The notes: generated from the letters alone by a model not told the origin. A DNA stretch of 64,000 bases from Anthoceros angustus (GCA_010909165.1 VJWM01000063.1:1550001-1614000); one strand, 5' to 3'; positions 1 through 64,000 are shown, counted from the first letter of the stretch. Numbers and translations are program-made.

Positions 1-1277
1 CGAGCATCCTCTAGACTACCACACTTTGCATACATGTTCACCAGGCTTCCACCTAGAACTACATCGGCCTGAAGTCCTCGTTCTCCTATCTGTGCATGAA
101 GCTGCCTACCATTCTCCAAAGCTGGGACACCCACACTAGCACATGCCTGCAGAAGACACATGTATGTCACAGAATTGGGTGCAGTCATGCCACCTTCTTG
201 CATAGCACTGTAAAGACGCAGGGCTTCCTGACCCATGCCCTGCTGGGAATATCCTCCGATCATGGCATTCCAAGTCACAACATCCTTCTGAGGTAGCCCG
301 TCAAAGACCCTTCGAGCGTCCTCCAAGCTACCGCACTTGGCATACATGTCCACCAAGCTGCTGCACACAAACAAGTCAGGCTCAATGCCACTAGCCAAGA
401 CATCAGTATGCACCTGCTGCCCAAATTTCAAGTTCTCTCCCCTTGCACAGGCCTGAAGGGCTGCTGCAAACACATGGCCATTTGGCTTCACATTTGACCG
501 GCGCATCTCCTGATACAGCTCTACGGCCTGTATGTCTTGTCCGTGTTTAACATGGGCAGAGATTATGGCACACCAGGTGAAGACATCTGGTTTTTCAACC
601 ACGGTGAACACGTCCATAGCCTCTTGCAACCTGCTATGAGAAGCATACATTCGGAGGATGTGGTTGCACAGGAACGTGTCCGTTTCATACCCCTTCTTCA
701 AGGTGAGAGCATGAACACGGCGAGCCAGAGCCAGATCCTTCTTAGCCACACATTCTTTTAGAACCGTATAAAACAGAGATCTGGAGATGTCACCGTGGGT
801 GTGCACAAGAACTCCCAGAGCCTCAATTGCCTCAGCGAGCTGCCCCTGCTGACATGACTTGCTCACGGTTTCAGGTGTGATCTCCCTTTCGTATCCTGCA
901 TGTCTGCGAGGGTGAAAATCATGGGGAACGATCGAGTTGGATGTAAGGACACAACCACCCACGTGCACGTCCAGAGCAGCCACCCCACAAGCTGACTTGT
1001 TGAATTCGTCAAACCAAAGGATATCCTGAGGCTCACTTAGCCGGGGATCAAGAGAACAGCAACTCTCCTGATGTTTGCTGTCCCACCAAAGCGTGGGATC
1101 CGAAGAAAATTGCCGCCGCAAGAGATCCTGGTCGTTGGAAGATGCCTCTCCAGCCAGACATCCTTTTGCTGCAAAGATACTGCACCTCACGGCACCGTTG
1201 TTTGCCAACAGATGGTTCCTTGAAGAAAGATGAGCGGGACCTCTTCCTCGGACGCCAGGTAACCTCCACACAGCCAT
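1..1277 (-). CDS. PLS-class pentatricopeptide repeat protein (organellar RNA-editing factor), 3' end runs off the window
   Basis: Manual translation gives an open frame from ATG at 1277 (MAVWRLPGVRGRGPAHLSSRNHLLA...) to the window edge. It has P/L/S motifs (DTFLCNHILRMYASHSRLQEAMDVF, VVTWNAMIGGYSQQGMGQEALRLY, LVNMYAKCGSLEDAR) and is collinear with the PPR at 5634-7781. It is probably absent from the ORF track because it has no stop inside the window. Confidence 0.92.
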   Translation of the reverse strand, partial: MAVWRLPGVRGRGPAHLSSRNHLLANNGAVRCSIFAAKGCLAGEASSNDQDLLRRQFSSDPTLWWDSKHQESCCSLDPRLSEPQDILWFDEFNKSACGVAALDVHVGGCVLTSNSIVPHDFHPRRHAGYEREITPETVSKSCQQGQLAEAIEALGVLVHTHGDISRSLFYTVLKECVAKKDLALARRVHALTLKKGYETDTFLCNHILRMYASHSRLQEAMDVFTVVEKPDVFTWCAIISAHVKHGQDIQAVELYQEMRRSNVKPNGHVFAAALQACARGENLKFGQQVHTDVLASGIEPDLFVCSSLVDMYAKCGSLEDARRVFDGLPQKDVVTWNAMIGGYSQQGMGQEALRLYSAMQEGGMTAPNSVTYMCLLQACASVGVPALENGRQLHAQIGERGLQADVVLGGSLVNMYAKCGSLEDA

Positions 1278-2043
1278 GGGCCGCAGGAGAATGCAGAATG
1301 GGGTACAGGTGGATCAAACTCCAATGATAGAACCTGAAGCATCAGACTATTTGTTCATAACGACCTGACAAGGAGCAGACTTGATTAACAGGTGCATGCC
1401 ACCGCCAATCCAGGGGAGAATCGGAATCTCACCCTAGGATATAGCAAATGTCGGTGATGTCTCAGCCCTCCCACCTCCTGTGCAGCTCGCAGGACATAAC
1501 AACTGGCAAGGACGTGAAATTTCATTTCCATCAATTCAAATCATGTGGAGTGAAGCTGTGAAATGCATGAAGCCCGAGACATTGTAAGCAGGCAGATCTA
1601 CAGTCTACATGTTTATGTACTACGAATGGCATTCTTACCAATCCCTTCAGGCCAGTAAGGCCTGCCACCCACCGTACCGCACGCCAGTGACATGCCATGG
1701 CCATCCCCATGCACATGACCAGCGTCCTCCATGGGTCGAAGGCCCCATTATAATAACACATTTTCTGCTCTCGTTGAGAGTTGTGAGAGGGTGGAGAGCG
1801 GAGACCACAAGACCTACACATTTACATTCATTCAAGTCCTTGGTTTAGCGAATTTTCTACAGCGGCTGGAAGAAAAATTCGTATTTCCGGCCGTTGTCAC
1901 GGCTTCACAACGCTGTGACTGGCTCGGGTTAAACCCACATGATAGGGTTGGAAGGGAAGGCGGACGTCGATTCCCGAAATCTGGCGTCACTTGCTACGCG
2001 CTACCGTGGTTGGACGCGAGCAAGCTCGGTGTGAGAAGAGAAA

Positions 2044-3016
2044 ATGGCCACGAAAATTGCAGTCAGGCAAGGATTCTACGCCGGCAGGCACATCCGCGTG
2101 GGCAACAGAGTCAGCGAGGACGGCGGAAACAAGTAACACTCGAGCTCTCCCTTGTGGTGGTTTTGAGGACACATCCTTGGATTCGCGAGTGTTTACTCTC
2201 GCTGATGACGCGCAGGACGAGATGGACATGGAGACCTAACGTGGAGAAGAAACGGCTCTACGGCTTGTTGCTGAATTCTCACGTCGACACAATTCGGCGG
2301 TTAGACAGGAAAGGTGAGCTTTGCGACAATGAGCTGGTTGCTGCTTGAGCAGAGCAGGTTTGTGTGACTTACGCCGGGCTTGTATGCAGTGCAGTTATTT
2401 TTCAGGCGGTGGCAACTCCGCAGACTCCTGTGACGGGGTTAGAGCTGACGGAGGAGAATGTGGAGAAGGTGCTGGATGAAGTGCGGCCTTATCTCATGTC
2501 GGACGGGGGAAATGTTGCCTTGCACGAAATAGATGGACTGGTTGTGAAGCTCAAGCTTCAGGGTGCGTGCGGATCCTGTCCCAGCTCGCTCATGACTATG
2601 AAGATGGGAATTGAGAGGCGGCTTATAGAGGCCATTCCAGAAATTGTAGGTGTAGAGCAGGTGATGGATGAGGAGACGGGGCTGGCCCTGAATGAGGAGA
2701 ACGTTGAGAAGGTGAGCCGCTTTCCTCCCTTTGTTGTGCTGTGTGGAGGATCTGCTGCAGTTTGATGCTGTCCGCAGTGAATGGATGCTGCTTGTCATGT
2801 TACTTACTAAAGTTACCGGTTGCGTAGGTGCTTTCGGAAATAAGGCCTTATTTGGCTGGTACTGGTGGGGGCACGCTAACACTGGTTAAGATCGACGGTC
2901 CCGTGGTGAAAATACAGATCGAAGGACCTGCGGCTGGTGTGATGACTGTACGTGTGGCCGTCACTCAGAAGCTCCGGGAGAAAATTCCTATGATTGCCGC
3001 TGTGCAACTCTTGTAA
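2044..3016 (+). CDS. NFU: Plastid NifU-like Fe-S cluster carrier (NFU2/NFU3 type, two NifU-C domains)
   Basis: Predicted exons 2044-2132, 2216-2313, 2395-2711, 2828-3016 with in-phase GT-AG introns. Domain 1: [24 protein letters not shown]...[11 protein letters not shown] (CxxC). Domain 2: [15 protein letters not shown]...[15 protein letters not shown] (no CxxC). The first two exons (transit peptide) are less certain. Confidence 0.93.
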
Positions 3017-3356
3017 AGCTATCGCGTTTCGCAATCTGTGTAAAACATGCCTTGTGTAGAGCTTTCTACAGATGTAGTATATCGCTTCATTTATTCTATT
3101 GTGTACACGGTAGTTTGGGAGGCTAAGAAACTCCGCCTTCATGTAACCTATTAGATTGGGAATTTTGGACGTGGAGATGGGCTGTTGAATCCAAGAGAAC
3201 GTGACTTTTGGGTGCGACGATTCTCTCCACATTGTCTGCTTAGCTGGATGCCTCTGTGCGCGAAAGGGTGGACGGTTTTGCGAACTACGTCACTGCATAA
3301 CTACAAATAAATACCTCACATGGGTACTGTTCGTTACGATCACAGGACCTACCTAA

Positions 3357-5122
3357 TTAACTACCAGAACCGGCAGGAATGGCCATTCCTCCTGATGCTG
3401 CATCTGCCAGTCTTTCGTGTTCCTTGTTCAAAAGCTGCAATGAAAGCAAAACGAGCTTAATCATTGGCAAGGACTCACATAGCAAAAGAGTAATAAGGAA
3501 ACAAGACATCAACATCCAAGTAGTACCTTATTGTTGATCAGATTGTGAAGAGCAACCACGCTACGGATCAGTGCAGAAAGGTAGATGACAAGCATCATAT
3601 CATTTGTTTTCACTGTCAACCAGCGTACAATGGGTGAGAACCTTTTTCTTTCAAAGAACATCAAATGAAAAAACTTAACCTGATGGGGAAAAGATTATGT
3701 CACGAGGACTCTGATCATACCTGCAAAAGCCTTAATCAATTCATCTATATTCAAGTTAGGAAGCAGATTGAATACATCCTGCAGAGCAAAGCGAAGCGTC
3801 GTTTGGTAAGCATTCAAATACACTAAAACATGGCAGTTACACCAGCACCTAGCAAGTTTCTACCTGGAGGTGGTACAAAATCTCGTGGTTAAGCGGAAGG
3901 TCCCCTTCCACAACATGGTCTAGGTACGAGTGGATTTCCTTGAGTCGAGCCTCCAATCCCTTCAGTGCAACTATCTTTCCCCCTACCTGTGCACCAAGGA
4001 AGCAGATGTCAGGGGGCACAAAAAGATAGATTCAGAGAAAAGAGATAGAGCAACCACAATAGTGCAGTTTCCACAACCAAGGCACTACGATACCTCGGAT
4101 GCTAGAGTACTGACTGTCGCATCTTTCACATCCCTCAAGAGATGTTCGACTCCTAGACAAAAGAAATCAAAGCATCCCTGTTACCGTACCGTACATGACA
4201 AACTCCACAATCTGTCAAGCAAATTCCAAACTCAAGCATACCGATCTCCTCAGCTTCATAAGCACCGATTTCTGAAGGAACGTGAACAAAGACTTTTTGA
4301 CTCTTCTGCGTTGCATCCTGCACAGGCAATCACAGGTCAGAGTGTGTCGTGTGTGGAACCTGCATGACAGCAATCGTAACGTACCTCCTTCACTTCTTCA
4401 ACCGCATAGTATGCCTTGGTTGGAATTCCGAGCTCCCTCGGCTGCACGTCAATGATCACCAAGACCGGGTTCGGAGCATAGCTGCAACCACCGTTCCAAC
4501 TCCCCCCCGTCACCACAATCCTACAACTCCTTTGCCTCCGAATACATCAACAAAAAACTCACAAACAAGCACCGAGACATACTCCCGAAACAGCTCATGG
4601 ATGTCCAGATCATTCTCCCGCAGCCTGGGACCAGTGCTGTACCATCCTACCACCTGCTCCTTCGCTGCACACAACCAGGCATCAACCATCAGCCAAACAA
4701 CAGCACACCCAACACCGAAAACCCCACAAAACAAGCTGCACTGTCCGCCTTCCTCCCACCGTTAATCCTCTTGAACATGTCGAACATCTGCTCGTGGTAG
4801 TTGTGATCCAGAAACCAGATACTCGCATCCTTGTCATCCTCCTCAAACGGCACTGCGAGGCCACCATCCCCCGTCCCCGTGAGAATGCGTGCAGATCCAA
4901 CCCCCAGACCCAGAGAGCAGGAAACGCGCGGGCACCGGCATAGCTGTTGGTGATGTCGAGGCGGCCGCGGAAGGTCGCTCCCAGCAGCACCCCGAGCACG
5001 CGCTTGCGAGTATCCTTGGCCACCCGATTGTAATTGTCCACGATGCTGAGCAGCACCAGAGGATGCACCACCACTTTCTCAATCACGTTCCCCGATCCCG
5101 CCTGGCTCACCACCACGTCCAT
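3357..5122 (-). CDS. RPN8: 26S proteasome non-ATPase regulatory subunit RPN8 (MPN-minus, PSMD7)
   Basis: About 10 exons traced by hand: [33 protein letters not shown] / [24 protein letters not shown] / VVGWYSTGP / [20 protein letters not shown] / [27 protein letters not shown] / VFNLLPNLN / [31 protein letters not shown] at 5122, TAA at 3357-3359. Confidence 0.96.
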
Positions 5123-5633
5123 CAGGGCTTCTGTTCCCTCGCCTCGTCTGAGTCCTACAGTCCGCCCTCCCTGACAAACAGGTCGTGGAATTCGCAAAGA
5201 CCCCTAAGTTAGTCCCTCTAGGTCTCGCCATAGGAGCCCACAAGAGCTCGGACTGGAGGCGATGGAGCAGCGTCCGGAAGCTTGGAATCGATTCCAATGA
5301 AATCAAATCAAAATGATTTCGACCTTTCCTGGCGGTTTGCATGCATATACGTACATCCACATGAGAGCTGGGCTGGGCTTCAGTATCAGTGGTCGTTCTA
5401 GGAACGTTTCATCTTCCTTGCACGCAACACTGTGTTGGCATCCTATGGTGTGCAGGTTTCTTACCATGATCAAGGTGCCAGTTTCAATTTCTTCACTGCA
5501 TTCGTCATTGAAGGAAGGTCACTCGCCTCACAACCTCTCATGAAGCAAGAGTTGAAGTACAGAAGAAGTTACTTACCTTCATCCCACAATCAGATACGTC
5601 GACGATTCAGATGTGACGAATATCCCTCCTCCT

Positions 5634-7781
5634 TCATTTTGGAAGCAGCTGTTTCAGCCTTGCTCCACTCCCAGGAGGCTGATGCTGACGCTTCTTGTAC
5701 CCAACCCGAAAGATGTGAACCAGGCCGTCCATGTCTGTCCAGCAGCTCTGGCCTGGCTGTTTCCATGCCCCAGTCCCTACTCTCTTTGTCTGCATTTCTT
5801 GTGCCTGCTCCCACATCTGGGCACCCGCGTATATGTTCAGCATCAGCACGTATGCTGCAGGATCTTTCTTGTCCAGCTTCACTGCTTCATGGAAAGCATG
5901 GCGGCCAACATCCACGTTGCTCCACTTTTGACAGGCACCCAACAGAGTGCTCCAAACTGTAGCATCAGGGGGTACAGGCATGGACCGTACCAAAACTAGT
6001 GCTTCGTCGAGTCGGCCAGCACGACCCAGGAGATCGACCATGCACGTGTAGTGCTCCACAGTGGGACTGATGCCATACTGTCGGCTCATAGCCTTGAAGT
6101 ACTCCTGCCCCTTGCTCACTAGACCTGTATGACTGCATACTGTTAGAAGACTGAGGAATGTCGTGCCGGTTGGACGTATGCCATCCTGTGCCATTCTGTG
6201 GAACAAGTGAAACACCATCTCGCTGTTCCCTTGGGAGGTGTAGCCTGCAATCAGTGCACTCCAGGCGATGACATCGCGTTCGTGCATGGCATCAAACACC
6301 TCCTGAGCATCAACCATGCTACCGGATTTCCCGTACATGCTTATCAAACTGCCGGCTATGAACACATCAGCTTGAAGCCCCTGCTCTTTGATCTGTGCAT
6401 GTAGCTGCCTTCCCAGATGCAGAGCTGCCACATTTGCACATGCCTGCAGGAGGCAGGCAAATGTCACAGCATCGGGTACAGCAATGCCGCCTTCTTGCAT
6501 AGCAGTGTATAAACGGAGGGCTTCCTGCCCCATGCCCTGCTGGGAATACCCTGCTATCATGGTAGTCCACGTTACTACATTCTTGTGACCGAGTCTGTCA
6601 AACACCCTCTGTGCGTCCTCCACGCTGCCACACTTCGCATACATGTTCACCAGACTGCTGGCCACAAACACATCAGCTTCATGTCCTTGATCTCTGATCT
6701 GCGCATGAAGCTCCTTCCCCTTCTCCAAAGCTGGGGTGCCCACACTTGCACATGCCTGCAGGAGGCACACAAATGTCACAGAGTCAGGCTCAACCAAGCC
6801 TTCGTCCTGCATAGCCCTGTACACACCAAGGGCTTTCTGCCCCATGCCCTTCTGCGAATACCCTGCTATCATAGCATTCCAGGTGACCACAGTCTTCTCA
6901 CCAAGCCCGCGAAACACTCTCTCAGCATCTTCCAAGCTGCCACACTTGGCATACATATCCACCAAGCAGTTACAGACAAACACATCCGGCTCCACTCCAC
7001 CGGCCAACACATCAGCATGCACCTCCTGCCCAGCCTCCAAGTCCAATCCCCTTGCACAAGCCTGAAGGGCTGCCACAAACACATGCCCATCCGGCTTCAC
7101 ACTTGACATCCGCATCCTACGATACAATCGTATGGCCTCCTTATCCTGCCCGTGTCTAACATGTGCAGCTATGACAGAAGACCACATGAAGGCATCTGGC
7201 TTCTCCACCGCACTAAACACATCCATCGCGTCTTGCAACCTGCCATGAGAAGAATACATCCGCAGGATGTGATTGCCCAGGAACGTATCCGACTCATATC
7301 CCTTCTTCACCGTGAAAGCATGCACACGGCGACCCAGAACAAGATTCTTCTCCACCACACATCTCCTCAGCACCGTATAAAGCAGAGATGTGGCAATCCC
7401 TCTGTCTGTCTGCACCAGAGCTCCCAGAGCCTCAACAGCCTCAGTGACATGGCCCCCATCACAAAGCTGGCTCACGGTCTCCTCCGTCACACTCCTCTCC
7501 CCCCACAAGGCCCTAGCCTGAATCTTACTTTGCCTGCTATCCCACAAAAATGTAGACCCATCTCCAATCCAAAATGACCTTGCACGGGCTGGGCCCGGGC
7601 ATGTCGAGAATGTGGTGCACTTTGCACCTTCCTTGACTGCCAACAGTAGGTTCCTTGAAGTCAGGCGAGCAGGCCCATTTCCTAGAATACCCGTTAACCC
7701 ACCAACACCAAACTGCTGGGTCCACCCCAACAGATCCTGCTGCCTCTTGCATGACTCAATCCCACCACACCAAGCAGCCAT
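5634..7781 (-). CDS. PLS-class PPR protein ending in E1-E2 and a PG-box (E+ type, no intact DYW domain), 715 aa, intronless
   Basis: ORF track. Repeated PLS triplets; C-terminus WSTLLGACQKW...DPAAYVLMLNIYA...WKQPGQSCWTDMDGLVHIFRVG, then stop. Confidence 0.95.
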   Translation of the reverse strand: MAAWCGGIESCKRQQDLLGWTQQFGVGGLTGILGNGPARLTSRNLLLAVKEGAKCTTFSTCPGPARARSFWIGDGSTFLWDSRQSKIQARALWGERSVTEETVSQLCDGGHVTEAVEALGALVQTDRGIATSLLYTVLRRCVVEKNLVLGRRVHAFTVKKGYESDTFLGNHILRMYSSHGRLQDAMDVFSAVEKPDAFMWSSVIAAHVRHGQDKEAIRLYRRMRMSSVKPDGHVFVAALQACARGLDLEAGQEVHADVLAGGVEPDVFVCNCLVDMYAKCGSLEDAERVFRGLGEKTVVTWNAMIAGYSQKGMGQKALGVYRAMQDEGLVEPDSVTFVCLLQACASVGTPALEKGKELHAQIRDQGHEADVFVASSLVNMYAKCGSVEDAQRVFDRLGHKNVVTWTTMIAGYSQQGMGQEALRLYTAMQEGGIAVPDAVTFACLLQACANVAALHLGRQLHAQIKEQGLQADVFIAGSLISMYGKSGSMVDAQEVFDAMHERDVIAWSALIAGYTSQGNSEMVFHLFHRMAQDGIRPTGTTFLSLLTVCSHTGLVSKGQEYFKAMSRQYGISPTVEHYTCMVDLLGRAGRLDEALVLVRSMPVPPDATVWSTLLGACQKWSNVDVGRHAFHEAVKLDKKDPAAYVLMLNIYAGAQMWEQAQEMQTKRVGTGAWKQPGQSCWTDMDGLVHIFRVGYKKRQHQPPGSGARLKQLLPK

Positions 7782-8768
7782 GGCTCACAACACCACCCAC
7801 TCAGCCTGTGCCTGTTCCTTGGAGCAACTCGGCAACCATTTTATTTCACTCCTTCGGCGACGCAGCACTTGCATCCTGCAAACCGTGAACCATGGAGGAG
7901 AAATGCTTGTTAGATATCCAATGCATTCGAATGCGGACAAACCCATCCATCCTGAAGACACCCTTTAGGGAAGACCCCGAAGGTCTCAGTGGGGTGAACG
8001 ACACACAGCCTGCATGCATCAGAGCCATGCCCACAACAACATCATGAATCATATGCACCGAAATGCATGACATGTACCTATGTATATCACCGAGATTCGT
8101 GAACTTTCTATGGGAGGCATGAAACTGGACCTGGAACTGGAACTGGAACTCTCCCATGGAAACTGCGATAGCCAGCCCTCCGAGTTTCCACAGAGTTACG
8201 AATTCTTACATAGACCACATATTTGGTAAGCCCTGACGTGTGTGAACGCGTATGTTCGCGAAAGGAATGTGAAAAGGCGGCGAATAACCCGAGGGATCGC
8301 ACTTTGTGATCAGGAGCGGAGAGCCGCTTGTGATGCTCGCCTTGGGGGATGGTCGGCGGTAGCCATCTCGTGGTGTTGCGAATGGGCCGGTGCTGAGAGG
8401 CTCGTCACTGTGACACACGAGAAGCAGGGCCAGGACCAGAGCCAGATCGCAGCAGTATTCATTCGATCTCGTCGCCGGACTGAAGCCAATCCAATCCGCA
8501 ACAGCAACAGCAACAGCAGCAGCAGCAGCGACAGCAACAGCAGAAGGAGCAACTCGATTCAGCGTCTGGCCAGGTTCTTTGTCCTCAATCCCATGCTTTC
8601 CACCTCCGATTGCTGGCCCCTGGCCTGGTGCGAATTGCAGCGTTTGTGGAGTTTTGGGGGAGGCGGTGGTTTGCGCTGACAGTATGGGGTTTGGCGCAGG
8701 GTGTTTGCGGTGCAGGGAGGAGGAGGTGCGTGCGGCTGGAGGCTGTGAGGAGGTCGGGAAGGTATCCG

Positions 8769-10658
8769 ATGGAGGCGGAAGCCGGGGAGGAGCGGGGAGG
8801 CGGGGAAGGGCATGCAGCGGCAGGGGCAGGGGGAGGGGGAGGCCCGCAGCTGCACTGGTGCTACCAGTGCAACAAGGAGGTGGCAGTTGAGGCTGCGGGA
8901 GATGAGCAAGGTATGTGCTGTGTGGAGTGTGGGAGTGGGTTTGTGGAGATGATGGCCACGGCCCAAGCGGTGCCTGATGTGCGGCGGGCACAGAGGCGGA
9001 GACGGCACCAGGGGGCTGCTGGGATGGCCCAGGGTCAGGCTCAGGCTCAGGGCAACAACCGTGTAAGACGTGCTGCTTTGGCTGAGGCTCTTGAGCATGC
9101 TTACCCGCAGCAGCTGATGCAGGTCTTCAGGCTGTTAGGGCAGGCAACGCACACCTCCACGCAACCACCATCTCCAGTCCAAGTGGACTCGTCCGGGCAA
9201 GGGCAGGGAAATGCTGATGCTCTCGTGGTGCAGGACCAGGAGGTCCCAGTGGGTGGCAGAGAGGGAGCGGCGTACAGGAGGATGGCCTTGGCCATGGGGC
9301 TGGGGTATGTGGCACCATCGGATGTGACCGTGGAGGATGAGGGGCAGCCTTCGTCGTTGAGTCTTCCTGCGCATGCTGGGTATGAGGTGGGGGGAATGGA
9401 TCGGGAGCAAGAGGAACGGGAGGAGCTTGGTGCAGCTATGAGGATGGCTGCTGAAGGGAGTGATAGTGAAGTGGAGGAGGCGGAGGGGATGCGGCTGGAC
9501 TTTGACGCGTGGGATTCGGTGGATGAGGAGGAGTGGGAGGAGTTGGATGAGGATGGGGATGATGCAGGGGCAGAGCCTCTGCCGCCTGGAGATGTTGGCA
9601 GCAGGCTTCGGCCGGAAGCGGTCGCACAGGCGGTGTTGGGAGGGAGGGGGGCACTGGGAGGGAGGGGGAATGCGAGGACGCGTGATCTTCAGAGTTTGCA
9701 GATGAGGACGAGGAGAATTGAGAACACCCTGCACCAGTATCTGCAAGATCTGCTGCAGAATCTGGTGGGTCAGAACATTGAGGTTCATGTGGAACTGCCC
9801 CAAGGTGGGAACCCCCTGTATGTGGGCAATCCGGGAGACTATGTGGATGCTAGGGGATTCGAGCAGCTGCTGCAGCAGATGGCTGAGAATGACAGTTCCA
9901 GGAGGGGTGCCCCACCTGCTTCGAAATCAGCAGTGGAGGCTCTGCCCACGGTTAAAATCGAGCAGGAGCACATCGACCAAGGAGCTGCATTCTGTGCTAT
10001 CTGCAAGGAGGTGGTTGCTCTTGATGAGCCTGTGAAACAGCTCCCTTGTTTCCATCTCTACCATTACGACTGCATCCTGCCTTGGCTTACCTCAAGAAAT
10101 TCATGCCCAGTGTGTCGTTACGAGCTGCCCACCGACGACCCTGACTATGAGCAGGAAAAGCAAGGGAGGCATGTCTCCTCACAGAACGGCAATACGACGA
10201 CTGGTCTTTCTGGAAACGACGCAGCCACCACTGGGGGTCCACAACAAGACGGAGGGCAGGCAGACATGGAGGCTGTGGACTCTCTGGAATCCAGCATCAG
10301 CAGCAGCAGCAGGGAAAGCACCGACAGCGAGCCCTCAGATTATGCAGACGCCCTGGGCCCAGACCAGGATATAGCTCCAGATTCAGACCCAACACCCACA
10401 CCGGACTCCCCTTCGGAGACCGGCGGCGGTGGTCCGAGAGGTTGGCTAGCCCTTGGTGCAGGACCTGTCCTGAGTATGATGGGCATAGTGCTAATGCTGT
10501 GCCTGAAAAGTCATCTCATGGGTCGCAGCCTCGACATTCACAGCTCCCATGACATCCAGAGGCCTCCTCGTTACTTCCAGGAGCCTCATCTCGAGCAAGC
10601 GGTGGGGGCTAGTGGAGGGCATTCCCGGTCAAGATGGTGGTTGCCGTTTCAAAGGTGA
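8769..10658 (+). CDS. RING-H2 E3 ubiquitin ligase with N-terminal zinc ribbon (RNF115/126/CIP8-like) and a C-terminal hydrophobic segment
   Basis: Likely ATG at 8769 (MEAEAG). Zinc ribbon HWCYQCNKEV...CVECGSGFVE; GNPGDYVDARGFEQLLQQMAE...GAPPASKSAVEALP; RING-H2 CAICKE...PCFHLYHYDCILPWLTSRNSCPVCR; hydrophobic LALGAGPVLSMMGIVLMLCL. Confidence 0.95.
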   Translation: MEAEAGEERGGGEGHAAAGAGGGGGPQLHWCYQCNKEVAVEAAGDEQGMCCVECGSGFVEMMATAQAVPDVRRAQRRRRHQGAAGMAQGQAQAQGNNRVRRAALAEALEHAYPQQLMQVFRLLGQATHTSTQPPSPVQVDSSGQGQGNADALVVQDQEVPVGGREGAAYRRMALAMGLGYVAPSDVTVEDEGQPSSLSLPAHAGYEVGGMDREQEEREELGAAMRMAAEGSDSEVEEAEGMRLDFDAWDSVDEEEWEELDEDGDDAGAEPLPPGDVGSRLRPEAVAQAVLGGRGALGGRGNARTRDLQSLQMRTRRIENTLHQYLQDLLQNLVGQNIEVHVELPQGGNPLYVGNPGDYVDARGFEQLLQQMAENDSSRRGAPPASKSAVEALPTVKIEQEHIDQGAAFCAICKEVVALDEPVKQLPCFHLYHYDCILPWLTSRNSCPVCRYELPTDDPDYEQEKQGRHVSSQNGNTTTGLSGNDAATTGGPQQDGGQADMEAVDSLESSISSSSRESTDSEPSDYADALGPDQDIAPDSDPTPTPDSPSETGGGGPRGWLALGAGPVLSMMGIVLMLCLKSHLMGRSLDIHSSHDIQRPPRYFQEPHLEQAVGASGGHSRSRWWLPFQR

Positions 10659-11532
10659 CTCTGGGTTGGTTGGAGTGGGATACTATTTCCAATATGACAG
10701 AGGCTGGACTCTGCAGCCAGCGGTTACGTGCTATGTTTCTGACACTGTACAAGACAAATCTCGTCCGTGGCCATGCTTCCTCGCATAATGTCGCCAGTAC
10801 TGAAATCATGCACCCACTGCGCGGCAGGTTTTTGTGTTGATACAGAGGAACTCGCGGCCTGGCTCTCGTATATGTCGGACATGGCCAACCTCCTTTTTGG
10901 AAGGATAGAGATCGTTACGTGTATGAACGTTGAATTGCAGATTATTTCTTAAATCGTCATTGCTTCTCTTATTTGACCTCCGATTAACTTCACTACCTGA
11001 GCTTGGAATGCGTTCTGTGGAAACGCGGCTAGAGCGCCAGAGCAGTGTTTGAACTTGAACAGCAGTAAATTTGAAGGGCGGAATCTGAAGGTTACAAGTT
11101 TTTTGACTAATTGTGTGCGGTTTTCGAAGTCGCATACCTTTTTTTGCAAGCCCATTGAAGAACTAAGTAAATCTGTTCCTTCAATGTTTACGTAATACTT
11201 GTTTCACTTTTGACCTTGTTTCACTTTTAACCTAGCTATAAATGAGGGCTTTGATCTATGAGCATGTTTTTTGAGGATGGGTTGGTTCCTTGTGGGTTAT
11301 CATTGGCAGGAATGGCTGCCCAAAGGGATTATATAACTTATGAGCCAGTGGTTGGATAGAGTTTGCTGCCTAATAAAATCCGTTCCCTCCATACTTTGAT
11401 TGGGGTTTCTCCCTTCCCCCTCCTATGCTTAGGGTGGGTTTCCATGTAGCCCAGCCCGGTCCCGTAAAGCCCGAGCTTAAGACGGGCCCGGGTATTCACA
11501 TGCTATGCGAATCCCCTATGTGTTACCGTTGG

Positions 11533-11696
11533 TTTCTGGTATCGTAGACCGCCTATAAGCAGGACCTCGTAACATACCACAAGTGCTTGTATATAGAGTT
11601 GCGTGCTTGTTTCCCTTTCTGGTATCGTAGACCGCCTATAAGCAGGACCTCGTAACATACCACAAGTGCTTGTATGTAGAGTTGCGTGCTTGTTTC
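11533..11696. repeat. Direct tandem duplication, 83-bp unit x2
   Basis: TTTCTGGTATCGTAGACCGCC...GCGTGCTTGTTTC starts at 11533 and again at 11616; the copies are near-identical. Confidence 0.9.
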
Positions 11697-11934
11697 GTTG
11701 CCTTTCAGTTTGCCAGCCATTTCCACACACGGGGTTGAAGAGGTGCGGGCTTTGCGATCGTATGCGCACTCCACAATGTTCAATGTCCTCGCTGGAATGA
11801 GTCCGCCTCACCTTCCAGGTTCAACAACTCTAAGGGCCATGGATTTCAGAACTCAGTGAGGACAAAGGAATACAGCCAAGAGATTTTCGAGGTGCCATCC
11901 AACATTCCATCCCAAGTTGTCGATGAGCCTTCAA

Positions 11935-12228
11935 AGAAAACGGGTCTTATGGATTGAAGCTGAAATATTGCTTCTCCAAGCAGAATAGAGAGATGACTTG
12001 CAGAGAATGTTATCAAAAGGGAACAAGGAGAAACATAAAGCTGGCCATGAACATTGGGCCAAGATTGCCACAACTATGCGGAAGAGGAATATCAAACGCA
12101 CAGCAAAACAATGTCAAGTCAAGTGGGAATCCCTACATACAGATTGGAAGAATATATTCGACCACAATCGACACCTTGGCTCTGGGAAGAGTTCGTATTG
12201 GGACCTCTCCATTCAAGACGTATGTTAA
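11935..12228 (+). pseudogene. Degenerate Myb/SANT-like (trihelix-type) DNA-binding domain, possibly a PIF/Harbinger accessory-gene relic
   Basis: KKRVLWIEAEILLLQAE*RDDLQRMLSKG...HWAKIATTMRKRNIKRTAKQCQVKWESLHTDWKNIFD...GKSSYWDLS. Tryptophan spacing matches trihelix/MADF-like domains; in-frame TAG near 11980. Confidence 0.7.
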
Positions 12229-12824
12229 ATGTATGTATCATCATGGCACTTAAGGCATACATGCCACCGTGGCGGTCATCTCGGGTTGATGCTCGCTTAT
12301 CGTTCCTAAAAATAAACCTGGTTATTTGCCGGGTTTACTCAATTACAAGACAAAGGCACCCGGCTCGGAAAGCCCGTGTCGTTTTGTGAAGACCGGCTCA
12401 GGCTCAGGTTCATGGAAACTTGCCCTTAGCCTCTACCTTTGATGCTTGTAATTCTCTCTACCCTTTTTTGCCCTCTATTTGCGTGATCATCTTACTTAGC
12501 ACCTTGGTCTTTTTGACTCGTTGCCTCACCAAGCTAGCCATGGCTACCAAGGTTGAACCTTTTCCCCCTCTTTTCTACTTCACTATGCAGCCTTACATTA
12601 GTGGATGTGCAATGAATCTCGTCTCACCAAGGATCCAGAAATGGGGCCAATGATCCATTTTTGGTGGCTAAAGAAGGGAAGGGGAAGGGGGTGTTGACCA
12701 GCACATCTTTGTGCATCCAAGAAGCTAAACCTTGATTTGATCATCTGGTCTAGTCTTCTAAACCTCAAGTTTTGATTTTTTTTAGTATGATCTAGAAGTA
12801 GCTGGATAGGTGACTCAATGGCTG

Positions 12825-15600
12825 CTAGGGTTTTTGTCTTACAGCTTCAAAATACCTCGTTTGATCAACACAAGATACTTCGTGCTCTGTGAGACTGACC
12901 TGGCTATGAATGGGTCGTTGTTCGTGGTGCATTTTTTGTCTGGATGCCTCATATAACTCATCTTGTTCTGTTTTTAGTTCATGAAAATCACCCTCATTGT
13001 GGCAGTCATGATCGTATTGCAAGGGATTACAATCTTCGTCAACATTTCTAGCCACACATAACTCATTTTGATAACTTAATTCTTCCAACACTCTATGCAC
13101 ATTCCTTATAGTTTCTTGGCCTTCTGTAAGAAAATTTGAATAAAGTGAAGACAATGATTTTCTAAACAGTGTTTGAGTTTTCTCATGGTTTTCTACATTT
13201 GTAAGATTGTTCTCTTTGAGCTTGTTTGAAGAAAACGACTCCATTGATTCATTGAATATTTTCTTTGTTGTAACCAGATCAAGTTCATGAGAATTTTCCA
13301 AGGCTTTAGGTGCATGATTATCTGCAATACCTTGAAACACATATATTCTTTGAGTGGAGTTGTGGATACGTCCATCAATGACCTCAACACTACCAGGAAT
13401 CACATTCTTTATTTGTGAAGTTTTGTTCCGACTCGTCAATACTCTTTGAAGACTTATTGTAAGTCTTTTGTGCACGTACTTCGCATAAATTTTCTTTTTC
13501 TCTCTTTGTACCTGAATTAAACTAGAAATTAAGCCAAAAGATCTAAAAATTAAGCCGAAAGGTCTAAAAATTAAGTCAAGGAATTAAGACAATTGTGATT
13601 ACATATGTAGTAATACACTTATTTATATGGAATGGGTTTAAAAGATATAAATACTTCCTCGTATACAGTTTTCATCATATAACCTTGAAGATTTTAGGAA
13701 TGTGAATAACTTTGAAAATGATGGTTATGATTCTCTTCATGGGTGACACAAGACATAACTTCATTCCTTTCATAGTCCTCAATAGTTATTGAACTTGATG
13801 AACCCCTGATTTCGTAGCCTTTCTCCAAAGAGTTGAATAAGAGTTCTACTGATTCTTTTAGGCAATGAATACCTTGAGAATTGAAAGATGTCCAATTAGT
13901 CATGTTGATATATTATACATGACAACAATTCACATGAATTTAACAAACCCATAGCATCAACAAATTTGAATTACTACTCACTGTCAATAGTTTCATCAGA
14001 ATAATCGTTTGACTCCAAATGTTTTATTTTTCTACCCAAAGATGTAGATAAACTTTCATTCACATTGCATGAATTTTCAGTTTTTTCATGAGCATAATCA
14101 TTTAAAAACTGTGTGTTTTGTATTGGTTTGATATTTGCTTTAATATTTTTAGTTTGAACTTCATCTAGTTCTACAAGCACATTTGGATGCCCATTGTCAT
14201 CCAATTCATCACTTGTATCACTACAAATGGATGCAACAACTGATTTGAAAAGCATTGGGGCATCTAAGGATACCCAGATCTTAGATGTTTCACTGTTTAA
14301 TATTTGACTGTTTTGTGTTTCGTAGATTTTTCCCAAAACAGTACTACCTTGAGAACCAGTTTTTTGCATTATTCCCATTTGTATACCTTGCATTGAAATA
14401 TTACAAGGATCTATAAGCTCATGAGCTTTCGTGCAATCCAATTCTAAATCGCCATCGTCATCGCTACATATTGATGCCACCGAGCTCTTGAACAAGTACT
14501 TTGCTTCTTCTTCACTCAATGGAGGAATTGATTCCTTGTGTACTTTGCCAATATTTGTTGGATTAGCTCCAAGAATATCAACATTTTCTTGTTCTTCTCT
14601 AAGTTTATATGTGGTACTTAGTCTATCACAATTTATACCGGATGAACTTTGACGCCCTGTATGTCAAATTCGTCTTGATAACATAGCTGGTGTAGTTTTT
14701 TTGCTTGGAATTTTTGATTCCAAACAATTCCTAATTTTCTCTCTAGTATCTATCATGTTCTGAGAAGTTGTATGTTCTTCTCCATCTGCCGTTCTTGAGA
14801 CGATATTTGCTTTTCTTTCCATCATATTTGGTACAATTAGAATGGTCTTTACTTGATTGGATATTGGAGAATTCATGTGAACATTTTATCATTTCATTAT
14901 TTATGGTAGCCGGATCTTCTTCTCCCAATTCAAACTGACTTTTAATCCACTCATCTATTTCTGCACTTTTTAACGTTTTGCCACTTGTTACGGATTCTCC
15001 ATAACCTGACATACTCATAGTTTTCCCAACTAATCCTTGTTGTGAACGATTGTCAACTCGTTTTGATCCACCATAAAATGAGCTACTTTTAGATGTAGTT
15101 TTCAAAGGACAAATTACATTTAGAATTGCTTTGCTATCTTTTGTGGAATATGATTTTGGATGAAATGTGCTTACAGTCAAATCATCCTCCTTTTTGAATT
15201 CTTCTTCTTTGCTTATTGTACTTCCATGAGGTGGTGTTATAATATTACTATCTATTTTAGCTGTACATTCGTTTGCAAATATGATCGTGCTAGGTACTTG
15301 CAATCTTGGAGATTGATTCAAGGACACTTCCGTACTTTTGGAAAAATTGGAAGCCTTTTCCAAGAGTTTATTATTAAGTTCTTGGAGCCTAGTCCAACGA
15401 ATTAGAGAAAGTAAGATATATTGAAAAGAGTTATCCATTAAAATAATTTTTCTATCCACAATATTAATACTCAATAATTACAGAGATATAAAACTTACTT
15501 CTTCTTCTTGATTGTGAAAATGGGTTTCATTATGCCTTGTATCAAAAGTGTCAGAGCTACATCTTGTAGACTGATATGATTGACTCATACCATACGCGCC
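12825..15600 (-). CDS. Uncharacterised AT-rich multi-exon gene encoding a large Ser/Asn/Glu-rich low-complexity protein
   Basis: Successive same-strand ORFs 14743-15474, 13974-14519, 13694-13903, 12825-13475. In-phase splice from ...MKPIFTIKKK|GTAAGT into AG|(K)LQELNNKLLEK. No recognisable domain; exon ends approximate. Confidence 0.55.
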
Positions 15601-16741
15601 AAACTACTTGAGGTTATTAAATAATTAAGTACAAAGTTGAAAAGCTGCTCTACCAAAATATACTTATAAGAGAGTAATCCTATAACTCTTTTGCATGTAG
15701 CTACCTACTTTCACAAGCAATTTCTGTTCACTATATTTTTAATACAGAAAATAATTAAATTAATTTTTTTTAAATAGATGAAAGGTAGTCTTGAGGTACA
15801 TTAAATGAATTTTATTGATCTATATATGAGTTATGTATATCAAATGGTTTTTGAGACTTATTTATTCGAGAATTATTCGAATAACCATTATGCCTTTTTC
15901 ACTTCCCACGACAGGCAAAGGAATGCACGACAACGAAGGCCATGCCTTCATCCCCTTGCTATCGAGACTCTCGGGCTAAAGCAAGGATTCCTCGAGGTTC
16001 ATCAAGGCCTTTGCTAAAGCCTACCATAACCACAAGAATGACGTTGGTCTCCTCCTTTCCTTGTGGTGACTTTCTTCAAGCAACGGGTATCTATCGCCCT
16101 GCAGAGGGCATTGGCCAACGAAGTATAGAGTACGGCAGCGTCCCCCAGGACTCGTCATCTTCGGCATCAGTGGTAGGCAGGCCCGTTCTTATCCTGAACC
16201 ATGACATTCTTAGAGCAATAGGTAGTTTCAAGATGGTTAGTCATGGGGGCTACTTCCCTTGGCTGGGGTCTCCAAAGGTTGTTCCCCTTCCCTGCAAAGA
16301 AGAAAATTCCTAAGCTCCCATTGTAAATTCCCAAGTTTGTACATACTTCGGGATTGAAGTACAAAAAGCATCAAAACTAGTATAGCAGCACGGTGCGTGG
16401 AAATTAGTGGGGGACACACCAAGTTGGTTCTATTTTTCGAACCACATGGGCATGCAGATCTCGGTGAGCTGGTATTTGTGGATGCAAGAGCAACACAGAC
16501 ATTTTTTTTGGGGAATTGGTTATGCAAAAACAACGCTTATTCACTTCAAATAGCCGGAAAAGGGTCAGGCTTTCTGGGGTTAAAGATTTGTCCTATGGTT
16601 CCCGTGGTTGAGTTTCATAGGTTGCCCAGATTCTGTTGAGAATGAAAATGCAAATCAGGCGGAGCTGTGGGGGATGGCTCAGTGAGGAGTCGGAGGCACC
16701 AAAGAAAGATGCCAGCTCAGAAGGTCTGCATACTTTGCTTT

Positions 16742-16876
16742 GGTTTACCAGTGATGCAAACTCATGGCCACACCTTGCCACTTTGCTTCTGGTGTACCAG
16801 TGATGTATCGTCAAGGCCACATCTTGTCACTTCGCTTCTGGTTTACCAGTGATGTCACCTCATGGCCACACCTTGA
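16742..16876. repeat. 49-bp tandem repeat, ~2.7 copies
   Basis: GGT(T/G)TACCAGTGATG...GGCCACA(C/T)CTTG units start at 16742, 16791 and 16840. Confidence 0.85.
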
Positions 16877-17552
16877 TGCGAACTTGTACTAAACTCCTCG
16901 TACTCAGACAAGGAGCCTTCTAGTCACACATGTATGCAGGTGCTGCCGGAGGAAGACAGGCTCCTCGTCAGAAGGACAAACGTGACATGCGCGTCTTCCT
17001 CAGCGGAGCATTGAATGAAGGCCATAACATTGAAGCACCCAAAGGAAGACATAACAAGGAAAAGAACCAACAACGTAGGATTGTTTTTTGGTGTGTTCCA
17101 CTTCTACCCAGCCGAGCATTCAAAATGTGTCCAGTTCAGGGGACGTTGTCCAGTTGTTAGGTTGGAGAGATTTCTGTACATCAAAAATACATGTGGATGC
17201 ATGTGTATGTCGATGAGCATATACAAGAGGGGCGGTCCATCTGCATCATCCAGAACACTGTAAGTTGGCTTGCGGAACAAACATGCACGTCATTGCTAAA
17301 AACAAAGCCATTCCAAGAACTCTACTCTTGCAAACCATCTGACCAGCATCGAGAGCTCTACCGCTCAGGTTCAAAGAACATGCTTGACAACTCGGACACT
17401 ACCAGTCATGTTGAGGCATGAAGATGCCTGTCAAAGTTGTCAATGCTGAAAGAAAGCCATTCCAGATCTGTTCTCACAACAAAAGAACCCCACCTCCGAC
17501 AACCATGCGTCGATGCAGACGCCGCGGAAAGCGCTCAAATGTAGCCACACGA

Positions 17553-18158
17553 CTAATATCCACCACCTAGGCTGGTGAAGTGTTTCTTGGAGGCACGATC
17601 TTTCTGATGATGCTTGTCATATGCACGTCCCCTCCCTCTGCCTGGACCGCCACCACCTCTTCCCCGACCAGCTCCTGCTTCTCCTCGTATTGTGTTGTGA
17701 ATAGCTTCGATTTCCTCTTCCTCAGAGGACTCTTCCTCGGACTCTTCCACATTTAGGGGAACATTACCACCCGGTCCCAGACCGTAAATGGTTTCCTCCT
17801 GCACTTTCATCAGAGCCTCCGCTTCCTGCACGCTTCCCACCTCTACAGATCCCGGCACCTGCATTGGCAGAAAACGTCCGATCACGAGATGCAAACTCTC
17901 GAAATCGAAGAAGACTGTTTGCAGCAAGCTTGATCTGAGTACCTTGTAGCTGTAGTTCTTCCCGTCCTTGACGTAGAACTTTGCCTTCGGCGCATCCTCC
18001 TTCGCCTTGCCCTTACTCCCGGAGCCTGACTTTTCCTGGCTCTTTCCTCCCGCTGCTGGGGCCTTGCTTTGTACAGTGTTCTGCTTGGTAGGCTTAGAGT
18101 CTGCCTTCCCTTTCTGCTGGCCTCTCGTTGCTGCTACCTTCCCTTGTCCTCCAGCCAT
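17553..18158 (-). CDS. Small basic/acidic protein resembling only the C-terminal tail of the plant ASCC2/CUE-domain protein (~173 aa, 2 exons)
   Basis: Exons 18158-17943 and 17858-17553 (GT-AG, phase 0). KFYVKDGKNYSYKV-PGSVEVGSVQEAEAL...IYGLGPGGNVPL and GRGRG...HHQKDRASKKHFTSLGG, recalled from plant ASCC2 homolog C-termini. Confidence 0.75.
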   Translation of the reverse strand: MAGGQGKVAATRGQQKGKADSKPTKQNTVQSKAPAAGGKSQEKSGSGSKGKAKEDAPKAKFYVKDGKNYSYKVLRSSLLQTVFFDFESLHLVIGRFLPMQVPGSVEVGSVQEAEALMKVQEETIYGLGPGGNVPLNVEESEEESSEEEEIEAIHNTIRGEAGAGRGRGGGGPGRGRGRAYDKHHQKDRASKKHFTSLGGGY

Positions 18159-18354
18159 CGCAGTGTCCACGCCGTCGCTCTTTCCTCTACAATTTTGATA
18201 TGAATTGTGCAACGGGAAAAGGGCAACAGTTCAGGCTGCATCCTTAACCCGTGAACCGAACATGTACATATTGCAACGGACTCCGTTTTCAACGTGACTG
18301 CATCCTGCCTTTCCCATAGCTGGGAATCGATTCCACACTGAGCGTAGGAAGGCG

Positions 18355-21300
18355 ATGGCGGTCGCCATGGAGAGGGCTGCCTCGTCCTTCCATGCACCTA
18401 CAGTGGTGGAAGAGCTTCCACGGTTAGAGATCAACTGGAGCTCGTCATTGGGTGTCTCTCGCCTTGCGGGCAGAGCATGTGGCTCTCAATTTGTAGGGCT
18501 GGGTCTGAAGGTGAGACAGAGGAATGCTCTTGCTTTGGAATGTGAGAGCCAAATTAATTTTTTTGCCTTCTATTTTGCAGCTATGCCACAATGGGGCGTT
18601 GGTGAATGCCAAATGGCTATCAAGATCTGTGGGGGTGAGGTGTCGTGCTGAACCTCACTCAGGGGAATCCGTGGTCGATGATACTGTGGTGGTGAAAGGA
18701 GATGCTCAGGAGTTGTTGAAAGCGCCCGTTGCTGGTAATTTGCCGCTGTGACATTTGCATACTCTTACCCTGAAGCGGGTGGCGCTCTGTGGTGCCAAGC
18801 TGCTGAGGCTTGGACTGGTCATCAGAATGGTAAGAATTCGGTCTCTCTCAGCTGTACAGGAAAGAGAGCTGAGCGTCTCAACACAGCTGCTGCAACTGGA
18901 TAATACGTTTGATCCCTATGACGCTCTTAGCACTCCCCTTTACCAGACAGCGACCTTCAAGCAGGCATCCTCTTGCTCCATTGTGTTTGAGCGGGGTCAC
19001 TTGAATTTCCAGAAGCTGAGTTGTGAATCTCTTGCATTTCCTTTCTGTTGATGCCAGCCATCAGCCACAGAGAATGGCCAGTATGACTATACAAGGAGTG
19101 GCAACCCGACACGTGATGCACTGGAGAAGTGAGTAAGGTCGTTTTGTAGCAGATTTGCTCTTCCATGCATTCGTTACAATTAAGTTGACAGTGGACAATC
19201 AGATTGGTTGCTCAGCTTGAGGGTGCGGATCGAGCATTCTCCTTCAGCACTGGGATGGCTGCTTTGGCTACTGTGACACATCTGGTTCAGGCAGGTGAGA
19301 CATGGCTAATGTATGCTTGTTTAGTCTCCCGTCTGAACAAATCTGAGCGTTCTTATCATGGATTGTGTTTGTGTGCAGGGCAGGAGATTGTGGCTGGTGA
19401 TGACATATATGGGGATCTGATAGGCTACTGTCGAGAGTTGTGCCAAAGTCCGGTGTCATCGTGAAGTAAGCAATCATTGTTTCCATGCGTGAGTCCTTTT
19501 CACTGTTTGGCATCATCTTTGTTTTGATTGCTGCTGGTGTTATATTTAGGAGAGTAGACACAAGCAATTTGGAAGAAGTGAAAGCTTCTATTGGGCCTGA
19601 GACAAAGCTCGTCTGGCTAGAAAGTCCAACCAACCCACGACAGCAGATATCTGATATCCGGGTTTCTCATCCTATCACACTGCCTTAATTATCTTGTTTT
19701 GTGATTCATCATTAGGAACGTCCCTAAAACAGGTTAGCAACTGACCGTGGGCAGGCAATATCAAAGTGGCACACGAATACGGAGCCATTGTGATTGTTGA
19801 CAACAGCATCATGTCTCCGGTTCTTTCCAAACCACTGTCCCTCGGAGCAGGTGCTTTAATAACTACTGTGTTGCTGAGTGGTTTTGGATTGGTTGGCTTC
19901 AACCTTCTCATGTCAGTGCTTGTGCAGACATTGTGATGCACTCAGCCACAAAATTCATTGCGGGTCACAGTGATGTGATGGCGGGGATCCTGGCTGTGAA
20001 GGAGATGCTCAGGAGTTGTTGAAAGCGCCCGTTGCTGGTAATTTGCCGCTGTGACATTTGCATACTCTTACCCTGAAGCGGGTGGCGCTCTGTGGTGCCA
20101 AGCTGCTGAGGCTTGGACTGGTCATCAGAATGGTAAGAATTCGGTCTCTCTCAGCTGTACAGGAAAGAGAGCTGAGCGTCTCAACACAGCTGCTGCAACT
20201 GGATAATACGTTTGATCCCTATGACGCTCTTAGCACTCCCCTTTACCAGACAGCGACCTTCAAGCAGGCATCCTCTTGCTCCATTGTGTTTGAGCGGGGT
20301 CACTTGAATTTCCAGAAGCTGAGTTGTGAATCTCTTGCATTTCCTTTCTGTTGATGCCAGCCATCAGCCACAGAGAATGGCCAGTATGACTATACAAGGA
20401 GTGGCAACCCGACACGTGATGCACTGGAGAAGTGAGTAAGGTCGTTTTGTAGCAGGATTTGCTCTTCCAGGCATTCGTTACAATTAAGTTGACAGTGGAC
20501 AATCAGATTGGTTGCTCAGCTTGAGGGTGCGGATCGAGCATTCTCCTTCAGCACTGGGATGGCTGCTTTGGCTACTGTGACACATCTGGTTCAGGCAGGT
20601 GAGACATGGCTAATGTATGCTTGTTTAGTCTCCCGTCTGAACAAATCTGAGCGTTCTTATCATGGATTGTGTTTGTGTGCAGGGCAGGAGATTGTGGCTG
20701 GTGATGACATATATGGGGGATCTGACAGGCTACTGTCGAGAGTTGTGCCAAAGTCGGGTGTCATCGTGAAGTAAGCAATCATTGTTTCCATGCGTGGAGT
20801 CCTTTTTCACTGTTTGGCATCATCTTTGTTTTGATTTGCTGCTGGTGTTATATTCAGGAGAGTAGACACAAGCAATTTGGAAGAAGTGAAAGCTTCTATC
20901 GGGCCTAAGACAAAGCTCGTCTGGCTAGAAAGTCCAACCAACCCACGACAGCAGATATCTGATATCCGGGTTTCTCGTCCTATCACACTGCCTTTGATTA
21001 TCTTGTTTTTGTGATTCATCATTAGGACCGTCCCTAAAACAGGTTAGCAACTGACCGTGGGCAGGCAATATCGAAAGTGGCACACGAATACGGAGCCATT
21101 GTGATTGTTGACAACAGCATCATGTCTCCGGTTCTTTCCAAACCACTGTCCCTCGGAGCAGGTGCTTTAATAACTACTGTGTTGCTGAGCGTTTTTGGAT
21201 TGGTTGGCTTCAACCTTCTCATGGCAGTGCTTGTGCAGACATTGTGATGCACTCAGCCACAAAATTCATTGCGGGTCACAGTGATGTGATGGCGGGGATC

Positions 21301-22312
21301 CTGGCTGTGAAGGGAGAGAGGTGTGTATTTGTAGCTGCTTCACCATGAATCGTAACTTAGATGGTGAGGGCTGATTCTCTCTTAGTTTGCCCGCGTTGCA
21401 GCTTGGCGAAAGATATCTACTTCCTCCAAAATGCAGAGGGGACAGGTCTAGCACCGTTTGATTGCTGGCTGTGCCTCCGGGGCATCAAGACAATGGCTCT
21501 GAGGGTAGAGAAACAGCAGGTGCTCAGATGCAGATATCCACTTATCTGTTTGCTTTGTACTCTCTCCCTTATCACTCCTGCTGAGATGTTGTCAGTTCAA
21601 CAGGCCAGTGCACAGAAGATCGCCGAATACCTGGCAGGACACCCACTCGTCAAACGAGTGAACTATGCGGGGCTGCCTGGCCACCCTGGGCGTGATCTCC
21701 ACTTTGCTCAGGTGACCCACTGCACACTGTCCAGCCGTTCCACAAACCTTATACCGAATAATGAGGTTGCTGATATGCTCTGGACAACAGTGCAAAGGTG
21801 CAGGCTCCGTGTTGAGCTTCACTACAGGGTCCCTGGAGATCTCCAAGCACATTGCAGAACAGACCAAGCTTTTCAGCATCACTGTAAGCTTTGGTAAGCT
21901 GATCCTCACATCCCTGGGCTGATGTAGATTCCCCTTCACTGTCCACGTGTGAATGATGGACTCGTTCACGTACACATCCTGATGCAGGTAGCGTGAAGTC
22001 GTTAATCAGCTTACCGTGCTTTATGTCTCACGCTAGCATTCCAGCAGAGGTTCGGAACGCGAGAGGCTTGTTCGAGGACTTGATCCGTCTTTCAGTACGT
22101 GCCATCGACCAGTCACTCTCTTGTGTAGGCCCTTGTAGGTTATCTAACATCTACCGAATGCCTCTGGGCTATCCCTGTCATGCCTGTCCTGACCAGCAAG
22201 TCCTCCGTTCATGGGTGCCACTGGCCTTGTCACTTGGCAGGTGGGCATAGAAGACGTGGACGACCTGATTTCAGATTTGTTCAATGCTCTCAGCACAGCT
22301 CCCCGGCATTAG
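18355..22312 (+). CDS. CBL: Cystathionine beta-lyase (plastid, PLP-dependent), with an internal 1.3-kb duplication in this sequence
   Basis: [75 protein letters not shown]-lysine motif [58 protein letters not shown]. Stop TAG at 22310-22312. Confidence 0.95.
18698..21311. repeat. Tandem duplication of a 1303-bp internal segment of CBL
   Basis: 18698-20000 is repeated at 20001-21311. The copies differ mainly by 1-nt indels; junction microhomology GTGAA-GG-AGA. Confidence 0.95.
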
Positions 22313-22628
22313 CATCCGGTCACGGCAACAGGATATAGCAACACGTTACATTTGCTTCTTCTTGTCAGGCCATGATCTGTCATTGTTTGTCCGAGACTGT
22401 CATGTATGGCCCCAGGCTCGGCTGAAGCTAACGTGGCCACATCTGATGACAGGCACCCAGGGCACGATGAACAATATGACTGACACTCGGGTAACTGATC
22501 TGTACGGTGAAACCAAAACGCCTGCTTCGTCATTATGTGCCCCTCCCAGCACCAAGTTCTTTGCAGGTGGAAAGATGCAACACATTCTTTGCTGCCCGTG
22601 TCTGCATGTATGCGTGCCACTTGCATGC

Positions 22629-22658
22629 CCACTTCCACTTCCACTTCCACTTCCACTT
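22629..22658. repeat. (CCACTT)5 microsatellite
   Basis: Read directly from the sequence. Confidence 0.95.
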
Positions 22659-24976
22659 CCGCAACGCTTTCATGCCCATCGTGATGACCCACCTGCTCCT
22701 ACACCTTTTCACTCTCCTGACTCCTAACAAGGTGGGCTGTACCCCATGACGATTCACGTCGGCACAGATGTACCTTCTGCTCATGCGACTTCACTGCCCG
22801 GGTCAGGCCAGTGCAGAGGAGAGAACCCTGGTGCAGGTTGACTTCTTTCTCCGTTTCTCCTTCTCGATTTTAGCAGAGCATGTCGGATTGGAGGCAGAAC
22901 TGGGGGAAACACGGATGGCATGCTCCTCCTCCTCCTGGTAAAGGAAGTCCTGGGCTCTGTGGGCAGAGAGTCGGCGTCTGTTTTAGGCTGCACCGACCGT
23001 CAGGAAAGGGAAACCCCAAAGTCGACTCGTGAGTCGTGAGGCCCTGAACTCCTGGAGCCCGCCATCTCCTGGGTGGCATCTGACTGACCTGGGTTCCGCT
23101 CTGACAAAGGGTCGCTTCCCTCGTGCCCGCATGCCCTCCCCGTCGGTGGTGCCTTATCTGGCCGCAGATATTTCAACGGAAAAATACCCGCCCAGCGCCC
23201 ACCACCGACCATGAGCACTGCTGGGCTACGTCAATGGCGCGCAACGGAACGGAACGGTTTATGGAGGAAAGAAAACGGAAGGCGATTATGAAAACGAGAC
23301 GGCGTGGGTAACACGTTTGCGCCGCTCGTTAAAGGCGGAGGGCAGCAAAACCGTCCGCACTCATGGAAGTTGGAGGCTCTCATTGAATGCACCCGGACGG
23401 CACTCCGGCGAAACTGTATCCGCCGAGGCGGCACTCGCAAAGCTCAGTATTCTATATGCACTCCCTTCTTCTTCTTCTTCCCATCCCTAAGTCTTTGTTG
23501 GGGCCAAAGGTTAAGTATTTTGAGGTAAAGAAAGCGCAGATTTTTATTAATTAGGTGAATAATAAGTAATAAAAATTAATAATATAGGTGCTAAAAAATT
23601 GTGCTCGGAAAAAAAACCTTGTACATATGAAGAAGAAAAATTTTATTTAAGTCCACTAAGGACGGATAGACTTGGTACTTAACAGCTTGTACCATGGTGT
23701 GTGGTGTGCCTAAACTAAACTACTTGCACGAAGGGCATCCACTCCCTTTAAGCATCCCATCTAAGTACTGATCTAAGCTCAGGATGCTTAATCACGAGGT
23801 TCTTATAAATGTGTGTCCATTTGGCCGAAGAGACCTATAATGTAAGCATTGGAGCCTGGTATGAAGATAGGACACATCCAGCTTCTGACTTCGAACACAT
23901 CCCAAAAAATATCCTGTGGGGATACGTAGTTACGTACCCCCGACGGGTAAAACGTTGGGATTTTTGAAAATAAAAGGCTGCGCTTGTTTGAATTGTAGGA
24001 CGGGACGGCGGAACGGGCGCTCGGGACGGCGTTAGAGACAAAGAACAAATTAGCAGAAAAAGTTTTGGCAGGCCTCGGCCCACGGCCGGGACAAGGGAGT
24101 GCGTCGGAGCGTAAAGGTCGCGAAGCCAGGCCACTGCCACTGCCGCTGCCGCTGCCCCTGCCGCGGCCCCTCCCGGTGCGTTGCATGCAGCACGGCCTGG
24201 CCCGGGCAAGAGTGAGGTGAGGCGGTTGCAGTGCAATTCACGCTCTGTGTCATCCTCGATTGCTATGAGCGGCAGCGGGGCAGGCCAGGCATGCCGGGCC
24301 TGCCAATTTTGGATTCACGCTCAGCTCTTGCTGCGATTTGAGCCTGCCTTCCGCTCGGCCTCACATCCGGCTCGCGTCTTGCCCCTTGGTCTCGGTGGGA
24401 TTCGAATTCGTGAAGCTGCCGGTGGAGCGCAGCAGGCGAGGCTTTGGTGCTGGATGGGGGCACGGGGGATGGCTGAGGTTGGAATTCGGCAGGAGCTCTG
24501 CTTGATTTGTGAAGCGTGCTGCGGAGGACGTTCCGGATGCAGGATTCCCGCCGTTTTAGGCTTTCTTGACTGCGTGGCGGCCGAGGTCCTTGTTTTGCTT
24601 AGTGTTGTGTCTGGCTGAGTGAGGTTCAATTTGCAAAGGCTGTTTGCAGAGTTGTGAGGATGAAGGTTTGACTGTGTGAGTTTGCTGATCGGCGTGCTGT
24701 GTGCCGGTTTGCTGTTTCGTTTGTCGTTTCTTGGTTCGCTGACGGAGAGCCTTTGCTTCTTCTCCACAATTTGGAGCAGGTGTGAAGGAGGTGGAAGGCT
24801 TGCACGTATGTGCAGCTCCCGGCAGTGCGGGGATTCGGAGGATTGCATCTAATTTTGGCGGAAGTAAGTTGCTCAGCAAGTGTTCTGGAATTTCAGTGGC
24901 GAATGAATTCGCGCATTCGGTGCGTGTCGACCCTGATCTGTGATCAGCGCACCATTTGACACAACGGAAGTCGAGT

Positions 24977-26791
24977 ATGCTGAAAACTGTGAGGAGGAAG
25001 CACCGAGAAATGCCGTCAAACTTGAATCTTGGAGGAAAACATGCATGTGTTCGAAGGCGGCTTCTGCCATGGTTCATGTCGGTTTCTCTGAGCTGCGGTG
25101 TCCTTGTGCTCCTCCTTGTCGTATGTGTGCGCGAACTCCTACCTCTCTATACGACATCGCCTTCCCTGTCTATAACAGTTTGGCCAGGCTCTGAGGTCTC
25201 ACTTCGCAGTCGCTACAACAGGGTGAATGACTCTTACACTGTGCAGCCTCTGAGACTGCCTGAATATGGCAAACTTATATACAGAGAAAATGAGACTCCT
25301 GTCGTGGACGGGAAGAGCATTCTTGGGGAGGTGACGAAAGGTAAGCAGGTGATAGATATTCTGTATAGAAACGGTGTAGATAGTAGTCACGCAGGAGCTT
25401 ATCTGGAGAGCAAGGCAACTTTGTCTAAGGCGGGCAGGGGAACTTCAGGACTAGACCGAGAGGGGAAGGAGGTTTCTGGGGAAAGGGGGCCAGGGCTTCA
25501 CCCTGCTGGACTAGGAGTGCCTTTGAACCCCCAGAGCAAAAAGAAGCCCGTTAGAACAAGCCAGGCTCTTGAAGAGGATGAGAGAGGTAAAGTCTCAATT
25601 TCTGAGTTGCTCAACTGGCGGGGGGAACTGGATGGGGTGGACCTGCGACAACACCTTCAGAAGTTGACGTCTCAGGGAAGGCGACAGTGGCTGAAGCTGA
25701 ATTGGGAAAACTTCAAAATCCTACGAGTGGACTCTGTCTCTGAGCTGTTTTCCAGGCGCTTGAAAGATTTTTTCAGTGGTCCAGATTATTTTGTAAGGCG
25801 GGAAAGTGAAGGAGCGAGGACTGAATCTGGGCTGCCTTCGGAGCAGACAACCACTCAAGGCCCATCGGGTGAAGGGCATGATGGGAGTTACACACATTCC
25901 AGTGAAGCTACCAACAAATCAGGGGACTGCAAGCTCCGGTTTTTCCTAACCTGGATATCGCCCCTTTCATCTTTTGGTCCTCGTGAGCATATATGCCTGG
26001 AGAGTGTGTTTACCATCCACCCTACAGCCTGTGTCGTCATACTTTCCAGGTCCTTCGACAGTTCAGAGGGAAGAAAGATGCTGCAGCCCTTTGTAGTCAG
26101 AGGCCTGCGGGTTATAGCGGTTTCTCCTGATCTCCCCTTCCTTTTTAGAGGCACTCCTGCAGCTGACTGGTTCAAAGCTCTCAAGAGCGGGAACCAAGAC
26201 CCAGGCGAGATATCTTTAAGTCAAAACCTATCCAACATCTTGCGCATGGCTGCTTTGTACAAATATGGTGGAATTTACGTAGACAATGATATTCTGTTGC
26301 TAAGGGATCTTTCAGGGCTGAGAAACGTTATAGGGGCCCAGAGTGTATATGCCTCAACAGGAGAATGGGCCCGACTGAACAATGCTGTGATGATATTTGA
26401 CAAAAAGAGCCCTGTTCTGTACAAGTACATTGAGGAGTTCGCCATGACTTTTAATGGCAACAAATGGGGTCACAATGGGCCCTACTTAGCTACCCGCGTT
26501 ACCCGAAGGTTGGTTGGCCGTGAGGGATACAACTTCTCCATAGCTTCTCCATCAGCGTTTTATCCTGTGAACTGGGCAAGGATCGAAAAATTCTTCAAGA
26601 GTGCAAGCACACAGGAGGAGATAGACTGGCAACTTGCCAAGCTCGAGCAGCTGGAGGGTGCATCCTACGCAATCCATCTTTGGAACAAACAAAGTAGAGA
26701 TATGGATGTACAGATAGGAAGCCTCATAGATGTCTTGTTCAGAAAAGTCTGCATCTTTTGTGACCTATCGTTCAGAACAGCAAGTATGTAG
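24977..26791 (+). CDS. Alpha-1,4-glycosyltransferase family protein (GT32, Gb3-synthase-like), type II membrane
   Basis: N-terminal TM (WFMSVSLSCGVLVLLLVVCV); RFFLTWISP...REHICLESVF; NLSNILRMAALYKYGGIYVDND (DxD); LNNAVMIFDKKSP; WGHNGPYLATRV; YAIHLWN. Confidence 0.93.
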   Translation: MLKTVRRKHREMPSNLNLGGKHACVRRRLLPWFMSVSLSCGVLVLLLVVCVRELLPLYTTSPSLSITVWPGSEVSLRSRYNRVNDSYTVQPLRLPEYGKLIYRENETPVVDGKSILGEVTKGKQVIDILYRNGVDSSHAGAYLESKATLSKAGRGTSGLDREGKEVSGERGPGLHPAGLGVPLNPQSKKKPVRTSQALEEDERGKVSISELLNWRGELDGVDLRQHLQKLTSQGRRQWLKLNWENFKILRVDSVSELFSRRLKDFFSGPDYFVRRESEGARTESGLPSEQTTTQGPSGEGHDGSYTHSSEATNKSGDCKLRFFLTWISPLSSFGPREHICLESVFTIHPTACVVILSRSFDSSEGRKMLQPFVVRGLRVIAVSPDLPFLFRGTPAADWFKALKSGNQDPGEISLSQNLSNILRMAALYKYGGIYVDNDILLLRDLSGLRNVIGAQSVYASTGEWARLNNAVMIFDKKSPVLYKYIEEFAMTFNGNKWGHNGPYLATRVTRRLVGREGYNFSIASPSAFYPVNWARIEKFFKSASTQEEIDWQLAKLEQLEGASYAIHLWNKQSRDMDVQIGSLIDVLFRKVCIFCDLSFRTASM

Positions 26792-27084
26792 TGTGATGTA
26801 GAGATTGCCGTCTTGGACGCCGTAGACGAAGCATGCACATGCATAGGTGGCAGATTACTAGACCGATTTGATAAGTAGCTATGTCAGTGATGAGTGACGT
26901 AGCTGCCAAACCTGTCCCTGTTGGGGCTACAGCGTCCCTAACCCTGCAGGTTGGGAAAGGCAACAGCACATTGTTGTTGTAACTTTGGGAACACTGCAAC
27001 CGTCACCTGGCAAAATAGCCTCTTGACATGGGATTAATAATACATTCGATGGGAGATGGACAACCAGCTCTCACTTGGAGAAAA

Positions 27085-27292
27085 TGCCAAATTCTGTGCA
27101 CCTAGTATTCTGTACGATTTTGTACAGAGAAAGTGCCAAATTCTGTGTACCTAGTATTCTGTACGATTTTGTACAGAGAAAATGCCAAATTATGTATAGT
27201 ATTCTGTACGATTTTGTACAGAGAAAATGCCAAATTGTGTGTAGTATTCTGTACGATTTTGTGCAGAGAAAATGCCAAATTCTGTACAATTT
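27085..27292. repeat. Minisatellite, 45-48-bp unit, ~4.5 copies, between the convergent 3' ends of the GT32 and CLT genes
   Basis: TGCCAAATT...TAGTATTCTGTACGATTTTGTACAGAGAAA repeated head to tail. Confidence 0.92.
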
Positions 27293-27319
27293 TCCCAACC
27301 CAATTCCCAAGCAGGTGTC

Positions 27320-29641
27320 CTAGATATCTTTGGCTTTTCTAGTCTGAGAAGCATAATTGTAGGCCGCCAGCCCAGATACTAGAACAAAGGCACCAAACCA
27401 AAGACCTGGAGGTAAAGGGGCAGGCGGTCCAAGGTATGGCAAGTTCAGGGTGAAGCTCCACACACCTAGCGGAACTGTTGAAAGCCACACAAAATTTGTT
27501 AGGCCCAGGGTTATTAGATCATGAAAGACGGCATAACAGATTGTTGTGGAAATCTCACCTGCCAGAGTCATGACAAGGGACGCCACAATCGCCGAAGTTC
27601 TCTTCAAAAGTGTCAGGGCAGCGATGTTGAAGGATAAATTAACAAATATGTACAAGAGAGGAACGAGAGGAGCTCCATCACAAGCTGCACAACAAATGCC
27701 AGATCCTCAGAACTTCCTCAACCGCAAAAATAGCTCAGAAACAATGTGAGCATATTAGGTCTGAAACATGTACCCGCAACTAGGGAACCCGTATTCAGAA
27801 AACAGGCTGCTCCGTCCCTGAAATACATCGGTAGCTCCAGGAAAGGTATCCCTCTCAGATTCGAGAGGAAAGGGAGCAAAAGCAGGACAAATAGAGCCTG
27901 CGGGATACATACATTGTCAGAATCCGTGGGTCATCCTGCATGCAACCGACAGCTACATCCTTGGGTGGACAAAAATCTACCTGAAAGCCTGATCCGAATG
28001 AGTTCACCACGAAGATGTCGACACCGCCCTGGATCCATATCAAAAATAAGATGATGAAGGTCCCACGGCTTTGTAGATGTGTATGCATGCAATGGGAGGA
28101 CCTCAAGACAGATAACATACCTTTATGCGCCTGCTGGCATCTTGAAACACTGCTTCCTGATTCCACGAGTGGAGATTTAGAAAAGAACAAGAAGTCAAGA
28201 GATACCAGGGCCTGATGTGAAAGACGGAAACAAGCCTGACCTTCAGAATGTTGGCAGCGGCAGAGAAACCGGTTGACACAATCATCAGAATGGACCAGAG
28301 AATTTGAGGCTGAAGGGATAAAGTCCCTTCACTTCCACTGCAAACAAGTCAAACAGTCAGTAAGACGATCAGTGCTAGTGGCATTCTTGCGGCAGTGACA
28401 AGAGATAAAGGTGGGCCACCATGGGCTTCAAAGTCGAGTACCTTGCAACCACAATAACAACTCCAATAATGACAAGCAAACAGCCGGCCAATTGGCCAAG
28501 TGTGTATCGTTTCCCAAGAAAAGAATACGAGAGCAGCAGCTGCCACACCAAATACACCTGCAGACCACAAACCCAGCGGAGAAAGAAGCGACATCAGCTA
28601 CATGGCGGCAAACATAGGTAAAAAGCCAATTCGAAGACCAGCACAGCCAGAGCTTGCCTCTCATGCTATGCGCCAACTACCTGAGCTAGGATAGGAATAG
28701 CGGCTCCCGGGAGAACCGCTGCACAAAATCAACCACACATGTGCCCACCTTAAAAAATGAGGCCCCCAACAGAATTATGCAAAGCCGGTCCTTGCCAAGA
28801 GGCTAACCTCAGTTACCTGCGGATGCCATTCCCGAAGCTATGGCCAAAGCCTCCAACCCACCAATGGCAGCTAATTTACTCTTAGGCAGCTCCAACATCG
28901 CCTTTGTCACAATTCCTGCGCGGTAGCGGATATATAGCATTGTGAAGTAAACTGCAACATACCTGTACATCAGGACATGAAACCTTTATCCACTGCAAGG
29001 AGGGCAACATGTCTCCACGACAACGGGACAAGTGCAGAACGAACCACTGACCCGAACGTCGTCAACTGTGCCAAAAAGAAGGGATATCTCGCCATGGGCA
29101 CCAATGCCATCTTGTACAAAATCTTGTTACTCACAGAGAAGGAAATGGTCAGACCAGCCGCTAGAATGGTAAACAGCAGCTGTTTCGGCACGGCCACCTC
29201 TCCAACCCTCCACACATTACGCCCCTCCTCCTCCTCCTCCCCATCCACAGCAGTATACAGGTTCGCAACAAGGTCATCCGCGTCCTCAGCTCCATCTCTC
29301 GCATACGACCGGCTCTTCCCAACACGAAGCCTCTCCCTCAAATTCCTCCTCTCCCTCAACCCACCAGACCCAAAACGGGCTCCACCCACAAACGAACCGC
29401 CCACCACCGCGGACGAGCACGAGGGCTCAGAAAGCGCAGAGAATGCAGGACCCAACACCCCATCCCTCTCCCAGCAGGAGCACACGCTCGATCTCAACCT
29501 CCCACACCCCGCCGACCACGAAGCAGCAGCCAAGAAGAGCGATAATCTGCCTCGCCGCGAGGCGGGGCAGGTCATTGCCGACGGGAGAGCGCACTTGCTC
29601 CCTCCCGCAATCCATCCACGCACCAGAACGGCCTCCGCCAT
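27320..29641 (-). CDS. CLT: CRT-like (chloroquine-resistance transporter-like) plastid glutathione transporter
   Basis: SNKILYKMALVPMARYPFFLAQLTTFG; LLSYSFLGKRYTLGQLAGCLLVIIGVVIVV; VDIFVVNSFGSGFQ; YIFVNLSFNIAALTLLKRTSAIVASL; VPLGVWSFTLNLPYLGPPAPLPPG. Multi-exon; start at ATG 29641 or 29575. Confidence 0.93.
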
Positions 29642-30189
29642 CTCCAATCCCAATCCTGCATCCAAAATTCCACAAACGCCCTTCCCCTCAACGCATCAAG
29701 CCCCGTCCTTCCCGATACGTGAAACGCTGATCTCCGAATTCCCTCCACAATGCCACTCAAATCCACCGCCCAAGTCGTCGCCTTCGCCGACTGAAGAAGA
29801 CAAGTCCAACCCAGCAGGCTGAGGAAGCAATTGAAGCAGTCCAGTCCAGCCCACGACGGGAAAAAGCCGGAAATTGCAACAGGGGACCACAGCGCGTGCG
29901 TCACGCAAGGACAGGAATCAGTGGGCTGCAGCCAACAATTTCCTCTCTTGTTCGTTTCTTTTTCCTCTCGCTCGCCCGCCTTCTTGGACCATAGCCACTA
30001 CACTTCCTGCCTGCCGGCAGCCGCTTTATAGCCGCTCCAACCAGGACCAACCATAAGCCTCCTACCTGGCGGCACCCGGGTAATATCTTCCCGCACAAAC
30101 TGGCCCGGGCAACGCCCAGAGCACGCCACGCTAGACCCGGCCGCTCACAGGGCGCCCGGAGACAAAGGGTAGCTTCCGGGGGAGATTCC

Positions 30190-30545
30190 CACTCGCCGTT
30201 AGAATAAGCGCCCGGACAATACTTCCCCGGCCGGTGGAAGTCGCCAGGCCCTGCTGCCGGTGGTGGTGCCGGTTTCGTGACCGGGAACTCGTGAGTCGTG
30301 AATTCTGAATCGTGAAGTGTTGTGTATGTGTGAATATAGGTCGCGGTTTCCCTCGCTTGTGCGAGATAAATTTAGTACCTAGTTTGTTTTATGGAGAGTG
30401 GTTAGAATAATTAAACCACGGGTTTAAGTCCGGTCATGAGGAGACAGAGCGCGGGGAAGAGGAAGGCGGGGAGCAGCAGCAACAGGCGGCGATGGCGGCC
30501 AGGGCGAGCTGGTGGACAATGCCTGGCCAAGCGGGAGCGAGGTGT
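30190..30545 (-). repeat. Diverged paralogous copy of the MMP C-terminal tail and 3' flank (matches ~31925-32230)
   Basis: RHRRLLLLLPAFLFPAL versus RHRRHSLLLLLPVFLFAAL. Shared DNA blocks GGGTTTAAGT, TAGAATAAG..GCGCCCGGA and GGAAGTCGCC..GG.CTGCTGCC. Confidence 0.75.
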
Positions 30546-32113
30546 TGTTGGCCCTGGGGAGCGCGGGAAACTGGCGTGCGGTGTCCATGTGGCTTCGCAG
30601 GGAGTGATGGAAAGGTCGGAGCCTGGTGAGGCGAAGGACGGAATTTGTGTTGTCATGTTGGATGACGGTATGCAGTTAGGGTTTGAGTTTGAGTGAATCG
30701 GGTGTTGTCTCGAGAGCACGTTTAGGGTTTCGCTGGGGCTCCTTTGATTGGTGTCTCGTCTCTTGTCCAGCGATGGGGGCTGGTGAAGGGCCTTGAGGTT
30801 GCGATGGTGAATGCGCTAACCCACCTACCTATGTAGACGTGAATGCACCCAAGCATATTATCATTCATGGTCATTCATCATGCAGGCCTGGTGAGAAGCT
30901 TTTGTAGCAGGTTGAACAGGTCTGAGATGAAGGCTTGGGTGAGAGAAATATCTGTAACAACTCGGCCATGGTTGTGCAGGTGCCACCCTCCCGGTTGGTT
31001 AGGTTGAGGTCGATGGTGAAGGCCAATTGGCTCTGCTTGCACTCACGGATGGCTCCTCTGCACTTGAGCAGAATGCCTGATGCTGACGTAGGGGACAGCC
31101 TGACTGTGCCCTTGAGCAAGGTGAAGGGCAAAGTTGGGCTTTGAGGGTCTGGGGTGGGCAGTCCCGAGTCCCTATAACTCGTGGTGAACCAGGTTAGATT
31201 ATCCTGTCGGCCTGGAGGTTTACTGCCCTTTTGCTTCTTGTCTTTCTGTTCTCGTACTCATGGCTTGTCTCGCCTTGCGGTGGCAGCTGGGAGCTCTCCA
31301 TGTTGCGGACATGCTGTCTAGTGACCACCATTACTTCACATACAAGGTTAGTTGAACACTATTTTGTTCGTAGGATTTACATATCCGGCACCATGGTAAT
31401 GATTTTGCTCAAAGCTTTCTCTTCTGCCTGCACTGGACATAAGTTTGCTAGAGGCAAAGATCTCGGAGCTGCAGCAGGAGTTCCACGAAAAGGTCTTGCT
31501 TTTGGTAACCGAAAAAGTAAGCAGCGAGCATACTGCTGCTGCCTTCCCCTGCCTGATGTTAAAAAAGTGTGCAGCTACTCCTCTCGCTGGCCGGCTTCGT
31601 ACTGTGAACAGAGCCGGTGAAACTGCTGCTCACGCTGTTTTGGTCGTTTGATCCAGGACTGCATGAAGGATCCTGGTGCCTTTTCCCAGTTGAGGAGAGC
31701 AGACGTGCTGGCCCTGCATTCGAATTTGATACTATTGGATGGGGCGTCAAGTCTACAACACTTAGATAGGCTGCTGGCTAGGGCAACTTGTGGTCGTTAG
31801 CAGAAACGCGGGTTGCCTGTATTCACCCGTGGTGACACCGGACCTCAGATCCGCACCTTGTTTCCTCGCAGAATGAACATCTGAGATGCCTCTTCCAATT
31901 GCATGAAACCAGCGCCCAAGAAATGGTTTAGAATAAGAAGCGCCCGGAATATATTTCCCCCGGGAAATGGAAGTCGCCCTCCAGGCTCTGCTGCCAGTGC
32001 TGGTGCAGTGCTCGACACCGTTGTGAAAGCGGGTTCCTTTCGGTGAGATCGTTGGTGCGAGACGTTGTTTCAGTAGAGTCGTTAGAGTAATCAAAGCATG
32101 GGTTTAAGTGAGG

Positions 32114-33203
32114 TCAAGGGAAGACGAGCGCGGCGAAGAGGAAGACGGGGAGCAGCAGCAGCAGGGAGTGGCGGCGATGGCGGCAGTCGCCGAGGGCGGA
32201 AGATGGGCTGGGCGCGATCACGCCTTGCAGGACCTGGAAGGCGCGGCTGGGGCCGTAAAGGGATTGCGCGCCCTGGATGTCGTCGGTGCTGAGGTCGTGC
32301 TTCACCTGCACGGCAAAACAGAGCTGAGAGCTCGAGTCCGGGACTGGATTAATGATGGAAGGATGGAAGGATGCAGCAGAGTGTGGAGTTTTGTACCTGG
32401 CGGGGGGAGATGTCGGCGAACATGGTGGCGGAGGGGTCGTCCGAATGGCCCATCCCGATGAGGTGGCCGGCTTCGTGGAGGAGGACGGACTGGAGGTCCA
32501 TGGTGTCTTGGAGCAGGAGGGATTCTGGGGAGAAGACGTCGACGCTCCACTGCTCGGCGAGGTCGAGGTGGAGGCGGCCGTCCTCGGGGGCGAAGGAGTG
32601 GGCGAGCACGCCCAGGGCGCCGTCGAAGGGCTGCCCGTCGCCGTGGTCTCCCATGAGGAAGCTCACCTTGATGTCGGCCCACTCGAAGTACACATCTTCC
32701 AGGAGCGCGAAGGTGAGCGGCACCACCGCCGCCCACGTCCGGAACGCGCCCTCCAGGGCGAACAGGATGTCCTTGCGCGGAATCAGCGCCGTCACGGCCG
32801 TCGTCGACAGCGCGTACGTCAGGTTGCTGTGCGACCTCCACCGCCCGTTGTATCCGAAGTACGCGAACTTGTCCACCGTCACCTCTCTTGGCCTGGCCTT
32901 CCTCGATCCCTTGCTGGATGTCATCAGGTTGACAGCCACCGTCGCAGTTTCACGATCAGGATCGCCATGCCGCTCCTGCACTCCGTGTACATGCTGCTGC
33001 CGTTGGGACCGTCTCGAAAAGGCTGCAGCAACGGACTTGGATTCATCCTCGAAGGACTGGTCCTTGGGGAAGCCGGACTCGCCGCCCTCGGGCCTCCATT
33101 GTGGGCTTCTTATTTCCGCCGAGCTGCCCAGGCCTGCCTCACCGATTAGCAACAACACCGTGGTGAAGGTGGCAAAGAGCAGAATTTCTGTGATGGAGCC
33201 CAT
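32114..33203 (-). CDS. Matrix metalloproteinase (peptidase M10A), signal peptide plus C-terminal membrane/GPI anchor
   Basis: Exons 33203-32397 and 32305-32114. Signal peptide MGSITEILLFATFTTVLLLIG; ADIKVSF..GDHGDGQPFDGALGVLAHSFAPEDGRLHLDLAEQW; zinc motif HEAGHLIGMGH; Met-turn SATMF; DDIQGAQSLYG; hydrophobic tail. Confidence 0.95.
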
Positions 33204-36184
33204 TCTCGTCGCCGGCAGCACAGGCACGCCTTGCATCAATTGGATGGATCTCAGGATAGGAAGCTTGCAGATGAATTCCGCAGGATCCCCAATTTGCACT
33301 GCGATGGATCTGAATTGAAATTGTTGCTCGATGATTGCAAGGCATGAGGACGATGTCGGATTATTGGGATTGCGGGCACATGAAATTCGGTCCTTTCGGG
33401 CATTCTGCAGATGAATCTAGCCCTGGAATGGCAGCGAGGCTGGAGGATGGCAAGCTGTGGGCGCCCAGCAAAACCCCCCCGCTCCGCCTATGACACGGGG
33501 AGACTTAAGGTGGCGCATAACTGCCGTTCGTGTCCGCGCGGTGCGGCATATCGACTAGGCCCCGGATTTGTCGGGTGGCTACGGACAGTTAATTATTTTT
33601 TTCGAAATTGCATTTACAGAAAAAGGTAATTTCACATTTCTTTCAAACGGCGCGAGGCTAGAGGAGTCGGGCTGCTGTCGGGCTTCGAAGTTTGCCCCTA
33701 AAAAAGATTCTCATCCGGCGTACAAATCTCGATGGAAGGACAACGTCAGCCTTCTCCTTCTTGCAATGCATTTTGTTGATTTGACCAGGCAAATCATGTG
33801 ATGTCTTTCTTTTATTATCTACAGATTTTTTATTCTTTAGTCTTAAGAACTTATTTTTTTGATATTAAGATTTTTAAAATATGTATCGATTATAATTATG
33901 GTCTAAGATTTTGATCATAATATAGATAACAGATTTTTCTGACACCATTTTAGATTATCTAAAGCAACATGTTGTCGATTATAAAATACATCACTCATGT
34001 GCATAGTATCTTACTATTGTCATAGGAATTATAACTTATAATTCATATTTTAAAGATATTCAACCAAACCGGCTATGAGAGATACAACTTGTGTCATTCC
34101 TCTATATTAGAAGAGGAGTCCACATACATCACCAAAACATTTGTCATTTTTTTTTAAAGTAGGTGAAAACATTCACTCCCGCACATTTTGTGTTATAGCT
34201 ATGAATTATGAAAAGTTCCATTGGAAAGGGACAATGGCGTTTTTGCCACAAATGATTCAGTATAAGTAAGTTTTACATAATAATTGGACATCTAAAAGTT
34301 TAAAAAGAGGTGGAAAAATAAACCATGATAATTATATTTTAATAAAATTAGTAATTATTAATTATATGCTAAAAATTCAGTTATTGGGTTTTTTCCCTAT
34401 TTTATAAAGGTTTGTAAAAATTAGAACATATGTGGTAAGTCGTTTTTTTACTTTGTCCCTAACATATATTCATAAAGTCTCAGTGAAGTCATGCTTTGTA
34501 GAGTTTGCCTATCATTCAAGAAATAAAAATGTGTAATGTAACATTGCAAAATGATCCAAGTCCTTTATTTGCTCCTCGCAACGCGATATGGTAAATACTA
34601 TTCAACATAGCTGTGAATCTCTGCAATTTGAGAATTCTTGTCCCATAAGTGGAAATACTTAGAAATGGAAGGGAAGCCACAAAAAATGCGCATGGAGGAT
34701 GGTTACCTGACATGCTCATCCACGGCTACCGCATTAGACTTTTAAGGACCCTTCCTTAAGTACCTCGTAAGGTTGGCTACCGGAGCCAACATTCCCCAAT
34801 TTCCGACCTTGCATGGTAGGATATGAGACACCGAGTAGCTAGACTGTTCATTAGGTCCTATCGGGCCCCAAGGCAGGCCTTCGCAATTAGCTCCAACCGA
34901 AATGCAAGGTCCCTGTCCCCAAATTGCACTGTGCTTCCAGAGTCAGAGCGTCTAGCTATTGTGGAACCTGTGAAGGATTGATCAGCAAGTTTTGCAAAAC
35001 TGAGCGGTTTGGAAGTTCAAATTTGTGGGTACCAAGATATAGGGAATCACTGAGCTCCTTACGGGGAAACGAAGGTCTCCTTCAAAATCGGGTTTAAAAG
35101 GATTATGAGGTGGAATACAATTGCAAGACAAAGACGTGGTAGCCTGGGAGTACTTGGGGGCGCCGACCAGGCTGGCCCTCTTCTCCAAGCATTCTGGTCG
35201 CACCCAACTATAATTTCACTGTATGGGGTACGACTTTTACATAGCTTTAGTTGGCTCACCATGCCTCGGAAAAGGGCTATGACGCCAGAAACACAAAAGG
35301 GGCTTCAAATAAGATTTGGCTATGTAAGTATGCCACATTGCAATTGTGAGAAACTAGAGTCAACAGAAAGTTTGTGCCACTTTTTGGGAGTCAAGTGTAC
35401 ACGCGCAAGTTCCACTAAAGATGATATCGTCGGGGTCTTCACATAAGGCAAAACAAGATACGGGGTATATTATAGGTTGCCGTAAATGATCTGCATTTGA
35501 AAAAATAAAGGCTTGGGATTTCTGCTTTGAAAACTCATTAAACAATCTATGATCGGCTTTTGTGCCAATACCATGCAAATTCAAGGGAGTTGCCCGCTCC
35601 ATCTCCAAGGATCCGCTATAAACATAGTGTGTCATGCCACAAACAGACTCCGCGCAATATTGGCGGATTCTTGAAATCCTCTTTTGCGCTTTGGGTGGAG
35701 GTTGCCACCCCTTTCTCATATCATGCAAAACACGTGTTTTTAAAAGAGATGTGCTTAATGGCAGGTTCCACTTAGAACAATGTAAGTAATATCGAGGTTT
35801 TTTTCCATGTATGCACACTTTTGTTTCAGTGCGCCGGTCGTCCGGCGCACCCTTCCGAGACTTACTCTGGGGGAAAGGGCAGAGTGCCAGCACTATGGGT
35901 CCAAAACACGTAATATGCATTCAAATCAAAGTCAGGCATTTTCCACGAAGGGTCAAAAACGGGAATTATACCGGTCAACCGGACAGAGCCCCTACTGTCT
36001 ACAAGTCCTGGCTACCCAAAGGGTCATCTACTTCAACCAAATTGAGCTCCGAATCTGGCACCGTTTCTACATTTTCCAAATCCTGCCTTTCCGTGTCACC
36101 AAAGTCATCACCTTCAACCTGCAAAAGAAAACGTCGGAGCCTCTGTTGTCTGCGGTGGTAGTGTGCCGTTTTCATCCCATATTG

Positions 36185-37260
36185 TCAATGCCAGTTGGTC
36201 TTCAACCAGCCGGTCGTCCTGGGGTCTGCGAGTCCTTCATTCTGACCCTTCTTTCCAAGCAAGCTATACACTTGCATTTTCCTGTCAATGCCTCCGTCTG
36301 CACAGATCTCCTTTGCCCAAAACTTGCCAGGGCCCCGCGAAAACTTATCTGTTGTTATTTCTTCGAACTCGTCCGGCAGCCGCTCCAACCCGTTCACTCG
36401 TTGTGACATATACATTGAGCATCGTGCGTCTTTGTCAATGGCCACAACGTTCCTTTTCCGTTGAATCCGGCCACCAAAAATGATCCTGATCCTGCACAGG
36501 CGTCAACAATCCAGTCGTCTTCGTTGGAGAACATGTTCACCAACATGCCTAATAAGCCCACAGGTTTACGATATGGCGTCGACCATCTTATCACCAGTGT
36601 GGTAAATCAACTTCTTCACCACAGTCCCATGTCGGATAACTCTTGGCAGCACCTGTTTGATGTCTTTGCCGGCAAAAAGAGGAGCTTTTCCGACATTGGA
36701 CTCTGTCCTCACTGCGCTTCCCACTGTCAAATATTCCACTGTTTCAACAGCACCACTGTTAGGTGGGATGTTGGTTTTCTCCCATACCAGGGTTTGTATG
36801 ACTCCTTTCCTGCACCACGACCCTGGCGTGAATCACCCCGTCCACCCCATGCATCAGGGTTATCCGGAACACATCGCTGGTGGTCTTCTCGTTGAAAGAG
36901 CTGATGAGCTCTTTCAATTCTTCTTCAACGAAAGCCTTGTCATTCTCATGCCGATGTAAACCTCGAGGGAGGTCGCAGAAAAGAAGAGTATACCTCCTCG
37001 GTGGCAAAAATCCTTTCATATCCAAAATGTCTCGATGCACCACGATATGCCACTTTGTCCAAGACCGGGCACTCAAACCGCCACCGCATCCATGTCCTTG
37101 TCGGCCATTTGTTTTCGCTCTTCTTCCATCCGTTTCGATTCGCGCTATAAACAAAATCTTGGAAAGGTTTTGGCGAGCTTTCAAATCCTCAATGTCTCCC
37201 GGTTTACGCAAGCAGACGGTGGTCGAGAACTCATTGGCAGTGGAGTGCGCGGTCGGTGGC
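36185..37260 (-). pseudogene. Beta-class DNA amino-methyltransferase domain (N6_N4_Mtase-like), frameshifted in this sequence
   Basis: Joined across ~3 single-base frameshifts: YTLLFCDLPRG (motif IV, 36963-36974) ... VIQTLVWEKTN ... VEYLTVG ... PYRKPVGLLGMLVNMFSNEDDWIVDACAGSGSFLVAG (motif I, 36481-36504) ... RNVVAIDKD. Motif IV precedes motif I, which is the beta-class order. Confidence 0.85.
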
Positions 37261-38019
37261 CCCGCGCTATCTTGGCCGGTCGGCGGCGCACTCCACCAAT
37301 GAACCGGCGCAAACGCGGTCGCCGGTCGGCGGCGCGGTCGGCGGCGCGCGTCTTGTGCCCGGCGCCAGCTGCTCGTGGTCTTCTCGTTGAAAGAGCGATG
37401 ATCTCTTTCAATTCTTCTTCAACGAAAGCCTTGTCATTCTCATGCAGTAAACCTCGAGGGAGGTCGCAGAAAAGAAGAGTATACCTCCTCGGTGGCAAAA
37501 ATCCTTTCATATCCAAAATGTCTCGATGCACCACCGATATGCCACTTTGTCCAAGACCGGGCACTCAAGCTGCATCCATGTCCTTGTCGGCCATTTGTTT
37601 TCGCTCTTCTTCCATCCGTTTCGATTCGCGCTATAAACAAAATCTTGGAAAGGTTTTGGCAGCTTTCAAATCCTCAATGTCTCCCGGTTTACGCAAGCAG
37701 ACGGTGGTCGAGAACTCATTGGCAGTGGAGTGCGCGGTCGGCGCGCACCTGTGTCGCGGTGGCGGCGCACTCCACCATCTTATCACCGGTGGTAGTGTGC
37801 CGCTTTCATCCCATATTGTCAATGCCGGTTGGTCTTCAACCGCCGGTCGGCGGCGCACTCCACCATCTTATCACCGGTGGTAGTGTGCCGCTTTCATCCC
37901 ATATTGTCAATGCCGGTTGGTCTTCAACCGCCGGCCGGCGCGCGTTGCGCCCTCGACTCGAGAGTCGGCCGGTCGGTGCACTCTAATCTTGCCGGTGGCC
38001 GCCTATGAATACACTCACT

Positions 38020-41000
38020 TACCACTTTCGCAAAAGTTTGAACTTCGCCAATTCCTTGGCCTCGGTATGTTTGGGAAGCTGTTTGGCGACTTGAGGTGGC
38101 ACACTTCATAGCCTTCGAAGGCATGCTCGATAAGGTTAATCTTCTTCCTGCCAACATCGTATCCATATCTTTTAGCTGCGGTTTCCTTGGATGACCTTCG
38201 GGTCACGCTATCAACATCTCTTCACCTTCTCGTCCTTGGGACTCCTTGGAATGCTCTCCATGCCCTTAGAGCATTGGAGCCGACGAGGGGGCCGATTAGG
38301 GGCCCATGCTGTTGTAGTTGGGTCTTGTGGCTTCCGTTTGCTTTCGCCCGCCTGGGAGTTCGCACTTCTCCCACATCCGGAAAATGGTGTCCACGTTCTC
38401 CCACATCCGGAAAATGGTGTCCACGTTCTCCCACATCCGGAAAATGGTGTCCACGTTCTCCCACAATTTACCCTGCACCTCGCAATCCTCAGCAGTCTTC
38501 CATCCACCATCTTACATAATCGTGTCCTTGGGTTTTCCAGCCTCCTCCGGCATCCCAACTTGTACACATTGAACTTCCACCGCATGAGGTTTTCCATCGG
38601 GTGTGTCCGGTGCCAAATCTCAAGCTCATCATGTATGTAGCGTACTTGTTCAATAAAACCAAGCTTCTTCCTCTTGTCTGCATACACATTGTGATCCACT
38701 GCCAGCACCCGCATTTCTTCCTCTGTCAAGCTTGCATATACATGGCCCTCGAGCCATTGAAATTTATCTTCCGCCGGATACATTTCAGACAGTGTCTGCA
38801 TGGCGGCATAGCAATGGTTCCCTCCCAGCACCCCTAGGGTGTAATCTTTGAGCTCGATCTCCTCCGGTGCATCTTCTTCTTCAAGCACCTGTCTTTGGAT
38901 CAATCATGCACAAAAGTGGGAGCGTCCCTTCCTTCACAGGACACATGCATCAGCCGAACAAGGCACTTCATCCATGCCTCATCCACCTTCCTTATCGAGC
39001 ATCTGCGTTAGAAATGAAGCGGGCGTGAAATTGTGAATGTCGAATGTTGTGGTTTGCACCCGCTTCTTGTAGGCCCGAGCGAACCATCTCCGAGATAGTC
39101 ATCCTCCTGCGAAGGAGCTCCGGTCGTTCGGCATCGTGGTCGCCGTCCGCAACGGCTTCCTCTTGCATGCTTCCTCGACTTCCTTAATTTTTCCGCCTCG
39201 CCCACCTCTTCTCCATCACCAGCTGAGATCTTGCCTTCCTCTTTCGCTTGATTGGTGTGCTCTGCATGGAAATCAAAACAAGATGCTTCAATTCTTACAT
39301 GGTGCGGAGGCGGGGCAGTTAGGAGCATTCTTACCAGCCATTCGCCTTCTCATCTTCACTGGAGACAGGCAGTTGCGGATTCCCTTCTTCTTCTTCTTCA
39401 AGACCCCGAGGCCGAGGCGCTCCTCCTCTTCGGACGAGGAGGGTCACCTCCTCCTCAAAAGCCTCGATTCAAGACCCCGAGGCTGGACATGTTGCGAGCC
39501 ATGGCGGCCGTCGAGCTCGCCTCCGCATCGGACCACGAGGCCGAGGCGCTCCTCCTCCGGAGGCTCGGCTCGGCTCGCCACCGGAACCTCGTCCTCCTCC
39601 ATCTCCGGTTTACGCAAGCAGACGGTGGTCGAGAACTCATTGGCAGTGGAGTGCGCGGTCGGCGCGCACCTGTGTCGCGGTGGCGGCGCACTCCACCATC
39701 TTACATAATCGTGTCCTTGGGTTTTCCAGCCTCCTCCTCTTCCGGAGAGCTCGGCTCGCCACCGGAACCTCGTCCTTGGGTTTTCCAGCCTCCTCCGGAG
39801 AGCTCGGCTCGGCTCGGCTCGCCACCGGAACCTCGTCCTCCTCCGGAGAGCTCGGCTCGCCACCGGAACCTCGTCCTCCTCCGGAGAGCTCGGCTCGCCA
39901 CCGCGACTCCCCAACGAATACACTCACTTACCACTTTCGCAAAATTGTTTGAACTTCGCCAATTCCTTGGCCTCGGTATGTTTGGGAAGCTGTTTGGCGA
40001 CTTGAGGTGGCACACTTCATAGCCTTCGAAGGCATGCTCGATAAGGTTAATCTTCTTCCTGCCAACATCGTATCCATATCTTTTAGCTGCGGTTTCCTTG
40101 GATGACCTTCGGGTCACGCTATCAACATCTCTTCACCTTCTCGTCCTTGGGACTCCTTGGAATGCTCTCCATGCCCTTAGAGCATTGGAGCCGACGAGGG
40201 GGCCGATTAGGGGCCGGCACTGTTGTAGTTGGGTCTTGTGGCTTCCGTTTGCTTTCGCCCGCCTGGGAGTTCGCACTTCTCCCACATCCGGAAAATGGTG
40301 TCCACGTTCTCCCACATCCGGAAAATGGTGTCCACGTTCTCCCACAATTTACCCACCTCGCAATCCTCAGCAGTCTTCCATCCACCATCTTACATACATA
40401 ATCGTGTCCTTGGGTTTTCCAGCCTCCTCCAAAGATCCCCAAAGAACTTGTACACATTGAACTTCCACCGCATGAGGTTTTCCATCGGGTGTGTCCGTGC
40501 CAAATCTCAAGCTCATCATGTATGTAGCGTACTTGTTCAATAAAACCAAGCTTCTTCCTCTTATGCATACACATTGTGATCAATCACAAGACCCGCATTT
40601 CTTCCTCTGTCAAGCTGCATATACATGGCCCTCGAGCCATTGAAATTTATCTTCCGGATACATTTCGAAGTTGCATGGCGGCATAGCAATGGTTCCCTCG
40701 GCACCCCTAGGGTGTAATCTTTGAGCTCGATCTCCTCCGGTCTGCATCTTCTTCTTCAAGCCTTTGTCTTTGGATCAATCATGCACAAAAGTGGGAGCGT
40801 CCCTTCCTTCACAGGACTGCTCGCATCCGAACAAGGCACTTCATCCATGCCTCATCCACCTTCCTTATCGAGCATCTGCGTTAGAAATGAAGCGGACGTG
40901 TCGATATGTGAATGTCGAATGTTGTGGTTTGCACCCGCTTCTTGTAGGCCCGAGTGCGAACCATCTCCAGATAGTCATCCTCCTGCGAAAGGAGCTCCAG

Positions 41001-41480
41001 TCGTTCGGCATCTGTGGTCGCTGTCCGGGCAACGGCTTCCTCTTCTGCATGCTTCCTCGACTTCCTTAATTTTTTCCGCCCTCTGCCCACCTCTTCTCCA
41101 TCACCAGCCTGAGATCTTGCCTTCCTCTTTCGCTTGATTGGTGTGCTCTCTGCATGGAAATCAAAACAAGATGCTTCAATTCTTACATGGGTTCGAATTG
41201 CGGAGGGCAGACGGGCTGTTAGGAGCATTCTTACCAGCCATTCGCCTTCTCATCTTCACTGGAGACACGGGCTGGATTCCCTTCTTCTTTCACAGTGCCG
41301 GCTGCCCGTCCTTCGAGGAGGGTCACCTCCTCCTCAAAAGCCTCAGATTCAAGACCCACAGGCTGGACATGTTGCGAGCCATGGCGGCCGTGCTCGCCTC
41401 CGCATCGGACCACGAGGCCGAGGCGCTCCTCCTCTTCCGGAGGCTCGGCTCGGCTCGCCACCGGAACCTCGTCCTCCTCC
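38020..41480 (-). pseudogene. ParB/Srx-like domain protein with an acidic/basic N-terminus, in two tandem copies; 5' part of the MTase transcription unit
   Basis: IRKVDEAWMKCLV...LLCMIDP...YTLGVLGGNHCYAAMQTL...WLEGHVYASLTEEEMRVLAVDHN (GGNH at 38814-38825; second copy ~40690). GTAAG donors at ~41232 and ~38020. Confidence 0.72.
38366..38465. repeat. 30-bp tandem repeat x3.3 (x2.3 in the second copy at 40277-40346), in frame as WENVDTIFRM
   Basis: TTCTCCCACATCCGGAAAATGGTGTCCACG units. Confidence 0.92.
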
Positions 41481-42624
41481 ATCTCCGGTTGCATAATCCG
41501 GGCATCGTTCGACACAACCCACCGCCCGCCCGATAGCGGCGGTGCGTTCGCACCGCCTCGCCGGCCCGATCACCAGCGCGTCTGATCACTACACCTCTGT
41601 TCTTCAGCACCCCTTCAGCGGCGTAGCGGAGTAGAACGCGGCAAAATTGTTCTCCCCCCTGTTCATTTTAAAGAGGAAACAATGAGTATACCAGCATGGG
41701 GCGAAACCCTAACTGAAAATGGGAAGTGATACATGACTGACATTCAACTGACTTACATCTTGAACACTTTTGGAATCACGCAAGGCCGATTTCAACTGGC
41801 TCGCTCACAACGACGAGGCATTATCTTGGCGCATCCATTATCGCAGGAGATGTGTGTTGATGTCATCGTTTATGTGCAAATGAGGTTTCTTGGTGACCAA
41901 AAGCGTATGTGCATATCTTCGCCCATTCATCCTTTGCACATAGAATCCATCCGACTCTTGCACAGGAATCCCCTCAATACCATTGTAACCGTTAATCCAT
42001 AAGGCCGAGTGGAATCCAAGGCACTGGATCTTGGTTCTTCTTCGCAACAACGCTCCACTCTTATGCATGTTGTACCGCGGAAGAGAATCACGGAGCTTTT
42101 TCACCGAAAGCGCTCCACAAAGTTAAAAGCATGAGGAATCGCATGTGCATTTCCACCGAGGTTGGTGCTCCCTCGGCCATCAATGTCTTCATATCCTCTC
42201 CGTTGAGTACCCTTTGAGGTGGACGTCCGGACACTACCATGAGAGGATTCTCTCAATTGCATAATAGCGGTGGGGTTCTGTTACCACATTCGCGGGATCG
42301 CATCCCCTCATCCGTGCGCCCTTGCGGCGATCCTGCTGCTCTTGCGCGCGCATTTTTCCGCTTCACGATGCGTGGCGGGCGCCTCCAACGCAGGGGTCGA
42401 TCTCTGCATGCTTATTGCTCGTGGCGTCCTCGCGATCACCATCCCGCAATCTTCAAAACCTCATGCGGGAAGTTGGCGGGAGGAAGTAAGAGAATTCGTG
42501 TCCGGACTCTCGAACTCTTGATGAAAAGGAGAGGCTCGAGCTTCTGTGGAAATGAAATATGGATGTTTGAAGCGCATCAACGGATTACGATAAAGCCTTA
42601 ACACCGCTAGTTACGCTAAAGCGG

Positions 42625-45445
42625 CTCAAGTAGTAGCAGTAGGGTCCGAACACGGTCATCATTCATTTAACCTCAAATGCCTAAAATAGGCCCATTACAA
42701 ATTCGATGCATCCACCTCATCTTATGCCGTCATTTTCTAAGGGCGTGGTGCACTCTCATTCAAGGTCCATCGATGCATAGCCGTTCGCCATCGGTCCGCA
42801 TCGCAGCAATTATAAATCATCCAACACCACACGGTACCACCTTATGTCACATGTCTATAATTGTGGGTGTGACTTTGATCTTGATTCAAAGTGCGTTCTT
42901 CCCTCGCATGCAGTAGCTCTTGAAAATTTGCCGATGTTGAAGCGGTGGAAGGAGTTCTTGAAGTCAAAGGACTTGGATGCTATCGGTCGGCGAGCAGATT
43001 CCTCCCGATATGCAACACTCGGTCGGAGGCATCAACGCGCGGTTCCGGAAATGCCTATCGGCGATCAAGGTATTCAAGTTGAAGAGGAGAACTAGATGAA
43101 GGTACGTCGTGCAAACTCGTGCGAAATCGATTGCATTCAAAGGCTCTTGTGAACATGATTCCGGATGTGTGTTATTAAATCTGCGGTGCACGGCCTCCAC
43201 CACTTCCGCGATAAGCGCATCCATTCCAAAGACACCGCCTGCTTCAAGATGTTGGATTCCATTCACGGAAGTCCTTCTCCGCCAGAGCCTCGCCGTACAT
43301 CCCGACCATCCGCAAGACTACTCCTCCGGAAGTGCTCCACGGACGACACGCCGGTCGGATATGGCCGCTTGTTGGGGTGAATGCCAACTCGGTTTGCGTG
43401 TTGTATCTAGAAGATACTGTTTCCACTGGCCCACGTTCGGTGGAACTGTTGTGGAGGAAGAGGACTCGGATGATGCATTTGAACATCCACCTCCAAAGGC
43501 GTACATACAATTTGAAGCCGGTCCGAATCATTTATCGAGCATGGCGAGACCACCACGTAGACGCCAAGTAGACGGCAATCTAAAGTGCACGAGATGAAAT
43601 GTGAAGAGGTTCGTATTACCGTGATTTTCGCAAAACTGTTGTGGTAGACAATGCTTGAGGACAATAGGGAAGGCAACCTTCGAGATTTGAGGTATCGGTT
43701 CCTTAGAATGTGCGGGAGCGGAGATGCACCTACAATCCCTTTTGATGTCGATTATGAGAGCGATGGAAGGGTTAGGGTAGACTCGTTTCTTGTCGGACGA
43801 GGAAAAGTGTATTGTTGTAGAGGCCTTGACGCGTTTATTGTATCGGGTCTAGCCAGAAGCGATCGGAAACATTGCGTGGTTGCGGTCTGAGAGGCGAATC
43901 GACATCTTTGACTCTGGCGTGGATGAACCAACTGCTTATGCTTATTGCCGAGAGAATGCCAAACATTGAAGTGTATCACCTTCCGACTCTTACTCAAAAG
44001 GCGAGGTGTTTCAAGAATACAAGCAACATGTATGCGGCTCAAGTAGTAGCAGCGGTGGGTCACGAACACGGTCATCATTCATTTAACCTCAAATGCCTAA
44101 AATAGGCCCATTACAAATTCGATGCATCCACCTCATCTTATGCCATCATTTTCTAAGGGCGGTGGCTGCACTCTCATTCAAGGTCCATCGATCATAAGTT
44201 CGCCATCGGTCCATCGATGCAACCGCAATTATAAATCATCCAACACCACGGTACCACCTTATGTCACATGTCTATAATTGTGGGTGTGACTTTGATCTTG
44301 ATTCAAAGTGCGTTCTTCCTCGCATGCAGGTAGCTCTTGAAAATTTGCCGATGTTGAAGCGGTGGAAGGAGTTCTTGAAGTCAAAGGACTTGGATGCTAT
44401 CGGTCGGGCGAGCGAGATTCCTCCCGATATGCAACACTCCGGTCGGAGGCATCAGCAGTAGGTTCGGCTTGAAATGCCTATCGGCGATCAAGGTATTCAA
44501 GTTGAAGAGGAGAACTAGATGAAGGTCGTCGTGCAAACTCGTGCGAAATCGATTGCATTCAAAGGCTCTTGAACATGATTCCGGATGTGTGTTATTCGTC
44601 TGCGGTGCACGGCCTCCACCACTTCCGCACGCGATAAGCGCATCCATTCCAAAGACACCGCCTGCTTCAAGATGTTGGATTCCATTCACGGAAGTCCTTC
44701 TCCGCCAGAGCCTCCGTACATCCCGCCATCCGCAAGACTACTCCTCCGGAAGTGCTCCACGGACGACACGCCTCGGATATGGCCGCCTGGGGTGAATGCC
44801 AACTCGGTTTGCACGGTTGTATCTAGAAGATACTGTTTCCACTGGGCCGTTCGGTGGAACTGTGGAGGAAGAGGACTCGGATAGCGGTGCATTTGAACAT
44901 CCACCTCCAAAGGCGTACATACAATTTGAAGCCGGGTCCGAATCATTTATCGAGCATGGCGAGACCACCACGTAGGCACAGTAGACGGCAATCTAAAGTG
45001 CACGAGATGAAATGTGAAGAGGTTCGTATTACCGTGATTTTCGCAAAACTGTTGTGGTAGACAATGCTTGAGGACAATAGGGAAGGCAACCTTTAGATTT
45101 GAGGTATCGGTTCCTTAGAATGTGCAGGCGGAGATGCACCTACAATCCCTTTTGATGTCGATTATGAGGCGATGGAAGGGTTAGGGTAGACTCGTTTCTT
45201 GTCGGACGAGGAAAAGTGTATTGTTGTAGAGGCCTTGACGCGTTTATTGTATCGGGTCTAGCCGGACGAAGAAGCGAAGCGATCGGAAACATTGCGTGGT
45301 GCCTTCTGCAGGCGGCGAATCGACATCATGACTCTGGCGTGGATGAACCAACTGCTTATGCTTATTGAGAGAATGCCAAACATTGAAGTGTATCACCTTC
45401 CGACTCTTACTCAAAAGGCGAGGTGTTTCAAGAATACAAGCAACA
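42625..45445. repeat. ~1.4-kb tandem duplication (transposase 5' part)
   Basis: GCGGCTCAAGTAGTAGCAG at ~42620 and ~44035; copies are collinear with many indels. Confidence 0.9.
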
Positions 45446-48400
45446 TGCGGTCGTGATCTGATGTTTCTCATTCCTACTTTTGTCGACTTTGGGCTACGAC
45501 TTCCACAAGGTGAAAATTCAAGAGCAATCGGTTTGCCTTGTGCACAACTGCGATTACCTCAAGCGAAATATAAAGAGCGAGAAAAGCAGAGAAAAACAAG
45601 GTGAGGCTTGATGTGAAATTGTGTTTTGGCAATGCGTGGGGATGATGCATTTGAAGTCAAAGGACTTGGATGCTATCGGTCGGCGCGTCGATAGTCTTGG
45701 CCGGTCAGGCGCCTCGGCTATCGGTCAGCGCTGTCTGCCGGCCGAGGCGAGTTTGTGAAGTCGCGGTCGGCGCCACGGTATTCGTTATGTTCCTTCCCGA
45801 GCGCTTTATTCCTCAACGTTGTTTGGGTGATTATTTTGCGAAGCATTTGAAGGCGATGAGGCGAGGCGACTCAAGTCGAGAGAGAAAAATGCATCAAGCA
45901 CGCGTGAAATGTTATGGAGACCGGCAAAGTATATCGGGATATCCATCGACGGATGGACCAACGAGACCAGCTTCCACATTTCACGCGTTTACCCAAGGAC
46001 TGTCGGATGTAGGTTTGATCGGCGTCCATGTTGTGGGGTGCATGATTTATAACTACACCATGTCGGCGGAACTCTTCATGGCATACGGAACATCCGAACG
46101 ATGCAAACGACTATAGCCAATATCCGGATGTCATTTCAAATTACGAGGACTACTACCAAAGGTTCTTTATCTTCAACTCGACAATCTTGCAGGAGAATAA
46201 GAATGCCGCTATTCGCTTACGAATATGTTGGTAGAGCTTAAGGTTTTGAGAAGGTAAAAGTAGGATTCCTCCGGTTGGGCACACTCATGACCAGTTGAGA
46301 TGTTTTCGAGGTTTTCAAGTGCTTGCGGAAGGAAGCTTTCGTTGCCCAAACCGACCGGTATTTTGGAGAATGCATATACGCCCAAACCAAAAATTATGGA
46401 GGTGAAAGAAGTTCCGGACTTCAAAGTTTGTGTGGCCAATACCTTATGGTAAGGCGGCTATAAACAGTTCTTTGCGGTGAAAGCAGTTGCACAATATATC
46501 TTTTCGACATCGTTCAAAATAACCCGAGAAACGCGAGGTGAGCCGGACTTATTCTGATGAGGGGCAAACAATATTCCAGATGAATCTGGTCACGGACGAG
46601 GGTTTGGAGTTTTGAATAATGTCCCATCTACTCCTATTCAAGCTCGTTTGGTTCATTTGGAGGTCCAAGTAAAAAGCGGTTGCAGAGGGAGAGATCCGAA
46701 GAAGTCTTGCAAAGAATGCGTGGGAAACTAGAGGAAAACTCGGGACCCATTTGGCGCGGTGAGGATATTTGGTGGGAGGAATTCAGGTGAGCAATCGACC
46801 ATCGTGGACAAGATAGCATGTGAGCATCTTGAGGAATTGAAGACCCCTTGGCAGTAGTGCGATAGAACACATAATGAAGAGTTGCATCGCCGTTGGTTGT
46901 AGAGAGGCCTTGACGCGCTTTATTGTATCGGCCCAGCGGTGACGAGGCAAAGCGAGCGATCGGAAACATTGCGTGGTCTCGCCTTGCGACGAAGGCGAAT
47001 CAATCGACCGCAATGCCTCGGCGTGGATGAACCAACTGCTTATGCTTACAGAGAATGCCAAACATTGAAGTGTATCACCTTCCGACTCTTACTCAAAAGG
47101 CGAGGTGTTTCAAGAATACAAGCAACATATGCATGGCCAAAGACTGTTTCTCATTCCTACTTTTGTCGACTTTGGGCTACGACTTCCACAAGGTGAAAAT
47201 TCAAGAGCAATCGGTTTGCCTTGTGCACAACCCGCGATTACCTCAAACGAAATATAAAGAGCGAAAAACAGAGAAAAACAAGGTGAGGCTTGATGTGAAA
47301 TTGTGTTTTGGCAATGCGTGGGGATGATGGTGCGGTCGGCCACCCTCGTGGCCACCGGTCCGACGATAGCGTCAGGCACAACAGCGGCCGACCGAGGCGA
47401 GTTTGTGAAGTCGCGGTCGGCCACCGGCGACAGATTTATGTTGGTATCCTTCCCGAGCGCTTTATTCCTCAACGTTGTTTGGGTGATTATTTTGCGAAGC
47501 ATTTGAAGGCGATCCGAGGCACACGCGCCATCAAGTCCGAGAGAGAAAAATGCATCAAGCACCGCGTGAAATGTTATGGAGACCGGCAAAGTATATCGGG
47601 ATATCCATCGACGGATGGACCAATGAAGACACGCTTCCACATTTCACGTTGCTACCCAAGGACCGCCGATGTAGGTTTGATCGACGTCCATGTTGTGGGG
47701 TGCATGATTTATAACTACACCATGTCGGCGGAACTATTCATGGCATACGGAACATCCGAACGATGCAAACTCGACTATAGCCAATATCCAAAGATGTCAT
47801 TTCAAATTACGAGGACTACTACCAAAGGTTCTTTATCTTCAACTCGACACTGCACGGGAGAATAAGAATGCTATTCGCTTACCACGAATATGTTGGTAGA
47901 GCTTAAGGTTTTGAGAAGGTAAAAGTAGGATTCCTCCTGGTTGGGCACACTCATGACCAGGTTGACCAGATGTTTTCGAGGTTTTCAACAGTGCTTGCAC
48001 GAAGGAAGCTTTCACGCTGCCCAAACTGACCGGTATTTTGGAGAATGCATATACGCCCAAACCACAAATTATGGAGGTGAAAGAAGTTCCAGACTTCCGA
48101 AAGTTTGTGTGGCCAATACCTTATGGTAAGGCTGGCTATAAACAGGTTGCTGCAGTGAAACAGTTGCACAATATATCTTTCCAGCATCAGTTCAAAATAA
48201 CCCGAGAAACGCGAGGTGAGCGACTTATATCGTGATGAGGGGCAAACAATATTCCACCGATGAATACTGGTCACCGGACGAGGGTTTGGAGTTTTGAATA
48301 ATGTCCCATCTACTCCTATTCAAGCTCGCTTTGGTTCATTTGGAGGTCCAAGTAAAAAGCAGAGGGAGAGATCCCGAAGAAGTCTTGCAATGCGTGGGAA

Positions 48401-49173
48401 ACTAGAGGAAAACTGACCCATTTGGGCGCATGTGAGGATATTTGGTGGGAGGAATTCTGGGCTGAGCAATCAGCCATCGTGGACAAGATAGCATGTGAGC
48501 ATGCCGAGGAATTGAAGACCCCTTGGCAAACGATAGAACACATAATGAAGAGTTGCATCGCCTTGGTTGTACCGAGGTCGAGATTTTACATCAATCGTTC
48601 GGCAAGTGCCGGCGGACATGTATGTTGGAGCGCATCGACAGGATGATGCGCGGGAACAAGAAAGCTTGAGCGGCGATGTGTTGGAGATACAAAGCAGTCA
48701 CATGATTGCGGTGCCTTGTGAGCAGATCTTCGACAATCGACCATTCGGCTCGCAAAAGTTCTGGTGGACTTCCAATGTGACGCCCATTCATTAAAGTCCA
48801 TTGGTGGGTGACTAAATGCAGCGCATTTGAAGGCGGTACCTAGAGGAGATGATTTTACGATCGACCACAGCGGCGATCGTGGGGTCGCTCTCAACGACGG
48901 AGCATGAGGTTGCGGAAACACGTCGACAAATTGCTTCTTTCAGACACATTCATCTTGGCATACGGGTTTTCTCTAACAAAACAGAAGCAACTAAATGCAA
49001 GGACCAGAACCATAATACGGAAAAACATGTACGTTTTGCGCTCTGTGCAGGAGGAAGCTCCGGAACATATGGAAGGAAGGGATGCTGCGGATGATGGCGT
49101 TGCAGAAGATGTTGCATCTGAAGGCGAGGACATTGAAACACTTGATGAACATGGTTCATGGAGTTCAGATTAG
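42844..49173 (+). pseudogene. Sola-like / DUF7869-type DDD transposase, frameshifted and serially duplicated
   Basis: Reconstructed motifs: NCCGRQC; MPNIEVYHLP...GEVFQEYK...SHSYFCRLW..FHKVKI...NRFALC..CDYLK; YIGISIDG(M)DQ.K (~47607); LPKVLYLQLD(N)...ENKN (~47840); MLVELKVFEKVKVGFLLVGHTHDQVDQMFS (47940-47978; other copy ~46280). Confidence 0.8.
45220..48570. repeat. ~1.66-kb tandem duplication (transposase catalytic core)
   Basis: GTTGTAGA(GA)GGCCTTGACGCG at ~45222 and ~46895; junction microhomology GTTGTA. Confidence 0.9.
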
Positions 49174-50757
49174 TTAGTTTTTCAGTTGACCATGGACTCC
49201 TACTAGTCTTTGGTATGGAAGGTATCGCCGACCGGCGACCGCACTTCTCAGTGGATAGGTTGTGTGTTCCCCATGGACATAAACGGCTTAACCAAGTGCA
49301 GTATGGGCACACAAAATGACGGTACAACATGTAATTTGCGATTATGTTCCAAATCGCCAAAACCGTGTCTCTATTCGATGGACCTTATTTTTTAGGACAA
49401 CACATGATAAGACCGGCTCAGAAGACAAATGTTCAAACGCATCCACCGCCCGGCCCCACACTTTTTCTCAAGTTTTGGAGGAATGAATTCAAAGACAATA
49501 ATTTTTTGGCCACGTTCTTTCCGGTCCTCCGAAAAGTGGATGCCAAATTTCTTCAAAACCCGCAATAACGCATATGGTTTTCTCGGGACATGCTTTTTTT
49601 GATATGATGATGGAAAGTTTATCGCTTTTGCCCACCCATTTCAACGGAATCACCGATATTGCGCAGACTCTGTTCACAACTCTTCCTTGGCGCGATGCAT
49701 GACTAGTCATCAATTTTAACGAGATTGAGCTTCATGGAAAGCCGATCGCCATTGTAGCTATCGCCTCACATACAATCAAGTTTCATGCATTTAGTAAAAA
49801 TGGAAATGCAATTGCACTTTAACCGCCAAAGTTGTAGGAGACGGCAAACTCAACATTTAATTATCTCTAACAAAATGAAGCAACTAAATGCAAGGACGAA
49901 CCATAATACGGAAAAACATGTACGTTTTGCGCCTGCGTGGAGGAAGCTCGAACATATGGAAGGAAGGGACGCGGATGATGGCGCGTAAGATGTTGCATCC
50001 AAGGCGAGGACATTGAAACACTTGATGAACATGGTTCATGGAGTTCGATTAGTTAGTTTTTCGCTGACCATGGACTCCTACTAGTGCCGGACTGGAAGGT
50101 ATGACCGACCGACTTCGAGGATGTGGATAGGTTGTGTTCCCCATGGACATAAACTTAACCAAGTGCAGAGTATGGGCACAAAATGACGGTAACATGTAAT
50201 TTGCGATTATGTTCCAAATCGCCAAAACCGTGTCTCTATTCGATGGACCTTATTTTTTAGGACAACACATGATAAGACCGTAAGACAAATGTTCAAACGC
50301 ATCCACCGCCCGTCCCCATACACTTTTTCTCAAGTTTTGGAGGAATGAATTCAAAGACAATAATTTTTTGGCCACGTTCTTTTCCGGCCCCTCGAAAAGT
50401 GGATGCCAAATTTCTTCAAAACCCGCAATAACGTACATGGTTTTCTGGGACATGCCTTTTTTTGGATATGATGATGGGAAAGTTTACTGCCTTTTGCCCA
50501 GCAGCCCATTTCAACGGAATCCGCCGATATTGCGCAGACTCTGTTCACAACTCTTCCTTGGCGCGATGCATGACTAGTCATCAATTTTAACGAGATTGAG
50601 CTTCATGGAAAGCCGACCGTACCGGCCACAGAGCTATCGCCCTCACATACAATCTGAAGTTTCATGCATTTAGTAAAAAATGGAAATGCAATTGCACTTT
50701 AACTGCCAGGTTGTAGGAGACGGCAAACTCAACATTTAATTATCTCTAACAAAACAG
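48965..50757. repeat. ~0.9-kb tandem duplication (3' part of the element)
   Basis: TCTCTAACAAAA occurs at ~48970, ~49865 and ~50743 and bounds two collinear copies. Confidence 0.9.
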
Positions 50758-53700
50758 ATGATAGAGAATGATGTCCTAACATAGGCACTCAGCTCCGCTA
50801 AGCACCAAAAACATATAAGAAACATCAGACTAAAAGGATCATCCAAAGTTATAAGCAATGATCAACGAGAGAAGAGGAAGACTAACCTAATGTCCAAATC
50901 CTACTCGAGCGTGTTAAAGATAATGGGGCCTAGCATTAGGACACAATTCACATAAGTTAGATATGAATTGGTATGAGTGAAGCAATTACTACACATGTAA
51001 CCCTTTTGGGAGAGTATACTACTGGCCTACATCGCTAGACATTTTTAAAACCCATATTTCATTGGATATCCAAAACCGGATGTAATCAAGGTAAAAAGTT
51101 ACAATCGGGATGAGAGTTACCATCGAGACGAGAGTTACAACCCCAAAAGATTCGGAATGACTAACCCCAAAAAGGAAGGTTACATCAGGTAGCCGCGCCC
51201 GCAAGCCGACCAAGCGCAGCTAACTAACGAGTAAATCGGCAAATTATGCGGAATTTTGTTCACCTAGTACTAATGAAATGGCTAGATATTGTTCTCACAA
51301 ATATAAGGTTATCACAATCTGACAAACATGCGAACAGTTTTTTACTTCTTTGGCAGCAACTCTATGACGTTCAATGAGTCGACAAGAAGCTGCTCCACAT
51401 ATATATATGGCTTGATTAAACGAGCTCCACTATATTGGACAGAGCCAGTGTATCTGGGTGGACTTTGGGGTGGAGGGGTCCTCGGGATCTAAAGCAATCA
51501 GCACGATCTCATAATTCCGGGCCCAGGCAGAAAATATTATATGAGCCAGAAATGATAAGGCGCAATATTTTATCGGCGAAAAAGGGTCCCAATCAACGGG
51601 ACGGAGCAGCGGCGGATTCGGCACACGGAACGGGCGGGCCCGGGGTCTTAAAAGGCCAGGAGCACGCGGAACGAGTCCACCGCCTCGGTGGCCCGGCCCC
51701 GTTCGCATTTTCTATTCTCAGATTTTGCATTTGGTGTCAGATATTTCCGCGCTTCTCAAAAACGCTAAAAGCTGGCCAGAAAACCAAGCTTGCTTCTTCC
51801 ATTTTCTAGTCGTGTGTCATAAGTTATATGCTTTTGCAGGACGGGCAGTGCGGCCAAGTGCGGCTTCTGGGAGCTCGCAGCCCAGCATCTGTGGTACATA
51901 CACATGTAGATATGTCTGCAGGAAATTGTTGCTTTTGCTGCACACGATAGTACCGCAGTTGACTACAAATTCTGCTTTCTTTTCTGCACTGGCAATTTCC
52001 AGAATCTTTCTAACATTACCTGGTCTGTCAGGCAGCTCCCTATCACATATCTCACACCTCGGAGCTCGCACGGCCGTCATCAATGGGACACGACTATTGA
52101 AGGAGTTTGCTGTAGAGTTCAAAGCCGGAGACCGTTCAGTTCGGCAGGTGGCCGAGTTCCAATGCAGATTGTAAGCTCCTTTTAAGGGGGTACATAGTGT
52201 AGATGGTGTGCAACAGACTTCACTGTAGCACTGCTTGTCTGTGGGGTCATAGCAACAGGGTAACTGCTGTAGGCAAGAGCTTCAACCCTTTACAATGTCG
52301 GGTTCTGTGATTTGGCTGTATCTGGATCAAGGTATTGAGGTAATCAGCCATGCAAGAGACTGTGCCTGGACAGGGGCACCATGCTGGAGATCTTGCTACA
52401 GTACTGCCCGTCGGGTTCTAACTTCTTGGCATGACTCTTGGCATAATCTCCTGCACATGTCACCGTGAGCAAGAACCTTCCGTTCAGTTACTGGAAGTAC
52501 ATAGCCGCTTCAAATGTATCTGATACCTGGATCAGCTTTTGTCATTTGCAAGCAAGAAACCGTGCGTTTTGTGACTGGCCAATGTGCCCGCTTCAAAAGT
52601 TTCCGGATCAGATTCTGCCATTGTGAGCAAGCACCTTTGCTTTGAACGACAGGATGTAGCTGCTTCAATTGTTCCGGAAGCAACCTGATCCATCACTCGC
52701 GACGACAAAAACAAACCGGAAGCATATAAGCCAGGGGCGTTGTCCGTGCTAGCCTTTCACCAACAACTTCTGTCCACAGATGGAGGCATTCACCATCCTG
52801 AGCCATACATGAATGCATGAATATATATATATTAAAAACCTGGATTTCACACAACAACAAAACATGTCCATGTTAGGATTCTAGGAAGAAAAGAGCCATG
52901 TCGAGTCCGACTACATATGTACATAAATCCCCTGGAAGAAGGAAACATCAGGGACACATGCTGCAAAGCAGTTGGAGGCCAAGTGCGGACACGGCATGCC
53001 GCTGCCGCTGCCGCTGCCACTGCCGCAGTCACACATACTGTATAAAAATACGCAGGGAGCAAAGCCTCAAATCCTGCAACAACTCCTTCGCAAAGGACAA
53101 GCCCGGAAGATGCTTGGCACCGGTTCTGAACTGGCCTCATTAACGCCTCCCGTTAAACTCCACTTCCCAGTCAGACGCTACAGAAACAAGCGCACAGACA
53201 GAGCAACCGGGAGAGACGTCACGGGACGTGATGAGCAGACTGTTAGGCAGGCAGGCGGCCAGCTAATCTCCCTGACAGCGGACAAATCCCTTGTGCCGGA
53301 ACCGGCAAATGGAAGCGACAAAGCACAGTCTGCTCCATCCGCAGCGGCAGTGGCAAACACTGTGCACATCCATTAAAAAAAACCTCCGAAAACATCGTAT
53401 CACTGTCCAGTAAAACACAATCCAATCCATCTCTGCCTTCTCTTCGCCCGTCATGCAGCATGCTCTCTGCAATCTGCATCGCCGATGCCGCGCTCCGCTC
53501 GGCCCCACAGCCTGCCTGGCTCCACGATGTGCCGCATTAACCAGGCGCGGCGGGTGTCAGACGCTGTCACTCTTCAACCACGGCAAGTGCAGCCTCTCCC
53601 GGCAAGTGGAAAGCAGCACTGCAGCGGCAGCAGGCCATGAGTCGATGATGAGGCAAGCAAACTCCATCAATACAAACCGCGAGTGCGCTCCCGACGAGCC

Positions 53701-55683
53701 ACGTGAAGCTCCCAGCCCCGCCGCGGCCGCCAAATCTGGCGACACAGCCTTCCTTCCTTTCATCAACCCTTCCTTCTCCTGCCATCCCGTCTCCGCCGAC
53801 CCTGCCGTCGGACCGTCACCGCTGTCGTCGGCCATGTTCTCGGCTCCGAATGCGGAACCCGCTCCGGTGTGAACCCGGACAGGATTACCTCCGATTTAGC
53901 CTGCCCGGACCGGGTGCAGCCCGAATTCAGGGCTGCCCGGCCCGGAATTTAAATGAGACGGCGTGACGTGGGCCGGGGCGACGTGGGGGCGTCACGCGTG
54001 CGCGGCGCAGCCCCCAAACGCTTAAATGCGCTCGTACGTTCACACACTTGAAGGCAACAATTGAAGGCAACAACTGAAGGGAACAGTTCACCTCGAAGGA
54101 GAAGCAGGAATTGCAGATGCGCGCGGTATATTTGTTATGTAAGCGGAGCCGGGGCCGCGGGCGCGCTGGGCAGCCTGCGCCCCTGCGCCTGCGCGGCGCG
54201 ACGCGTGCCGATGGCCAATCGATTGCTCCTCATGTCCAAATGCTCCCGCAGAGGCGGCCTGGCAGGGAATAGAGAGAATGAGGCATTCAAGTTTAGAAAT
54301 TGAATGCGCAGGCAGCCCTGCGCATTCCTCTAATAAACGCCCTGAATAGCATCGCTCGCGTCTCACAGGAATCGCGGGAACCGGACGCCCATGAATTTGC
54401 GGGAGGGAAGTGGGAGCTTCATGGCCGGGCCCGGATGGAACTGGGCAGCCCTCGGACGTGCAATGCTAACGGCCTGTCAGATTCGCACATAAATGCCGTT
54501 CTTGATATCATCGTGACACTGGTAGCGCATTTACCCCGTTCGATGCATTGCTGTTGCTGCTGCTGCTGCTGTGCAGTCGCCACACAATTCAAGGAAGGGC
54601 TCCGAGTCCTGCTCATAATGTGTCATGTGAGGAAAACAGTATACAAGTGATTCAATGGGTATACAATACAATTCTGTGAGCTGACAGCCGGGAAGGGAAT
54701 GTTAGCAGAGGGAGCAGGGGAGGAGGGGAAAGGAAGGATAGTGCTGATGGTTGTTGTGAAGATGCCGCAGGGCAGGGCAGCAATTGCAGTGAGTGATGTA
54801 CGAAGAGGAAGGGAAATAAAGGGGTGCCCGTTGGGGCTGGAAGTGCGGGGAAAGGGGGATATGAATTTGGTTCCTGTGCAACCACTTGACCTGTGAAAGC
54901 CATAAATGTGAAGCGAGCATGAGTCATCAGGTAATGGGACCACTTGTGTGCATGTGTTGTGCTGTACAGATAGCCAGGAAACGAGCCAAGGCCTCTCTTC
55001 AAATCAGGGACACAGGACGCCGGATGTGGACTACATACCCATCCTGCTTCTCCCTTTCCATTCCGACTCATAGACATGAAATGAAGGAAGCATGATGAGA
55101 GCACACCAATTGCTGCTTCTGCCCTTCCGTTCCACCCCCATAAATGAAGCAACTGTACAGAAAATGAAACAAGGACGGCGGATTGCAAATACCGCAAAGA
55201 GGGCCAGTTCCTTTCTTTGATGGAAGTGAAGCTCTTTCGTGGTTGTGTGACTTGTTTGTTATGTCACTCTTGGCACGAGAGAGGGCAAACATGGGGATAC
55301 GTAGCACAGTCCTAACAAGCGGAATGGGAGCTAGTATTACAAAGAAGAGGAATCGTAGTGCAGTCATCATACAGCATCCGACATCAGCAGCCTAGCATGG
55401 CAGGCTGGTAGATGAGAGGTGGGCAACTGCAATCACCGACTGTCTCAGTGTATTATCTCTTGCCAGGAGCATATCTACAAGTCCTCCATGGCAAGGGTAC
55501 AAAAACTTCGAGAGCTTGCTTCAACAGCCTTGAGCCTCGAGCTAAGAGCCTACTTCGTTGCTTGATGATGATAGTCTGTCATCGCTTTCGAGCGAGCTTC
55601 TCCACCACACCACCAAAGCACAATCCTTCAAGAACTTTCGGCCACCACACTGCACCACGAATGTACCTTGATGGCCACAGCCA

Positions 55684-57369
55684 TCATAGGGCCATCACCT
55701 CGAGCTTGGGCTTCTTGTTGGAGGCAGGCGAAGACGAGAAGTCGAGCAGCACGGAGTTGTGGCACCTTGGGCACTGCGTCTCCTCCTTGGACAGCATCAC
55801 GTAGATGAAACAGTTCTTGCAGCACTTGAGCGTCACCGGCGGCGGCGGCGGCGGGGACGAGCCGAGCCCCAGCCCCAGGTCGTGCGCAGCAGACGAAGGA
55901 TGGCTCGGGGACGACGACACGTTGCTGCTGGAGGAGACGCAATTCGCGTTCGCCCCTGGGGAGGAAACGCGGTAGGTGCAGGCTGCGGCGGCTCCCACAT
56001 TCTTGGAAGAGCCCGACCCCCGCTTCCTGCTGCTCCTGCCCGCAGCAGCCCCGTCGGAGAGGTCGTGGGAAACGGAGGGCGGCGTGGAGGAGGAGGCGGA
56101 GGCGGAGGCCGAGGAGGAGGAATCTGAAGGCGACGCCGGCTGCAGTGATCTGGACCAGCCCGGAAGCGCATGCTGCTGCTGCTGCTGATGCTGATGCTGA
56201 AGGAGTCTGTTGCCGAACATCTTATTCCCCGAGGAGGTGGTGCGGAACAAGGCTTCCCGCACCTTCTCCATGCTGGTGCACACGCTAGCGCTCTTGCCGG
56301 CGTCCTTGAAGGGAAAGGGGTCGGCTCCGCAGCTGCTGAGCTTGAGATCCAGATGGGAGCCCGCTGCCATGACCATGGCGGAGTCGACAGGGCCGTTGCT
56401 GCTGTCCCTCCTGAAGCGTGACTCCGTGTGTTGATGGTGGAGGTGGTGATGCTGCTGCAAGGGATTCCGCTCCGAGAATCCCCTGGCGGCGGCAGCCCAG
56501 TGCTCCAGCGCCCAGGGAGCAGGAGGCGGCGCCGCCTCCGCCATCTCCGTGGACAGGCAGGAGCCCAGACACAGACCCGAGCCGGCGCTGCCATCGATGG
56601 TCGCCCGAGGGGACGGGGACGGGGAGGCGGAGGGAGATGCCGCCTTGCTGCTGGCGAAGAAATTCACCGCCGGGGGCGGGGTGGTTGCCGGGCCCGGGGA
56701 ATCCGAGCTCCCATCCGCGTCGTGCGAGCTGGGCGTGGCCGGCTGCACGTGCTGCTTCTGGCGAAGATCCACGTACGTCTTGGACCCGGTGCTGCGATTC
56801 TGGAAGAAGACCGCCCCGGACTGCACTCACAGCAACGACAGATGAGGCCCCGCACATTCCTGTAGGCGCATTGCGCGGAAACGAGGCAATGCAAGCTTGT
56901 TGCAAGAGGAGAAGAAGGGAGAAGAAGGTAATCTTACCCGCAGGTCGAGGCACTTCTCCCAGCCGGCAGGGACGAGCCAATTCGGCTCCAGCTCCAGAAA
57001 CCCCGCCTGCACCTGCTGCTGCTGTTGTCGTTGTTGTTGTTCCAGCTGCTGCTGGAGCTGCGTTGCCGGGGAGATGCCCAGCAGGTCCAGCGTCTCCGGG
57101 ACCGGGACAGGGACTTGGCCGAGCATGAGCTGCACCGCCTTGTGCAGGTCCTGGCCCCACCCGCGCTTCTTGCTGCCAGGGAGCAGCTGCAGATGCTGGG
57201 CCGCGGCCGCCTCCGGCAGCACGTCGCTGCACGCGCCCGAGGTGGAGCTGGAATCCGCCGACTTGCCGCTGCCGCTGTTGCTGCTGCTCTGGTGCTGCGT
57301 CTGGGCTGCCACAAATTCCTTGCCCATGCTCCGCCACCCGCTGCCCCCCAGCTCCATCACCACAGCCAT
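55684..57369 (-). CDS. CFL1: CURLY FLAG LEAF 1-like transcriptional regulator (WW domain, EAR motif, GIR1-type zinc ribbon), 522 aa
   Basis: Exons 57369-56938 and 56820-55684 (phase 0). WW: VPAGWEKCLDLR|SGAVFFQNRSTGSKTY; EAR: HLDLKL; C-terminus LKCCKNCFIYVMLSKEETQCPRCHNSVLLDF. Confidence 0.9.
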
Positions 57370-57386
57370 TCCACCCCCCCTCCTCT

Positions 57387-57722
57387 ACCGCCCAACAAAA
57401 CCTCTGTCGCCCAACAAAGCCTCAGCTATCGCCCAACAAAGCCTCAGCTGTCGCCCAACAAAGCCTCAGCTATCGCCCCACAAAGCCTCAGCTATCGCCC
57501 CACAAAGCCCCAGCTATCGCCCAACAAAGCCTCAGCAATCGCCCAACGAAGCCTCAGCTCTCGCCCACCAAAGCCTCAGCTCTCGCCCAACAAAACCTCC
57601 ACCGCCCACAAAACGAAACCTCTATCGCCCAACAAGACAAAAACCTCCTAGACTAGCGCCCAACAAAACCGGTACCGCCCACAAAAATCTCTGACGCCCA
57701 GCAAACGCAATACCGCCCAACC
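57387..57722. repeat. 22-bp minisatellite just upstream of the CFL1-like ATG
   Basis: About 9 well-conserved TATCGCCCAACAAAGCCTCAGC units plus degenerate CGCCCA(A)C copies. Confidence 0.92.
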
Positions 57723-57838
57723 AGCTCTCCCCGCCCCGGGCCCCGGGAGTCTGCTACTCTATGCAAGGCAAGGAAGTCGCGCAATCCGGCTGACGGAAGA
57801 AGCACATGACAGCCCCGGCACATAAGTTTCCGCCGCGA

Positions 57839-58316
57839 GAAAGCAAGCAAGCAAGCAAGCCAAGCCAAGCCTCCACGAGATAGCGCCCGGCGGAGGGAAA
57901 GGAAAGCAAGGCAAGGCAAGGCAAGGCAAGGCAAAGGCGCTTCCAAGGCGGAAGCGGGGAGGAGGAGAAGGGGGGATCTTAAAACGGTGGGCGGGGCTCC
58001 CTTCCTACGACAACACACACACCACCACCACCATAAACCACACCACGCACTCACTCGTTCACGCCCCACAGCCTCCAGCCGAACCCGAGCTGACCATCCC
58101 TTATGTACAGTACGCGCGAGACTGTGACCCGGTCGTCAGGAGTGAATTTTTTTTCTCCTCCTTCCAACCTGGCGCTGCCTGACGTCAATGCCATTAATGC
58201 AAATTCCCACAATGTGAACGCAGCCGCAGGCAGCACTTGGAAGTCTCACAGTTCCGCGAGTCAAGCGACCACCTGCCTGGCCTGGCCTGGCCTGGCCTGG
58301 CCTGGCCTGGCCTGCC
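57839..58316. repeat. Simple repeats (AAGC)n, (AAGGC)n, (CAC)n and (CCTGG)n in the CFL1 upstream region
   Basis: Read directly at ~57842, ~57907, ~58020 and ~58274. Confidence 0.85.
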
Positions 58317-59064
58317 TGGAGCTTTCCGCCTGGCAGCCGCTGCCCGCCTGATTAAATTCCCCCGTGTAAACCCGACTTCCAACTCCCGTCGCAAGAAACG
58401 TTTTTACTAGCGCGGCTCGGACGCCTGCCTTGGCCATGGCACGTTGCTGGCGGCACATTTTTCAGTTTCACGCCGTCTCCTCGCCCCTGTACGTATGCGA
58501 TACCAGGGCACGTACAAATACAGCCCGGCATTCATTGCGCGCCGGATTCACCTTCTGCTCTTCCGCCATTAACTCCTGCTTTTCACCTCCTGGCAGCTCA
58601 TGGCTCCGCCTTTTTCATCATTTCCGCTTATCCTTTTCCTTTCCCACCTCCGCCCCCATTTATGGACGTCTTCCTTCTTTTCTCCTCTGGCCATGTTGCT
58701 TTCTGGATCGACACATGTAGCAGGCCCTCCTCCACCAACCTCACCTACTGAATGCTGCGTAAAACCTGGCCCAAATTGAAGTGCACTTACTCGCACTTAC
58801 TCTTCCTTCTTCAAGGCTCACCGCCGACCTCCACATCAAGCCACATTTCTATAATCACAATCACAAAAAGCTCCTTCCCCGATCCCCCTTTCCCGGGCTT
58901 CATTCACTCTCTTCCGTGTCTAGCAGTCTTCTTGCTTAGCCTGCAATTGAGTGCTGGTCCTTGAGGTGTGACCATATCGGAACCAGAGATTTGACCTCTG
59001 CTTTGAGGTGTAACTATTCACGACTGGGTTGAGGTGGAACTCTATTTGGAAGAGAGTTTTCACA

Positions 59065-62000
59065 ATGCCGGCAGCAATGGGTCTCTCGGATGCCGAGATG
59101 GATGAGTTCAATCAAGTCACGTATGATTTTCTTCATGTTTGTCTCAAAGTTCAGAGTTCACCTCACATGAAGTTTGATGACAAGACCATGTACCAACCTG
59201 CTCTACTAATGTGGTTGGCTCTTGTAGCTATGAGAAAATCAAGGCTATGACGAATATTTCAAAACTCAAGCGTCTCGAGAAATACATGAGGTGCTAGAAT
59301 TGGTCTTGGCTGCAATTTACTCATTATTCATGTTGTGGAAAGCAACTTGATGCTAATTTGCCTCCTTTTTTGTTCTAGAGATGAGGGATTTCCGCAAACA
59401 GCGGACATGGCAAGACAAGTTATTGTAGAAAGAGGCGGGAAAGTGGATCAGCCTAAGGATAATGAATCCTAGTACGTCATCATCTCGTCACCTTGCATCA
59501 ATTTATAACCTTTATGTATTGTTGTGATACTCATCTCAGCTTATTCATGTCCAAATACAGTTATGAAAACCTTGATGCCGATTTTGATGCATTTCTTAGC
59601 AACATCCATACATGGCAGGTAGAATTAACAACATTTTCATTTTTTTCCATTCCATGCATTATAGATTAGTTTTCTACTGTAGATAGAATATTTATTTGGA
59701 ATGTTATTGTAGAGCTCAATTAAAACCACAGATCAAAAGCTACAAGGTTTGAGAGATGATAATCCTCCTCAAAACAATGGTAAGGCTTTCATTATGGACT
59801 AAGACTTCATATATTTTTATTCAAGAAATATAGCATTGCATGACATTGTGCTTCCGCATTGCATACACCCAATGTGATTGATGAAATATATTCTACCAGA
59901 GCAGTTACAAAATATTTCCAAGGAAGCAAATCCACTCATTCCACTAGTGCGCAAGTCCAAAAATAGATCCAAACAATCTAGAACAAGTATGTCACACCAA
60001 GCTGGAAGCATAAAAAAACAGAATAAAAAGGATGTTCGTAGTGGGAAAGAATACTATGAACAATGGGATAAATATGTGAGAGAATGTGAAAAGGTTAGCG
60101 ACAATTTTAATTAGCACACAATAAGGATACTACACCGATATAGTATCATAATTGAAAGAACTAATGTATGTTTTAAGGAAGGTGACGATCAAAAGACCAA
60201 AGAACAAGATAATACTTCAAGTAATAGCCAGAATATTGAGAGTAAGCACAAAAAGTATGTTGATCAATCACTCTCTTGATGTAGCGTTATTAGAGTTGAA
60301 GCTTTATTGGCACAAGAATAAAGAAACTCACAATCCACATTGATATCATTTTATTGATTTATAAAAATTAACGTTTGTGATGTCTTGTAGATTATTGCTG
60401 TTTGCTCAAACAAGATCAGCTATAGAAAGAGAATGGTTTGGGGCACGAGAACGTGAAAAGGGAAATGATCTCTTCAAGGTTAGATAATTTTTTCTCAAGG
60501 AATCAACTCATATTATTTTATATATATATATATACTGTATATATATATATTGTATCTCTCTTGATCTATATTTCATCCAAGATCAAATGTTAAGGCTATA
60601 TGATACAGGCAAAAGAATATGTTGCAAGCATAGATGCATATACTTTTGCAATTGATTTATTTTCGGGTTCCGCATCATCTTATTCAAATCGTGCAGCTGC
60701 CTACCTAAAGGTAAAATATGGATATGTAAATGATTGTATGCGATCTTTTGAGATAAAAGAGAGAGTGTTAAGTGTGGTGTAATTTATTAAAATTAAAGTT
60801 CATGTGATATTTTTCTTTCTTTTTTACTTTTGTATGTCTATTAGGTAAACAGATGGGATGAGGCTCATAAGGATTGTTGCAGAGCCCTTGAGATCGATCC
60901 TTCTTATTTAAAGGTTATTCACCTCATGATCATGACCATAATTATGTCATAATTGAAAGGGTTTATGTGATCAATATATTTTTATAGGCTTAAAATCTAT
61001 ACTTTCATGCACTTAAAATCAATGGTGGTTGTTCTAGGCTCTGATGCGTCGTGGAGTGGCAAGTTTGCAATTAGACCACCCTAAGCAAGCATTAGAAGGT
61101 AATATTATATCTCAATTTTGTTTCAAAGTCGTTGTGAATTTTCATTCTATGGCCTAAAGTTTATCTACATTTCTAGATTTTGAGTCCGCAATACTACTTG
61201 ATTCTTCCAACTCTGAGCTGATACATCTAAGGGATGATGCAAAAAGAGCTATTGAAAAACTTGAACAACATAAAATTATTTCATCTGATAATAACCAGGA
61301 TAGAACTAAATCCACTACTCCCATTATAAAGAAAAAACGTTTAGTTATTGAAGAAGTAGAAGAACTTCCTGGAAATAAAAGTTTGTTTGAAGAAGTTATC
61401 AAAAGTCATAACACTGCAGATGCAACTACAGAGCTCAATGACATTGTCGTGCCACAACATGCTTCATCAATTAATTGTACCAAAAAACCAGTAGTTCCAA
61501 ACACAATTTGCAGTTCCCTAATTACTGAGCTTCCAAATGAGAGCCAAGAATCCAAAAATGAAGATGCTTGTGAAAAAACAAATGAATTGAAGACAGACGG
61601 CATTCAAAATGTATTGGATATAACCAATGATGATATAGTGGAGTTTCATAACGTATCTGAAGGTGTAGGAGGTTTATTAGCAGATGAATGGAGGATCAAG
61701 GGAAACAAGTCTTTGTCTGTTGGAGATGTAAAACGAGCTGAAGAATGTTATGCAATAAGCCTAAAATATGATTCAAACAATATTGCAACATTATCCAATC
61801 AAGCTGCATGTTATCTAAGACTAGAAAGATACCAAGAAGCAGAAGATGTTGCCTCAAAAGCAATTGACATCGACCCAACATTCATGAAAGGATATTATCG
61901 TCGTGGTTGTATACGACAAAAATTCGGAAAATTAGAGGAAGCGCAACAAGACTTCATGGTATGTTGCTATATTAAAAAGATATTTTTATTCTAACTAAAT

Positions 62001-64000
62001 TATCTTAATATTTCATAATTCTTAGCTTAACATTTAGATAGAAAGTGTTGAATGCTGTTCCAGAAGACAAGCAAGTACAAAAAGAATTAGAAGCTATAGT
62101 ATTGGAGATGGAAACAAGGAAAGAAACTCATGTTGAAGCTACACAAGATATGAACAAAGTGCATGAAGAAAAGATAGAAGAAAAGTTATATTTACCGATG
62201 CGTGTAGGTCCAATGGTATTTGAAGAGATTGAGTCTTCTCAAAGTACCATGCCTATCGCTCAAGACGTGCCCTTCAACACGAGCAAAAGAATATGGACAA
62301 GTTTACCACGAGAGCAGTCACAGGTTATTCAATACATTATGAGTATATTGTATAAACTTTGGCATATATACACAACCATGATTTCAAACTTGTTATAATA
62401 TTTTATTTTATTTTGGTTTTTGGGTCTCAGGGTTTGAATTCCCTCAATCAGGCATCAACTAGTAGGCAAATGAATCTTGGTGCACATGGATCTATGCAAG
62501 ACCACATTAAAATAGAAAAAAAGAAGATGATAAATGATCCGAAAGTCAAAGGAGACAATGCAGTAACGACTAACTGTTTCCTCAAATGTTTGAGTCAAGG
62601 GAATACCGAAGAAATAGCTTGTAAACAAGTGACAATGAAAGAGACAACCTTTGAAGAAGATATAGATGAAAATACAACAAATATTTCTTATAGTCAACCC
62701 ATTGATACAGAACATATAAGCTTGAAAGATAATGCTGAAGAAGAAAGAACTAAGGGAAATGATTTCTTCAGAAAAGGGAATCTGACAATAGCATTAGAAT
62801 GCTATAAGAAAAGCATCGAATTTAATCCCCAAGTTGCAGCTGTATTTGCCAATAAAGCATTGTGTCATTTAAAAGTAATCCTCATAAATATATAGGACTA
62901 CTTTCATTATACATGAATATTTTTAAACTTTCCTGAAACAAGTGTGCTACGTTCTCTTAAATTTTTAGATATACTCAAAATTTTACTTTCTTTATTTTTT
63001 AAATAGATGGGAGAATACAAACAAGCAACCATCAGTTGTGATGAAGCTCTGAAATTAGATCCTACATTTATAAAAGCGCGCTACAGAAGAGGTTTAGCTC
63101 AAGAAAAGCTAGGAAATATATCTGCGGCTTTGAGAGATTATGAGGTGAGGAGACGAAGTTATGAATGTCTCAAAAAGTTTTATTATGTATAATACTTGAC
63201 AATTTTTTGAACTATATTTTTAGGTAGTTCAAAAGTCTCAACCACAAGATAAGAAGCTTATGAAGCAAATTGAGGAGATCGAAAGAGCTATTTCTTTCAA
63301 TAAGAAGGAACGTAAATTTAGGGAGGTGGATAAACATGAAACTTATAATGAAGATTGTGATAACACATTTATAAAAGTCAAGAGCACTACAAGATATAAA
63401 ACTAGTGAAATAAGCTCATGTGCATCGTGCAAGAAGTTAGACGGCACAAAAAATATTGAAGAAACTCAAATAAAAGAAAATTTAAGCGAAACAAATGTTT
63501 CTCTAGAAGCTTTGAAGCTCGACGAATGTGGATCACTAACAGAAACACCAAGATCAATTTTGAAGTTAGAAGAATTTGGATCACTTACAGAAACACCAAG
63601 GTCAATATCTTCTCGGTGGGAGGAAAGACCTTGTACTACAAACAATGTGGACAATGATGTTAAGAAATCCACAAAGACATTACCACTTCCACCAACTACC
63701 GCTTTACAATTTGAGCGAGGATGTACTCGTCTACAAGATGAACTCGAGTTGTTACAAGAGTATGTTAGTCAAGTGGATTCAAATAAGTATCCAGAAATAT
63801 TCAAGGAATCTCTTAGTGCTGATATTATGCGACTTGTAGCTAAAATAATATGCAAAGCTTACATGCCTCATGAACCAAGGGTGCGTAATAACTTCAAAAA
63901 TAAGTACATTTGGTTAAGTAAAATAAGTTGTCTCTCTTGACTAATGCTGTTTCGTCTATTGTCACTCTCAGGGAGCTATACGAATACTCCAAGGACTAAC
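59065..64000 (+). CDS. SPAG1/RPAP3-like HSP70/HSP90 co-chaperone: three TPR clusters plus an RPAP3_C domain; 3' end beyond the window
   Basis: N-terminus DFDAFLSNIHTWQSSIKTTDQKL; YYEQWDKY. TPR1: EREKGNDLFKAKEY...SNRAAAYLK. TPR2: WRIKGNKSL...SNQAACYLRLERY...GYYRRG. TPR3: ERTKGNDFFRKGN...ANKALCHLK...ARYRRG. RPAP3_C: PTTALQFERGC...YPEIFKESLSAD. Many small GT-AG introns; first exons less certain. Confidence 0.88.

Follow-up and report, generated by a model that had tools for sequence, protein, structure and literature searches.

The closest described relative of the locus studied here is Sola1-1_Ec32 of the brown alga Ectocarpus, a 21.5-kb element with 282-bp imperfect terminal inverted repeats in which the Sola1 transposase gene is accompanied, on the opposite strand, by a gene for a 1104-aa ParB-like/N4C-N6A methyltransferase protein (Dinatale et al., Genome Biol 2025, PMC12477816). 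In that study the protein was already proposed to bind the transposon that encodes it and to mark it. The best blastp match of the published transposase is a Sola1 of Physcomitrella, a land plant in which this superfamily had been recorded before (Bao et al., 2009, cited in PMC9033089 and PMC4455052). The literature searched, in which the 2009 description figures through citations, mentions no ParB-like/methyltransferase cargo for plant Sola1 elements.

Mobile elements that join a ParB-type binder to a DNA-modifying enzyme, possibly acting on their own DNA, also include phage and bacterial ParB-methyltransferase fusions and the accessory genes (PAGs) of red-algal Plavaka elements, of which PAG2 combines an N6A-methyltransferase with SET and PAG3 combines ParB with a 2OG oxygenase (10.1101/2025.02.11.637652). 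Plavaka, however, belongs to another transposon superfamily, shows other domain combinations and keeps the two domains on separate proteins, and the inverted-repeat arrays adjoining PAG3 were not found in the copy described here. Chlorophytes and chytrids encode ParB-HTH proteins with Dam-type methyltransferases (Iyer, Zhang, Aravind, 2015, PMC4738411), which are likewise eukaryotic fusions of a ParB-type domain and an adenine methyltransferase, although their enzymes belong to group 2 (Dam/DpnM-like) and ours to the beta-class N6_N4_Mtase type. Besides, MpDN4MT1a/b of Marchantia and N4CMT of bdelloids are domesticated host genes with shown 4mC activity, and resemble our protein in fold class, as prokaryote-type amino-methyltransferases residing in eukaryotic genomes; the MpDN4MT1 paper mentions neither a ParB domain nor a transposon origin.

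Our analysis concerned a 64,000-nt stretch of the land plant Anthoceros angustus (hereafter the window), whose features are given in Table 1. The block at 34700-50760 probably represents, in our confident reading, one copy of a Sola1-type cut-and-paste transposon of about 9-9.7 kb, composed of a transposase gene and a divergent ParB-like/beta-class methyltransferase gene, with its size inflated by assembly. The pairing had been published for Ectocarpus, and the element is not a new kind. The two elements share the transposase motifs VDN..ENKN and VGHTH.Q.DQ.FS.F, and the likeness between their accessory proteins is drawn from the published description. The brown-algal element is much longer; the candidate counterpart of its long terminal repeats in the collapsed land-plant copy is a weak inverted region of about 230 bp, and the AACCG...CGGTT termini and 4-bp target-site duplication of Sola1-1_Ec32 were not recovered in the window.

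Table 1. Features of the putative Sola1-type element, in window coordinates.
Feature	Position	Strand	Remarks
Left arm, weak patchy inverted similarity	35470-35700		29-nt core 35642-35670; candidate subterminal/terminal inverted repeat
Beta-class amino-methyltransferase domain	36188-37061	-	Four frames; Pfam, Chara/Adiantum alignment, tblastn
C-terminal block LERLPDEFEE	within 36188-37061	-	
Methyltransferase motif I, AGSGS	36481-36495	-	
Methyltransferase PYRKP	36562-36573	-	
Methyltransferase VWEKTN	36770-36787	-	
Methyltransferase motif IV, DLPRG	36960-36974	-	
Second copy of motif IV, likewise DLPRG	37451-37465	-	In tandem duplicate 37371-37777
Tandem duplication 1	36876-37298 / 37371-37777		93.7% identical; 12 gaps, 5 substitutions
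Tandem duplication 2	38007-39610 / 39916-41490		90.1% identical; 52 gaps, 20 substitutions
ParB-like exon-like piece	38505-38903	-	Uninterrupted, 133 aa; GGNHC 38811-38825, DHNV 38685-38696
Second ParB-like exon copy, KRKKLGFIEQVRYIHDELE	40410-40583	-	Partial, frame-broken; inside duplicated block
Transposase gene, Sola1 type, as assembled	42781-49173	+	ORF pieces, DUF7869 matches, motif comparison with Sola1-1_Ec32
Tandem duplication 3	42621-44030 / 44034-45447		92.9% identical; 44 gaps, 16 substitutions
Tandem duplication 4	45223-46907 / 46896-48577		87.2% identical; 77 gaps, 65 substitutions
Earlier, more broken catalytic-core copy	45831-46450	+	Within duplication 4; DGWTN 45948-45962, ENKNA 46193-46207, GHTHD 46277-46291
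Best-preserved catalytic core	47487-48232	+	At least 4 frame changes; holds DUF7869 C-terminal part; ISIDGWTNE 47610-47624, LQLDTARENKN 47837-47872, VGHTHDQVDQMFSRF from 47943
Pfam DUF7869 match 1	47708-47896	+	E 1.6e-7; profile 26-78
Pfam DUF7869 match 2	47907-48026	+	E 4.3e-13; profile 90-124
Pfam DUF7869 match 3	47966-48232	+	E 1e-5; profile 119-181
Tandem duplication 5	48967-49875 / 49861-50754		89.3% identical; 40 gaps, 24 substitutions; repeats transposase C-terminus and right subterminal region
Right arm, same inverted similarity	49600-49822		Core 49656-49674
Right-arm repeat in duplicated unit	50480-50702		Core 50517-50545

The transposase and the accessory gene

The Sola/DUF7869-type transposase that had been read on the plus strand was confirmed by three Pfam DUF7869 matches, which are collinear, fall in three different frames and together reach about 107 bits, and by the motifs common with Ectocarpus Sola1-1. 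Comparing motifs by eye, we matched LQLDTARENKN of the window to VQVDNTVAENKN of the Sola1-1_Ec32 transposase, and LLVGHTHDQVDQMFSRF to MMVGHTHIQIDQIFSCF. By its DUF7869 matches and signature motifs the plus-strand gene is a Sola1-type transposase, of the same superfamily as the Physcomitrella element. Candidate aspartates for a putative DDD catalytic triad are conserved between the two proteins (SIDGW, LQLDT and QVDQ in the window; MMDGA, VQVDN and QIDQ in Ectocarpus). Its assembled length is inflated by two overlapping tandem duplications, and its C-terminus is an acidic tail with a stop after 49170.

The beta-class methyltransferase proposed on the minus strand also stands. A 70-aa fragment matched Pfam N6_N4_Mtase (PF01555) with an E-value of 2.8e-5 and 24.6 bits against a cutoff of 26.7, which homologues pass (Adiantum P0020, E 1.1e-10; Chara ORF, 29.8 bits), and motif IV lies upstream of motif I, the circular permutation of the beta class, as it does in Chara and Adiantum. 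Moreover, Adiantum P0009 (674 aa) is collinear with the minus strand by tblastn across the ParB-like exon, the motif IV region and the C-terminus, and both domains reside in a single protein in Adiantum P0020 and in an uninterrupted 902-aa ORF of Chara. The same two-domain ParB-like/N6_N4_Mtase protein is represented by Chara braunii GBG86584 with about ten paralogues and by Adiantum nelumboides MCO5585897 and MCO5611298; the ParB-like domain of these streptophyte relatives is 26-41% identical to that of the window, the order of the methyltransferase motifs is identical, and a C-terminal LxxLPDEF block is common to the window and Adiantum.

The canonical motif IV, (D/N/S)PP(Y/F/W), is absent from the window, where both tandem copies read D-L-P-R, with an arginine in place of the aromatic residue that is kept in Chara (DLPY) and Adiantum (DAPY). 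This substitution casts doubt on catalysis, and the activity may be lost or altered.

The methyltransferase fold is of a phage/bacterial type, homologous to phage DpnA/RsrI-like enzymes, and the Chara domain has matches in 634 phage records, whose annotations are DpnA-, RsrI- or adenine-specific methyltransferase. Such a fold would suit bacterial or phage contamination or a recent horizontal insert. However, the block is embedded between plant nuclear genes, its nearest named relatives are streptophyte proteins (Chara, Adiantum) and its partner is a eukaryotic transposase, and such an origin is hardly credible. That the accessory gene is a domesticated, functional host gene rather than transposon cargo is very improbable as well, given that it lies head-to-head with the transposase gene, that its methyltransferase domain as assembled carries at least three frameshifts and that it was not listed for any RNA run. 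RNA contigs touch the block only at 42813-42943.

The label ParB-like, given in the first-pass annotation to the other part of this protein, could be retained in a remote sense only. A search of 1.84 billion representatives yielded 22 relatives of the uninterrupted piece, the ParB-like/methyltransferase proteins of Chara and Adiantum among them. It gave no Pfam match, PDB profile searches with the domain found nothing, and in four fold searches two AlphaFold models (pLDDT 66.7 and 79.9; pTM at most 0.48) had no ParB match, whether by Foldseek in PDB and Swiss-Prot AFDB or by VIA wide. Weak signals nevertheless recurred: 10 of 56 family members hit PHROG phrog_1033, 'ParB-like partition protein' (best E 0.0011), every other PHROG family matching at most 2 of the 56; DUF6551 matched 3 of 21 members (E 0.027); by shape, a ParB_N cluster (TM 0.41) and DndB (0.38) were matched in the Atlas; and Atlas features gave a weak ParB-like signal too. 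These results point weakly to a DNA-binding-type N-terminal domain that is remotely ParB-like. Palindromes were not enriched on the element (7 per 16 kb, versus 23 per 48 kb in the rest of the window), and a search for parS-like arrays found no repeated short motifs near the element ends or between the two genes.

Ends, surroundings and unity of the element

The gene positions agree with the head-to-head layout described earlier, with the transposase on the plus and the accessory gene on the minus strand. The proposed ends did not hold: neither terminal inverted repeats nor a target-site duplication are present at 34700/50760, and the weak inverted region lies further in, with a core identical at 26 of 29 positions (E 0.001 by blastn-short, and recovered by local alignment too). 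The 4-bp candidate flanks of this region differ (TTAT at 35470-35473, CCAA at 49826-49829), although the true ends, with a target-site duplication, may lie elsewhere. Of the flanks reported as AT-rich, the right one is not strongly so (GC 0.42-0.47). The host context within the window includes intact ORFs of 611-714 aa for PPR-E, RING/Zn_ribbon_19 and glycosyltransferase proteins. Because neither terminal repeats nor a target-site duplication could be delimited in this single copy, mobility of the block as one unit is putative.

Alternatively, the remains of a Sola1 transposase might adjoin by chance those of an unrelated ParB-like/methyltransferase gene, one that belonged to a different element or once to the host. 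Shared termini and a target-site duplication were not recovered, no DUF7869 was detected within 10 kb of four Chara ParB-methyltransferase loci (which are rich in N runs) or on two metagenome contigs carrying such genes, and on Logan contigs a ParB-like gene adjoins an OTU-protease gene. The lack of a detectable DUF7869 near the Chara and metagenome genes indicates that the accessory gene also exists apart from the Sola1 transposase. Nonetheless, Sola1-1_Ec32 was published with the same opposite-strand layout, and the weak inverted repeat brackets exactly the transposase and the accessory gene, which leaves a chance neighbourhood improbable and favours a single element.

Tandem duplications and assembled size

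The five tandem duplications noted in the block are present; their units are directly adjacent or nearly so, and those of duplications 3 and 4 overlap by about 225 nt, a segment that thus occurs three times. Together they add 6,384 bp, and collapsing them reduces the block from 16 kb to about 9-9.7 kb, in line with the 9-10 kb first estimated. The description of the element as giant is consequently not sustained, since the duplications look like assembly artefacts. Across the five duplicate pairs, 225 gap events were counted versus 130 substitutions (transitions to transversions, 63:67). With 1.7 indels per substitution, the ratio is about tenfold that of neutral plant DNA.

The sequence could also be correct as assembled, in which case a truly dead copy would have undergone five separate local tandem duplications followed by decay through small indels. 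The duplications are clearly visible in the sequence, and the fourth, with 65 substitutions and only 87% identity, fits this account. However, besides the excess of indels, transitions and transversions are about equal whereas methylated transposons are expected to be transition-rich, and every unit begins just upstream of the end of the preceding one, as expected when overlapping reads have been concatenated. The breaks in the domains, moreover, are clean frameshifts that leave every motif in place. Short-read contigs differ from the window by 0-2 substitutions, yet carry 7-11 extra letters, missing from the window, per 114-165 nt (93 indel places within 6 kb), although these contigs may derive from other, paralogous copies of the family. 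Likewise, short-read depth was zero over the junctions of duplications 3 and 4, the two examined, but coverage holes prove nothing. Control repeats were dominated by substitutions, with the limit that they are coding PPR motifs and an imperfect control. The host ORFs of 600-700 aa remain intact in the window, and the noise is therefore local to the repeat. Taken together, we regard a correct assembly as possible but rather unlikely; the duplications are most likely long-read assembly error, and so are many or all of the frameshifts, which for this reason do not prove that the copy is dead. The 16-kb form would have arisen in a repeat beyond the resolving power of the assembler, where overlapping, unpolished long reads were strung together one after another.

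Putative function and implications

In the mechanism we envisage, the transposase would excise and reinsert the element, and the accessory protein would dock on the element's own DNA through its ParB-like domain and there methylate adenine at N6 (or cytosine at N4), or merely bind. The earlier suggestions that the transposon marks itself with 6mA/4mC, and that it offered plants a route to amino-methylation, are weakened by the arginine found in motif IV in place of the aromatic residue. It is conceivable, though a long shot, that in this plant lineage the family, its motif IV changed to DLPR, acquired a different activity, as a non-catalytic reader or binder or with another target base, or that it was a source pool of land-plant amino-methyltransferases such as the sperm 4mC enzymes of Marchantia, readings for which the shared fold class is the sole support.

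Noisy reads joined end to end can inflate the copies of this family in the Anthoceros angustus assembly, and 'giant' sizes, internal rearrangements and 'dead' frames of other copies therefore need read support before they are interpreted. To the Sola1 pairing and the self-marking idea, both published earlier from a brown alga, the window copy adds the record of a land-plant host and a non-canonical DLPR motif in both tandem copies. Should the family prove active, we would have a eukaryotic transposon equipped with a DNA amino-methylation module of its own, which would bear on the ways in which transposons escape or shape silencing by the host and on the origin of eukaryotic 6mA/4mC enzymes.

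The accessory gene and transposase in their plant context

The block at 34700-50760 lies in a plant nuclear context, which is confirmed by the four host genes listed in the table below. Bacterial contamination as its source was rejected on two grounds: the block is flanked by plant genes, and the proteins related to it are from streptophytes. The window also encodes an intact PPR protein of 714 aa with an E motif (5634-7778, minus strand), and both the internal repeats of this protein and the window start (4-872 versus 6613-7481, ~76% identity) consist of diverged repeats of the PPR type.

Host genes, DUF7869 matches and tandem duplications located in the window
Feature	Position	Strand	Remarks
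RING-H2/Zn_ribbon_19 protein	8610-10655	+	Long open frame, host gene
Alpha-1,4-glycosyltransferase (Gb3_synth/Gly_transf_sug)	24956-26788	+	Long open frame, host gene
GIR1-like zinc-ribbon protein	55684-56823	-	Long open frame, host gene
RPAP3_C protein	63260-63937	+	Long open frame, host gene
DUF7869 piece 1	47708-47896	+	Pfam E 1.6e-7, profile 26-78
DUF7869 piece 2	47907-48026	+	Pfam E 4.3e-13, profile 90-124
DUF7869 piece 3	47966-48232	+	Pfam E 1e-5, profile 119-181
Tandem duplication 1	36876-37298 / 37371-37777		
Tandem duplication 2	38007-39610 / 39916-41490		
Tandem duplication 3	42621-44030 / 44034-45447		
Tandem duplication 4	45223-46907 / 46896-48577		
Tandem duplication 5	48967-49875 / 49861-50754		

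Remnants of a transposase and of an accessory gene, both with recognizable homologues, stand head-to-head within 34.7-50.8 kb, as the first-pass annotation had described. The Sola/DUF7869 transposase that it placed on the plus strand was recovered as three collinear Pfam DUF7869 matches, one in each of the three frames, together with Sola1 motifs, and the protein has an acidic C-terminal tail, the stop codon following 49170. The motifs ISIDGWTNE, LQLDTARENKN and LLVGHTHDQVDQMFSRF, short stretches matched by eye, occur in the same order as MMDGANQ, VQVDNTVAENKN and MMVGHTHIQIDQIFSCF in the transposase of the Ectocarpus element Sola1-1_Ec32, which is printed in the supplement and has a Physcomitrella Sola1 as its best blastp match (Dinatale et al., 2025; PMC12477816). 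At the sequence level, the window transposase is therefore classified here as Sola1-type. A 188-aa piece of it gave no match in a word-index protein search and was assigned to no family by an Atlas look-up, and no mention of the term DUF7869 was found in the literature.

On the minus strand, the proposed beta-class methyltransferase was corroborated by a 70-aa piece (36397-36606) matching Pfam N6_N4_Mtase (E 2.8e-5) and by the motif order, with motif IV (36960-36974) preceding motif I (36481-36495) as in the beta class. The fern protein P0009 of Adiantum nelumboides (674 aa) is collinear with this strand across the ParB-like part (38852-38625), the motif IV region (37028-36822) and the C-terminus (36466-36329), while a second Adiantum homologue, P0020, combines a ParB-like part with a Pfam N6_N4_Mtase match (E 1.1e-10), and both domains are found in one uninterrupted 902-aa ORF of Chara braunii. 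The accessory gene is a single gene encoding a ParB-like domain and a methyltransferase. Besides, the Chara methyltransferase domain has 634 phage matches (26-29% identity), whose annotations are DpnA-, RsrI- or adenine-specific methylase. In amino-methyltransferases, the aromatic residue of motif IV normally stacks on the flipped base; this motif reads FDLPYGF in Chara and ADAPYGF in Adiantum, whereas both tandem copies in the window carry CDLPRGL, so that arginine occupies the position of the base-stacking aromatic.

Within the accessory gene, a 30-nt unit is perfectly repeated in tandem on the downstream side of the ParB-like exon (38366-38465 and 40277-40346), 3.3 times in one duplicate and 2.3 times in the second, and further arrays comprise a perfect 38-nt repeat (39812-39903) and a near-perfect 88-nt repeat (37757-37940).

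Relatives and distribution of the ParB-like domain

The ParB-like piece (38505-38903, minus strand) is an uninterrupted stretch of 133 aa. An exhaustive HMMER search of 1.84 billion representatives yielded just 22 relatives for it, the named ones coming from Chara braunii (a stonewort), Adiantum nelumboides and Saccoglossus (a hemichordate). The ParB domain of the first-pass annotation was only partly sustained. The window piece had no Pfam match, profile searches of PDB sequences with two alignments (A2 and A3) gave no match for the domain, and two AlphaFold models (pLDDT 66.7 and 79.9, pTM at most 0.48) retrieved no ParB from the PDB (Foldseek twice, VIA wide once) or from the Swiss-Prot AFDB. 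Faint signals recurred nonetheless: the PHROG "ParB-like partition protein" matched 10 of the 56 members of the family (best E 0.0011), against at most two for any other family, DUF6551 matched 3 of 21 members, language-model neighbours carried DUF3723, ParB_N or DUF6551, and an Atlas shape search matched a ParB_N cluster at TM 0.41. ParB-like is the likeliest remote assignment of this domain, as a weak label.

The pairing of transposase and accessory gene was not recovered at four Chara loci or on two metagenome contigs: no DUF7869 was detected within 10 kb of the Chara accessory genes, at loci rich in N runs, and the metagenome contigs (L003 and L004) carry the accessory gene with no detectable DUF7869 neighbour. 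On Logan contigs of about 5.5 kb (L005-L008), a ParB-like gene lies beside an OTU-protease gene, an arrangement suggesting that another mobile element carries the domain as well. Since the accessory gene occurs without a detectable DUF7869 neighbour in Chara and the metagenomes, and a ParB-like gene lies beside an OTU-protease gene in Logan, the accessory gene family is not confined to Sola1. Scans of metagenomes with a ParB-like piece and a DUF7869 piece returned no match; the alignments were too diverse to serve as queries.

The Logan protein, from another organism, has 165 aa; its cluster counts 61 members spread over many contigs. Chara has at least 10 paralogues of the ParB-like/methyltransferase protein; on BFEA01000570.1, a single 1825-aa gene model (GBG86584) fuses two units (10001-12843 and 35782-38487) that are separated by ~26 kb, and the uninterrupted 902-aa ORF is the second of these. 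The ParB-like domain family is also present in a Saccoglossus kowalevskii protein (XP_077861518.1), and the Atlas indicates further clusters from sponges and molluscs. From these hemichordate, sponge and mollusc signals, the ParB-like domain is widespread in eukaryotes, where mobile elements probably carry it.

Tandem duplications, assembly and element ends

The five adjacent tandem duplications of the block add 6,384 bp in total. The copy described as giant thus shrinks from 16 kb to ~9.7 kb when they are collapsed, in line with the 9-10 kb given by the first-pass annotation, or to ~8.9 kb between the inverted regions. Duplicate copies differ by 225 gap events versus 130 substitutions (ts:tv 63:67), against 21 gaps and 357 substitutions in diverged repeats elsewhere in the window, an imperfect control because these are coding PPR motifs. 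Each duplicated unit begins just upstream of the end of the preceding one, and one ~220-nt segment is present three times. Short-read contigs from the one DNA run containing the block sequence showed 0-2 substitutions and 7-11 extra letters per 114-165 nt relative to the window, with 93 indel places in 6 kb, and short-read depth was zero at both junctions in the examined stretch (duplications 3 and 4). The frame changes within the methyltransferase and DUF7869 domains are clean and all motifs are kept, and the noise is local to the block, since host ORFs of 611-714 aa are intact in the same window. The duplications and many frameshifts probably arose where long reads that overlapped, were unpolished and were prone to deletions had been joined end to end within a repeat. 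Assembly error would largely explain the size and breakage of this copy, and the window therefore cannot show whether it is dead. Outside the element, a directly adjacent duplication (18692-20005 / 19996-21317, 98.3% identical) has 10 one-base gaps, nine of them in homopolymers, versus 12 substitutions, and may likewise reflect an assembly join of this kind.

No inverted repeat was found at the 34700/50760 ends. Weak inverted similarity of ~230 bp (core 26/29, E 0.001) links 35470-35700 with 49600-49822 and its duplicate 50480-50702, a size comparable to the imperfect 282-bp terminal repeat of Sola1-1_Ec32 (PMC12477816). The candidate ends showed no matching pair for a 4-bp target-site duplication, and no palindrome or subterminal short-motif arrays were found in the element as possible ParB sites. 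AT-rich blocks (GC 0.31-0.36) occur at 33780-34690, 13000-16000 and 59000-64000 in an otherwise ~50% GC window, and that at 33.8-34.7 kb abuts the left side of the element.

Published precedent and predicted function

Sola1-1_Ec32 (21.5 kb) also carries a ParB-like/N4C-N6A methyltransferase gene on the strand opposite its transposase, and such accessory proteins were proposed to bind and modify their own transposon (PMC12477816). Related cargo has been described in red-algal Plavaka elements (10.1101/2025.02.11.637652), ParB-HTH/Dam fusions in chlorophytes (PMC4738411), and Sola1 itself has been recorded in a moss (PMC9033089; PMC4455052). Our literature search found no report of Sola1 ParB-like/methyltransferase cargo in land plants.

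A search for RNA runs with the block sequence listed none. Of a 960-nt contig from an RNA-labelled run (X2, depth 148), only ~109 nt match the window (42813-42943), and beyond them its sequence is unrelated; the contig may be chimeric or represent a transcript from another member of the family.

Overall, the element is real and of a kind already published in a brown alga, while its host group is new and its catalytic motif odd. The transposase would move the whole unit, and the accessory protein would use its N-terminal domain to bind the DNA of the element and would methylate adenine at N6; the aspartate of motif IV and the adenine specificity of the phage relatives make N6 the more likely target. 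In the Anthoceros lineage, where motif IV reads DLPR, the accessory protein may instead only bind.
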